A stretch of 64,000 bases of DNA from Laetmonice hystrix (lineage: Eukaryota). This document shows positions 1-64,000 of the stretch, piece by piece (the first letter of the stretch is position 1; every line of letters starts with the position of its first letter). The stretch covers positions 26,536,001 to 26,600,000 of the forward strand of contig OZ249437.1 in the NCBI GenBank assembly GCA_965235115.1, given 5' to 3'. Made by a program: the position numbers and the translations under genes. The notes under the pieces were generated by a model. The model had not been told where the DNA came from. It saw only the letters and a list, made by a program, of their open reading frames with translations, and did no database searches.

Positions 1-200
1 GGAGGAATAACTTGTGGTTGTGTCCTAAAGTTCAGTGTCCACGGCCGACGTTTTCCGCCTACATATTAAGTCACTTGGTAAGAGAGTTTGGGCCGTGATA
101 ACCACAGACATTTTTTGTTTGTTTCCGTCCTAACGAGAGAAAACCACGGTTAGTGGCGGAGAATTGGCGTGTCTGGGTGTAATCCTCTCGGTGATTTATT

Positions 201-340
201 ACCAATGGTTGGTCATTGCGTTAGCACCCCTGAATACCAATGGTTGGTCATTGCGTTAGCACCCCTGAATACCAATGGTTGGTCATTGCGTTAGCACCCC
301 TGAATACCAATGGTTGGTCTTTGCGTTAGCACCCCTGAAT
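201..340. repeat. Tandem repeat, 35 bp x4
   Basis: Unit accaatggttggtcattgcgttagcacccctgaat. Confidence 0.97.
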
Positions 341-1336
341 GGTCCCTTGGTTATAGGACGGCCCCAGGAGGACCTTCAGCCGGGAGGGTGTTAACAGAAC
401 GAAGCCTGTCCCTCGAGTCCGGTCTGGGAAGGTGTCAACGGTCGACGCCGGTCTGGGCGTTGTCCATGGTCAGACAACAATGTCCACTTGGCAGTGCCCC
501 CTGGTGGAGCCCGGATTACAGGAAGTGAGCCCGTCTGGAGCGGGAATCGTGGCGGCTCACTCTCTCTACGCCGAGGGTAGAAGTCAACATGAGTCAGTTA
601 GAATGCAAACCCAGGCACAGAGGAGGGTGACCTTTGTTAAGTGAGTCCCAGTTGTCGGACAATGGACATCTTACCGATTGCTGTGCTGGCTGTACAGGCG
701 GAGGGCAGACGGATGGCGCCGTATTGCCGCCGTCATGGTGCGGAGCGACTGGGTGGTGTAGATGGCAGGGTTATCGGTTCATCTGACCATTCATAGTCAG
801 CGCCTCCAAGACTCTGCGATCTGATGGATGATTCTCACAGACAACGGGATGGGGATGGGTGCAGGGGTTGCCTCCCTCACTGCATGGTGGTCCCTTATAG
901 TCACTGCATGGTGGTCCCCCATAGTCACTGCTACCGTACTATCTCTCCAGGCCATACCCTCCATGAAAAATACATTACTATGATTCCAGCCGACTGAAAA
1001 CATGAATGGATTATCACGTGTGTGCGAAATAACAAAGGGGGGCTGTAAGAGGAAGTTGGCGTGTTAGGTACGCCTTGTCAGAGGAAAGTCAATATAACAA
1101 TGTCAGTGCATGAATCAGACTCCCCAGTCTTCACCGATGAGGCGGGATCGGACTTATGTAAGGGCCTTTCTTCTGAGTGATATCTGAGGGAAAAGAAGGA
1201 AGGACCACGTGATCTATTTGACCGTTTTTGGTTATTTTAAGATGAATGTGAGACGGCTTTTCATGGGAAGGAAGGCCTCCTATGTCAAGATGAATGTGGC
1301 GATGTGAAGAGTGAGCCGATAGAACTGCCCTGATTT

Positions 1337-1630
1337 CCCACCTCATGATCTGCTAACCGTGTGGGAGGGTGTGTTGTGTGGCTGGCCCACCTCATGATCT
1401 GCTAACCGTGTGGGAGGGTGTGTTGTGTGGCTGGCCCACCTCATGATCTGCTAACCATGTGGGAGGGTGTGTTGTGTGGCTGGCCCACCTCATGATCTGC
1501 TAACCATGTGGGAGGGTGTGTTGTGTGGCTGGCCCACCTCATGATCTGCTAACCATGTGGGAGGGTGTGTTGTGTGGCTGGCCCACCTCATGATCTGCTA
1601 ACCATGTGGGAGGGTGTGTTGCGTGGCTGG
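1337..1630. repeat. Minisatellite, 49 bp x6
   Basis: Unit cccacctcatgatctgctaacc(g/a)tgtgggagggtgtgttgtgtggctgg. Confidence 0.97.
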
Positions 1631-3209
1631 TACATCTCACTGCCAGGATGATCTCGGCGACTGTTTACAATAGGATGGAGAAGGCCTTTCTACCGTGGGA
1701 ATCTAGAGGTGACTCAGAGGTAGAAGAGGCAGACCAGAGGTTCAGATAATTATCCCGAGACTGAGGGTTTAAAACGCTAACATTATATCACATAGGCCAA
1801 CCTGTGTTTGAGACTATGCCCGTATTGGCCATGTCGTCCTTCAAGTTCGTGTGATAGGGGCGCTGCTGAAATGTCTTATTTTGGTTATACCCCCATGGTA
1901 GATTTCCACAAAAGTGAGGGTCAGGGATTAGGGGTATAGGGATATGGAGAAGGCTTTTAGGCTTAGCCTAAGGGTCAAGTCTCGGAATAAGGATAGATAT
2001 TATTTCTTCCCACAAAAATTCCATGTTGTAACCATTAGGATTTACACGCATTATCGTTTTATGGCATAATATGGGTGGCTAGAAATGGGCACTATAAGCA
2101 AGACTTGTTGGTGGATTTTGATTTGCTGAACTCTGCAAACCGGTTAGAAGCTTTAATCCAGCGTTTGCACAGTTTACCATATAAAGTCTTGCCGTCCACC
2201 GGGCTGAGCCCTGGTACTCCAAAAACGACAAGTAGCTCTCCCGTCTGAATGATAGTCGAGGTTTTAATCAACAGGTCCATCTAGAGTGACATCCCACACC
2301 TGACTTAAACAGACAGGTCTACACCTAGCAAAGAGATAAATCCGCACGCTCCGCCAGACACAATCAATCCTCTAGGTGTATTATATGGAAAGCTACAAGG
2401 TGACTTATTGGAGGATAGGACAAAACATTGTGAACAATACATGTATATTGTTAAATCTATGATTTTTCTGATGTATTCGAGGGTAGATGAATCTTTCGGA
2501 TATTTTTTATTTTTTTTAAAAGTTCAGAATAAGTTTCGGTACTGTGTTTCCTTTTAGCATACCGATACTCCTTTGTTACTTTCTGACTATGCATTTACGT
2601 AATGGATTTGGAAGCAACGGTTACTGCAGCAGCAGCTCATTTTACCACCGTTTTTCTTTTCAAAGAGGCATTGTAATGGACAACTCGACTGTAGTCTGGA
2701 AGTAACGGAAACAAATTGCAATTTTAATTGATACGTTCGGGATATTTCATCTCGGTGGGTTGATTTTTTTCCCCAGAACATGCACTTAAAGTGAATGCGT
2801 CGAGTTTAAAATCTCCGATTATAACTTTAACTTTTAAAATGAAGATATTGAAAGATTCACAACAACTCAAAAGATCATTGGTTGAATTATGTTGACTATT
2901 TGATTTAGAGAGATCTCACTTTCTAAGTTTCATGAATATTACCTCTGAAATACATATGAAGTACATTGTGTGTTGGCTAACCAGAGTCAAATGAGTTGTA
3001 TATCGATCCAGTATGCCCACGGGTATAGAATCGATCGTTTAGATAGATTTATAGCTGGTCAGGTCAGGGACCATTTTCTAGCTGCGCATCTGATGAGATA
3101 TCATGAAAGTGAGATACCGATATCTGCCCGATATCTTTCAGGTGGAAGGGTCAGAGATAAGATATCGGTAGGGGATGGGGTCCCGAGCTGTTTATAATAC
3201 CATGTTTCC

Positions 3210-3299
3210 CAGAACAGGCGACCACCAGTGACCACATGTATCTGTGTTATCAGAATACAGGCGACCACCAGTGACCACATGTATCTGTGTTATCAGAAT
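3210..3299. repeat. Tandem duplication, about 43 bp x2
   Basis: cagaatacaggcgaccaccagtgaccacatgtatctgtgttat. Confidence 0.9.
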
Positions 3300-3633
3300 G
3301 TGGACTGATTAATGAATGGAATGACCGTGATGAGTTGTGAATCTACCCTCTGACCAGGCCGCTGACAGCGCCCCCTGTGGGAGACCCACAGATACGACGT
3401 GTCAATGTGAACTGACCGTGACGTGAGGTTAGCAGACGGCGGGTGGATGGCTACCGACAGGGGAGGTACCTGTGGATCGGTCAGGGGTAGGCCTCGTGCT
3501 AACTCCTACCATTGTATTCGTGAATGTAGTGTAGAGCCAAGGAACCCTCCCCCCTCCAGTAAAAACTCTGAATGACATTCACGAGGACTTCTTGAGAAAG
3601 GTTTATATAAATAATTGTACACGAGTGTTGATA

Positions 3634-3950
3634 TTTTCCGTGTTGGAAGCAGATAGAATTTGAAGCCATTTTCCGTGTTGGATGCAGGTAGAATTTGCAG
3701 CCATTATCCGTACTGGATACAGATAGAATTTGCAGCCATTTTCCGTGTTGGATGCAGATAGAATTTGCAGCCATTATCCGTACTGGATACAGATAGAATT
3801 TGCAGCCATTTTCCGTGTTGGATGCAGATGGAATTTGAAACCATTATCCGTGTTGGATGCAGACAGAATTTGCAGCCATTATCCGTGTTGGATGCAGACA
3901 GCATTTGCAGCCATTATCCGTGTTGGATGCAGACAGAATTTGCAGCTATT
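3634..3950. repeat. Minisatellite, 35 bp x about 9
   Basis: Unit ttttccgtgttggatgcagatagaatttgcagcca with variants. Confidence 0.95.
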
Positions 3951-6900
3951 TCCCCCAGCCGGGAACGCCAGGCAGTCGGTCCTCTGCATGGTTTCCGTGG
4001 GCCGTACCAGGAGGTGAAATGGCAATCTCCGGGCAGTTCGGATCGGCAGGTTCTGGGGGAAGTTTCGTGACTCATAACAAAGTCAGCCAACGTACCGTAG
4101 TGTGCTGGCAGTCAGCTGAGACTACCAAGTCTACCACAGGCGTCTGAAGATAGCAGGCTCCGATAACCATTCCCTAGATATTACAGTGCGCATATTTTCT
4201 GTAGTATGTGTGTGTGAATTTTGAGGCGAAAAAACTGATAAGAAAAATAAGAAAAATTGAGACTTCAACGTTACTGTTGAAATGCAACTCGTTTCTCCCT
4301 GAGTTACATGCCACATCGTTTCAGGAGACCAGGGAGCGCCTACAAATCCTTAGACGTATTATTGACCAGGATTTCCAGGGCTGCTGGTGTATAAATGGCA
4401 GGACCAGTTTCCAGGGCCAGATATCTCATCACTGTGGTATATCAGTACAGTGAGAACCACTGCCTGTATATCTATCCGCCTGTATATCACACCCGAGTAG
4501 AGCAACCCCAGCCGTTTCTCTCGAAATAAAACAGAAGGCCAACTGTATCTGAAGGCAGAGGCAGATCTCCCGCCCTCCCCAAACCCGTATACAAATCTGT
4601 GTCTTACTTTATCTCCGATATATTGGCTATGCAACGAGTCCCCATCATGCATGATATATTGAATGTATAAATAAGTATTAGTATATGATATTCAGGAATG
4701 GCTGTGATAGTTCTGGGGCGGATCAATTCTACGAAAAGTCTACGCCTCGCGATTCGCGATCCCCGAAGTGGGTGTCCATAAAACAGATGTTAGTGTTGAC
4801 ACGTTTGATGGCTGACCAATGTAGTGTGTAATCGTGGCGAGAGTCGGTCAGACTTCAGACCAATCCATGTCGCCCCATTATGTAAACAGTAGAGAGGTTA
4901 GTGTGGGGGTAGCCCCTCCCCGGCCCGACACCCCTGTGACAGGGACCCCAATATGACAGATGACTTCCCAGCTCCACCCTACATGCCCTCCCTGACCTCA
5001 ACACGCTTGTGGCCACAAATATTACATATGACACGAGCTGGCGGCCACCGACCGACGGGCTGGGCGGGTGTCCAGCGCCCGGGTTCTGACCGAATTACAT
5101 AGAATTGTGTCAACGTGTATACGAGTTATTACGATTCCCCCAGCATACCGACTTGTAGCAGTTATAGCTAGGGTGATGTGGAGTGGATTAATCTCTACCA
5201 ATGACAGCCACAAATCGGGGTGAGGCGCCGAGAACATGTGCTAACTCTAACCAGGGTTGTGCACACACCCCAGCGACGACAGTTGATGTGCAACAGGCGA
5301 CGTGTTGGGAGACACAAATAGAGATGTTGCACAGAGACACAATAATTTGCTGTTTTCGGAATCCACAGGGCCGGGTAGGCAGGACGATGGGTCGTTAGGT
5401 ACTGGTCACGTGGAATAAATGAAGTAATTCGATACTGTTGGGTTCCCTGCGTGATTTTGTTTAGAGGCGATACCACCAGTAATTGGCGGTATATCCCATT
5501 GCATGTTGTCTGTTTTGAGAAGCGGGTGGTGTGAATTCTTGATTAAACCTGTTTGCCAATAGTAAAGACGCGCTGGGTAAGTCCATAATTACCGAGGTCA
5601 GGACCAGACATTTCACAAGGTATTAAATATGGATGAAGCAGTCTGCCGTAGAGTCATCGACCTGAAAGTTGCCGTCTGTCGCTTGCCTCCCACGTTGTAT
5701 AGTACCTGACTGTACAGCGACAGCGGCTGTCAAGTCTTTAAAAAAAGTAGCAGACCGAGTTGGCCTGTGGACTTGACGGTTTACCACATTGGGAATGAAC
5801 CCCTTTGTGGTCACCAAGGTTACTACCCCACCAGAGCGTGATGGGTACATCCCCCCCTCATACGGCGCCATACGGAACCGATTGGGGTGATCGTCTGCCA
5901 GTAACAAGGTGTGTGTAGCAGCAGGGTAACATACCCCCCTCCTTCCTCCAGTCAGGTCCTAGCACCAATTTGTAGTCCTCCCACTCCAGGCGGGATTACC
6001 TCCACCTCCAGGGTTTCCTGGTGTCAGCTCCTCCTGAGGTAGACGGATAAATCAGAGACACGTTCGTGCTGGAGCACCGCCCTGGAGCATTACCCTGGAG
6101 CACGACGCGAGTCGAGGTGATTTGTGGGGAAACAACAAAGCTGAACTTTGCTCCCATCTCGCCCCTCGTGAACTGGCTATCTTCCCCAGCTGTGTCCTAA
6201 AAGTCCCGTTCACATTGCTCGGAACCGAAGGTACACCGACAGCAATTGGTTCATTCCAATTGGTTAATTGGTTAATATATTAGTATAATAACCCCATCAC
6301 CACAAAGTTAACCGCCGTAGGCCATTCAACAGTTTGCGTACCGTTGATGCCATGAGGGAGAAGGTGTTTGGTGTCTGTGGATGACATTGGCTGGGTCAGG
6401 CCCTCACCGCCCACAGTGAGCATTCTCAACACGTCAACCGTCCTGCTCTAAGTGAGCTAAGCTTTGTTCGCCCACTAGGTCACGTAAACATCACCTTATA
6501 TTCAGTTTCAAGTTCATGAAAAGAAGCGTCTATTTGAAACTCTTCCTCAATGCCGGAAAGTTTTTTTTAAATGACACTCCGTGAAGAATCTCTTGCTGTG
6601 GTTGTCAGATGATTTAGTAGCAGTCTGCGGTGTTTGCCCTGAAGATATTTATCACATTGTAAGTAAAACACCTGAAGTGTCAGACTTACGTCCGAAGTTC
6701 GTCAATCATACACAGAGAGCGCCATTTGGCATGCTGTTTTATAGATCTTTTTAATTCGCAAGGAATTGTAGTAACAAGTATTATCAGTGTTTTTGCGTTG
6801 CTTAATTGTTCGTGGTCTAATATATTATAACTTATCTGAGAAATATTGCCTTTATTTCCTCCTTTGATTCTATATTTGTACATTAACATTCATAAGTGCT

Positions 6901-7785
6901 GAAGCTGAAACGGTTGGCCTTTTTAAAGTTTTCCTGTGGATTAACAACATTCAGACATCAGTTCACATTCATGGATCAAACAATGTGATATTGTATTTTT
7001 TCGGAGGGAAACAGAATCGTGATATTCCAGCAAGATTTATGTGTAGTTCACTGACATTTGTGTGACCTAAAATTTTACAGGTTAATTTTTTAAAGGCTTT
7101 TGGTCAAACCCCTCTTTCCATCACAAGGAACTCTTTGATCCTGCTCAAAACTAACATCGACAAAGTTTACGTGGCGTAGTACCTTCTCATCGCATCCTCT
7201 TTCAGTATCCCTGTATATTTTCTCTGCTGTTAAAAGAAGCAAAGAGTTACACATCAGAACTCGTGTAATTAACCCTTGACCAAACAGTGAAAGAGTGTCA
7301 ACGGTGAAAGTAGATTAATGATTGATCGAACACAAAAATCCAGACCTAGAATGTCATCATTCCATCCTATCCGCTCTATCGACGATAAATATACAAGGAT
7401 TGCATTATGTTTGTATATCACAACTGTTGCACATCTGACCTGAGTGACTGAAACTTTGATGACATTTTTGGACCCTGTCTCACATTTCATTTTGACATAA
7501 GCTTTTCCTATTGATTATATAAAGCAAATTATTTTGATAAAACTATATATAACAACCCAAATGATGTTATCTCCAGAAGTTATGTGCTTTCTACTTTATG
7601 GCTATTATGCAAAATACCGCCAGTATTCGTACATTTTCCACTATTAAAGTCACTTTGGAGGAGGAAAAAACTTGAGTGAAATACACACGTTTACACCAAG
7701 TCAGAGTACAGGTATAAGGCGCAGTTTGAATGCAGTCTGATGCTTGGCACCAAAAGGACTATCACATTGACGTTACTGTAGAATA

Positions 7786-8733
7786 TCATGGACAAATCTG
7801 AAAGAATTTGACAGCGGCTGGTTCTAGCATGGCCACAGCCAGCTGGCCGTGGTCACTGACAGCGACACTGGTCGGGTAGCGTAGGTTATCCTTGGAGGTG
7901 ACTACCTGTTTAACGAGGCGACCGTCAGTATTGAAGAGGTTGACACAATGCCGATGTTTATCGGCTATAACGATGTGACCATGTGGGTCCGTGCAAACCC
8001 CCATTGGACAAGTCAGGAGCGAGTCTCTTGAGCCGATTTTTAATAGAAACTGTCCGTTTGTATCGTAAACTTTAACGCCTCCGTTACCACTGTCAGACAC
8101 GAGGATTCGGTCGTGCTGGTCGACCGCCACATAGCGCGGCTGTTCAAAGCCGTAGGCGCCCTTACCACGGGATCCGAACTGTAGAATACAACGCCCATCC
8201 GGGTCGTGCATACTGACCGAATGACGTCCTATATCCGTCACGATATACTTCCCAAAACGTGTGACCGTCACCCCACTGGGCTGTTTAAACATGGGGTTAA
8301 ACCAACTTTTACCCCATGTTGCCACACAGGAACCCTTACTCTGAATGTCAATCATTTTAATGCACTTATCCTTAGCGTCCGTTATGGTGACGTACTCTCC
8401 GTTGATGGAGGTGACCGCCGCAGCGTCCAAGAACTGGGTGGGAGTTGGTACGACACACACCGGCTCGATTTGATTCCAGGCGATCGGTTTGACGCTGACG
8501 AAAGGTTGACGTCTGTCCTTCACCTTGCTCCACATCATGGTGTCGGTACTGAAGATCTGCAGGTTCCGGTCCACGGCATCGGCCACGATGACGCTGCCGT
8601 TACGTAAGAAGGCGATGTCTGTCGGGTAGCGCAGGTCGGGACTGGCCCCTGAACCAGGCAAGTTACTGCCGGACGATGACCGACTCCGCTTGCTCACACT
8701 CTGCGGTTTCTTGTAGCTCGACATGCTGCCAGC
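7786..8733 (-). CDS. TRIM-NHL coding exon 2 (entire NHL beta-propeller, no internal introns)
   Basis: Polypyrimidine plus cag acceptor, 315 codons plus TGA, six NHL repeats. Confidence 0.92.
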   Translation of the reverse strand, partial: AGSMSSYKKPQSVSKRSRSSSGSNLPGSGASPDLRYPTDIAFLRNGSVIVADAVDRNLQIFSTDTMMWSKVKDRRQPFVSVKPIAWNQIEPVCVVPTPTQFLDAAAVTSINGEYVTITDAKDKCIKMIDIQSKGSCVATWGKSWFNPMFKQPSGVTVTRFGKYIVTDIGRHSVSMHDPDGRCILQFGSRGKGAYGFEQPRYVAVDQHDRILVSDSGNGGVKVYDTNGQFLLKIGSRDSLLTCPMGVCTDPHGHIVIADKHRHCVNLFNTDGRLVKQVVTSKDNLRYPTSVAVSDHGQLAVAMLEPAAVKFFQICP

Positions 8734-11700
8734 CTGTGAGATACATAAAAATACCAGAAGTTAGTCCGGCAAATCTTACACTCAAAATCTATCATTTGTG
8801 GGACATTGAGACGTGACGCCGACCTCATTGGTGACGTCGCTTTTCGATGTCATCCACTAGGGAGTGAGTGTCATCCGTAAAATGTACAATGTACTCATCG
8901 TAGCCCCAAACATAAAGCTACAAACCGCCTCTTCAGATAATGTCTACAACGACGTGATTAGTGAATAACAGAAAAATATCTGAATTTTAAGCCTTTATTG
9001 AAATTAAATTGTTTGAATATACCAAAAATTGATTGAATGTACCAGATATCCATGTTTGGTGAGAATCTGTCAATTTTTTAAGATTTCTAAGAAGTTTTCC
9101 CGTTAGTAGTGGATGAATTACCTTCCGCCAATTTGACGTTTTGAGCAAAAAAAAAACGACTTAAGATACTTGGGTCAGGAGAACAGTGTCCCATGTGTCC
9201 AGGCCAGTCCAATTAGAAAAGTTCATTAAGGGGACGATATTTCATTATTGATTTGTTCGTGACCAGATGGGTCAGCTTTGTTCTCTGACCATGTCACATC
9301 GATCGAGTACGAGACTGTGCCAAGATTGGTTGGGCTGTGGTTGGCCTGATAAGGTGGGGATGGCCAGGGATGATAGCAGAGCCAGAGATACCCGCCATCG
9401 CCCGCATCAGATACCCACCATCGCCTGCATCAATCTAACATAACGCTTGTCGTTTTTATGATAACGTCAAGACTGTTTTAGATCTGGGGTAATTCCAGAC
9501 GTCACTTATACTCATGGCGCCCGGGTGGGTATGGGCGTGGTCTCTGGGTCACTTGACATAACTATGATACAACCCATCCATTCGACATGAATTGTGAATA
9601 ATGGGGTACATTAATATGTACATATAGGTGTCATTGGTCGAAAGGTAATAAAGGAAACTGCTATTATGATATTTTATTATCATTAAAAATATTCTGAAGC
9701 CCTTGATGAATATGGGTGTTTTGGCGGGCCGAGCTATAGAGTTGGCGAGCCTGGTTACATGTGTTATTTGGTGAGCCTTTTTTTGTGTGAAAGGCTGTAG
9801 CTATACAATCAGATCAAGATAGGCACTCCTCACCACCAGTGTCTATCTGTTTTAACCTCATGCCTCGGATAACGGCAGTAACACCATACATAGAGCAGGA
9901 TTTCTGTTATTACGAAAAAGGAATATAAACACCGCCTTTGGCCCCCGAACTTTCTATCTGTGCTTTCGGTCAAAATAGCACATATGTTGCACCGGTGCTC
10001 TATTTGTGCAGATGTTTTTCTGTGACAGTAAATCACATATATTCAGGTCATGCTTCACTATCCAATGTGTGAAGTGTGTCGGTTTGACACGGATCAACAC
10101 TAACTGAGTGATTGGTGGGTAAACTATTGTAGAGGTTCGTTTCTCCGTCTATCAAAACGTACAGCTTGGAGGAGTATAAGGAAAGGCTACCGTAAACTAT
10201 TGTAGAGGTTCGTTTCTCCGTCTATCAAAACGTACAGCTTGGAGGAGTATAAGGAAAGGCTACCGTAAACTATTGTAGAGGTTCGGTTCTCTGTCTATCA
10301 AAACGTACAGCTTGGAGGAGTATAAGGAAAGGCTACCGTAAACTATTGTAGAGGTTCGGTTCTCTGTCTATCAAAACGTACAGCTTGGAGGAGTATAAGG
10401 AAAGGCTACCGTAAACTATTGTAGAGGTTCGGTTCTCTGTCTATCAAAACGTACAGCTTGGAGGAGTATAAGGAAAGGCTACCGTAAACTATTGTAGAGG
10501 TTCGGTTCTCTGTCTATCAAAACGTACAGCTTGGAGAAGTATAAGGAAAGGCTACCGTAAACTATTGTAGAGGTTCGTTCTGTCTATCAAAACGTACAGC
10601 TTGGAGGAGTATAAGGAAAGGCTACCGTAAACTATTGTAGAGGTTCCATTCTATGTCTGTCAAAACGTACAGCTTGGAGGAGTATAAGGAAAGGCTACCG
10701 TAAACTATTGTAGAGGTTCGTTTCTCTGTCTATCAAAACGTACAGCTTGGAGGAGTATAAGGAAAGGCTACCGGTGGTCGTGTGGGCTGGGGTCTATGTC
10801 ATTGAGGGATCACGGTATAGCGTGAGACAGGGTATCAGCAGGGGGTGTGGGGTGAGTGGAGACATACCCAGGGTATATATACTGACCCCCACACCCACCC
10901 GACTCCAACCCCTACTCAACACAGCAGGTAATGGAGCAGTTCCACCCTGGTAAACCTCACATGATTTCATACATCACCGTCCCGGCAGCTGTTGGTACTA
11001 AATCAGGCCCCTACCTCCCCCCCCTCCCGCCGCCCCTCCTACCCTTCCTCCCTGAACAGCTGAACGGCAATGATAATTCACCGCTACTTGGAGGTTCTTT
11101 GTTCAAGATTATCGGCCTGATGGTTGTGCTACACTAACCACAACCATAAAGTAGCCTATACTGTGTCTCTCTCGCAGCCGCCGATAAGTCAGAGTCCCGA
11201 TGAAGTAACCAGTTACTTTGAGTCACACACATAACGTGATCATTGCTGGTTTGTCTGATAATGTCAAGATATTTAAATGTTTTAGTTACTTGCTCGGTAA
11301 CGGACTTTATCTAGCTTGACTTTCGCGGCTCTTTTATTTTCGCTAGTGTAAGAACCTATATATATACTGACATCTGATAGAATTGGTTAACAGGGATTTC
11401 TTGGTTTCGCTCCGTTCGTGAGGATATAATGTGGGTGGGTGTGACAGCTAGCGTTATCGCAGATGGAGGAGGCTGGGAGGTCACGCGTACTGCCGTCACT
11501 CATGTCATCTCCTCCAGGGTTTTCACCCCCCCCCACCCCCACCCCCAACACACACAATACTCCTCCAGGCCTGGGTCAAACCACAAGAAACCACAACAAG
11601 ACAAACTCCCAAGACCGCAGGATGGAGGGTAACAAGAAATATTTGATGACTTGACTGTGTCATTCTCGTGTCAGTATGGGATCGTAAGTCAGACTACAAT

Positions 11701-14700
11701 ATCTTCCTTTGTGTCTCGGGTTGGGGGGGGGGGGGGTTGGGGGGTTGGGGGGGTGAGGGGGGGGGGTGAGGGGATGGGAGTGACGGCTGGGGGAACAGTT
11801 GGTATAATGGGTGCCAGGACTGTAAACGGATGACGTCGTTTGACCTACATAGGATTGACAGTTACTGTAGCCACAGCTGACACGATCAGGGATCGTTGCT
11901 GGTTTGTTTTACTGGTACGAATTAAACACCGTAAGGTGTGCCTATATATAATACAAAGTCGGTCTGCCTGTGAAAGAACAAGTTATAGATACACCAGCGT
12001 ATGACGTTAATGCCTATATATAATACAAAGTCGGTTTGCCTGTGAAAGAAAAAGTTATAGATACATCGGCGTATGACAGCTCAGAACCTAAATATAACAC
12101 TTATTTCCATCAGTAAAATCTAAATATAACACTCATTTCCATCACTAAAATCTAAATATAACACTCATTTCCATCACTAAAATCTAAATATAACACTCAT
12201 TTCCATCAGTAAAATCTAAATATAACACTCGCTTCCATCAGTAAAATCTAAATATCTAACACTTATTTCCATCAGTAAAAGGCCATGACCACGGATCTCC
12301 TTTATGAGGTATTTTTGAGTCAGTAACAGCTGGGGTAATTCTCAAATCATGTTCATGAAATCGTCATACTCTGAGCTATTATCTGAGTGAGGAGAGGTAG
12401 TACGAGTGTGGTCTGAGGTGATCGATACCTGTACCACGGTTCGCACCTGACAGGTGAGTGCAGTCGTACACGGCTCCAACTGGGTGATGTGTATAGCAAG
12501 GCCTGTCAGTGGTATGGAAGTCACAACTCCGACCCAAACCCAGGTCTATAGGGAGTTGTATCCCCACTCCATGTAACATGCATATATGGCAAGAAAGGCC
12601 CAATGAATACATTAGGAAATACGTTCTTTGCAAGCTAAAGAAGAAGAAGAATTTGGTCAGATTAAAGATTATTGGTTAAGCTGTGTGAGGAATACTAGCT
12701 TCCAAACAGGCATGAATTAATTATAGGGGCCTACTAAATATACCGACTGTGCTAATCCTAATTTCTGTGTATAACTCGCTATTGTCGTCTTGTATTTCAT
12801 TTTATGAAATGATGTAGTAGTAAATATTATGTAGCATAGACCGCCTGGGAAGAGCAGGTGCAGCTGGGGTTAAGGGCTGACACTTTACCAGCAATGCCTT
12901 GTTATTTCAACCTGATTGATTGGCCCAGTTCGGAGTTAGCAGGCTGCCAATCGCCTGCAGCCCCTGGTGGTGGTACTGATGGTAATACGTATAGAAGGCC
13001 CTACTCCCAGACCCGCGGTGAGTGGGGGCAGAAATGATGGGGGTATTGCTTGCAGTTGATGACCGGGGGGAAATGAAAATTCCGTGGATGTCCGCTACTT
13101 ATACCAATCCCCGAAAAAAAGGAACTGCGCTATTGACGGATGAAACGGATGGGTGTAACATGGCTTTGTTGTATGTTATTACAAGAAAATGGTGTCTGGT
13201 TGTGCTAACACAAAAGGTGCCTCCCCAGGCTAAGTTAACTATGCAACAATCTAAATTGGCATGACCTAGATGCGAAAAGAGGATTCAAGTTGAGACGTGG
13301 CATAATTACATCATTCGGAGAGAATGTGTAGTGATGCATGAGTCATGCACTTTCATTTCCCTGGTAAATGCCACAATCACTCCTCCAACGTCTGACACAA
13401 GCAGGATCCACAACTTTTAAAAGGACGTTACTGAAATGAAAACAGGACATTAAGCGACCTGTCTCCCCCCAGTGCCCTCCCTGGTCCCCTCAAGTTCACC
13501 ATCCACGCTATCTGGTACCTTGGGACGAAACTGAGGCCTGGTGTTGTGATAACGTGTTGGTCTGATCCTTTCACCCTGAGACATATCTCTATACTGCGCC
13601 TAACCCGATCCGTTTCGAACCCAGGCCATGAATTGATGCCCAATCTGGATATTAATCCGTGTCATGTGTACAACACGTGATGAGAGTGCTGTAGTTCTCA
13701 ATATGTTGTTGTCACAGTACACATAGGGATCTATTAACGACATTACAGGCCGCCTCCAATAACAGAATCTGCCAGGGGAAGTAGGCCCTCCAAGGTAAAT
13801 ACGGGCTGAGTGCCGTGTCTTTACAGTGCCCCGTTAACTGGACACTGAACGATATCTGGTAATGTATTCAACAGGCTTGAGATGGCCAACTACTTTGGGA
13901 TCTCCTCACATATCACAACATAATGAATTATTCTAGGTAAATAATCTGCCAGGGAGACCCTCACTGGCCCCCCTGTGTCATGGCCGCTTGTAATACTCAA
14001 ATATACCTGAACAAACAACTGGCTTGTTGATCACTAGGAAATGAACGGTCATTGAGAGTTTACTCTCAGTACTGGATTGAAACGTATGTTCCACTCCGCA
14101 CGCTGATCTTGTGTAGTACGCTTGTGTTTATTTTGAAAGGGTAAATCAATGTTTTTTGCTCTCTTCACCCAAGTTGCTCTCAGCCGTGTAGAAGACTTGA
14201 GGATCGGTGAGTGCGGGAGTTTAGTAGGAGATAAACTATAGATAAGTCTGCCGGGTGGCAGGGCAATGCCAGGCTGATAAAGGTGACTGGACGATTTTAT
14301 GTACAGCGGGGCCGAGATGGTCGGTTAAATCAGGGCTCAGAGTGGTATCTCCGGCGGCCATGATATGGTGGGTATCTCCGGCGGCCATGATATGGTGGGT
14401 ATCTCCGGCGGCCATGATATGGTGGGTCGATGTCTTGACGTGTGAGTTCTCCAGTAGGATGAGAATATCATGGCTGATGCCGGGAGGATAGTGTGACCTT
14501 CTCCAGTAGCCTACATGCCCACGATCACCACCTCCAGTTCGGCACACCCCCTGACCCTCGACCCCCCTCCAACCGGCTCATCTTGTCGGCATGTCTACCA
14601 CAACCGTGTCAGGCTCACGTCTGACCTCATTTTCTTATCCTGATTCCTGAGTATGTATCTGTGAACCGAGATTCATTGCTGCTTCTGATAGACTGATTCC

Positions 14701-17700
14701 ATGCCATGAATGGAGAGTGCATTATAACGCATAATGGTCTATACTAAGAGGAGGAGGAATTGGTACAATATCAGGCTTAATTTTTGACATCCCCTTGAAA
14801 AAGTCAAGATAAGTTACAAATGTTATTTTTATATACTACTGGTAAATGGATCCCAACTCCCGTGTATCCTGTACTTGCCTGTCTATGTCTAAGTTGGGTA
14901 TCATACATAGGACAGAGGACAGGTATATATCTTAATGTTCCCACGGTCTCCTTCAGGTACTCGTTATCAACATTGCTATGAATATTTCATTATTTGCCGG
15001 CAGTTCATGGAAGCATGTCAGGCAAATGCATAATAAGGTCATGCGATGAAAACGCTCGCCAATTTCAGTTTTTGCCTTACTGGCATTAGTTCCATGACAT
15101 CAGTCATAAGATATTTTTTCTTTGTTCATAACCAATCACGTACGACATAGATAGAACGGACCCTTACGAATTACTGATGTCACTCTAGTTTTCAAATCCA
15201 GTTTCCAACTTCGCAATCCACAGTGTAACAGAAAAATAGGTTTAGCTCTGAAGGTGTCAATAAACTTATTTTAGTGACATCTGGAGAATTAAGTTTGTAA
15301 ATTCTGTATATGGTTATATACAAATATAGGCAAATGCTTGTTCTGTAAAATGCCATGGGATTTAGAGGGTGTTTGGTGTGTGTCATTGTGAATAGTTTAT
15401 GATAGGTCATAAAATATGTGTTCCGTGACACATTTCGTACATTCAATAATGAGATTACAACGGTCAAATCATCAGTGCCTGCCAGTGTCATTGACTTACC
15501 TGTCACGCATATTGGGGCCATCCTATTGTATTTGTGTATACAATGATTAAAGTATATGGGACAAACAAGACTAACAAGGCAGTTAACTAAACTGGCAAGC
15601 ATTGCATGTTTATGAGGTGATTTAGTTGTTTTTGTGACAACAGACCTCGTCAGACATCACTATCTGCCTGTAAACAATATTTATATGTAGAGTTTATAGA
15701 ATATAATTAAATCTACTGCCATGAAATTAATAAAGTTGGTTTGATTTTCTCTTACCTTCACTGAACCAACTTTCTCCCAGAGGAGACTGAGAGGTTGTGC
15801 TTCAAAGAAGTACTCTTTGGGTGTCTCTGACAGAGGTGGCGTTGTCTTTTGTGGGGACGAGGTGCCATTGGCCTCAGGTGCCGACAGGGATCTCCCAATG
15901 GCGGAGGTGCTGGGAGAGGCAGCGTCTGTGCTTGAGGTGTTCTCCCCAGGAGATGTAGGACTTTCCTCATAGGAAGGCAAGGCCTCCCCCTCCTGGGGAG
16001 GAGGGAGGTGGTTGTTGGCTGAGAGGTTAGCAAAATGAGCGGTTGAAGACGGTCTCATCCTCCCGGAGTGTGGCTGGTTGATGCCCGCCATGACAGGCAG
16101 GGAGTGCCGCCGACTTTTGTCCTCGGTGGCCGTGGAGGTGGCTCTCATGGTGACTCCAGGAGCGCTGTGGACGCTGGCGTTACTGGAGATGGTGGACCCT
16201 GGGCTGCCGCCTGCAGCAGCTCCGTTTTGGGGGTCCGTCGTTGGCGTGTCTTGAGGCACCTGTACGTGAATGGGACGGGTTTCTGAGGTCGGGGTGAGGT
16301 CCATCCCTCCTACGGCACCCTCCTCGTCTAACATAGCGTCCAGGGCCAGGATGGCGTCCTCCTCCGACTGGTGCTGCGTCTCTAAATCCTCTATCTCAAT
16401 AATCTCCTCCTCTGTCTCTTCTTCCTCCTCGTCATCCTCTGACCGCATCCTGTCAATGAACTCAGACACTGTCACCTCCTCCTCCACCAGAACCCCCAGT
16501 TCGTACTCGCCGCCGTCAGGGTCAAACGAAAAGACAGTGAACGTGTGTGAGGCAAGGCCCTCGGGTTCTGTGTCCAGGATGGAATCAACCCGTGCGATCA
16601 GGTCGTCGTAGATGGTGATAATCTCCAGCGGGTTCAGGGTCACCATCAGGTGGCCCAGGAAACTGGCCAGGCTCTCGATGGAGGCCATGTGGAAGGCGAT
16701 GCTGTCTATCCGCTGGCTGACGGCCACATTTGTCAAACGATGCTTGGTTTTTAAATCATCCGTCAAATTCGACCTGGCCTCCTTCATGGTCTGGGTGACC
16801 ACGTCTGTTTGCTGGGTGATGGCGGTGTGCGCAGACTCCTTAATCACCTCGATGGCCCAGGTGATCCCCCGGTACTCGGAGCCAAAGGTGGGTGTGGCCA
16901 GCGCCTCTTTCAGTTGGTTCTGACATACGGAGGTTTTATCTATATGGTTTGTCACACGTTCATCTATTTTCTCCTCAAGGTTATCGTGTAGGCCCTTGAG
17001 GAGAATTTGAACCTCACACAGTTGTTCATGGTAGTGTTGTACATCCTTCAGTTTGAGGTCAATTTTCTCCGAGAGAGTCTTGAGTTTATCTACGTGCGCT
17101 TTGAGTCCGTACTCCATGTCTTGAACATTGTGTTCCTCTCCATTGTGAACATTTATGGCGCACACAGTGCAGATGAAAATATTGCATTCCATGCAGATGT
17201 ACTTGATAGGCTTGGAGCCATGCTGCTTGCAAAACAGCTTGCCGGACGAGGCCTGTGTTGAGAGGTCTACCACGTGGTGGTTTGTGAACAGTTTGTTGGA
17301 GCTGTGCAGATCACAGCAGGTCGGACAGAAACTCTCACTGCACTGGGCACAGAAGTGGGAGGCGACCTTCCGGTCCCCGCCCGCAGCACAAATGTCACAG
17401 GCCCGACTTTCGCTCTCCTCAGACCTCACCAGCACCTGCTGTAAGAGCTCACAAAGTTTGGTTACCTTGAAGTCACTGGGTAAAGACGAGATGCCCAGGT
17501 CGCCGGACAGCGGAGTGCGGATCCGGCAGGTCGGGCACGAAATGCCTTTCGCTGTACCTCCACCTTTTCCGTTCCAATTCGTCAGGCAATGTTCGCAGAA
17601 CGTGTGCTGGCACTGGAGAACTTTGGGGCTCTTGAAGGATTCAAAGCACACCATGCACCTGAGGAAATCCTCGAGGAGGTCGGCCGAGTTGGACATGGAT

Positions 17701-17825
17701 TCGGCCATGCTGTGTGTTGCTGCACCGCGGCCACCAAAGAGCTTCCTCGAACAGATGGCAGTGAGTACATCGAGGTCCAACTCGGGCGCTGCCGCCAGCC
17801 CCTCTGCCTGCGCCGCCTCGCACAT
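7786..17825 (-). CDS. TRIM-NHL E3 ubiquitin ligase (RING-Bbox1-Bbox2-coiled coil-linker-6xNHL; TRIM2/3/71-like class without filamin domain). Two coding exons, 17825-15756 and 8733-7786, about 1005 aa
   Basis: RING CMVC..CQHTFCEHC..CPTC, B-box1 CDIC..CAQC..CPTCCDLH..HH and B-box2 CKQH..CMEC..CTVC..H..H lie in ORF 15681..17825. Six NHL-like repeats (YPTDIA, QPSGVTV, QPRYVAV, CPMGVCT, YPTSVAV) lie in ORF 7786..8724. The phase-0 donor GTGAAG|gtaaga at 15756 matches the phase-0 acceptor tctcacag|GCT at 8733. The start codon is inferred. Confidence 0.92.
10121..10771. repeat. Minisatellite, 73 bp x9, in the TRIM-NHL intron
   Basis: Unit aaactattgtagaggttcg...gaggagtataaggaaaggctaccgt. Confidence 0.97.
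11940..12078. repeat. Tandem duplication, about 72 bp x2
   Basis: gcctatatataatacaaagtcggt.tgcctgtgaaagaa.aagttatagatac...gcgtatgac occurs twice. Confidence 0.85.
12088..12281. repeat. Minisatellite, 32 bp x about 6
   Basis: Unit ctaaatataacactcatttccatca(g/c)taaaat. Confidence 0.93.
14346..14427. repeat. Tandem repeat, 27 bp x3
   Basis: Unit gtatctccggcggccatgatatggtgg. Confidence 0.95.
15756..17825 (-). CDS. TRIM-NHL coding exon 1 (RING, B-boxes, coiled coil, acidic and Pro/Ser-rich linker)
   Basis: 2070-nt open frame with zinc-ligand patterns; ends LLWEKVGSVK at a gtaaga donor. Confidence 0.92.
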
Positions 17826-19111
17826 GGCCGTTATAGTCTCATCGACTAGCAGAGGTAGTGGTGGTGTTGGGTGGTGGTGGGGCTGGGCGGGCGGGTAGGC
17901 TGACTGTTACGGCCGGGCGGGGTTGGTTGGCTGGCTGGCTGGTTGGATGGGCACGGCTCAGCGTGTATAGCCGGGCTGGCCTAGTTCACCCCCAGTCAGC
18001 TGTTACGGGGCTTCAAGTCTGACGGTGGGGGCGGCAAGGTTAGCTCCGCCCGCAGTTACCTCAGCGGGTTCATAATTATCACAATCAGTACACAAGATGT
18101 TTCAATACTCACTACAGCTGACGCTAACTGTCAATGTTAGATCTGTGTCACCAGCAGGGAGACCCAGTTGTCAGCAGTGACACACACCAGTTCACACGGT
18201 ACTGACTCGGTAACTGTCTCCCAGGTGTTGACACAGTACTACAGGTGTTCACTGTAATCCACTCACTCGTTGAGATCTCCTCTGTAACCAATCCTGACGG
18301 CAGAGATCGCTCGGCCGTGCAACCAGGCAGGATCGAACGTGACGGTCGGATAGCTTGTGGTGAAGTGAGACCGGCTAGTAAACGAATGACAGGTCTATCA
18401 GCAAATTGGGTCCTGGTCCGGCTAGGATCTGATGGCCATAGTCGAGTCACTTGACACTGATAAGTCACGTGTCCTGGTTAGTGCACCGCCGAGCCATCAC
18501 AAAGTCTGTTTATGATTATGATAGTTGTCCTGGTGATAACAGCGGGTCCACTCAAATAACGATATCCTGTGAATGAACCCAGTACACCTGTGTACACCCA
18601 CGCGCGTCCCTCCGTCCACGTGTAACAAGTCGGTGTGGTCGACCGGCCGTGTGGTGGTCGCCGATAGAGCGTGAACGTGTCCACCACCCACCCGCTCGCC
18701 GACCCGTCAACCAATGAGACTGGGTCAATAACTGCAATTAGTCACAAACCACTATCTCCTGCCCGCAGCCCAGGCAACAGGCAACACACAATGACAGCGC
18801 TAAAAACAGTTACGCTGACAATAAAAGTATCGCTGACTGCAGCCGCAGCATCGTTCTTAATGACAACTTGACTCGACGTGTAAATTTAGATGCTCGTAAT
18901 TATAATATAACCGCGGAGGATATTGTCAGTTGGTGTTGTTTGAGGATGTCAGCAACAGTCTGCGAGAAACTGGTCGGTTCGCATTCCCGTGGTCTGTCCG
19001 TCCATTCAGGCAACAGACACAAGTTGGTTTACCTGAAGGACCGACCTCTCACTGAGCCCCCTCAACCCCACAGAGCTGGCCCCTACACAGAGACCCCGGC
19101 ATAGCGTTCCG

Positions 19112-19125
19112 GTTGTCATGGCGAC
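19112..19125. promoter_or_regulatory. RFX X-box-like palindrome in a CpG-rich region upstream of the TRIM-NHL gene
   Basis: GTTGTCATGGCGAC versus consensus GTTNCCATGGNAAC; a candidate minus-strand donor (CTTCAG|gtaaac) lies near 19030. Confidence 0.45.
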
Positions 19126-20271
19126 ATTCTTTGTCCGAGCGCTGCCAAGGTTCCTTGTCCTAACGTGTCCCGTACAGCACCCAAACAGGGACGCAGCACG
19201 CTCGGGATCCACAAACACAATAACAGCGCCGCCTGTTTTCTCAGGGTTAAAAGAAATGAAAATAATTAGGTATCCTTTCTCATGATTCTTCTCTCCCGTT
19301 TTGTTCAGTGTCGAGCACTGAGTGACAGCTGTGTCCGATGTAAGAGATTATTTACAGTGAACATCCGTGGAGAAGTCTGTATGCTTCCGCAAAGGCTGTT
19401 CATGTCAGTTGTATTCTTGTATATGGCCCTTGTGCCAGGTAAAGGGGAACTGGAGTCGGGGTAGCCCAGATACAGTGAAAGGAAAACGTTAGAGGTCAGG
19501 GGGTTACAGGTACTGACCCGTGAACAAAGAGATTCCTAGCCTTAGTGGGACAGTGGTTAGAGATTGTGTGTACTTGTATACTTGATCATTGAGTGTGAGG
19601 ACATTGGTTAGAGATTGTGTGTACTTGTATGATCATTGGTTAGAAATTTAGGTTGTATGTATTTTATGGTGTGCTGAATGGTAAGAGTGTGTACATTGAG
19701 AGAATGTGTATATTGACGGGTGTTTTAAAGTGGTGGATGAGTCACATGGGACCCAGTTATTCCAGCCCCCCCCCCCACATGGCCAGGGTTATATAGGAGA
19801 CTCTTCTCTGAACTTCTCCTGTGAGCCCTTTGTTTACTGCCCCCTCCCCCAGCCAAGTCTAAGCTCTACTTATGATCTGATTGATTGCAGATGTTAAATT
19901 TGATCCTGTGTCATTTCCTTTTGACGGTTGAATAGAGTATTGTTTAGATGTTTAAATATTCTAACAGCTACAAATTAATAGGGAATGTGTGTAGTGATAA
20001 TAAGAGTGGGTTGGGACGCCGGGCGGTACCAGCAGGAAGTCTAATTACAATGTGCCCCCTACCATGACCCCCCACCCCCTCCCCCGACAGAACCCCCACC
20101 CTCCACCCGCTATCTCTTCGGAAAGATGGGGGCTGCCACGCCTGGAACCCCCCCCCCCTGCCCACAACCGCAAGGGTTGTTATCCACACCCTTGTGTGAA
20201 AGGCCTGGGAGGAAGCTGGTAAATGGCAGTGAACACCAGGGTTGATATGAAACTGGTAGGGTGGTATTTAG

Positions 20272-21033
20272 AGTAACTTGTAACCTCATCCTAGAGTTTA
20301 GAGATGACCTTTTCATGGAGACTAGGCTAAGATATACCATAGAGTATTGAACTCAATATAGACTCTATGGATATACTGACTGTAACATTGCCTGACTCAG
20401 TGTAACTTATAACCTCATCCTACAGTGTAGAGATGACCTTTTCATGGAGACTAAGCTAAGGTATGTTGACTGTAACATTGCCTGACTCAGTGTAACTTGT
20501 AACCTCATCCTACAGTGTGGAGATGACCTTTTCATGGAGACTAAGCTAAGATATGCTGACTGTAACATGGCCTGACTCAGCTTAACTTGTAACCTCATCC
20601 TACAGTGTAGAGGTGACCCTTTCATGGAGACTAAGCTAAGATATGTTGACTGGAACATTGCCTGACTCAGTGTAACTTGTAACCTCATCCTACAGTGTAG
20701 AGATGACCTTTTCATGGAGACTAAGCTAAGATATACTGACGGTAACTTGGCCTGACTCAGCTTAACTTGTAACCTCATCCTACAGTGTAGAGGTGACCTT
20801 TTCATGGAGACTAAGCTAAGATATACTGACTGTAACATGGCCTGACTCAGTGTAACTTGTAACCTCATCCTACAGTGTAGAGATGACCTTTTCATGGAGA
20901 CTAAGCTAAGATATGTTGACTGTAACATTGCCTGACTCAGTGTAACTTGTAACCTCATCCTACAGTGTAGAGATGACCTTAATTTTCATGGAGACTAAGC
21001 TACGATATGCTGACTGTAACATTGCCTGACTCA
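20272..21033. repeat. Minisatellite, 90 bp x8 (first copy carries a 39-bp insertion)
   Basis: Unit tgtaacttgtaacctcatcctacagtgtagagatgaccttttcatggagactaagctaagatat.ctgactgtaacattgcctgactcag. Confidence 0.97.
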
Positions 21034-23592
21034 TGTCCTTGTCAGAAACAGGGGATGGCGGGGTCAAGGGTTTCACATTTCACCCCTTTCTGAGATGAGC
21101 AAAAAATATATGATTTGCGCTAGCCGTGTAAAAGCACAGGAAATGTTCACCACAGCCTAGCCATAACAAAGTGGCTAAATAAATCGCTAAATAACTTGAC
21201 GTTTGACAAAAAAACAGGATATTAGTACGGAAATGTTTTGGTGAAATGATGAGACGTTAACGAGAGATGGCAGGGAGACCAGGCGTTATGTCCAGATAAT
21301 CAGAGCTATTATCATATAATAATCACACATTGACGTGCGGGTTGAAGGTTAAACCTTTGAGGTTTCTCTAGTCAAGGTATATTCTTCATGTTTTCAGAAC
21401 TGGGAGATGATGATGGGTTGTTATATTAAGCAAGGACAGATGGGAATTCATATTTCATTGATAACGAAAAACACTTCTGAAAGGGTTCAGTTCCGCTAAT
21501 CTTAGGTTCTAAGCCATGAGTCACCTGAGTGCCTTTGGTCATCTCGTTAATCTGGAAGCGGAGTATAGATTTCTGATCGAGTTCCGTACGTCATAAACGC
21601 TAACTAGGTCCATTGAGACAATCCTGGCTGTAAAAGATGTAATCCTGCTGATTAACACGATTTGTAGGGTTTGGATGAGTCGTACTACTGAGGGATTATC
21701 CCCCGGGGTAGGTAGGCTCTTAGCCAGATTACAAGTTCTCTCTAATCTCTGCCCGGAACCACGAGTGACCAGGATTTACGGGATGACATTGAGAAGGTCA
21801 GACTGAGCCATGATGGCGTGTTTAGACCACTCCATCTCATATTAGTGTGCAGACTCGCCCCCAGGGGATACGTCCAACTGGTATCGGTAGGAGATTGAGC
21901 AGGAGAAAAAAATCAGCAGGCTTGCCCTGTTTAAAAAAATAAATTCTTTATAAAGTATGCCGCTGCGGTTTGTGAAACGTATTTGTTGAGCGTACCTTTA
22001 TACTTAGTCATATACCTGTACATGGGGCTTACTTTACCTATGTATGCATTTCCCATGTATTCGTGGAAAATAGGTTTCTAAGAACCGATAACCCCCAACC
22101 GATAACACCAGTGACCACCCACCCACCCAACAAATTCTTCCCAGTATTAGAAAGTGGCCTTTGTGCTCCGAGGCCCACCCTGATGAGATGTGGGAAAGGG
22201 TTCCCACAGGTAAGTATTTACATATACCGAGAACGTCCCCCTGAGGGATATTACCCTCAGACCTTGGGACAGGTGTATCCTGTCTCATTTGACGGTTTGT
22301 GTCTGTTATGAAATACGTCAGCTAAGTGATTCGGAGAGAGGGCGGCGGCAAGGGCAGAGATCGATGGGTTGTGAGGTGAATGACCGTGATTGTGACGTCA
22401 TACCGCCAGGTGGCAGTCCGCTCCACCCAGCTGACGTCTGAGGTCGCGGGATGAGGAACAGGCTACAAGGTGGTTCTGGGATGATCTCTTCTACCTCTTC
22501 TTGAGCTACCATGATCCTTGGCAGTCACAGGCCTGAGGTCAGGCAGTTCTGAGCTGCTAGTACTTATGTGCCCCATGCAGTCCCTAATTTTTGGTTTTTC
22601 AATCGCTCTTTTCAGTCCTGCTCGGTGTTCTATAAGTACGGTACACGTAATCAAACGTAACGAACCTTGGGGGTTCCTTTTACCGAGAACCTGCCACACT
22701 TGTCTACTCTCAAGGTATTGAGGTGCCCTTTTTCTTATCGTAGTCTTATAGGACACGTGCCGTTTAAATAAGCCTTTTGAAAACGGAGGCGATTTTCGCC
22801 GGAATATTTCACATTCCCCTCAAATCGGTCGGATCACCAGAACATCGGTTGATCGAGTGACATAACTCACCTGTGACGTAGACGACGCACACCTGGGTGT
22901 CATCTCCGCGTGACCTCGTCATCGCCAACAGCTGTTTTACTGACGCTTATCTGGGCCCGGATGTTAAGAGATGATTATTACATATCTGGTTACCCTGGCG
23001 GCCAATTAGGCCAATCTGGACTTTGGTGACAGCAGGACGTCTTCGGTTCAGAATGCAAACGACCACATGCACGACTGGACGTGTTTTCAGAGAACACATG
23101 TTGCTAGTGTTGGGTTTCATTGGATGTAAGATTGTTTTGGGTTCGGTGAACTGCCAATTGAACACATCCCTGTACATGCAGCCATGGCACAGCTTCTTTT
23201 CTCTGAATAAGTTATTTCGTTTCCCTTGGCAGTGATTGCAGGGGAACTACTCTTCTGAGCGCCACTCCCCCTTCACGTAATAAATGACCCTTGAAGAATA
23301 CACCGCATCAAGTGGCATCAACCATCAATAGAGTGGAACAGCCCACTGGGTCCCGATAATGTATACTATATTTGAATGTTGAAATATTTTTTTGAAGGGC
23401 AGGTAATCAATCCTGTGATCCTGTGACTCCTAAACTTCGTAAACATGTACATTATAAGATCGATGTTTTTTGTTTGTTTGTTTTTTTTTTGTTTCTTTTT
23501 TTTTGGGGGGGGGGGGGGATCTGCAGTTTGGGGTGTTTGCTGTGTTGCGATCACAATATATTTTATCTGTATTTCTTCTGTGTATTTTTCAG

Positions 23593-23706
23593 AACGTTTC
23601 ACGTTGAGTTGGAGAACCCCCATGTGATAGAGAAACACCAGGTGTGGATTGGTACGGTGGGTAAGGGCCCTGACGGCACCGTCCTCAACTCGTCGTACGA
23701 AAACAG
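23593..23706 (+). CDS. RTEL1: RTEL1 exon ([38 protein letters not shown])
   Basis: tttttcag acceptor, AG|gtcggt donor, phase 2 to 2. Confidence 0.92.
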
Positions 23707-26700
23707 GTCGGTTGATCCCCACTCAATACTTATCTACAGTAATAACTCGGCTTTAGGGGCTGGGAAATTACCGAGCAGTCATTACTCGTACCAGTTATGG
23801 CTTTGCTATCCGGGAAGTGTAAGTTCTGCTGTAAAGTCTACTTACGGTAATACCTGTAAACCTACTTGCTTGCCGCAAGTTGGTGGGTTTCTCCGGATAC
23901 TCTGGTTTCCCCACTAACAAACCAGCCACCTCACCTGAACCATGATTAAGGCGTAAAGCCCGTTCGCAAACACACTAAAGATTCTGACGTTAGAGATGTA
24001 ACGAGGCGGCCTATTGTGTGGTTTTTATAACTCTAGGTGTAGAATATGTTCTGACATAGGATGTACGGCTCAAAAACAAGAGATGATTCAAGACAGCTAT
24101 CTCAGGCCAACGATTAATCGAAACAGGGCGAGGTCCTGCTAGCTCGTGATTAAAGGAAGTCTCCACAGGGAACAATGTATAAACATATAACAATGTATAA
24201 TTTTTTTTCTGTAAGAAAAATATCTCTTAGCAGAGAGGTTGAAAATTAGGTTATCTCGACAAAACATGCTAAAATGTGACTGTGAGCTAATATAAACAAT
24301 TAAACGGTATCCTGGTTTCAAGAAATGAACACGCACGCCAGAGTGACATTCAATGGAAGGGGTGGACGGGGTGGGTGTGAAGTGTTCGCCACCAGGAACT
24401 GAACTGTATGTGTGGGTCCTCAGGAATGAGGCTGTGGTTGTACACTGGTCTCCACCGGTGGGTGTCCGCGACGGATAGAGTCAGCAAACGGAGTCACTAC
24501 ATTATAAATAGATTCACTGGGCACAGCATGAGGCAGAGTGGGCAAGGTTACACGATGAGTTCTCGTATAGAAGAATTAATAATTGATGGTAGATGGTAGA
24601 TGGTAGATGGTGGGGGAGGGGGGAGGCTGCCATGACGTGACGATCCGCCATTAGCATGTATGCAATAATGACGTATCAAGACGTTTCACTTTGGATTCAG
24701 GAACTTTTGTTGAAACAGCTTGGAATGTCAACGCTATCATCCGGAGCATAGCAACTGCTCACTATTGCTAATGTAGAAGTGGTTGGCGAAAGCTTGCCGG
24801 TCACATGGCAGGAACTCTCATGATTTTACAGAGTGCCTGGGTTCCCACATGTTAATGTTTTGTTCCTCCGGATACACAGCATCCTCATACAGGGGTGGAG
24901 TCTCGTGCCCCACTTGGCTGCTCCAGGGTCCCGCCAGGTGGCACTGTGTAACCCTGGCGTGATCTTACTTCTCGTGTCCCCGCCCAAATACTCCAGAAAA
25001 ACCGCATGGCACGGCTGTATAATAGCAGAGACGTAAGTCTATGATAATAGTAACGTGGGACACTGTGGGTCCATCATGTATCAGGTTGCGGTCACATGGG
25101 TCCAAGGTTGTCCTGTCACCCTACACCCACTGATGGCTGTTTAGGTCCTGATTCTGTCACATAGACACTCTGGGTGCATCATGTTCACATGCATTCAGGT
25201 GGCTGTCAACATGGGTCCAGCATGGGTCCAGGGTGGTCCTCTCACCCTACACCCACTGATGGCTGTTTAGGTCCTGATTCTGTCACATAGGACACTCTGG
25301 GTGCATCATGTATTCAGGTGGCTGTCAACATGGGTCCAGCATGGGTCCCGGGTGGTCCTCTCACCCTACACACAGTGATGGCCGTTTACAGGTTCTGATT
25401 CTGTCACATAGTACACTCTGGGTGCATCATGTATTCAGGTGGCTGTCAACATGGGTCCAGCATGGGTCCCGGGTGGTCCTCTCACCCTACACACAGTGAT
25501 GGCCGTTTACAGGTTCTGATTCTGTTACATAGGACACTCTGGGTTCATCATGTATTCAGGTGGCTTTCAACATGGGTCCAGCATGGGTCCAGGGTGGTCC
25601 TCTCACCCTACACACAGTGATGGCCGTTTACAGGTTCTGATTCTGTTACATAGGACACTCTGGGTTCATCATGTATTCAGGTGGCTTTCAACATGGGTCC
25701 AGCATGGGTCCAGGGTGGTCCTCTCACCCTACACACAGTGATGGCCGTTTACAGGTTCTGATTCTGTTACCGGTACATAGGACACTCTGGGTTCATCATG
25801 TATTCAGGTGGCTGTCAACATGGGTCCAGCATGGGTCCAGGGTGGTCCTCTCACCCTACACCCACTGATGGCTGTTTAGGTCCTGATTCTGTCACATAGT
25901 ACACTCTGGGTGCATCATGTATTCAGGTGGCTGTCAACATGGGTCCAGCATGGGTCCAGGGTTGTCTTGTCACCCTACACCCACTGATAACTGTTTAGGT
26001 CCAGATTGTCACATAGGACACCCTGGGTTCATCATGTACCGGTATCAGGTAGGTATCAAGACGGGCCGACGGTTGCCCCGTCACCCTACCTGCATGGTAA
26101 ATTCACGTTATTTAAATTCTCTGATTTGATAATGAAGGGTTATGTTTCTGTTTTCAAGGCCCAGGTTTAGGCATTCAAGGTCTGCTGTGAGGATTTGTAT
26201 TTATTATTCAAAAAATATATAAAGTTGTCAATAAAAAACACATAACATTTACATTTTGTAACTGGGTAGAGTGCACTTTAGGGGTCCCCAAGTCCCGCCA
26301 AATCGAAAATCACGTCATGCATTCCAAAGGAATTTTTCTTAGCAACGGCCCCGCCCCTTTTACTGTCCAACGATCGTCGCTTCGACTTTTTCGACTGGAA
26401 TTTATGCCAGTTAAACTGACAGATACACTTCCAAATTCAACCCAGGTTATTCTTACACGCTATCACACTAACCTACTCTTCCAGACTGGTCAGAAACATC
26501 CTAATAACAGGTGCTCAGCATTCAATTCTACTGCCAAGAAACCCGATGTGGTTTAAATCCAACATGGCGGTTTAAAATGTCAGAATATTCCTACGCCATT
26601 CATGACTTGGGACTATTTCTTCATAGTAAAGTAATTTGCAGCTCTCAAACAAATTAAAATGTGCTCATTTTCTGTAGAAAAGACATGTATATAACTATTA

Positions 26701-29700
26701 TAGGATTTGGGAACATCCCACACCTCATAATTAAAACTATTTGTCAAAACTGCCCCAAGTGCTGAAGCAGGCTCCACTGCCTGTTGTGCCTGCCTGTTTG
26801 ACGGTCGTGTTTAGCATAGCCATAGCCTGGCATAGGCCTTCTCTTTGCCTGTCTAGACTAGGACTAGGACTAGAAGGCCTTAAAATATGTAATGGGGGTG
26901 TGGGGGTTTCCCCCACCGGCTTAGGCCTACGTGAGGTCAAAGAGAGGGGGTGTGGGGGATTTCCCCCACGTCTTTGTCTTGCCCTTTGCCTGCCAATGCT
27001 GCCTGGGATAATCTACACTTTCACTAGTTCAGCATAGCACTAGCAGCCTATGATTTCTAGGTCAGATAGACACGTATTATAGAAGTAACCTGTTAGGCCT
27101 ATAAACAACACGTCTCGTTCTACGTAGGCCAGGTTCTAAGCCAGAATAGTACTGCTAGAACTAGCTTGATATGTCTAGGGCTAGGCAGACAGAGGCGGGG
27201 CGAGCAGGCGCAGGCCACCGCCAGAGTGACAAGTGGTGCAAATAGTTCCGGCAGCCAAGACATCATCTCGCATATTTTCAGCAGCCAAGACTAACTTTCA
27301 CACGCAACGTACGTACTATTGCTTCAATTCCAGGTTAATAGTGACTATTAACCATACTTTGTCATGGCAAATTCAAAAATGACCTCTAGAAGGCTCTAAA
27401 ACGTCTCTGGAACATTTTGACTGGCCGCATGGCGGCCTTCATATATATATGGCCTTGACAACCAGTAAACGTTCTAATTTAGCGCCATGAAATGGGGACC
27501 CCTAAAGTGCACTAGTTCCTTTGTAACTTAACCCGCAGAGGAAGTGAGAAAACTCGATGGGGAAAAACAATAGGTTATATTTCAAATACTGCCCTTAGTG
27601 TTTACCATCAAACATCAACTTGAATGTTATGATTTTTAAAATTAGCAGACCTTTTTTGATATTCATATAGATGAATTAGTTTTATAATATTTATTATATA
27701 TTACGTGTTGTCTAATAGGATGAATTGTTGTGCGAAAGGAACGTAAATAACAAGGTTTAGACAAGCAGAGAGCGTGCTTTGTTAAAGGCTGACCAGAGAG
27801 GGCAGTAAAAACTATACTTTGGGGGCCGCAGTCACGTACTTAGGATGATGGTATGACAGACGGCGCTCCGCCCCGATCTCCCGGGTCTGACTAGACACAC
27901 AAGTGTAAACATGAATGTGATGCCCGAATGAAAAATGGCACCTCGGTATAACAGGCCTTTATAAGTCAACATGAAATATTTCTAGGCATTGAGTTTTTGC
28001 TACAATAATGTGAGGCCAGACTTTAAATCTTTTTTCTGTTTTTCCGTTAGCACTAACGACATAATGATAGACTGCGACATGCAGAGATAGACCACAATAC
28101 GTGACAAGGATTTCTGTGTCCTGGAGGACTACTGCCATGAAAATAAAACATTGACACTGTTGTTATTTATTAGGATGAAGTATTGTTATTTGCATTTCAT
28201 GTACACATAAATTTACAAGCCTTGCCGGTTTGACTTTTATTAATGCAGTCCTTGGGAGCGACCGTTTATCCGTTATTGCCGCTTTGCGACAGTCCGACAT
28301 TACCGAGTTTAGTTTATGTCTCTCCTCGGATATGTATTTTATTTGTATTTTCACAGTATATCTCAGGATTATGATTAAATTAATAGAATTTTATACCAAA
28401 AGGACGCCATTGTAAATCGCGCTCGCCGTTCCTCGTCAAAATACTCGTTTTTAGAAGACCGATAAAGATTTTCCTCTGAGGAAGGTGGAGGATGTTCCTG
28501 CGGGCTGTTTTTATTAATTCTTATCTCATTATGGTGTCAGCCAATTATTAATTTGAAAGTTTTATCATGTTGGTATCAGTAAACTGGCAAATTATGATGG
28601 TTTCACGGTGTAGGGACGTTTGGAGTTGTGAGAGGCGGTTTGAAAACTGATGGTGTTTTATGTACCTTCATAAACAACGTCGAGGACGCTTTAATCTTTC
28701 TTGCTCAAATTTATTTCTTTGAGAAGGAGTGAGTGTTTTGTTTTCTCTGGGAAGTGGATTCTGCCAGTGAATGGTGTTAAGGGATTAGCACACAATAGGG
28801 GAGGCATTGGAACAGAAACAGAACAGAACAGAAACAGAAAAGTAAACAAAAACCAGTGATACCAATTGGATTGGGGGAAAAGTCTCCTTTAATCCGGTAT
28901 TATAACGGCATATTTTAAGTAGCTGTAAATGTAACGGTAGTGGTGATGTACTTGAGTGTTAGCATGTCTTGATCGTACTTGAACCCGGGTCCTATAGTGT
29001 AATAGAGAATAGAGAGCAGCCGATAACGATATAAAATGTGATAAGGAAAATGGATATGGGGAAATAACCAACTTTTAAACTTTCTTCTTGAGTTTATGTA
29101 TTATCTACGGTAATCCAGAAGTTGGGAAAAGGACCTGATAAAATGGCTCTACTCACAAACAACTATTGATTCGAAAAATTTCTCCAAGTTGATTTTGCAG
29201 TTTTTACCCAGGAACAGATCAAGGAGTATTGTGTATTTTTCCCCATACAAACAGCACACCATATCCAGACCATGTTGACACCGTTTTCTGCCCTCAGCGG
29301 TCAGTCCTTGACCGGCGGTCAGCCTCCCACGCCGACAGAGTGACGTTTCCGGACCCTCTCAGGCTGACCTTAGAACGTTGACTGTCCCGATCATGCCCTA
29401 GCTTCCTTTCATTCACAGGAAATGCAGTCGGAGCTCTTTTTCAGTCTATAAACATTTACTTGTAGAATTCCGGTAATCGGTTATTATGACCCCTTTAGTC
29501 CTTTAGCTTGAACGAATGAACGAAGGGAAAGTCCCTCTTTCGAATTCTGTTTTCCTTTCTTCCTCTTCTCTCTCATTTAAATCGATTTCCGGAAATGGCT
29601 GAAAAAGAAAGTCTACTTCAGACCAAAGATAGAGGTTATAATTTGCAGGAGACGGTGTGAATTTGTAGGTGCGGTGAGATTGTTTGTTGTATTTTCGGGT

Positions 29701-32118
29701 CACGAGTGGCGTGTTATCAGAGGAGGTTATGTCTGTCGACATGTGAAGTTTATAAGTAGATCTGTGTGAAGTGGGTGTGGGTGGATATATTGATCTTTGT
29801 CATGGGGCCTCCCCCACACCAAGGTGTGAACTCTAGCCATGCTGAAAAATAATGTTCTCCACTCCATATTCATACTGTCCGCTCATTAAACCAAAGCCCA
29901 GTTTTTCAAAAATTATCAACTTGAGTAAAGCTTACTTAGGTAAACTAACAGGCTTCTGATTGGCTTGTCTGCTTAGACCAGCCAGTTAGAAGCCTGTTAG
30001 TTTACTTATGTAAACTTTACTCAATAAGTTGAGAATTTGTGAAAAACTGGGCCCAGGTGTCCGTACTGATCAGCTTTATGTTCTTTACTTACCGCAGATT
30101 TAAGGAATCCTATCAAAGTTCACTTGGAAATGCTATTGGTGAGTCCAAAACTTTGCGGTCATACGAAACAAAAATAAATGAAAATATATCAGTGAGTAAA
30201 TAAATAATAGAATAAATGTTGAAAAATGGTAATGTTGTACTCTCCTCCGCACAAGTTTCCTCTATGTTGTTGGCGATTTGAATACATGTAGCTGATTTTA
30301 AACAGCCGGTTTTATTAAAAGAGTTCACTGAGTTTTGATGTAATGCAGTATTTTACTCCCAATCTACACGTACCGGTATGTTTTTAATCAGAGTTTAATC
30401 AATATTATTAAAAAGACCATCAGGGAAATAAAGTGGTGGAGTTGACGGAATCCATTATTATGGATTAATTGACCCGTATCACCCTGGTCAGACCATGATA
30501 TTCGGGAAGAGATCCGTCCGACTTCAGTAAACATCTCCAATAAAAGATAACAATATACCCACTGCAGCCTATATCTGTTCAGTAAACTTCAGTAAACATC
30601 TCCAATAAAAGATAACAATATACCCACTGCAGCCCATATCTGTTCAGTAAACTTCAGTAAACATCTCCAATAAAAGATAACAATATACCCACTGCAGCCC
30701 ATATCTGTTCAGTAAACTTCAGTAGCCTAAACATCTCCAATAAAAGATAACAATATACCCACTGCAGCCCATATCTGTTCAGTAAACTTCAGTAAACATC
30801 TCCAATAAAAGATAACAGTATACCCACTGCAGCCTATATCTGTTCAGTAAACTTTAGTAAACGTCTCCAATAAAAGATAACAATATACCCACTGCAGCCC
30901 ATATCTGTTCAGTAAACTTCAGTAAACATCTCCAATAAAAGATAACAATATACCCACTGCAGCCCATATCTGTTCAGTAAACTTCAGTAAACATCTCCAA
31001 TAAAAGATAACAGTATACCCACTGCAGCCTATATCTGTTCAGTAAACTTCAGTAAACATCTTCAATAAAGGATATCAATATACCAACTGCAGCCCATATC
31101 TGTTCAGTAAACTTCAGTAAACATATTCAATAAAGGATATCAATATACCAACTGCAGCCCATATCTGTTCAGTAAACTTCAGTAAACATATTCAATAATT
31201 ATAAAGGATAATAATATACCCAAAGCAGCCTATGTTTGTTCAGAAAAATGTTTTATAAAATAGGACAGGAATATTCCATCTCAGCTCCACGACTGGGGGA
31301 ACATTTGAGAAGGTACACCCTACTAATACTTGTTTCTTGTATTAATTTGCTGATGTTTCTGTACGAATATCGTTCCAGTTAATTTTGCCCGAGTGGTCCC
31401 CAGTGGCTTGCTTATCTTCTTCCCATCCTATACTATCATGGACAAATGTCTCTCTCACTGGCAGGTACGTAACGTTTGGCTTCACTCTATTACATATCCA
31501 GCCTAATTTGTTTGAAAATATAAGCGAGGTACCCAGCCCATAGCAGTATTAGACACGTTAGTACAGTACCAGTATTAGACACGTTAGTACGGTACCAGTA
31601 TTAGACACCTTAGTACGGTACCAGTATTAGAAAAATTAGCGGAAGAATGGCGAATTTACATCATGTCGGCCACTAAGGCCATCTTTATGACGTATCGCAG
31701 GTTTATAACATAACCAAGTTCGATGAAACGACGTATTGTAGGCTACCCCGTTCTCATTAGGTACATGTCTTGTTGAACCATACGTCCCCATCACTTGCGT
31801 GATTTGTGTATGACCGGTGGTGACATCTAGTGGCAGTGACCAGCACTAAGACCAGAGTAACATCCCCAGTCGTAATGAACTGTTTGAGAATTTCTCCTGA
31901 TTGTACCTGACAGGGCAGTAATATCTGGAGTCGGATCGAGCAGTACAAACCGATATTTGTCGAGCCTCGTCACAAGGCCGAGTTCCACACAGCCATGCTC
32001 AACTTCTACGAGAAGATCAATGATCCCACCCTGAATGGGGCCATCTTTGCGGCCGTGTGTCGGGGAAAGGTAAGCAGAGGCTAAACCTGGTTGCTGGAAC
32101 CCAAAAGAGGGCTTGGGT

Positions 32119-32149
<31 letters not shown>

Positions 32150-35100
32150 GGGGTTAGGCCAGAAAAGTTTGGGGCCCACTGATCTAAACATACCACACCA
32201 ATATGAGGCAGTGTACTGTATCTATGAGGTACATGGCTGGTTTCCGTCCAGGATTGTGTCCAGGTATGTTGCCCGGTGTGTGACGTCCCCTTTGGATGGT
32301 TTGTTTATTGAGGTACATGGATGGTTTCCGTCCAGGATTGTGTCCAGGTATGTTGCCCGGTGTGTGACGTCCCCTTTGGATGGTTTGTTTATTGAGGTAC
32401 ATGGATGGTTTCCGTCCAGGATTGTGTCCAGGTATGTTGCCCGGTGTGTGACGTCCCCTTTGGATGGTTTGTTTATTGAGGTACATGGATGGTTTCCGTC
32501 CAGGATTGTGTCCAGGTATGTTGCCCGGTGTGTGATGTCCCCTTTAGATGGTTTGTTTATTGAGGTACATGGATGGTTTCCGTCCAGGATTGAGTCCAGG
32601 TATGTTGCCCAGTGTGTGACGTCCCCTTTGGATGGTTTGTTTATTGAGGTACATGGATGGTTTCCGTCCAGGATTGTGTCCAGGTATGTTGCCCAGTGTG
32701 TGACGTCCCCTTTGGATGGTTTGTTTATTGAGGTACATGGATGGTTTCCGTCCAGGATTGTGTCCAGGTATGTTGCCCAGTGTGTGACGTCCCCTTTGGA
32801 TGGTTTGTTTATTGAGGTACATGGATGGTTTCCGTCCAGGATTGTGTCCAGGTATGTTGCCCGGTGTGTGATGTCCCCTTTGGATGGTTTGTTTATTGAG
32901 GTACATGGATGGTTTCCGTCCAGGATTGTGTCCAGGTATGTTGCCCGGTGTGTGATGACCCCTTTGGATGGTTTGTTTATTGAGGTACATGGATGGTTTC
33001 CGTCCAGGATTGTGTGGACCCAGGTATGTTATCCGGTGTGTGATGTCCCCTTTGGATGGTTTGTTTATTGAGGTACATGGATGGTTTCCGTCCAGGATTG
33101 AGTCCAGGTATGTTGCCCAGTGAGTGATGTCCTCTTTGGCTGGTTTGTTTATTGAGGTACATGGATGGTTTCCGTCCAGGATTATGTCCAGGTATGTTGC
33201 CCGGTGTGTGATGTCCCCGTTGGATGGTTTGTTTATTGAGGTACATGGATGGTTTCCGTCCAGGATTGTGTGGACCCAGGTATGTTGCCCAGTGAGTGAT
33301 GTCCTCTTTTGCTGGTTTGTTTATTGAGGTACATGGATGGTTTCCGTCCAGGATTGTGTCCAGGTATGTTGCCCAGTGAGTGATGTCCCCTTTGGATGGT
33401 TTGTTTATTGAGGTACATGGATAGTTTCCGTCCAGGATTGTGTCCAGGTATGTTGCCCGGTGTGTGATGTCCTCTTTGGATGGTTTGTTTATTGAGGTAC
33501 AAGGATGGTTTCCGTCCAGGATTGTGTCCAGGTATGTTGCCCGGTGTGTGATGTCCCCTTTAGATGGTTTGTTTATTGAGGTACATGGATGGTTTCCGTC
33601 CAGGATTGTGTCCAGGTATGTTGCCCGGTGTGTGATGTCCTCTTTGGATGGTTTGTTTATTGAGGTACAAGGATGGTTTCCGTCCAGGATTGTGTCCAGG
33701 TATGTTGCCCGGTGTGTGATGTCCCCTTTAGATGGTTTGTTTATTGAGGTACAAGGATTGTTTCCGTCCAGGATTGTGTCCAGGTATGTTGCCCGGTGAG
33801 TGATGTCCCCTTTGGATGGTTTGTTTATTGAGGTACATGGATGGTTTCCGTCCAGGATTGTGTCCAGGTATGTTGCCCGGTGTGTGATGTCCCCTTTAGA
33901 TGGTTTGTTTATTGAGGTACAAGGATTGTTTCCGTCCAGGATTGTGTCCAGGTATGTTGCCCGGTGAGTGATGTCCCCCTTGGATGGTTTGTTTATTGAG
34001 GTACATGGATGGTTTCCGTCCAGGATTGTGCCGAGGTATGTTGCCCAGTGTGTGATGTCCCCTTTGGATGGTTTGTTTATTGAGGTACATGGATGGTTTC
34101 CGTCCAGGATTGAGTCCAGGTATGTTGCCCGGTGTGTGATGTCCCCTTTGGATCGTTTGTTTATTGAGGTACATGGATGGTTTCCGTCCAGGTATGTTGC
34201 CCAGTGAGTGATGTCCTCTTTGGATCGTTTGTTTATTGAGGTACATGGATTGTGTCCAGGTATGTTGCCCAGTGAGTGATGTCCTCTTTGGATGGTTTGT
34301 TTATTGAGGTACATGGATGGTTTCCGTCCAGGTATGTTGCCCAGTGAGTGATGTCCCCTTTGGATGGTTTGTTTATTAAGGTTCATGGATGGTTTCCGTC
34401 CAGGTATGTTGTCTAGTGTCTGATGTCCCCGTTGGATGGTTTGTTTATTGAGGTACATGGATGGTTTCCGTCCAGGTATGTTGTCTAGTGTCTGATGTCC
34501 CCGTTGGATGGTTTGTTTATTGAGGTACATGGATGGTTTCCGTCCAGGTATGTTGTCTAGTGTCTGATGTCCCCTTTAGATGGTTTGTTTATTGAGGTAC
34601 ATGGATGGTTTCCGTCCAGGATTGAGTCCAGGTATGTTGCCCAGTGAGTGATGTCCTCTTTGGATCGTTTGTTTATTGAGGTACATGGATGGTTTCCGTC
34701 CAGGTATGTTGTCTAGTGCCTGATGTCCCTAGTGCCTGATGGTTTGTTTATTGAGGTACATGGATGGTTTCCGTCCAGGTATGTTGTCTAGTGCCTGATG
34801 TCCCTAGTGCCTGATGGTTTGTTTATTGAGGTACATGGATGGTTTCCGTCCAGGTATGTTGTCTAGTGCCTGATGTCCCTAGTGCCTGATGGTTTGTTTA
34901 TTGAGGTACATGGATGGTTTCCGTCCAGGTATGTTGTCTAGTGCCTGATGTCCCTAGTGCCTGATGGTTTGTTTATTGAGGTACATGGATGGTTTCCGTC
35001 CAGGTATGTTGTCTAGTGCCTGATGTCCCTAGTAGTGCCTGATGGTTTGTTTATTAAGGTACATGGATGGTTTCCGTCCAGGTATGTTGCCCAGTGCCTG

Positions 35101-38100
35101 ATGTCCCTAGTGCCTGATGGTTTGTTTATTGAGGTACATGGATGGTTTCCGTCCAGGTATGTTGTCTAGTGCCTGTTGTCTAGTGCCTGATGGTTTGTTT
35201 ATTGAGGTACATGGATGGTTTCCGGCCAGGTATGTTGTCTAGTGCCTGTTGTCTAGTGCCTGATGGTTTGTTTATTGAGGTACATGGATGGTTTCCGTCC
35301 AGGTATGTTGTCTAGTGCCTGATGTCCCTAGTGCCTGATGGTTTGTTTATTGAGGTACGTGGATGGTTTCCGTCCAGGTATGTTGTCTAGTGCCTGATGT
35401 CCCCATTGGATGGTTTGTTTATTGAGGTACATGGATGGTTTCCGTCCAGGTATGTTGTCTAGTGCCTGATGTCCCTAGTGCCTGATGGTTTGTTTATTGA
35501 CAGGTCAGTGAGGGGTTGGATTTCGCTGATAACAACGGACGAGCTGTTGTAATCACAGGTCTACCGTTCCCGCCACGAATGGACCCAAAGGTCATGCTCA
35601 AGATGCAGTTCTTGGACGAGATGAGACGCCAGGGGGGCCAGGTGAGCTAGACTTACGTACCCGGCCAGGTATGGCGGGTGTGTGTGTGTGTGTGTGGGGG
35701 GGGGGGGCAGGTGTCTTTACGGTCTGAGAACTCCAATTCATCAGTCCCTACAGAAAGCAGTTTATCTTCTGTGAGTTGGATATATGGACAGATAATCCCC
35801 AGTGAGCACGACAAATGAAAATCTGGGAAATCTTAAAACCATAAAAGTAACTGTGTTGAATTGCAGGGATTGACAGGACAGGACTGGTATAGGCAGCAGG
35901 CCACCCGAGCGGTTAACCAGGCCATTGGTCGAGTGATACGACATCGGCAAGACTATGGTGCTATCATCCTTTGTGATAACAGGTAACAGAAGATCTCTGT
36001 GTCTTGTTTAATGGAAATCTAACATTCCTGACTGGTAGGTAGAAAAAGTGATATCGCAATCGCATGTCAACTTTCCCGTTGTACTACCTATCTATCATTC
36101 ACGAATTCATGAATTCGCCGCCACTGCCATTATGATAGGCTACCAGTACTGCCCATGAAAACAGGTCTTGGTGAATTCTGATAGAGATTGCAGCAACTCT
36201 CATCACCCATCAGTACGTTAGTTTAGTGTATCGTCATAACCATAGTGAATACGTCATGTTGACTGCTTCACTTCGGTAAGTCCTCGGATGGCAGCCGAAC
36301 ATTATGGAACAGTAGGCGACTCGGGAAAGTGTTGTTCCACAAGGTGGCAGCACTGTCGCACCGGTCCTCGCTCCAACAACAGAAGACAAGATTAGATAGG
36401 ACGAGGAAATGCCAAGCTGTGTCCGAATGGGTTACAACATTTTGTGATGGAAAATTACAATGTGTAGGACTTCTCGAACTCGTAGAACCTTCAAATGTTA
36501 CTTTATTTCATAATAATTACAGCTACGGCGTCCTTGCACAGATTATCCAAATCCTATGATCCAAACCATTGCCGCCACGTGGATGTGCCTGGAATGGTCC
36601 GTCCCGCATGCGTCTTGAGTCTCCCAATAAATCATAAAGAATAAAAAAAATCAATTCCCATGTCATGCGGGCCATGAGATTGGAAATGTTGATTGCTGTT
36701 GACAGATTTGGAACGCCGACCTCGCGACAACAGCTCCCCCTGTGGGTGCGACCACAGGCCACGGTTTACGAGGCGTTCGGGAAGGCGGTCCGTGAAGTGA
36801 TGATGTTCTTCAAACAGGCCGAAAAAACAGTGGGTTTCTTAGGGAAACGTTTTACCGCTTCACCTCACCACTCGTCACCCAACTGTCCGTGTAATTTAAC
36901 CCAACCCCATTTCTTAGGGTTCCTGACACGTAATAAACCCCTCCAGTTTCTCACATGTAGACATTATTCTCCCCAGATGCCGACCCCTGGTGGTCCCAAG
37001 GTACGGGTACCTACCAGCACTGCTCGCGCCAATACTGGGGCTTACTTCATGCCTACCATCTCACGGACCTCTACAGAAAGTCTGGAGCGGGCCTCCACTG
37101 TTGCTACTCATGTCCCAAGCCTTAAACCTAAACCAGGTGAGTGGGCCTCTCAACCCTGTATACCTCTCGTTTTTTTAATTTTTGTTAATTATTTATTTTA
37201 TCCTCTTTTTTTTGGGGGGGGGGGGGGAGTTTATGACGACGTTATTTAAAGTCAGAATGTAGTTATTCCAGAGTAAATGTGATGTGGTGGTTATATTTTG
37301 AAGCTGTGATGTCTACGGAGTTATCGCTTGCCAAGATGAAAGAACAGTACAAACAGACGTGTGCGGCACCCAGTACAAGTACTGTCACAAAACGGGGACT
37401 ACTCGATGCTCTGTCTCATACCGAGGTCAGGATCAACTCTAGAGTAACTCTATCAGAGATAGTTGGCCAGCTGTTCGGTTATAATTGTGTAATCCTCGAC
37501 ATTTTCCCAGTTTGTGAGAGACTGGTATCGTTTATGGTCCAGTGCTAGGAATGCCTCTCATTGTCTGGTAGTGATTCTCTAAGTGAGATGACGGGTGTAC
37601 CAAGCAGTTACCTGTGGGTTAATCTGTTCCCTGTATGATGTTACAGGTGGCTGGTCGCAGTGGTTCTCAGACGTTCAATGACACTCAGGTCAGTGTACAT
37701 TATGTCGTCATACTGGGTGGTATCATCATGGTTACCGTTTACAGGAGGCTGTAATCTCCTTACCCGTCCAGATCATTCACAGCGGTCAGTCCGGGAGAAT
37801 TATGGGAGCCTCTGGACCGGCATGAATGGGGAATATTTCAAAAAAACGTCATCACAATGTATCTAGAAAACATGTTTTGTTGGTACTTCAGGTCCCTTCA
37901 TACCAGGCGGAACTAAAGCAGAGTCAAGCCAAACCCAAGAAGAAAATTGTTTTGAAGAAGGTATGTCAAAAGCTTTGTGCGTCTCTGAGTTCTGTTGGGA
38001 AAACCCCCTATGGATCGAAAACATGTGCTAATTGATTGGTTGTTCTGTTTGTTTTGCTTACAGTCAGATAATCAGTCGGACGTGTTCAAAGACAGGTTAC

Positions 38101-40880
38101 AGACAGCCGAGGCCTACATCAATGAGGTCAGTTTCACGATGGGGTGGTATTAGATATTCGATACGGTGATTACAACAGACATCTAGAGCCATGTTCAGAG
38201 GTTTTTTCAGTGGTTTTGTACACAGATTAGCATACACAAACAGATTGGAAACGAGATAGGCCGATTTGAAACTTCCGGTTTTCGCCCGTGACCACTAGTG
38301 ACATCTGGCGACGGGTGAGATAAACTACAATGCGCCTATGGCAAGTTATGCGTTAGTCCAGCTGGGAACATCCTCAGTCCCATTTTGGACATAGGTTGGT
38401 AGCCTAGCGGGAAAATATGGCTACCCTGGCCATCCGAGTACCGTATTTTTTACGCCTGCCACCAAATACAGGTCATTTGTCAGATATGTTGTCCTAATGC
38501 TTGTCACGCCATGCTTTTCCTATGGAGGGCGTTTAGTTTATCTCCTGTGACGCATGGCATCGCCACTGACAAATCACTGAATTGTGACGCCATCTCTGTT
38601 TCACGTCATTACTACGGCCGTTTCCAATCTGTTTGTGTATGGTAATCTGTGGTTTTATATGACGTACTACGTTATGTCATGACGTACTACGTCACGTCAT
38701 GACGTACTACGTCACGTCATGACGTGAGGTGTTGCCGTTGTATTTTTCCAGGTGAAGCAGAGCCTAGGCAGAGATTCTTACACCTACTTCAGCAAGACGT
38801 TGGCTGAGTACAAAAAGACGGAGAACTTTGCGTCGTTGGTCAGCTGTCTGGTCGACGTTTTCACGCTCAGCAAGGGAAGTCATCACCTCTTTAGGAGTAA
38901 GTCTAGCTCTTATCATTTAAGAAAGTTCGTCACGCACTTTACAAGAGTCCGTTTTTGTTACGTTTTGATGTACCTCCGAGGTATCAGTTAAGTGTGGCCT
39001 ATGTAAGGCTTTTGTTTGTTATAGACCCACTAACATTGTGTTGTGCCTCCCTCCCCCCGTTTTGGCAGGTTTTTACCGGTTCGTGCGGCCCCAGCACAAG
39101 GAGCAGTTTGACCGCACGTGTCGGGAGATCATCGGTCAGGGATGTGGATTCAAACCGAACCACGCTCTGCCCAAGAAAAGACCGGCCTCGGAGGGAGGAG
39201 ACGGGCAGGACAAGAGGCCGCGACAGGAGACCGAGGATACCAAGGATACCAAGGAGACCAAGGAGGGCAGGGAGACCATGGACACGGTGAGAGCAATGTT
39301 TGGGACTGTACCCGAGATCCACTGGCCCAGCCGCGAATTTTTTTTCACGCATTAGTTCCGGATACCATTCTAGCTTCATTGGCATACAGCCAATTAGTGA
39401 ACGCCAGAGTCTCCCGGGGCGATTTTGCTATGGTTGGCTGTGGTGGACAAAAATCAAGAATGCATCTCACCAAAAGTATAAATCATATATTCGTGATTTT
39501 TAATTTTACGGCCTATCATACCGGTGAAATGTCTAAATCGGCCGGCAGGCCGGACCAGTGGATTAGGCCCGCTTAGCATGTGTCTCCAACAGGATAAGGA
39601 AAAGGATTTGCGCTATGGTTGGAGATATTTCTCTTGTGTTAGGCCATGACTATGAACAAAAATAATGCAATTCATGCAATCTCTGGTCATTCCCCTCATA
39701 TTTCTGTCGCAATTTTAGAAAGGTAGCAGTAAGAATGCGCCCATCTCTACTGGTGGTAAACATCTAGACACCACATCCCATCTCAACCACGGCCAGGGTC
39801 AGTCGGGCGCCGCGCTCTGTGACGGCTCCTTGCCACTAGGTGGCAGTATGTCCGACAAATCCCACACGATCGCGAGGAGTTCAGCAGGCAGCTCGACGTC
39901 AGCGGGGGGCTGTCCTAGGGCGGGCGACCAGGGCGGGACGGACGCAGGGGGCGGGAGTCCGGCGGTGGGTGGTACGGGGCTCGCTGCATCCGGTACGGGC
40001 GCTAACTGTGATACGACATCGCCCCCTGGTGGATTAACGACAGCGCCCCCTGGTGGTATATCGGAGAACCTCGACCCCGCGGCCGACGAGTCGAGCAGCC
40101 CGCTGGCCCTCCTGGGAAGCAGTCTGAGGGAACAAGCCCGTAACTTAGGATCCAGAGCCAACCAAGGTAAGGCTCGCATATTTGTAAAATTACTTTAACA
40201 GTTCTAATATATAAGGTTCAGGAAAAGATTCCAGTTTTAATGTCATGCGGAGCACCTGGAGCTGTTTGTAATCATAACATGTATTGAGGAGCCCTCCCGG
40301 AGATACTCACTCAGAGATACATTGTATGAAGTCAAACGTTTTCTTTGACCAGGCTACACCTGTTGTCTTTGCCATGAGTTCGCCTTGGTACCATTGAAGG
40401 GACCCTGTGGTCACGTCTGCTGCTGTGAATGCTGGAAGGAGGCCATCAGAGTGAGTATACTCTTCCTCTTCTTCCTCTACATCTTTTTTCGTCTTCGATA
40501 TCTTCTTAACCTTCTTCATCATCTTTACCAGCTTCTTGCCACTCGCCGATTTCTGCTGCTCAATAAAATGTTAATAGGAACCCATAACGATAGATGGCGT
40601 TAGTAGTAGTGTTGTATGTTCTTGCTTGGCGAATTGACAGACATTGTAAATGATGCCAGCAAACACCCCTCTCTGTAATACAAGAGAGTAATACGATAGT
40701 TGTGTTCCCCATGGTCTTCAAACAGATATCTCAGTGCTACAAGCGATGTTGTGTTCAGTTCTCCTCATAGTTCTCTGTGTTTTCCTACAGTTAACCAAGT
40801 CATGTCCAGATTGTGGTCAGAAACTGAAGAAAAAACATCTCGCTCGTCTGTTCTTCGCGTCTGGACCAAACCGAAAATAG
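23593..40880 (+). CDS. RTEL1: Regulator of telomere elongation helicase 1, 3' portion (17 exons, 716 codons plus stop; the 5' roughly 500 codons were not found in the window)
   Basis: Exon peptides match RTEL1 motifs recalled from the human protein: [142 protein letters not shown], terminal RING. All introns are GT-AG and the exon lengths sum to 2152 nt (1 + 717 codons). Confidence 0.95.
25070..26045. repeat. Minisatellite, 121 bp x about 8, in an RTEL1 intron
   Basis: Periodicity shown by near-identical ORFs starting at 25308, 25429, 25550 and 25671; edge copies are diverged. Confidence 0.96.
26270..27513. mobile_element. Non-autonomous DNA transposon candidate, about 1.24 kb, with 21-bp perfect terminal inverted repeats
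   Basis: agtgcactttaggggtcccca (26270-26290) and tggggacccctaaagtgcact (27493-27513); no clean TSD and no transposase ORF. Confidence 0.7.
29896..30052. mobile_element. Palindromic MITE (PIF/Harbinger-like ends GCCCAG...CTGGGC)
   Basis: Arms of about 70 bp are near-perfect reverse complements (gcccagtttttcaaaaatt...ggcttctgattggct / agccagttagaagcc...aatttgtgaaaaactgggc). Confidence 0.85.
30098..30138 (+). CDS. RTEL1: RTEL1 41-nt exon ([13 protein letters not shown])
   Basis: ttaccgcag acceptor, G|gtgagt donor; bridges phases 2 to 1; resembles human FSEECLSSLGKAL. Confidence 0.85.
30523..31243. repeat. Minisatellite, 65 bp x about 11, in an RTEL1 intron
   Basis: Unit ttcagtaaacatctccaataaaagataacaatatacccactgcagcccatatctgttcagtaaac. 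Confidence 0.96.
31379..31464 (+). CDS. RTEL1: RTEL1 exon ([28 protein letters not shown], helicase motif IV)
   Basis: ttccag acceptor, CAG|gtacgt donor. Confidence 0.93.
31545..31630. repeat. Tandem repeat, 26 bp x3
   Basis: Unit agtattagacacgttagtac(a/g)gtacc. Confidence 0.9.
31914..32069 (+). CDS. RTEL1: RTEL1 exon ([19 protein letters not shown]...[11 protein letters not shown])
   Basis: ctgacag acceptor, AAG|gtaagc donor, 52 codons. Confidence 0.93.
32226..35503. repeat. Large minisatellite, about 40 units of 84/72/75 bp, filling an RTEL1 intron up to the acceptor
   Basis: Unit gaggtacatggatggtttccgtccag(gattgtgtccag)gtatgttgcccggtgtgtgatgtcccctttggatggtttgtttatt. Confidence 0.98.
35504..35641 (+). 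CDS. RTEL1: RTEL1 exon ([46 protein letters not shown], motif V)
   Basis: tttattgacag acceptor, CAG|gtgagc donor, 46 codons. Confidence 0.95.
35867..35982 (+). CDS. RTEL1: RTEL1 exon ([39 protein letters not shown], motif VI)
   Basis: ttgcag acceptor, AG|gtaaca donor. Confidence 0.95.
36706..36829 (+). CDS. RTEL1: RTEL1 exon ([16 protein letters not shown]...FFKQAEKT)
   Basis: ttgacag acceptor, ACA|gtgggt donor. Confidence 0.9.
36977..37136 (+). CDS. RTEL1: RTEL1 linker exon (MPTPGG...HVPSLKPKP)
   Basis: ctccccag acceptor, G|gtgagt donor, HVPSLK motif. Confidence 0.85.
37304..37425 (+). CDS. RTEL1: RTEL1 linker exon ([10 protein letters not shown]...[10 protein letters not shown])
   Basis: ttttgaag acceptor, GAG|gtcagg donor, phase consistent. 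Confidence 0.75.
37647..37688 (+). CDS. RTEL1: RTEL1 probable 42-nt exon ([14 protein letters not shown])
   Basis: gttacag acceptor, CAG|gtcagt donor; symmetric phase 0, so it could be skipped or spurious. Confidence 0.55.
37892..37960 (+). CDS. RTEL1: RTEL1 exon ([23 protein letters not shown])
   Basis: cttcag acceptor, AAG|gtatgt donor. Confidence 0.75.
38064..38126 (+). CDS. RTEL1: RTEL1 exon ([21 protein letters not shown], start of harmonin-homology domain)
   Basis: ttgcttacag acceptor, GAG|gtcagt donor. Confidence 0.8.
38221..38651. mobile_element. MITE, about 430 bp, with 33-bp terminal inverted repeats
   Basis: cacagattagcatacacaaacagattggaaacg versus cgtttccaatctgtttgtgtatggtaatctgtg (1 mismatch). 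Confidence 0.85.
38659..38726. repeat. Tandem repeat, 20 bp x3.4, internally palindromic
   Basis: Unit atgacgtactacgtcacgtc. Confidence 0.92.
38752..38896 (+). CDS. RTEL1: RTEL1 exon, harmonin-homology domain core ([26 protein letters not shown]...)
   Basis: tttttccag acceptor, A|gtaagt donor; resembles recalled human HHD1 [21 protein letters not shown]. Confidence 0.9.
39069..39286 (+). CDS. RTEL1: RTEL1 exon ([17 protein letters not shown]...ETMDT)
   Basis: ttggcag acceptor, ACG|gtgaga donor. Confidence 0.9.
39797..40166 (+). CDS. RTEL1: RTEL1 low-complexity Gly/Ser/Ala-rich exon
   Basis: ggccag acceptor, G|gtaagg donor; open frame of ORF 39830..40198; phase fits both neighbours. Confidence 0.75.
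40353..40450 (+). CDS. RTEL1: RTEL1 exon, N-terminal half of RING ([32 protein letters not shown])
   Basis: tttgaccag acceptor, AGA|gtgagt donor. Confidence 0.88.
40791..40880 (+). CDS. RTEL1: RTEL1 last coding exon ([29 protein letters not shown])
   Basis: tttcctacag acceptor; completes the RING; TAG at 40878-40880; AATAAA at 41231. Confidence 0.88.
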   Translation, partial: LTKSCPDCGQKLKKKHLARLFFASGPNRK

Positions 40881-41885
40881 CTCTGGATACAGACGTATTG
40901 TCTGGTCAGACATGTGTGCGTGGATCTACCAAGTACAACGACGTACATAATATAACTGTAAAATGATGAAATTACAAATGTGATCAGCATAAATTTAAAG
41001 TAATTGAAGGAGAACATTGATTGTGATGGTAGGGATCTAATAAATTATGAACATAATAGGTTACCATAATAAGAAGAATGTCAAGAACGGCTGTATGTAT
41101 GTGTCGTCAAAGCTGCAATCGGTGATCAAATAAACTGCAGACAGGGAACTTCTTTTGTTGGGAATGGTATTTGGGCAAAGTTCTATGCATTTATTTTTTC
41201 ATGTCCTGCCAAGAGATACTTTACTGTGGCAATAAAAAAAAGTAAAATGATATTTTTTTGTACATATTGTATTCAGTGTTGTTTTTATGTGTTGTTTTTC
41301 AAATGATAAAATTATATACATTATTTGGAATACTTATCACATGATCTCCCTTTTCCCAAAGCCCTCCTCGGCACAAGTCAGCAGGCTGCCGAAAAGTCCG
41401 GTGGATGGACTGCCCTTTTCTTAATGCTACTGTGGGAGTGATCCGGCCGTGGGGATTCTATATTGATAGTCTTACCCGTGACGTCACGGCAGGTCCCCGA
41501 CTTGAGCCATATCCTCGCCCGTCTGCTGACAATAAGACCTACCCATACCTCACAACCTTCACTTGAGTTAACTCTTGTCATTTTTATTCTCTGATATTGC
41601 TTCACCTTACTGAGTGGTAGCCGTAGTCTTATTTGGCTTCAGTTCTAGAGTATTTCTCTGACCAACTTTGATATAAGTTTCAGCACTACTGATTGAAGAA
41701 ACGGCCACCTGGTGGACAGATTAATTTTATGGGTTACTTAAGATTTTTATAGCCAGGGGGCGCTTGTCATAGCCACATAGCGGGACCCAAACTTCCGGTT
41801 AAACTTTCTTGGCAACCGTCGGCATAACTTGTATGGACATAACTGTGATATTCGATTAGTTGTGTGAACGAAATCAGGATCTAAA

Positions 41886-41971
41886 ATGGCACAGAACGAT
41901 CGGACTATGAAAGGGGACGTGCTTTCCTTCGCTTCCGATATGAAAAAATGGGTAAACAACAAGGATTTAAG
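41886..41971 (+). CDS. BTBD19: BTBD19-like exon 1 (MAQNDRT...VNNKDL)
   Basis: ATG in aaaATGg context; AG|gtgaga donor, phase 2, matches the next exon. Confidence 0.85.
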
Positions 41972-44900
41972 GTGAGAAAAAATAACGAGACTCGGTCTTG
42001 GGAGTCGGTTTGTTTACACAATGACGGCAGGCAAGGGACACGTGCGGAGTCAGCCAGATCTAATAATGAAGGATGCTGGGTATTGATGGGGGAAAGGGCG
42101 GCAAGTCTTGCTTTCCCTCTAGCTATCTGTTCCCCCTATATATTGTACACGTATGTGTTCGTTCATCTCTTATTGTTCATGGTGTCCCGTATTGATCCAA
42201 TGTAACACCAGGGGGCGACACGTGCACAACCTTGTCGCTTCCCTCCAAAGATTTGACATTTGTTCTCAGTGGGAGTCGGCCGACCGTTTCTCGTCGATGC
42301 AAATTTTTTTGAGCGTGACCCTTACAAAATCTAACATTATTCTATCAGTCTGAATAGTCTTGATTATACAGAGCCTGTAATTAAAGCGAACTTTGTGTCT
42401 AATGTAAAACAAACTCTGTGTCTAATGTAAAACATAGTATGTCAAGGCTGTGTATTAAGGGTACCGGTATACTATAATTTAAAGGTTGTAAATTGTACCT
42501 ACGTGGGCACAGACTCGCTGCATCTAGTGGCGGATTACAAGAGCACATTGAAACAAACAGAGTGTCTGGAACAGCCCCATGTTAGCCAGACCAGCGTGGC
42601 GATAATACTTTAATAGGGCAGTCTAGGAATAGCCCTAGTCCCCGGGAATGTTTCCGGCCGAGTGGAAGTTTTCACCACTTAAGGACTATGTACAGAACCT
42701 ATGTGTGACTGGATAATTATGCTCAAAAGTTGTCACTGGGGAAAGTTTAACCTCAGCGCCCCGAACCGATGGAACCATTGCATGAATGTAGATGATCATA
42801 GAAAACAGATCACTGAGCTCAGATCAGCAGGTTGTTCTATTCAGTTTCCTGCATTTCAATAAAGCCCCAAGATATCTTTGAAAACCTCGCTGGAGCCAGG
42901 TGCGAGATTTTTTATTGAAACACTCGCTCTCTCTCTCCATCCAGACTGCACTAGTCCAAAAGACATCTTTAGCAAGCAGGTACCCAGGGTATAAAGGTCG
43001 CGGACTGAACTTTGTAGAGTTAGAAGGGTCTGCCAGAAAGAATTTAGAGATTTCATTTAACGTGTCTTTGTCAGAGCCTTTAATAGATAAAGTCTGCACA
43101 AAGTGAGACACCTGGTCTACTGGATCTGAGACATGATGGTGGGTAAAGAAAGGCCAAGAAACATGACTCAGAGTGGATTTCGATCAACTCTGGTAGAAAG
43201 GAACTGTACAGGAGCTGTTCTGTCTAATAAACGTAATATACCTTTAACATGAACCCAAGTTGAGAACCTCAATCAAGGCAAAGCACCAGCTTAGTGAAAA
43301 GGGAATAAAATAAATGGCACCACATCATGATATAAGTGGCTGGCGTCAAGGACATTACCATTTCGAAATCTCAGGGGGAAAGTGGCAGCAGCACTTTAAT
43401 AATCTATTGATTTTGAAATTGACACTGCTTCTGAGGGAATTAACCCCTGAACCTATGCAAGTTCTTATTGATTAGTGAAAAAAGACCTTGGAGATAAAAT
43501 CACGGTCTTCAAGGTAATTATTGATCAGCGGCTCAGCTGGGCGGGGATAAGTGTAATACCTTCCTCCGAGGTGGCCTGCTCCAGTAATGTACGCAATAAA
43601 ATCGATACCTTCATAAATCTCCAAATACCAGACTCATAAGTCTGTCTTCGCATAAACCTGTTTTGTATCAGTATTGATCGAGCAGCTTAGTACAACATAA
43701 CTGAGCTTGCCAATAGGTCATCGGCACCGGCTGATCTCAAAATACGGTGTGAGCAATTCTGGAAAATGTTGACATGAGATTGTGTGGTCGATGTGTTATT
43801 AGAGACACTAGGGTAAGGGAAATATCGAGAGCCATTCGTATTATGAACAGAAACGTTCTGAAAAGACAACAAAAGGCTTAGTACAGTGAAAGCGAATAAT
43901 TAGTATCAGTTAAGCCGAATGAACTATCAGTTAAGCCGAGATTAGTGTTAATACAGCGTACACCAGCAAACGTATGGCGTGGGATTACTGGAACAGCTTG
44001 TTGTGTGGAGAATGACGACCACCTGTGTGATTCTGATTAAATATTTCACTGAACTCTATTTACATATGGCAAAAAACAACCGTTATACGAGGCCTACCTG
44101 GCAACAGCAGCATCGTTAGAAACAGAAGAGCTGTACAGTACAGCAGCCGTACACCAGAGCTGGCCCCAGGAAGATGACGGGGGGGGGGGGGCATATTCCT
44201 CCGGGAAATTTTGACACTTCGTATAGTGCATTCTGACGGCACGATGGTAGAACCACAAGCATTGTGCTATTAAAAAATTGTGTTGTTATTAAAGAATTGT
44301 TTTATTCCAGATTGCTTCTTTTACTCCGTTTTTCCTCTTTACGTTTGTTAGACGGTATGAACTATGTTATTTGATGAATTCCTCACTGCCAGGTGGTATA
44401 TATACCTACTCATGTTCGTTTTCGACTTCCTTGAAGAAAATTTAATTAACTTGCCTTTGCAGTTATTTGTTCTTAATGCATACGATTACAGAATCAAGTG
44501 TCGGCATGCAGAACAATGATTAATCTTTGACATTCGTTTATTCAGCGAAGACGTCATGTAGATGACGCACTATTAATATGTGTTAGATAAACTATTGAGC
44601 TGTAATCACCCCTCAGCTGAGATAAAAGTAATAGCATGTATACAACAGAAATATTATTAGGTAGTCCCTGAAAGAGGGGAGTTCGTTAGCTGAGGGGTCG
44701 GGAATTGGCCTGCGCTATACGGTTATAAGGGGCCGAGGAATGGTCCCCGGAAAATTTTGAAACCATCTCAGATGCAACAAAATACGCAGGGGGTGCCTGC
44801 TGAGCAAATCCCATATTTTAAGCGTTTGTTGGGTTGACAGTTTAGTAGTGGTGGTGATAGGGGCGATGTCATAATGTGACACTGATGCCACATTTCTGAC

Positions 44901-47900
44901 CTTCAGACTGTAAAGCTGATGCAAAGGAAAAAAACTAAGAATGTGGGAGTTCAGTTTAATACACTTTGGTTGGAGAGAAATTAAAGACGATCTGATTGCG
45001 TGAGTCTGTCGATAAATCAGGGAGACATGAGATATGCGTACACCAAGAATCCCCTTGGCCAGGTTCAAGTAGCAGAGTGAGACAGGTGAGATTTGGCCGG
45101 CCGTTATGTAAGCCGGTACATTTACTGTTAACAGTGATATCAAGTTCGTGATCGGGCCAGGTCGGAAGGTGATCTACGGCCATCGACTGCTGCTGGCGGC
45201 ACGTTCCGAAGTGTTCCGAGCAATGTTCGCTGAGACCGGCCCGAGTCAGGGGGGAAACACCCCTTCCAGCAGGGATGTGGAGGTACCGTTCGTCCTCTCT
45301 GATACCTCCCCGGAGATCTTCCTCGCCATGATGGAGTTCATCTACACAAACTGTGTCAGCCTTAACTCAAAAATTGTAAGATATAACACGGCTACTGTTC
45401 TTAACGGTGACCCAGCCAAATTTAGGATGAAATATTTAACCTGCATGACGCTTCAGATACTTCGAACAATGAGAATTCATTTTGGGGAGGAAAGGGAGTA
45501 CTGATGTCGTAAACGAACGCTCCTAAGTGGTAAATGTGTACACACACATGTACCTGTGTGTAGAAAAGGGTTGAAATGAATTATTATGAATAGTAGTTAG
45601 AAGTACTATGTAAACTCCCATCCTGAATTTTGCTGGATCACCCTTATGTCATCGTATGTTTCAAATAGAAAAATGGAGCAATTCAGGAATAACTGAAATG
45701 GAAAAATGGAGCAATTCAGGAATAACTGAGTATTCTTATGGTTAAGAACAATTAATACTGAAATTTTCAGTGACTACCTTTAATGCAAGCTCTTTAGATC
45801 ACAGGGCCAGTATTAGCTGTGGTCCTTTGTGTGCTCAAAGCAGACAAACGCTGGGTAAATGACTGAATAAATGAAGATCTCCAAATGTTGGTTCTATTTC
45901 TAGACCATTGATGTGATGGGAATGGCAATAGAGTATGGCTTAGACGGTCTCCGAATGGTAAGTTTACGATCCGCTGACCACCTCCAGGTCTGTGGATATC
46001 GGCGCCATAACACTAAAACTGTCCTGTCTGAGAAACAACGGGAAGGACTCCATAAACGGGCAGATCAGGCCCGTTTCTGCCTAGGAAATGTTACAGTCAC
46101 GAAGAGAGTATTTCGGTCAACCAAAATTATAACCAACGTGTTGGTAGTAGGGCATGATTCCTCGTTTTAATTTAGACAAAGAAATGAATTTGAAGTACAC
46201 CCACCCTTCCAATACTGATACCTTCATTCTAGCAGATCGGTTCTTATTAAAACTTGGCACCATAATGTCTGGTCTGGTATTGATACATGTAGGCCTACGA
46301 TGTTACTATTGAATTCGATGTTGGCAATTTCTACATTTCGTTAAGGAAGATATTTTCGGGTACCCTATATTTTTTCAAAATGTATAATTTGGGCGTTATT
46401 ATGTATTATAGCACTTAAAGTTAATCCACTGCATACGTTGCCCGACCCCTCCTCCCTACACCTTGAATGTGATTGTCAGTTGTGTACAGAATACATGAGA
46501 GAGAACTTGTCAGTGAACACGGCCGCTGAAACAATGCAAGCTGCTGTCACATTTGGTCAAGACGAACTACGGGACTCGGCACTCGAGTACATCGAACGAA
46601 ACACACAGGTGAGACAGGGAGACAAAGAGAGGTGGCAAAAAAAGAAACGCTTGATGTCATTTCCCATGGAGATGTGCTGCTATGGCTTTGAGCATCTAAG
46701 TTGCATAAAGATAATTCTCTGTTGACGTATAATAAAGATCTTTGCTTAAAGGAAACAACTTTATATTTTCAAAGTAACAAGAATATAATTTGTTCTCAAG
46801 CAGGGAAGGAATACTTCTGCGCCATGAGAAACTTGATGTAGTTTATGAAGCTTTATGTAGATGGATTCGTGCTATCAAATTGATACCTCCTCCTCCAGAA
46901 CGTTTTCAAGTCCAAGAGTTTCCATGAAATGTCTGAGGCGGCCTTGGCAGTCATCCTACAAAGTGATCTTCTCCGCATTGATGAGCAGGACATCCTCACG
47001 AACGTCAGGGAATGGGCAACAGTCAACTCGGTATGTAAAGTAACGAGAAGTCAGGGATTGGGTAACAGTCAACTCGATATGTCTAAATTAACCAGAAGTC
47101 AGGGAATCGGTAACAGTCAACTCGATATGTCTAAATTAACCAGAAGTCAGGGAATCGGTAACAGTCAACTCGATACTACAAGTCAGGGAATCGGTAACAG
47201 TCAACTCGATATGTCTAAAGTAATCAGAAGTCAGGGAATCGGTAACAGTCAACTCAATACTACAAGTCAGGGAATCGGTAACAGTCAACTCGATATGTCT
47301 AAAGTAACCAGAAGTCAGGGAATCGGTAACAGTCAACTCAATATGTCTAAATTAACCAGAAGTCAGGGATTTGATAACAGTCAACTCGATATGTCTAAAT
47401 TAACAAGAAGTCAGGGAATCGGTAACAGTCAACTCGATATGTCTAAAGTAACCAGAAGTCGGGGAATCGGTAACAGTCAACTCAATACTACAAGTCAGGG
47501 AATCGGTAACAGTCAACTCAATACTACAAGTCAGGGAATCGGTAACAGTCAACTCAATATGTCTAAATTAACCAGAAGTCAGGGATTTGATAACAGTCAA
47601 CTCGATATGTCTAAATTAACAAGAAGTCAGGGAATCGGTAACAGTCAACTCGATATGTCTAAAGTAACCAGAAGTCGGGGAATCGGTAACAGTCAACTCA
47701 ATACTACAAGTCAGGGAATCGGTAACAGTCAACTCAATATGTCTAAATTAACAGAAGTCAGGGATTCGATAACAGTCAACTCGATATGTCTAAAGTAATC
47801 AGAAGTCACGGAATCGGTAATAGTCAACTCGATATGTCTAAATTAACAAGAAGTCAGGGAATCGGTAACAGTCAACTCGATATGTCTAAAGTAACCAGAA

Positions 47901-50900
47901 GTCAGGGAATCGGTAACAGTCAACTCGATATGTCTAAAGTAATCAGAAGTCAGGGAATCGGTAACAGTCAACTCGATATGTCTAAAGTAATCAGAAGTCA
48001 GGGAATCGGTAACAGTCAACTCAATAAGTACTACAAGTCAGGGAATCGGTAACAGTCAACTCGATATGTCTAAAGTAACCAGAAGTCAGGGAATCGGTAA
48101 CAGTCAACTCGATATGTCTAAAGTAACCAGAAGTCAGGGAATCGGTAACAGTCAACTCGATATGTCTAAAGTAACCAGAAGTCAGGGAATCGGTAACAGT
48201 CCACTGGATATATCTAAAGTAATCAGAAGTCAGGGAATCGGTAACAGTCAACTCGATATGTCTAAAGTAATCAGAAGTCAGGGAATCAGTAACAGTCAAC
48301 TCGATATGTCTAAAGTAATCAGAAGTCAGGGAATCAGTAACAGTCAACTCGATATGTCTAAATTAACAAGAAGTCAGGGAATCGGTAACAGTCAACTAAA
48401 GTAACCAGAAGTCAGGGAATCGGTAACAGTCAACTCGATATGTCTAAATTAACCAGAAGTCGGGGAATCGGTAACAGTCAACTCAATACTACAAGTCAGG
48501 GAATCGGTAACAGTCAACTCGATTATGTCTAAACTAACAAGAAGTCAGGGAATCGGTAACAGTCAACTCGATAGATCTAAACTAACAAGAAGTCAGGGAA
48601 TCGGTAACAGTCAACTCGATATGTCTAAATTAACAAGAAGTCAGGGAATGGGAAACCATCAACTCGATATATTGGGTAATAGAGTAGTATAGTGTTAATG
48701 GAAGTGGATATTACATGCAGATATACGAGTTTTGATCCTTAAAAAATGATTTTCCAACATATTGTTCATTACGACCACAAGGTTGCGTTCTATGGTTATT
48801 GATATTCAAGACAGGGAAGGGTTTACAGTTATAATCATAGCATTCCCAAGCCGAAGCTTGGGTAGACTTTAATGCCTGTCCCTGGGTGCTGATCTATTAC
48901 ATTCATATACAGTGTTGCATCTTTGGCTTGTCTGTGGTAGTCCTAGCAGTGGCAGCAGTTTATCTCCACTTGCAAGTGATATATTGAAGTCCTGGGAATT
49001 GGGGCTTGAAAGAGGGCCATAATGTGTGTGCCATAAAGATGAGGAGAGACAGAAGCGGCGTGACTGTTGGGTTGTTTATTAGATAACCATGTTGTTGTAT
49101 ACACCCATAGACACCCATAATGAGTAGGATCATTGGGTTGCAGTGACAGAGTAGTGATAGCGATTGGTAACAAAGATAACTTCCGAACGATGTACAATCT
49201 GTTACGTGCGGTAAGCCCTACAGTACCCGGCTATGGCCGCCGTACGGTTACCCGTCAAATAAATCACATCATTTTGGTATGTATGTGCTTCTGGTGTGGC
49301 GCATACAATACTAATTTTTAATCTTTAATGTGTCCAAACGATGTATCCATTTTCTAATTTACTGACTTTTTTATTCCTTTTATTTATACAAGAAAAGCAC
49401 AGATGCCAGTGTTTTTCTTTCGCTCTTTGCTCTTTCTTTCTTGCTTTCTTTCAATACTCTTTCTTTCTTTCTTTCTTTCTTTCTTTTGTTGTTGGACACA
49501 GAGGACGTCAAAGTGAAACTACTTTCTGTCACTGCAAGAAGGACTCTAGATGTCCCCAGCACTGTTATCTACCATGTATACCTGGTGCATGAGATGGTGC
49601 TATTGATTTCTCTAGTTATATTAAAGGTAATATCCCACCGGTGGTATTGACCGAAATCTTCAGTTTCCTGCTTACCTGCTCACCACTGACGTACTTTATG
49701 GCACTGATTGTTTATCATATTGATTCTATTAACACACACTACGAGTAGACAGCTGTGAAATTCTCCCTAATGGCAGAAAAATGAAAAACTAGCGACAGTG
49801 TCCGCAAAGTGCGATGAATCCGCCATTTTGGCCCCCTTTGGCTGCCGGGAATCCTTTGAACGGGTCCCATGATCACGTGACTCTCGCTCTGATTACTCGA
49901 GATCAATCTCCCATAATGCAGAGGGGCTCGCTCCACTACCCATCTGCCACACCTGGCTTTTTACGGGCAAAATCGGACCCTACGCGTTTAACCCTGTTTT
50001 TTGCAAAGTCGGCCGCCCTTTATGGTATCTATAATATTTAACGTAGATCTACCTCTAAATCTCAAAACCGAGATTATAACAAGTGGCATTCACCGACATT
50101 TCGGGATGATTCGAAACACTTCGGGTGTTTCCGACTTGGTACTCCGTTCAACATTGCGGCTGCAGGTGATTTCTCCGAAGATTTAGATGTTTGTGTGGCA
50201 TCATATTCTGACAGTCTGCGCCGTAAAAGTAAACAACAAACGGCAGTACCCAGCCTGTGACAGAGATTAAATGAAGTGAACGATCTCTGTCCGGAGAGTG
50301 TACTCGAGATGTAAGCACGCGCCATTGCCGATCGTGTGAAAAGTGTGAAAACACAGCCGGCTGCAAATCCCGGGGTCTCGGAATAAATGTGTCATTTTCA
50401 GTGACCGCATTCAGAATTGGCGATTTTCTTTCACAAAATTCTTTTAAAAAGCTACATAAACAGGTAGGGGACCTTTGGGGCATATCGGAGAACCGCAATA
50501 CAGACATATTTTTGCTGAAACACGACGTATTATTTGAAATTCGTGCTACTTTCACTTTCCCTCACTATATTAGGTTGTGATTGGACTGAAAGCACGGGAG
50601 GTGGCCAGGACTGTGATCGGTCACGTGTGCCTCCCCAGCACTGTTATCTATCATGTATACCTCGTGCATGAGATGGTGCTATTGAATGTTTCCAGTTATA
50701 TTAATTACTTTCCCTCACTATATTAGGTTGTGATTGGACTAAAAGCACGGGAGGTGGCCAGGACTGTGATCGGTCATGTGTGCCTCCCCAGCACTGTTAT
50801 CTATCATGTATACCTCGTGCATGAGATGGTGCTATTGAATGTTTCCAGTTATATTAATTACTTTCCCTCACTATATTAGGTTGTGATTGGACTGAAAGCA

Positions 50901-53900
50901 CGGGAGGTGGCCAGTACTGTGATCGGTCATGTGTGCCTCCCCAGCACTGTTATCTATCATGTATACCTCGTGCATGAGATGGTGCTATTGAATGTTTCCA
51001 GTTATATTAATTACTTTCCCTCACTATATTAGGTTGTGATTGGACTAAAAGCACGGGAGGTGGCCAGGACTGTGATCGGTCATGTGTGCCTCCCCAGCAC
51101 TGTTATCTATCATGTATACCTCGTGCATGAGATGGTGCTATTGAATGTTTCCAGTTATATTAATTACTTTCCCTCACTATATTAGGTTGTGATTGGACTA
51201 AAAGCACGGGAGGTGGCCAGCACTGTGATCGGTCATGTGCGCCTGCCACTGCTCTCACCAGAGGAACTCAAGGACGTAGAGGAGGAGAACGCCAAGGATG
51301 GACTTATTCCCGTGAGTGCACCTGTATATCAATAATATACTTGAAATAACCATTTTACTTCAAGTCGTCATTTACAAGTCTCTCCCAACACAAGTCACTC
51401 GTGTCAATACCATAAGTAGGGGCAGGGTGCCACTGGATTCTAAAGGTTCTATACAAAAAGTTAGAACAGTTATTATATCAAGAACGATTAATTGTCTGAC
51501 TCTTTTGTTACGTGCAAAGGCATATTAGTATAGCGTCGGCCAGGAAAAAATATTGCAGCGGAAAATGGTTGTGGTTGATTTAAGGGCAGACGCTTTATAG
51601 TCGCATCAATATCTCGCCCATCATACTTAACTGTTATCTTCTAAATGTCTGAAAACTCAATAAAAAGTAATAAAAGTCGATTACATTGCCGCATTATAAC
51701 CGATTTTCATAATTAGTATGTCCCTGTCCGTCCAAAGCCGGGCCCTGTCGGCTTGTGTCTTTACTTGTGGAAGGACCTAAACGGCCGTAAACGAAGCTAG
51801 AGAAAAAAAAGAATCGGTAGGCCTACTCATTAGTGCCTATATTAATTTTTTGGTGCAAGATGTTGATCGAGCCCTTTTCGGACCTGCTTCAATCTTGATA
51901 AGATAGAATTAAATGGCCAAAAAACAGGAACCCATATCTTTTAAAAAAACTAATCAGTTACGGAGTATAGTGCATGTATAGTGGTCTGGGTCTTAAGAGA
52001 TGATGACACACTAACAGAAGCATCGTATTAAAAGGTTAAAATGACTTTACACGTTTCCTAACAGCAGAGTTACCGCTCCTCGGGTAGTCAGTGATGGTCT
52101 CTCCGAGTTAATTTGAAAGTACTTATAAGATGATCAAATTTCAAGTTTCACGCTAATCTTTTAATATTCACAAACCCCTTCTACTATCAGTGATTAATAT
52201 TCGCCTTCTATAATACTGGAGCTCATTCTGGTTGTATATTGGGTTTATGATAGGAATTAAAGATCACCATGGCAATACTGGAGCACATTCTGGTTGTATA
52301 TTGGGTTTATGATAGGAATTAAAGATCAACATGGCAATACTGGAGCTCATTCTGGTTGTATATTGGGTTTATGATAGGAATTAAAGATCACCATTGCAAT
52401 ACTGGAGCTCATTCTGGTTGTATATTGGGTTTATGATAGGAATTAAAGATCACCATGGCAATACTGGAGCACATTCTGGTTGTATATTGGGTTTATGATA
52501 GGAATTAAAGACCACGGCAATACTGGAGCTCATTCTGGTTGTATATTGGGTTTATGATAGGAATAAGATCACCATGGCAATACTGGAGCTCATTCTGGTT
52601 GTATATTGGGTTTATGATAGGAATAAGATCACCATGGCAATACTGGAGCTCATTCTGGTTGTATATTGGGTTTATGATAGGAATTAAAGACCACGGCAAT
52701 ACTGGAGCTCATTCTGGTTGTATATTGGGTTTATGATAGGAATTAAAGATCACCATTGCAATACTGGAGCACATTCTGGTTGTATATTGGGTTTATGATA
52801 GGAATTAAAGATCACCATGGCAATACTGGAGCTCATTCTGGTTGTATATTGGGTTTATGATAGGAATTTAAGACCATGGCAATACTGGAGCTCATTCTGG
52901 TTGTGTATATTGGGTTTATGATAGGAATTAAAGATCACCATGGTCCTGTATAGCCACGCCGGAAGGACCTGTCAGAATTGCCGGCCCTGACCATGAGTAC
53001 GTAGATGAGGTCTAAACCCTCCCTGACTCTATGAAATAAATCAGAAGGCATCCTTTTGTAAATAGCTGCATCCTTAGAGGGGGGAGGGCGGGACTTTTCT
53101 AATGGTGTGTCTTCCCTCATAACGTGGATCTTTATGAGGCAATTAGTGATTGCCGTATTGTCGCGTTATGACAGGGGCCACAAGTAGGCCTTGGCGACCC
53201 GCCTCCCACACGCGGCCAGTCAGCGCTGCTAACATATTGAGTAATGTACGTATAACCAGCCAACTTGTTCCCACTGAATGGGTATTGTTACGTGATCACC
53301 GAGCCAAACATACACATTCTGGGAACCGATGGAATTACATGAGATAAGAGCATATTAACATGTAAAAAAATGCAACGGATGGGAGAAAAAAGGTGTCATC
53401 ATCAGACTCACAGAGAGCGTTCAATTGTTTATGTCACCAAAACTCTTTGTCCCCGCCGCTGTGGAAAGATAAATTAAGCAATCTTTAAGACAGATTGACC
53501 TGATTTGTTTGGATTATCCCCCTTTGACCTATATTTAGGACTTTTGCTTTTCTTCTACGAGACAGGCTAATCAATTCGTTTCAGAATGCCAGGTAATGTA
53601 AGGAATTTAAATAACCGACTAGTTTTTTACCGACCTGATTTCCCGGAGATCTGGGAAAATGTGATCACTGTGCATAAAATAATCCCGATTAGTAGATTAC
53701 TCTCCAATTTGTTCTTGTCTTTATCCGGCATCCCTTTCTATCTTTATTGCTTTGAAAAATATGCTGAAAACAAAGTGAAGAAATCAAACAGTTTAATTTA
53801 TCAGCCAAATGGCTCCTGAAGTGATAGATATTAATAGAAAGTTAAACTCAGACCCAGCTATTTGTGCTGATGCGGAGATATTGTGTCAGATTAAATGTTA

Positions 53901-56900
53901 ACAGAAATTGTAATAGATGCCACTGCTGACTTGGTGAGCTTGTCCCATAACAGGCAGTTTAAGTTACATTAAGTTACATTTGAAGGAAAATAGGAGAGCA
54001 AACGGTGGGACCTAATATGGGGACCCCTGTCGATGGTGGCCGGCAGAGAGTGGTCCAGGGGTGGGATGTTTATTGATTATTGAAAAAGAAACCGAACACC
54101 GGGACAACGACCACCTACTCTTCGATAAGAGGAAAGGGTCCTGTAACGTGCAAAAAACGGATAGACATAGCCTTTGATCGGAGGTAAATCATGAGTCAGG
54201 TCGGAGCGTTTGTTTGGTTTGTTTGCCGTGTGACACCGGCTTCAGATTTTTTCACCGATACCGATGAGATCGCAACGACTTGAGCCCCGATTTACCTACG
54301 ATTATCGGACGCTCAGGCGGTCGGAGCATCGTGCTGTGTGACACCGGCTGAAGGCCTGTCCACACATAGCTGATGACAAACAGATGTGTCCCGATGTGAT
54401 GTGCCGATTTCCCCTTACCCCCGACATCACACGAATGTTACTCCGATGTCGTCCAAAAGAAACGGAAGCTGGCGTAGCTAGGGTGTTCCCACTTGGGAAT
54501 TGTTGCCCTATTTTTCCCGATGTATCACGATGTAATCCCGATTTTTAGAAACATCGGGAGATTTGTGAACATATTCAAAAATTTCCCGATGTGCCTGCGA
54601 TCTCTTCTACCTTCCCGATGTTTTCCGATCACTCCTGAGTGTGATCCCGATGTCGCACCGATCAGGACACATCGCGGCCAACATGTCAAAGTGTGAACGT
54701 TGTTTAACATTCTCGGGCATTGGCGGTGGTCCTAATGTCAACCCAACACGAGGACTCACGTGCATGGGGATACCAGAGGACCACCAGCTGGCAACTGTCC
54801 GCTTTTAGTACTTGACGTGCTTCTCGTCCCTGCGTCTTTAAGAAGACATGCTTCCCAGTACCGTATATATATACGTTGATTTCTTTATTACCATGGCGGG
54901 CTTGACCTCAGGCGTAACCTTGACCCCCACCAGTTCCCACCCAGCATGCATTAGCACTGCCTTTTGACATGTGTACTGATGGCCGAAATGAAGCGCTCAT
55001 TGAAGCTGAAATAATTTCGTCTGCGGTGACACTGGCATAAGATTCATGTTAAAACTCAAACACAACGTGATGTAATACATGTAGCTCAGATTCGAATAAG
55101 AGGTTCATGTTTGGTAATTATTTAACTGACCTTTGAAACTCCATCAGATGTTACCATTATATATTATGTGCTGCCCTACTAAAGTATGGTTTAAAAATGA
55201 ATGACTTTTAGAAGACACGAAAGAACGCATAACGCTCCGTTGTGAACTGACAGCAAACCGAATGGTAAATGTCAGCTTGTTAGGAAGGCAAAGTGCAAAT
55301 TAAACTAATGGATTCTCTTCTTGATCTCTGTGTTGGATGAGTGGCCTCTATTGTGACATTTTAATGTGTTGATACACTTTGTTGTGCAAGTCATTATAAT
55401 CTTTTCCTAAATGTACATAAAGATGAAATGTAAAACAGCCTTTTAAGTTTGCCTGATCGTTCTGGGTCAATGGGTAATGGTAAAACAGCGACATTTCAAT
55501 GTTGATTTTCAATGGGAAAGTACATGTAATATCATTAGTTCATCTTGAAGTGTAAACAAAGAATGGTAGGTACAATAGGAATCCCAGAGATCTGGCTCTT
55601 AGGAACCCCAGAGATCTGGTTCTATAATCACATTAACGTCTGTTGTTGAAGGATATGCCGTTTTCCCATTTAGAACCAATTGACCGAAGTTAAAGAACGC
55701 CCATGATAACCAGAATATTTTCCACTCGGGTTTTATTAAACCCGAAATTTCCATTTTTGATTAGGAACTCAGAAATGCCGTAGCCTTGAATTTAACTCAG
55801 TTTGAATATTCAAACAACGGTGGTTCAATTTACCAATCAGTTTTTTTTTATTCTAGAGTGGTTAACATATAGTTTCTTATCCCTATTGTTCTGTGAGTGG
55901 GCCGTTAGGAGGCTGAAGCTAAAACTGAAGTAACCTGAGTGAACCGGAATCAACTGCCTCAGCAAATAAATGCCTCAGCAAATAAATGAGGATGATGATT
56001 TCATAGTAAGGATAATGTGTGTTCGGTCTAGATGCACACTAGAACCATTTCACATGTTGTGTACGAAGATTATAGAAACTGATTTTGACCACATGGAATG
56101 GAAGCCGTAGTTTGAGGAAAAGGTAAAGTGGTAGATTCCATCAAGATGACATGTTTCTGATGTCAGTTTTGCTCACCAATTTCTTTCCAAAAACACTTGA
56201 ACTAAATAAACAAAAGAGTGCACTAATTGGTATGTTCTAGATGTATGTTAGGATGTATTTACATACATCGCAACCATAGGAGTTCTTATTGAAGATTTGT
56301 CCTCGATACGATTATCGTGAATGTCCTTTAGAGAGACCCCCCCCCCCCCACCCACCCAGAAGATAAAGTCTTTGTTTCCCAGACATCCGAGTACCATCTA
56401 TAGCAGATTTAAGAAACAATTTTCCTACATGATGTTTTGTCGACCCTAAGGGAAAGTGTACTGATTAATTCACAACCAAAGCATCTGAAGCGGCTTAAAG
56501 TCGCTCATAAAATATACAGAATTAGATTTAGCTGTCTTTTTAATTCCCGCCGAAGTAAGTCTCTCACGAGACGGAGACCAAGCTAATCTCGTCTGTCGAG
56601 ATCCATGGAAGCTGTTAGAGATTAACGACAGCTGTTTACAGATTCCGAATGATGAAATAAAACTCAATCAAATTAAATCAGTTTGAGAGAGAAAGAAGAT
56701 AATGCCTCATAATATGAGCGTCATCCACACAGCTATATCTCTTTAGTGATTGAGAATGACTATGTCTGACTGTCGTATTGATATCATGATAGGGGCTCAG
56801 AATCAGGGTTTCAAACTGGAGTACCGTGGCCGGTTTATATGATTGGGGCTTACTTGGATCAAATTTTTGGATCAACTGATTGGATCAAAAACTATGCACC

Positions 56901-59900
56901 ACCAGGTTTGCATGTGCGATCAGGAAAGTCTGTTTTGTGTCCTCACCTTTTAGTGTTTGTAATGGGAAGCCTGAAGGTTGAAGACGCAATTTGGAAACGG
57001 CTTTCAATAATAATTTCCTCAAGCTGCTTGGGGTGCTCTGGCTCAATCATGCACCAAGCAAGAATGAAGGCTTGTAGCTTTAAAAAACCCGGTGAAATGC
57101 TGAACAGATCTAGTCATAGTTGAGAGAGGTGTTGGGGACCAAGTTTCTGATCGTACAGGTGGCGTGTCGGGCTGTACAAAGGTGCCTGATGACCTCAAGT
57201 AACAAGTCGTAGTCAGGTGTAAAACGTCCAAAGGGATGGAGATTCCTTAGAACATTATATGGTTAAGATCCTGATAGACACGAAGCGTTAAATTCTGTCT
57301 TTAGCATTCCACATCAGGACGCTCTTTGATTTTGTATAGTTTTCTGGACCTATTTGATCCTGATCTAAGGCAAGGATCGGGTGTAGGAGAACCTCAAAGT
57401 CTCTTCTCACAAAGAGAGACCATCTTCCCTGGCCAGAGGGCGGTTTGAAGTGGTATTGAAGTAGCGTGTACCGTACATGAAGTGGATTACCTTTGACAAA
57501 TCTCACGAGCGCAGAGGTACGACAACGAATTCTGTAGGCCTACATCTCAGCTACATAAGGTCGCACTGCTGGTTTACGAGTAGGGAAGCTTGCAGGACCG
57601 CATATCGTAAAATCGTAAAATGTCGCAAAACGTAAAAATTGTTTGCATGAATTTTTACGTTTTGCGAATATTTTACTATTAGGCGGTCCTACAGGTCCTA
57701 CAAATATACTACCTCCTGAACCTAGGCCAAACAGTGCTCTCTAGACATGTAATCAAATGGAAAACTGACATCAAACAAGTAGAGTTTTTGCTGATATCGT
57801 TCTTCTTGGGGGGGGGGGGACGTTGGGTAAACCTTAGGTATTAACCTATTTTGCAATCTATTATAAATATGGCTTATAATTTTTTAAAGCATCAGATGCT
57901 GCCACCTTCTCGTGAAAAGAAGAAATATTTTTAGCGGTTGAAGACGCACCACGGCCCTCGTCATAGTTTGTGGATTGACGACTTTCTTCGCATATTTTTT
58001 TATTCAGGTTTCTTTATTACAGCATGGTTACTGCATGCAGCATATGTGGTGACTTAATAAATCCTACAATCATCAATTTAATAAATCCTACAATCATAGC
58101 TTTTGTCCCAATGTTTACCAATGTGAAGTAAATTCCCGGGAGACGATATGTACATTTAACGAAAATGTGCATCCATGATTTTAAGAGGAAACCTGATCGA
58201 TTGAAGGGTGTCGGTGAGCAGAGCCAGGGGAATACATTCCCCACGTCTCGCTGCCATCAAACCACCCAAACCACCAAAGACGGTGAGCAATACGAGTCAC
58301 AGCGCCCTCTGACGGTCTCAATTAGTGGCTCATCTCTCTCCGATTTAAGCAGACGGAAGCAGCTTTGTGATGTTCATTGGCTTTATGGAGATCAATGGGC
58401 CTTTTGTTTTGAAATCATAAAATGACGCTCCGCATTCATATCGAAATGCTTTGAGATTTGTTTTTAATTTCTTTGATGATTGGAAGATTTTTTCCATTTC
58501 GGCCGGCTTCAGGAACGAAGCGTAATATCTTAAGTAATTGGGTCATTAATCTTTGGGTGATTAGAACCCCAAGCAATACAATTTTCAGCCATTACAGATT
58601 GTTTTATATGCAAACAACCGGACGGGTTTTACACTATCTTATCTAAGAGGCAAAGATTTCTAAGTGAGTGATTGGTTGGATTCCCACCCTCTGGGCATCC
58701 TTTGGCCATCATCGCAGCAACTTTCAGCAGGTTAGGCTATGCACAGAGTTTGTAATACGGAGATTATTGAGGTTGTGATTTAGGAACGTAAGGGACGGGT
58801 ATCGCCCCTATTCTTGTCTTTGAGATATTTTCCTTGTATTTTAATGTATTTCAGACTACACTATAAGTCTAATGGAACGCTGTCTGTCCGAGCAGCTGGT
58901 TGACTTACTATGTTCAGGCCCGTAATTTCCATCAAATTATTGAGGGGGCTATTGAATTATTGAGGGGGCTCGACGAACAGATCCAAGGTTCTCCCTGGTA
59001 AAGTAGGATAATTATTAGGCAACACTGAAAATATTGGGGGGGGGGGCGCTTAAGCCCCCTAGCCCCCCCCCCCCCGAATTACGGCCCTGATGTTTGAAAA
59101 GATTCATTATTTTAAAGGTCAAGTTAAGATATCCAAAAGCCTGTCCGGAAACCAATCCAAAAAAACAACCAACTTCTAACCTGTTGCCTCAGTGTTAGTG
59201 GACACTACGCCACAAGTAGTTAGTTTCAGAGTCGCTGCATTATTGATAACAAGAAACAACAAAGTGGCGGCTGCTGCCAATGTTTTTTTTTTCTGACCAA
59301 ATCTATGTGCCATTCAGTAACAAGAAGACAAGTAAACCGCCCTGTGTTTTGTTTTTCAGTTTCTGTTAGAGTTAGGGATGGGGATAGGGATAAAGCTTGC
59401 CATAATGCAAATGAAATCCGCATTGGTCCCGGTAGGAAAAAGAATATCTCTCATAAACTCTCATAAACTGTGAATTCCCGGTACGGAAGATGGGTGTCCA
59501 CATTCCTTTGGTTTCCTGAGATCTCTACGAGCTCAGAAATCTCTGACTGAGGAGACCCTTCCCAACATGTGCAGAGTGTGCTGGATGTGCGGCGGTTGTG
59601 ACGTACGTGTGACCCACTGGGCCGACGTGTGACCGACCGAACGCCGCCGGTACGAAAACGACGTCTGCCAGTGATGACGATAAAGCAGGCTTTAATCGCG
59701 GTGTCACTTGTCGCCGATCACCAATCGGAATGTGTGATCACAACTCGAGCCGGCAGTCGGTCGGGCAAGATCGGGGTTAGAGCGGGGGCAATGGGCTGTA
59801 CTTGATGCCCCGATAAAGTACGTATGACGGTGGGTACTGCTGCAGGCTGCTGCCCATGCTGATTAAGTAGCATTGATCCAACCCCTGGGGACAGTTATAA

Positions 59901-62476
59901 GTTGGCTGGTGGTGGCGGCCGTGTCAGTTGAACGGGCGGACGAGGAACCGTATAGGAGGGCCCATGTGGATTGGGCGGTCTCCATCGCCGGCTCCATGCC
60001 CCCGACATGTAGGTACCCGCCCTGCCGCCTGGCCGGCCGGTCACACTGGGCGTGGTCGGCCGGCCACTGCGAGGTCTATAGTCAGCATCTGATGTGAAAA
60101 GGATAAAGTGACAAAACCTCTTGTACTTATGTCGGTAGAATTCAATAAAATTTCATACAGTATGTATACGCCATTTTACTAATCATATTTGTTTGAATAA
60201 ACAATTCCACATTCCTGAAAGGTTTCCGTTCAGCGCGAATAACCCATGGTACCATTCCAAGGAAATCTGAGTTAGGGGATAGGGATTAGGATAACATTGA
60301 GGGGAAGGGATACGGATTAGGATAACGTTGCAAGAGAAGGCTAAGGATTAGGATGACATTGAGGGAGAAGGCTAGGGATTAGGATGACATTGAGGGAGAG
60401 GACTACGGATTAGGATAACATTGAGTGGCAGGGATAGGGATTAGGATAACATTGAGGGGCAGGGATAGGGATTAGGATAACATTGAGGGGCAGGGATAAG
60501 GATTAGGATACCATTGCAGGAGAAGGCTAGGGATTAGGATGACATTGAGGGGTAGGGATAGGGATTAGGATGACATTGAAAGAGAGGGCTAGGGATTAGG
60601 ATAACATTGAGGGGCAGGGATAGGGATTAGGATAACATTGAGTGGCAGGGATAGGGATTAGGATAACATTGAGTGGCAGGGATAGGGAGAAGGATAACAT
60701 TGAGGGGTAGGGATAGGGATTAGGATGACATTGAAAGAGAGGGCTAGGGATTAGGATAACATTGAGGGGCAGGGATAGGGATTAGGATAACATTGAGGGG
60801 CAGGGATAGGGATTAGGATAACATTGAGTGGCAGGGATAGGGATTAGGATAACATTGAGGGGCAGGGATAAGGGGATAAGGATTAGGATACCATTGCAGG
60901 AGAAGGCTAGGGATTAGGATGATATTGAGGGGCAGGGATAGGGATTAGGATGACATTGAGGGGCAGGGATAGGGATTAGGATACCATTGCAGGAGAAGCC
61001 TAGGGATTAGGATAAGATTGCGGGAGAAGGCTAGGGATTAGGATGACATTGAGGGGAAGGGATAGGGATTAGGATGACATTGAGGGGCAGGGATAGGGAT
61101 TAGGGTAACATTGAGGGGAAGGGATAGGGATTAGGATGACGTTGAGGGGAAGGGATAGGGATTAGGATGACACTGAGGGAGAAGGCTAGGATTACGATGA
61201 CATTTTTCAGATGCAGGGACAGGATGGGGATAACATTTTGTGGAGGTCTGGCGACCGGAAGTAGGAGCTTACATTAGGTTTGAGGCTACAAATTCAAAGA
61301 GATCATTTTTTTAGTTCTTACCGCCAACTTTCTCGGAGATGCTACAATGCGGCACGTACCGTTCGGCGTCTTAGTGTGGAGAAACGTTTAATTCGCACTT
61401 AACCCAAATTAATGTCGTTAACGTAAAGTGTCATCTATATCCGGTATGTAGACCCAGTGAGAAACCATTCTAAGGAAGTGATCTAAAGGAGTAAATAATT
61501 TGTCTTCGCTCATTACTGCTATGACTGTATCTATGGAAGGGTAAAATATTGATAGGCCCTAATACGGTATTCGTACAAGGGTTTCAACAAGGGATCACGA
61601 TTTGATGTCCAATTGACGTTCTGCCCTTTGATTGGCGTTTGTTGTCGTTTTTATAACCTACTGACATTTGATGCAGATGTTTTTTGATATTTGTTTTTCC
61701 ACAACGATATGTGTTATTGAAGTTTAACGGTTCTTGAATAGAAATGTTAACTGACTCAACTGAGACAGTTCATTTTTTTATGAACCGGATAGTGCTCTTG
61801 TTTGAATAGTCAGTCACACCGCCGTATTAAGATTTAATTTACTTATTATTAATAGAAAATTTCCCATGAAACTGGTCGTACGGATTAAGGTTATAGGGCA
61901 GAGGTATTTCTGGGAGGCCTGTGGACCCAGGCGAAGGTTAAGGATTAGGGTTATGGCCTCAAAATAACACTGATAGATTACTTTGTCTTCCTAACAAAAT
62001 TTATAGAGATAAAATTATTGCCATACAGGTTGCGTTTCTCATCTATCGTTATCCTGTCGTGCGTTAAAATCCCCATTGAAAATGCATTGGAGTTAACGAT
62101 ACGACAAGTTAACGACATGATGAGAAACGTCCCCAAATGTATATCATTCCCACTCAATGCTTTGGGAAGCCAGTTTGTATGATGAGTAAATAGGGTAGAT
62201 AGACCTGTCACCCTCATGTTATGCCTCATTCAAGACTTTAGGTGCACCTTCCTATACCAAAAATATAATAAACCAACTCATCATACACCACAGACGAATC
62301 TTTTATTTCCTTTTGCTAATGTACACACCATGTTTTCTTCCCTGACCTAGGTTGACCTGATTGCCTTCGCGTGGAAGTGTCATGCACTGAAGGCTGGTGT
62401 AAAAGACAACGCGCTGACGACTAAACGGAAAGGAACAGTGGCCCGCGACTGTCACAAGAATATGCAACTTTCATAA
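41886..62476 (+). CDS. BTBD19: BTB/POZ-BACK domain protein, BTBD19-like. Seven coding exons: 41886-41971, 45135-45375, 45904-45957, 46480-46608, 46899-47030, 51186-51311, 62351-62476; 297 aa
   Basis: Spliced peptide: ...FASDMKKWVNNKDLSDIKFVIG..YGHRLLLAARSEVFRAMF..EFIYTN..AIEYGLDGLR..QAAVTFG..SDLLRIDE..VRLPLLSPEEL..LIP|VDLIAFAWKCHAL..KRKGT. It matches recalled human BTBD19 (VNNPRYSDV, AVEYGL, AVTFG, EAWKCHAL, RRGT), including 18-, 44- and 42-codon exons. All introns are GT-AG. Confidence 0.9.
42483..43243. mobile_element. Possible TTAA-flanked (Kolobok-like) non-autonomous element
   Basis: TTAA|AGGT...ACCT|TTAA ends; the TIR match beyond 4 bp is weak. Confidence 0.3.
43380..43545 (+). mobile_element. 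Decayed LINE (CR1/L2-like) reverse transcriptase C-terminal fragment
   Basis: Frame-broken KWQQHFN...EK/DLG...VIIDQRLSW resembles the W..FN..KC...EKDLGV.ID..L.W motif. Confidence 0.35.
45135..45375 (+). CDS. BTBD19: BTBD19-like exon 2 (BTB domain)
   Basis: ttaacag acceptor, ATT|gtaaga donor; BTB motifs HRLLLAARSEVFRAMF and FIYT. Confidence 0.93.
45904..45957 (+). CDS. BTBD19: BTBD19-like exon 3 (TIDVMGMAIEYGLDGLRM)
   Basis: tttctag acceptor, ATG|gtaagt donor. Confidence 0.9.
46480..46608 (+). CDS. BTBD19: BTBD19-like exon 4 (LCTEY...ERNTQ)
   Basis: ttgtcag acceptor, CAG|gtgaga donor. Confidence 0.9.
46899..47030 (+). CDS. BTBD19: BTBD19-like exon 5 (BACK domain; NVFKSKSF...EWATVNS)
   Basis: cctccag acceptor, TCG|gtatgt donor. 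Confidence 0.9.
47017..48665. repeat. Minisatellite, 48-bp units plus 30-bp variants (about 35-38 copies), starting at a BTBD19 exon/intron junction
   Basis: Unit aacagtcaactcgatatgtctaaa(g/t)taaccagaagtcagggaatcggt. Confidence 0.98.
49625..50550. mobile_element. Insertion of about 925 bp (TTAA-target, Kolobok-like ends) interrupting the first unit of the 153-bp array
   Basis: The left flank ends gttatattaa and the right flank resumes ttca-ctttccctcactatattag; joined, they rebuild the array unit. Confidence 0.55.
50555..51243 (+). repeat. 153 bp x5 tandem array containing the BTBD19 exon-6 acceptor and the exon's 5' end
   Basis: ctttccctcactatattag|gttgtgattggact recurs with exon starts at 50574, 50727, 50880, 51033 and 51186. 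Confidence 0.97.
51186..51311 (+). CDS. BTBD19: BTBD19-like exon 6 (VVIGLKAREVASTVIGHVRLPLLSPEELKDVEEENAKDGLIP)
   Basis: tattag acceptor (the last of five tandem copies), CCC|gtgagt donor. Confidence 0.88.
52213..52938. repeat. Minisatellite, about 62 bp x12
   Basis: Unit atactggagctcattctggttgtatattgggtttatgataggaattaaagatcaccatggca. Confidence 0.97.
54225..54705. mobile_element. Harbinger/Tourist-like MITE remnants rich in CCGAT/ATCGG motifs
   Basis: gtgtgacaccggct occurs twice; ggcctgtccacac ... gtgtgaacg are imperfect ends. Confidence 0.35.
56500..57500 (-). mobile_element. Decayed LINE (CR1/L2-like) 3' portion
   Basis: Minus-strand frames give RDFEVLLHPILAL, then TFVQP..VRSETWSP..RSVQ, then RHSH..L..C. 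This order resembles KDLGV / LVRP.LEY..VWSP..VQ / TRGH. Many stops and frameshifts. Confidence 0.45.
57594..57690. mobile_element. Short palindromic MITE-like hairpin
   Basis: aggaccgc..cgcaaaacgtaaaaatt / aatttttacgttttgcg..gcggtcct. Confidence 0.75.
58915..59089. mobile_element. hAT-like MITE (CAGG...CCTG ends)
   Basis: caggcccgtaatt ... aattacggccctg TIRs (1 mismatch); internal G/C runs; no clean 8-bp TSD. Confidence 0.6.
59440..59544 (+). pseudogene. Diverged copy of the BTBD19 stop-codon region and proximal 3' UTR inside the last intron
   Basis: aagaatat..tcataaactgtgaatt..acggaag.tgg.tgtccac.ttcctt.ggtttcctgagat..ctcagaaatctct matches 62456-62550. Confidence 0.7.
60272..61238. repeat. 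G-rich minisatellite, 31 bp x about 31
   Basis: Unit gggatagggattaggataacattgaggggca with variants. Confidence 0.96.
62351..62476 (+). CDS. BTBD19: BTBD19-like last exon (VDLIAFAWKCHALKAGVKDNALTTKRKGTVARDCHKNMQLS*)
   Basis: ccctgacctag acceptor; AWKCHAL motif; TAA stop. Confidence 0.9.
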   Translation, partial: VDLIAFAWKCHALKAGVKDNALTTKRKGTVARDCHKNMQLS

Positions 62477-64000
62477 ACTGTGAATTGCGGAGACGGAAGT
62501 TGGTTGTCCACGTTCCTTCGGTTTCCTGAGATACGATCTCAGAAATCTCTCCTCTCTCGTGGTCCCGTATAAGGTGTACATAATGAATGAAGAGTGTGTC
62601 ACATGATGCCGGGGGTAGTTGATGTATTGCGTTATAAATCAATTAATGTTGGATCCACGTGGGCTGCAATCTGGACGGCAAACAATCCATATTGAGAATA
62701 GAAATCACTTAGCCAGACTCAATGAGGGTTCCTTAGCGGTCAATGTACTCTAACCGTTTTATTATCTCTTTAATTTAACAGTACGACTTTCCCTAATATT
62801 TGAATATTTCATGGTCCGAAGTACAGAAGTCTCAGTTCACAAAATGTTGGTGCATCAAATGACTTTCCGCCCGTTTTTACAGACTTTGACCCACATGTAG
62901 AGACAGTATTTCAGTTCTTTATGGCACGTTTCCTTTATCAAAAAGATTTTTCTCTCCGTTTTGTTGTCAAATGGGACTGTTTGGTCGGTCAATATTAGTT
63001 CTTAAAAACAGATTTCTGCTCAATTAACGAAGCGCGTGAGGTGCCTTCTATAGCATGCTTAACCGTACCGAACGACCTGCTGGATTCTGATTGGACGGGC
63101 CACATTGTCAATTGATCACGTGACAAAGCCATCTTAATCTTCAAACACCATAATGGATTATGCAAATACAACGGTAAGAAGAGCTGAGACAAGCGACAGA
63201 TTCATCAATACTGACGAAGGTCTCTCAGCGGCGGATCTTTTACTCAGAATTTCTAAAACAGATGAATTGAACCATACGGTTGTGAGAACGTAATCTTAGA
63301 GCGATATCACTCAGTCAGCATTTTTGTCCGTCCAGGCACTGCAGAACTGCATTGTGCCATGCATGTCGTAGTGTTTGTGGTTAGCGAAACATCTTAACCA
63401 TTTTTTTTACTGCAGCTTGAATATGAACATGAACTTGACTTTTCTGTACTTTGTACCTTTTTGTACACGGTATTTCTTTTGACAAATTGGGGCCCTTTCG
63501 TTGAGATTATCAGAAATTTTTATAATATTTTCTTGGCGGCACTCCTCAAACGAGCTGGTCACTGAACGCCTTAGAATTGATACAATCTCTGGTCGAGCAA
63601 TGCATTTTGTAACCATGTAGAAATGAAGACTGAGGTCGAAGCCAAGAGAGGGTCAAGACGCCTGTTTGTGTGACACGGATATGTAATGTTGTGTAGAGCT
63701 TGTGTGTATAGACTGTATATAATGCAGGTCATTACCAAGGCGGGTGTCTTATTTGCTCTTATTTGGAAAGAAGTAGACATGTATTTATCGGATGAATACC
63801 ATTTGGGCCAAGGGGGAATCTGAAGACCAATTCTCTCCACGTCCTCCCTGGTTACAGGCCTGCGGTATAGAGCTCGTCTGGAACTATATCAATAGGTGGC
63901 ATTGTGTAGGTGGCATTTTGGTTATGATTACACGACTTGCATGACTATATAATATGATGTGATTTTATAATATACCTCATCAGGCGGTCAGTACAATCGG

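What the first reader, a model, noticed from the sequence alone, without database searches (positions are those of the whole stretch)
50555..51311. Five tandem 3' splice sites, four of them leading to an in-frame stop (built-in poison acceptors)
Each 153-bp unit is a complete acceptor (ctttccctcactatattag) plus the first ~57 nt of BTBD19 exon 6 plus intron tail. 153 nt is exactly 51 codons. Splicing to any of the first four acceptors (50574, 50727, 50880, 51033) therefore reads VVIGLKAREVARTVIGHVCLPSTVIYHVYLVHEMVLLNVSSYINYFPSLY*. The stop is the TAG of the next acceptor. Only the most distal site (51186) gives full-length protein, although scanning models favour the first AG. Copy number could therefore act as a dial for productive mRNA versus NMD or truncated protein.
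Basis: partly seen in the sequence, partly recalled or inferred. Interest (0 to 1): 0.8.

Follow-up and report, generated by a model that had tools for sequence, protein, structure and literature searches.

The report
Tandem decoy splice acceptors ("mirage" minisatellite)
A 153-base piece covering the end of an intron and the start of a BTBD19 exon has been copied five times head to tail, giving four extra identical splice acceptors; this is a known kind of repeat ("mirage" minisatellite) that does not disturb splicing where it has been tested, and no RNA data exist to test it here.

Summary
Window 50554-51247 is a 153-bp tandem array (4.5 copies, 98% identical) covering the 3' splice site and first 62 nt of the sixth coding exon of a BTBD19 orthologue. 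Acceptors sit at 50574, 50727, 50880, 51033 and 51186. Splicing from donor 47030 to any of the first four reads 50 codons, then the next acceptor's TAG. Only 51186 gives a protein colinear with BTBD19 of other animals.

New here:
- The array is really five full units. Unit 1 was split by a ~930-bp MITE inserted at a TTAA, so the duplication is old and tolerated.
- The decoys have lost an invariant arginine that the real exon keeps.
- Contigs built from raw reads confirm a multi-copy array.

The "poison acceptor dial" idea is untested, because no RNA run exists for this organism. The in-frame stop follows automatically from a TAG acceptor in a phase-0 intron.

The structure matches the "mirage" minisatellites of amphioxus genes and mirrors the human F7 intron-7 VNTR, where decoy sites stay silent.

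The scan's first-stage notes list 23 similar arrays in this genome. I checked three others: two in this window and one 11 Mb away. I rate it a new member of a known kind, of modest interest.

The parts
46899..47030 (+). BTBD19 coding exon 5 (BACK domain, ends ...REWATVNS, phase 0); donor GT at 47031-47032
   Evidence: Pfam BACK E=2.8e-5; colinear with homologues; sequence read directly
47004..48670 (+). 48-bp x ~36 minisatellite grown from the last 27 nt of exon 5 plus its donor (a 5' 'mirage'). Only the real copy has GT; at least 21 copies read AT at the donor.
   Evidence: TRF; BLAST of the exon end plus donor; motif count
49553..49624 (+). X segment (intron tail) of the first repeat unit, now separated from its acceptor; 92% identical to X in the array; ends at the TTAA target of the MITE
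49625..50553 (+). MITE insertion (terminal inverted repeat starting AGGTAATAT, TTAA target). The family is about 525 bp and has more than 1600 candidate copies. This copy carries a nested ~397-bp insert at 49904-50300 and a small deletion at its right end.
   Evidence: k-mer depth 200-2900x that of unique sequence
50554..51247 (+). 153-bp tandem array, 4.5 units. Each unit is 20 nt of polypyrimidine tract plus AG, then exon nt 1-62, then the 72-nt X intron tail.
50574..50726 (+). decoy reading frame 1: acceptor AG at 50572-73, 50 codons, TAG at 50724-26
50727..50879 (+). decoy reading frame 2 (identical to decoy 4), TAG at 50877-79
50880..51032 (+). decoy reading frame 3, TAG at 51030-32
51033..51185 (+). 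decoy reading frame 4, TAG at 51183-85 (this TAG is the real acceptor)
51186..51311 (+). real BTBD19 exon 6 (42 codons, carries the ...VRLPLLSPEEL... BACK motif); donor GT at 51312
   Evidence: Pfam BACK; colinear alignment without a gap; two heterozygous SNPs, both synonymous
45135..45375 (+). BTB-domain exon of the same gene; further exons at 45904-45957 and 46480-46608
   Evidence: Pfam BTB E=2e-13; tblastn with homologues; splice dinucleotides
62351..62476 (+). last coding exon of BTBD19 (...FAWKCHALK...TTKRKGT..., stop TAA)

Best explanation
This is a 'mirage' minisatellite. A 153-bp segment straddling the intron 5 / exon 6 boundary of a BTBD19 orthologue was duplicated in tandem, with short C-rich similarity at the join. 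The segment holds 72 nt of intron tail, the polypyrimidine tract and AG, and exon nt 1-62. It was amplified to five units and kept uniform by unequal exchange.

The last unit runs on into the intact exon and is the functional 3' splice site. The four upstream copies are decoys.

Shown:
- the anatomy;
- the uniqueness of the unit in the genome;
- a MITE later inserted into unit 1, which makes the array old;
- loss of coding constraint in the decoys.

Inferred: the decoys are mostly or wholly ignored by the spliceosome. Only the last acceptor is paired with the complete exon and with a 5' splice site 126 nt downstream (exon definition). Rare use of a decoy would give a transcript with a premature stop, expected to be degraded. 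On this reading the array is a tolerated by-product of a genome rich in minisatellites, not a regulatory device.
For: Array and identical acceptors.

Gene identity and productive acceptor:
- Pfam BTB and BACK domains.
- 120 or more BTBD19 homologues.
- The exon pieces tile the family alignment with no gap at ...VNS|VV....
- The spliced model is 61.5% identical to Lingula BTBD19 over 265 aa.

Origin and age:
- The unit is unique in the genome.
- The solo X at 49553-49624 ends exactly at the TTAA where a MITE begins. Unit homology resumes right after the MITE's end, and eight other copies of the MITE define the same termini.
- The MITE copy is only 87-94% identical to its relatives, and solo X is 92% identical to array X. 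The duplication is therefore not recent.

No coding constraint on the decoys: all four carry C>T at +55, which turns the Arg of the RLxLL motif, present in all five homologues aligned, into Cys. The real exon keeps Arg, and its two heterozygous SNPs (51251, 51254) are synonymous.

The edge pieces diverge while the inner units are 98.7-100% identical. The same pattern is described for the amphioxus globin mirage (PMC3087553).

Precedent:
- The amphioxus BflGb6 mirage has 150-160-bp units made of the intron's 3' end plus the exon's 5' part, with 3 or 6 copies per haplotype. RT-PCR shows regular splicing (PMC3087553).
- The pseudo-donors of the F7 VNTR are functional but silent (PMC1557585).

Recurrence in this genome.
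Against: - There are no RNA data, so silence of the decoys rests on analogy and on exon-definition reasoning.
- Acceptors 2-5 are identical from -134 to +35, including any branch point, so nothing in the site itself favours the last one.
- Using acceptor 4 would give a 279-nt exon, which is still within the size range that is normally recognised.
- The decoy AGs are intact in every copy, whereas the decoy donors of the 5' array in the same intron are all mutated. That could mean decoy acceptors matter less, or that they are kept for a reason.
- The mirage precedent comes from cephalochordates, while this genome groups with spiralians.
Confidence: 0.65

Rival explanations
1. Poison-acceptor dial. 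The decoy acceptors compete effectively, so a sizeable share of transcripts ends at the in-frame TAG and is lost to NMD or gives a truncated BTB-only protein. Array copy number would then set BTBD19 output.
For: The sites are identical over -134..+35. An in-frame TAG follows each decoy. Each stop lies 125-585 nt upstream of the last exon junction, so it would qualify for junction-dependent NMD. The decoy AGs are intact after a long time.
Against: There is no transcript evidence. The stop follows automatically from a TAG acceptor in a phase-0 intron. The amphioxus mirages and the F7 VNTR show silent decoys (PMC3087553, PMC3902484, PMC1557585). The decoys lack a downstream donor. No copy-number difference between haplotypes could be resolved.
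Confidence: 0.15
2. Harmless ratchet. Each unit starts with GT and ends with AG. A transcript spliced to a decoy could be re-spliced unit by unit, using the regenerated site TCG|GTTGTG, until the real exon is reached (recursive splicing).
For: The exon begins with GT directly after the AG, so every 153-nt unit has GT...AG ends. First-stage notes describe similar 'mini-intron chains' elsewhere in the genome (unchecked).
Against: The regenerated donor matches the MAG|GTRAGT consensus at only 3 of 9 positions. No donor-like site scoring 7/9 or more exists in the array apart from the real one at 51312.
Confidence: 0.05
3. Assembly artefact: the true locus holds one copy, or many fewer copies, and the array was inflated during assembly.
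For: Units 2 and 4 are 100% identical. The short-read contigs cannot span the array.
Against: The read-derived contigs carry the duplication-specific exon-to-X junction. One 183-nt contig spans more than one unit. Three variants of +36 are seen, more than two alleles can give. Array contigs run at 2-3x the flanking depth. Total k-mer mass equals about 4.5 units in run X1 and about 3.5 in X2.
Confidence: 0.03

Closest known systems
Amphioxus 'mirage' minisatellites (Adh3, TnC, globins BflGb6/BflGb9, PGBD5)
   Same: Both are tandem arrays whose unit spans an intron/exon boundary and so multiplies splice signals. BflGb6 is the closest match: 150-160-bp units made of the intron's 3' end plus the 5' part of the exon, 3-6 copies, inner units homogenised, edge units divergent, and the authentic copy last (PMC3087553). 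Both ends of an intron can be affected, as here.
   Different: Mirages have been described only in cephalochordates. This gene tree places the host among spiralians (modest support). Splicing was checked by RT-PCR in amphioxus and could not be checked here. In this array one unit is split by a MITE.
Human F7 intron 7 37-bp VNTR
   Same: It is a natural minisatellite whose first unit contains the exon/intron junction. Five to nine identical pseudo-sites are functional when tested, yet only the site next to the exon is used (PMC1557585).
   Different: It concerns 5' splice sites, with the decoys downstream of the real site. Here the sites are 3' splice sites and the decoys lie upstream. The 5' array of this same intron (47004-48670) is the closer analogue, but its decoy donors are mutated.
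Experimental tandem duplications of splice sites (globin constructs cited in PMC1557585; also Reed and Maniatis 1986, from my own knowledge)
   Same: Identical duplicated 3' splice sites compete in cis. The outcome depends on proximity and on the amount of exon sequence attached.
   Different: Those are artificial two-copy constructs and gave conflicting results. This is a natural five-copy array that has existed for a long time.
Rogers' model of intron gain by tandem duplication across an AG|GT site
   Same: The units are bounded by AG|GT, so a duplicated unit has GT...AG ends. The globin paper proposes mirages as raw material for new introns (PMC3087553).
   Different: Nothing indicates that a new intron or exon has formed here. 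The GT side is a very poor donor.
NAGNAG tandem acceptors, and regulated poison exons (AS-NMD)
   Same: Both involve several acceptors for one exon, where some choices give a premature stop.
   Different: NAGNAG sites are 3 nt apart and share one branch point, whereas these are 153 nt apart. Regulated poison exons are defined by conserved, documented use, which is not shown here.

Membership tests
Mirage minisatellite (tandem duplication of an intron/exon boundary) | Head-to-tail array of units of tens to about 160 bp | tested here: met
   153 bp x 4.5 copies, or 5.0 counting the split first unit; 98% matches
Mirage minisatellite (tandem duplication of an intron/exon boundary) | The unit contains a real intron/exon junction with its splice signal | tested here: met
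   Each unit holds the polypyrimidine tract, the AG and exon nt 1-62. The exon is confirmed by homology.
Mirage minisatellite (tandem duplication of an intron/exon boundary) | The authentic copy lies at the edge of the array and runs on into the intact exon | tested here: met
   Only unit 5 continues past +62 into ...RLPLLSPEEL... and the donor at 51312
Mirage minisatellite (tandem duplication of an intron/exon boundary) | Concerted evolution of inner units, with edge units left out | tested here: met
   Units 1-4 are 98.7-100% identical. The real exon part is 92-95% identical to the decoy copies, and solo X is 92% identical to array X.
Mirage minisatellite (tandem duplication of an intron/exon boundary) | Normal mRNA is produced despite the duplicated sites | not testable with these tools
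   No RNA run is available for the organism
Mirage minisatellite (tandem duplication of an intron/exon boundary) | Length polymorphism or instability between haplotypes | tested here: inconclusive
   The k-mer contigs cannot resolve copy number per haplotype. Mass estimates were 4.5, 3.5 and lower in three runs of one sample.
Regulated unproductive splicing (poison exon or acceptor with NMD) | Documented use of the stop-introducing splice choice | not testable with these tools
   no transcripts or same-species proteins found
Regulated unproductive splicing (poison exon or acceptor with NMD) | The stop-introducing choice would create a premature stop upstream of the last exon junction | tested here: met
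   TAG at 50724, 50877, 51030 and 51183; the last junction is at 51311/62351
Recursive splice site | Acceptor followed immediately by a consensus donor (YnAG|GTRAGT) | tested here: not met
   The sequence is TAG|GTTGTG. Only the GT matches, and the regenerated TCG|GTTGTG scores 3/9.
NAGNAG tandem acceptor | Two AGs 3 nt apart sharing one branch point and tract | tested here: not met
   The spacing is 153 nt and each copy has its own tract
BTBD19 (BTB plus BACK protein of about 290 aa) | BTB and BACK domains, about 290 aa, colinear with named BTBD19 proteins | tested here: met
   Pfam PF00651 and PF07707; named BTBD19 hits; 61.5% identity over 265 aa to Lingula BTBD19. The N-terminal exon was not settled.

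The most novel reading that the evidence does not exclude
Splice-junction-anchored minisatellites may be a genome-wide trait of this apparently spiralian genome. They may arise, or survive, preferentially at exon boundaries. That would point to a junction-linked duplication process, and some arrays with intact decoys, such as this one, may measurably lower productive mRNA in proportion to copy number. The genome would then offer dozens of natural experiments on choice among identical 3' and 5' splice sites, outside the cephalochordates where 'mirages' were described anecdotally.
Probability: 0.15. Interest if true: 0.65.

Novelty: new member of a known kind. Interest (0 to 1): 0.35.

Why it matters
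Five acceptors that are identical over about 170 nt form a clean natural test of how a spliceosome picks among equal 3' splice sites. They are the 3' counterpart of the human F7 VNTR model.

Such arrays have also been proposed as raw material for new introns and exons. How mirages arise is still unknown (PMC3087553). A genome in which they recur, and which lies outside the lancelets, would make that question testable.

For BTBD19 itself the most likely consequence is none.

Tried and rejected
- **RNA evidence.** Two searches for sequencing runs found only three DNA-like runs of one sample and no RNA run. Acceptor usage could therefore not be measured.
- **Same-species transcripts or annotated isoforms.** I searched 5.8 billion proteins with a profile that included the window's own exons. 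The best full-length match was 61.5% identical, so no same-species model exists there.
- **Naming the organism.** A 741-aa TRIM ORF, a cluster look-up, a contig look-up and the protein atlas all gave unnamed relatives only. A BTBD19 tree puts the gene among non-mollusc spiralians with modest support.
- **Unit derived from a dispersed repeat.** Rejected: the unit is unique in the genome. Only the 5' flank is a MITE.
- **Template-switch origin with X as filler DNA.** Rejected in favour of a simple tandem duplication followed by a MITE insertion, because the break in homology coincides with both MITE termini.
- **Decoys masked by RNA structure.** The decoy unit folds better than shuffled sequence (z -2.55) and the real exon does not (z +0.43). 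However, the tract and AG stay unpaired in the predicted fold, so masking is not supported.
- **Internal donors that would turn decoys into cassette exons.** None scores 7/9 or better.
- **Special meaning of 153 = 51 codons.** Rejected: the chance is one in three, and any other length would also give a premature stop.
Full report

Yes. Tandem Repeats Finder reports a 153-bp period, 4.5 copies, 98% matches and no indels at 50554-51244. A BLAST of one unit against the window gives copies starting at 50555, 50708, 50861 and 51014 (98.7-100% identical; units 2 and 4 are identical). A fifth, partial copy at 51167-51247 runs on into unique exon sequence.

All five acceptors share the same 20 nt of pyrimidine-rich tract ending in TAG. 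Acceptors 2-5 are identical from -134 to +35, apart from one G/A difference at +15.

Translating 50574-51311 shows four 50-codon frames, each closed by the TAG that is the next acceptor, followed by the open 42-codon exon.

**2. Which gene, and which acceptor is the real one?**

- The neighbouring open frames carry a BTB domain (E 2e-13) and BACK-domain pieces.
- A search of 1.8 billion representatives, followed by a profile search, returned about 290-aa proteins that their sources name BTB/POZ domain-containing protein 19.
- tblastn and a multiple alignment place the window's exons at 45135-45375, 45904-45957, 46480-46608, 46899-47030, 51186-51311 and 62351-62476. All have AG/GT borders and, from the second on, phase 0.
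- Exon 5 ends ...WATVNS at 47030. The exon starting at 51186 continues exactly where the homologues continue, without a gap.
- The spliced model is 61.5% identical to Lingula BTBD19 over 265 residues.

The N-terminal exon was not settled; a candidate lies at about 44943-45001.

**3. Is it an assembly artefact?**

Only three runs of one sample hold the locus, as Logan contigs. Laid on 50000-51800 they show the following:

- an error-free contig across the duplication-specific join between exon nt 62 and the intron tail (50751-50834);
- a 183-nt contig longer than one unit;
- three versions of position +36 (G, T, C), more than two alleles of a single copy could give;
- array contigs at 2-3 times the flanking depth;
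- summed k-mer mass over the array equal to about 4.5 units per haplotype in run X1 and about 3.5 in X2.

The sample is probably the assembled individual, so this checks the assembly but is not a population sample.

The same contigs show two heterozygous SNPs in the real exon (51251 G>T, 51254 C>G). Both fall on third codon positions and are synonymous.

**4. How the array arose**

The unit is unique in the 627-Mb genome. The only other match is a 72-nt copy of its intron-tail part ('X') at 49553-49624, 92% identical.

The stretch between that solo X and the array is a dispersed repeat with more than 1600 candidate copies. Comparison with eight other copies shows a roughly 525-bp element with inverted ends (TTAAAGGTAATAT ... 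ATATTACCTTTAA). Here it spans about 49621-50553 and carries a nested ~397-bp insert at 49904-50300.

- Its left junction reads flank, TTAA, then the element's end. This is exactly what insertion into the TTAA of the unit's ...TATATTAATTAC... would give.
- On the right, unit homology resumes at the element's end after a small deletion.

The array is therefore five full units of X + acceptor + exon(1-62), and a MITE later split unit 1 about 22 nt upstream of its AG.

A simple tandem duplication explains the structure. Its join (...GCCTCC|CCAGCACTG...) shows a few bases of similarity between exon +58..+62 and the start of X.

Three figures indicate that the first duplication is old, while the inner units are still being homogenised or were amplified recently:

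- the MITE copy is only 87-94% identical to its relatives;
- solo X differs from array X by 8%;
- the decoy exon parts differ from the real exon by 5-8%.

A state with several acceptors has thus been tolerated for a long time.

**5. Are the decoys under coding constraint?**

No. All four carry T instead of C at +55. This turns the arginine of the RLxLL motif, which is present in all five BTBD19 homologues aligned, into cysteine. The real exon keeps arginine. This fits decoys that do not contribute to protein.

**6. Would the decoys be used?**

This cannot be measured, because no RNA run exists and no same-species protein model is in the databases. What the sequence says:

- The sites themselves cannot explain a preference, since they are identical.
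- Only the last one is followed by the rest of the exon and by a donor (CCC|GTGAGT at 51312) 126 nt away.
- No donor-like site of 7/9 or better lies inside the array. A decoy-defined exon would therefore be 279, 432, 585 or 738 nt long.

Under exon definition the last site should win. Acceptor 4 (279 nt) is the likeliest to leak.

A predicted fold of the decoy unit is more stable than shuffles (z -2.55), unlike the real exon (z +0.43). It leaves the tract and AG unpaired, so it gives no support for masking.

Recursive re-splicing of the GT...AG units is unlikely, because the regenerated donor TCG|GTTGTG matches the consensus at 3 of 9 positions.

The in-frame stop is no evidence of design. With a phase-0 intron and a TAG acceptor, the TAG is always in frame with the exon. 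The unit length being a multiple of three has a one-in-three chance, and any other length would also end in a premature stop.

**7. Comparison with what is known**

[quoted passage not shown] They occur in 3 or 6 copies depending on haplotype and show concerted evolution that leaves out the edge units. RT-PCR indicates regular splicing (PMC3087553, section 16).
- The human F7 gene has a 37-bp VNTR whose first unit holds the exon 7 donor. Its five to nine pseudo-donors are functional in constructs but silent in vivo (PMC1557585).

It does not apply to complete sites 153 nt apart.

**8. Recurrence in this genome**

- The 5' end of the same intron carries a 48-bp x ~36 array grown from the last 27 nt of exon 5 plus the donor. 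Only the real copy has GT; at least 21 copies read AT.
- The 3.3-kb array at 32225-35503 ends exactly at the acceptor of an RTEL1-type helicase exon (...[23 protein letters not shown]...), and its unit repeats the tract and AG.
- Eleven megabases away, a 37-bp x 25 array starts in the last 24 nt of a DHFR-like exon (...GIGFKNTLPWPSLR) and repeats an intact CAG|GTAGGC donor.

The scan's first-stage notes list 23 such observations in this genome. I checked only those named above.

About 18% of the window is minisatellite, so some overlap with junctions is expected. In BTBD19, 2 of 5 arrays span a junction against roughly 7% expected (P about 0.04). That is suggestive only.

A BTBD19 tree recovers vertebrates, tunicates, ambulacrarians and molluscs. 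It places the window's protein with annelid, brachiopod and bryozoan sequences, outside molluscs (support 89/88). The host is therefore probably a spiralian, not a lancelet, although no lancelet sequence was in the tree.

**9. Verdict**

The locus is a new member of a known kind, the mirage minisatellite.

The poison-acceptor dial remains an untested idea that precedent makes unlikely. The more interesting open point is the apparent genome-wide recurrence outside cephalochordates.

Noticed in passing
window 47004-48670: A 48-bp x ~36 minisatellite derived from the last 27 nt of BTBD19 exon 5 plus its donor. The real donor is the only copy with GT; at least 21 copies have AT. The reading frame stays open for about 300 codons through the array.
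   Followed up: partly
window 32225-35503 and exon 35504-35641: A 3.3-kb array (75/84-bp units) ends exactly at the acceptor of an RTEL1-type helicase C-terminal exon. The unit repeats the polypyrimidine tract and an AG|GT.
   Followed up: partly
L017:2939-3949 (G000:C2:15530938-15531948): A DHFR-like exon (...GIGFKNTLPWPSLR) whose last 24 nt plus an intact CAG|GTAGGC donor are repeated about 25 times (37-bp unit). A 24-bp x 110 array follows at L017:4229-6982.
   Followed up: partly
window 49621-50553: A MITE family of about 525 bp with a TTAA target and inverted ends TTAAAGGTAATAT.../...ATATTACCTTTAA. The genome holds more than 1600 candidate copies in two end-variants. This copy carries a nested ~397-bp repeat at 49904-50300.
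   Followed up: partly
window 1-64000: About 19 separate minisatellite arrays cover roughly 11.7 kb (18%) of the window, with periods of 20-153 bp and mostly 90-100% unit identity.
   Followed up: no
window 51255-51800: The read contigs differ from the assembly at 8-11 positions in 546 nt of intron 6. That is about 2% heterozygosity or haplotype difference in the sequenced individual.
   Followed up: no
window 50708-50857: The decoy unit is predicted to fold into a closed domain (-47 kcal/mol, z -2.55) in which exon nt +3..+12 pair with the end of the intron tail. The real exon shows no such excess (z +0.43).
   Followed up: no
window 15684-17906 (minus strand) and 7789-8760 (minus strand): A 741-codon single-exon RING/B-box ORF and a 324-codon ORF further along the minus strand, together read as a TRIM-NHL gene. 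The closest relatives are unnamed proteins of 48-71% identity from unannotated assemblies.
   Followed up: partly
window 52212-52943 and 60276-61204: Two further arrays lie inside the 11-kb intron 6 of BTBD19 (62 bp x 12 and 31 bp x 30). Neither touches a splice junction.
   Followed up: no
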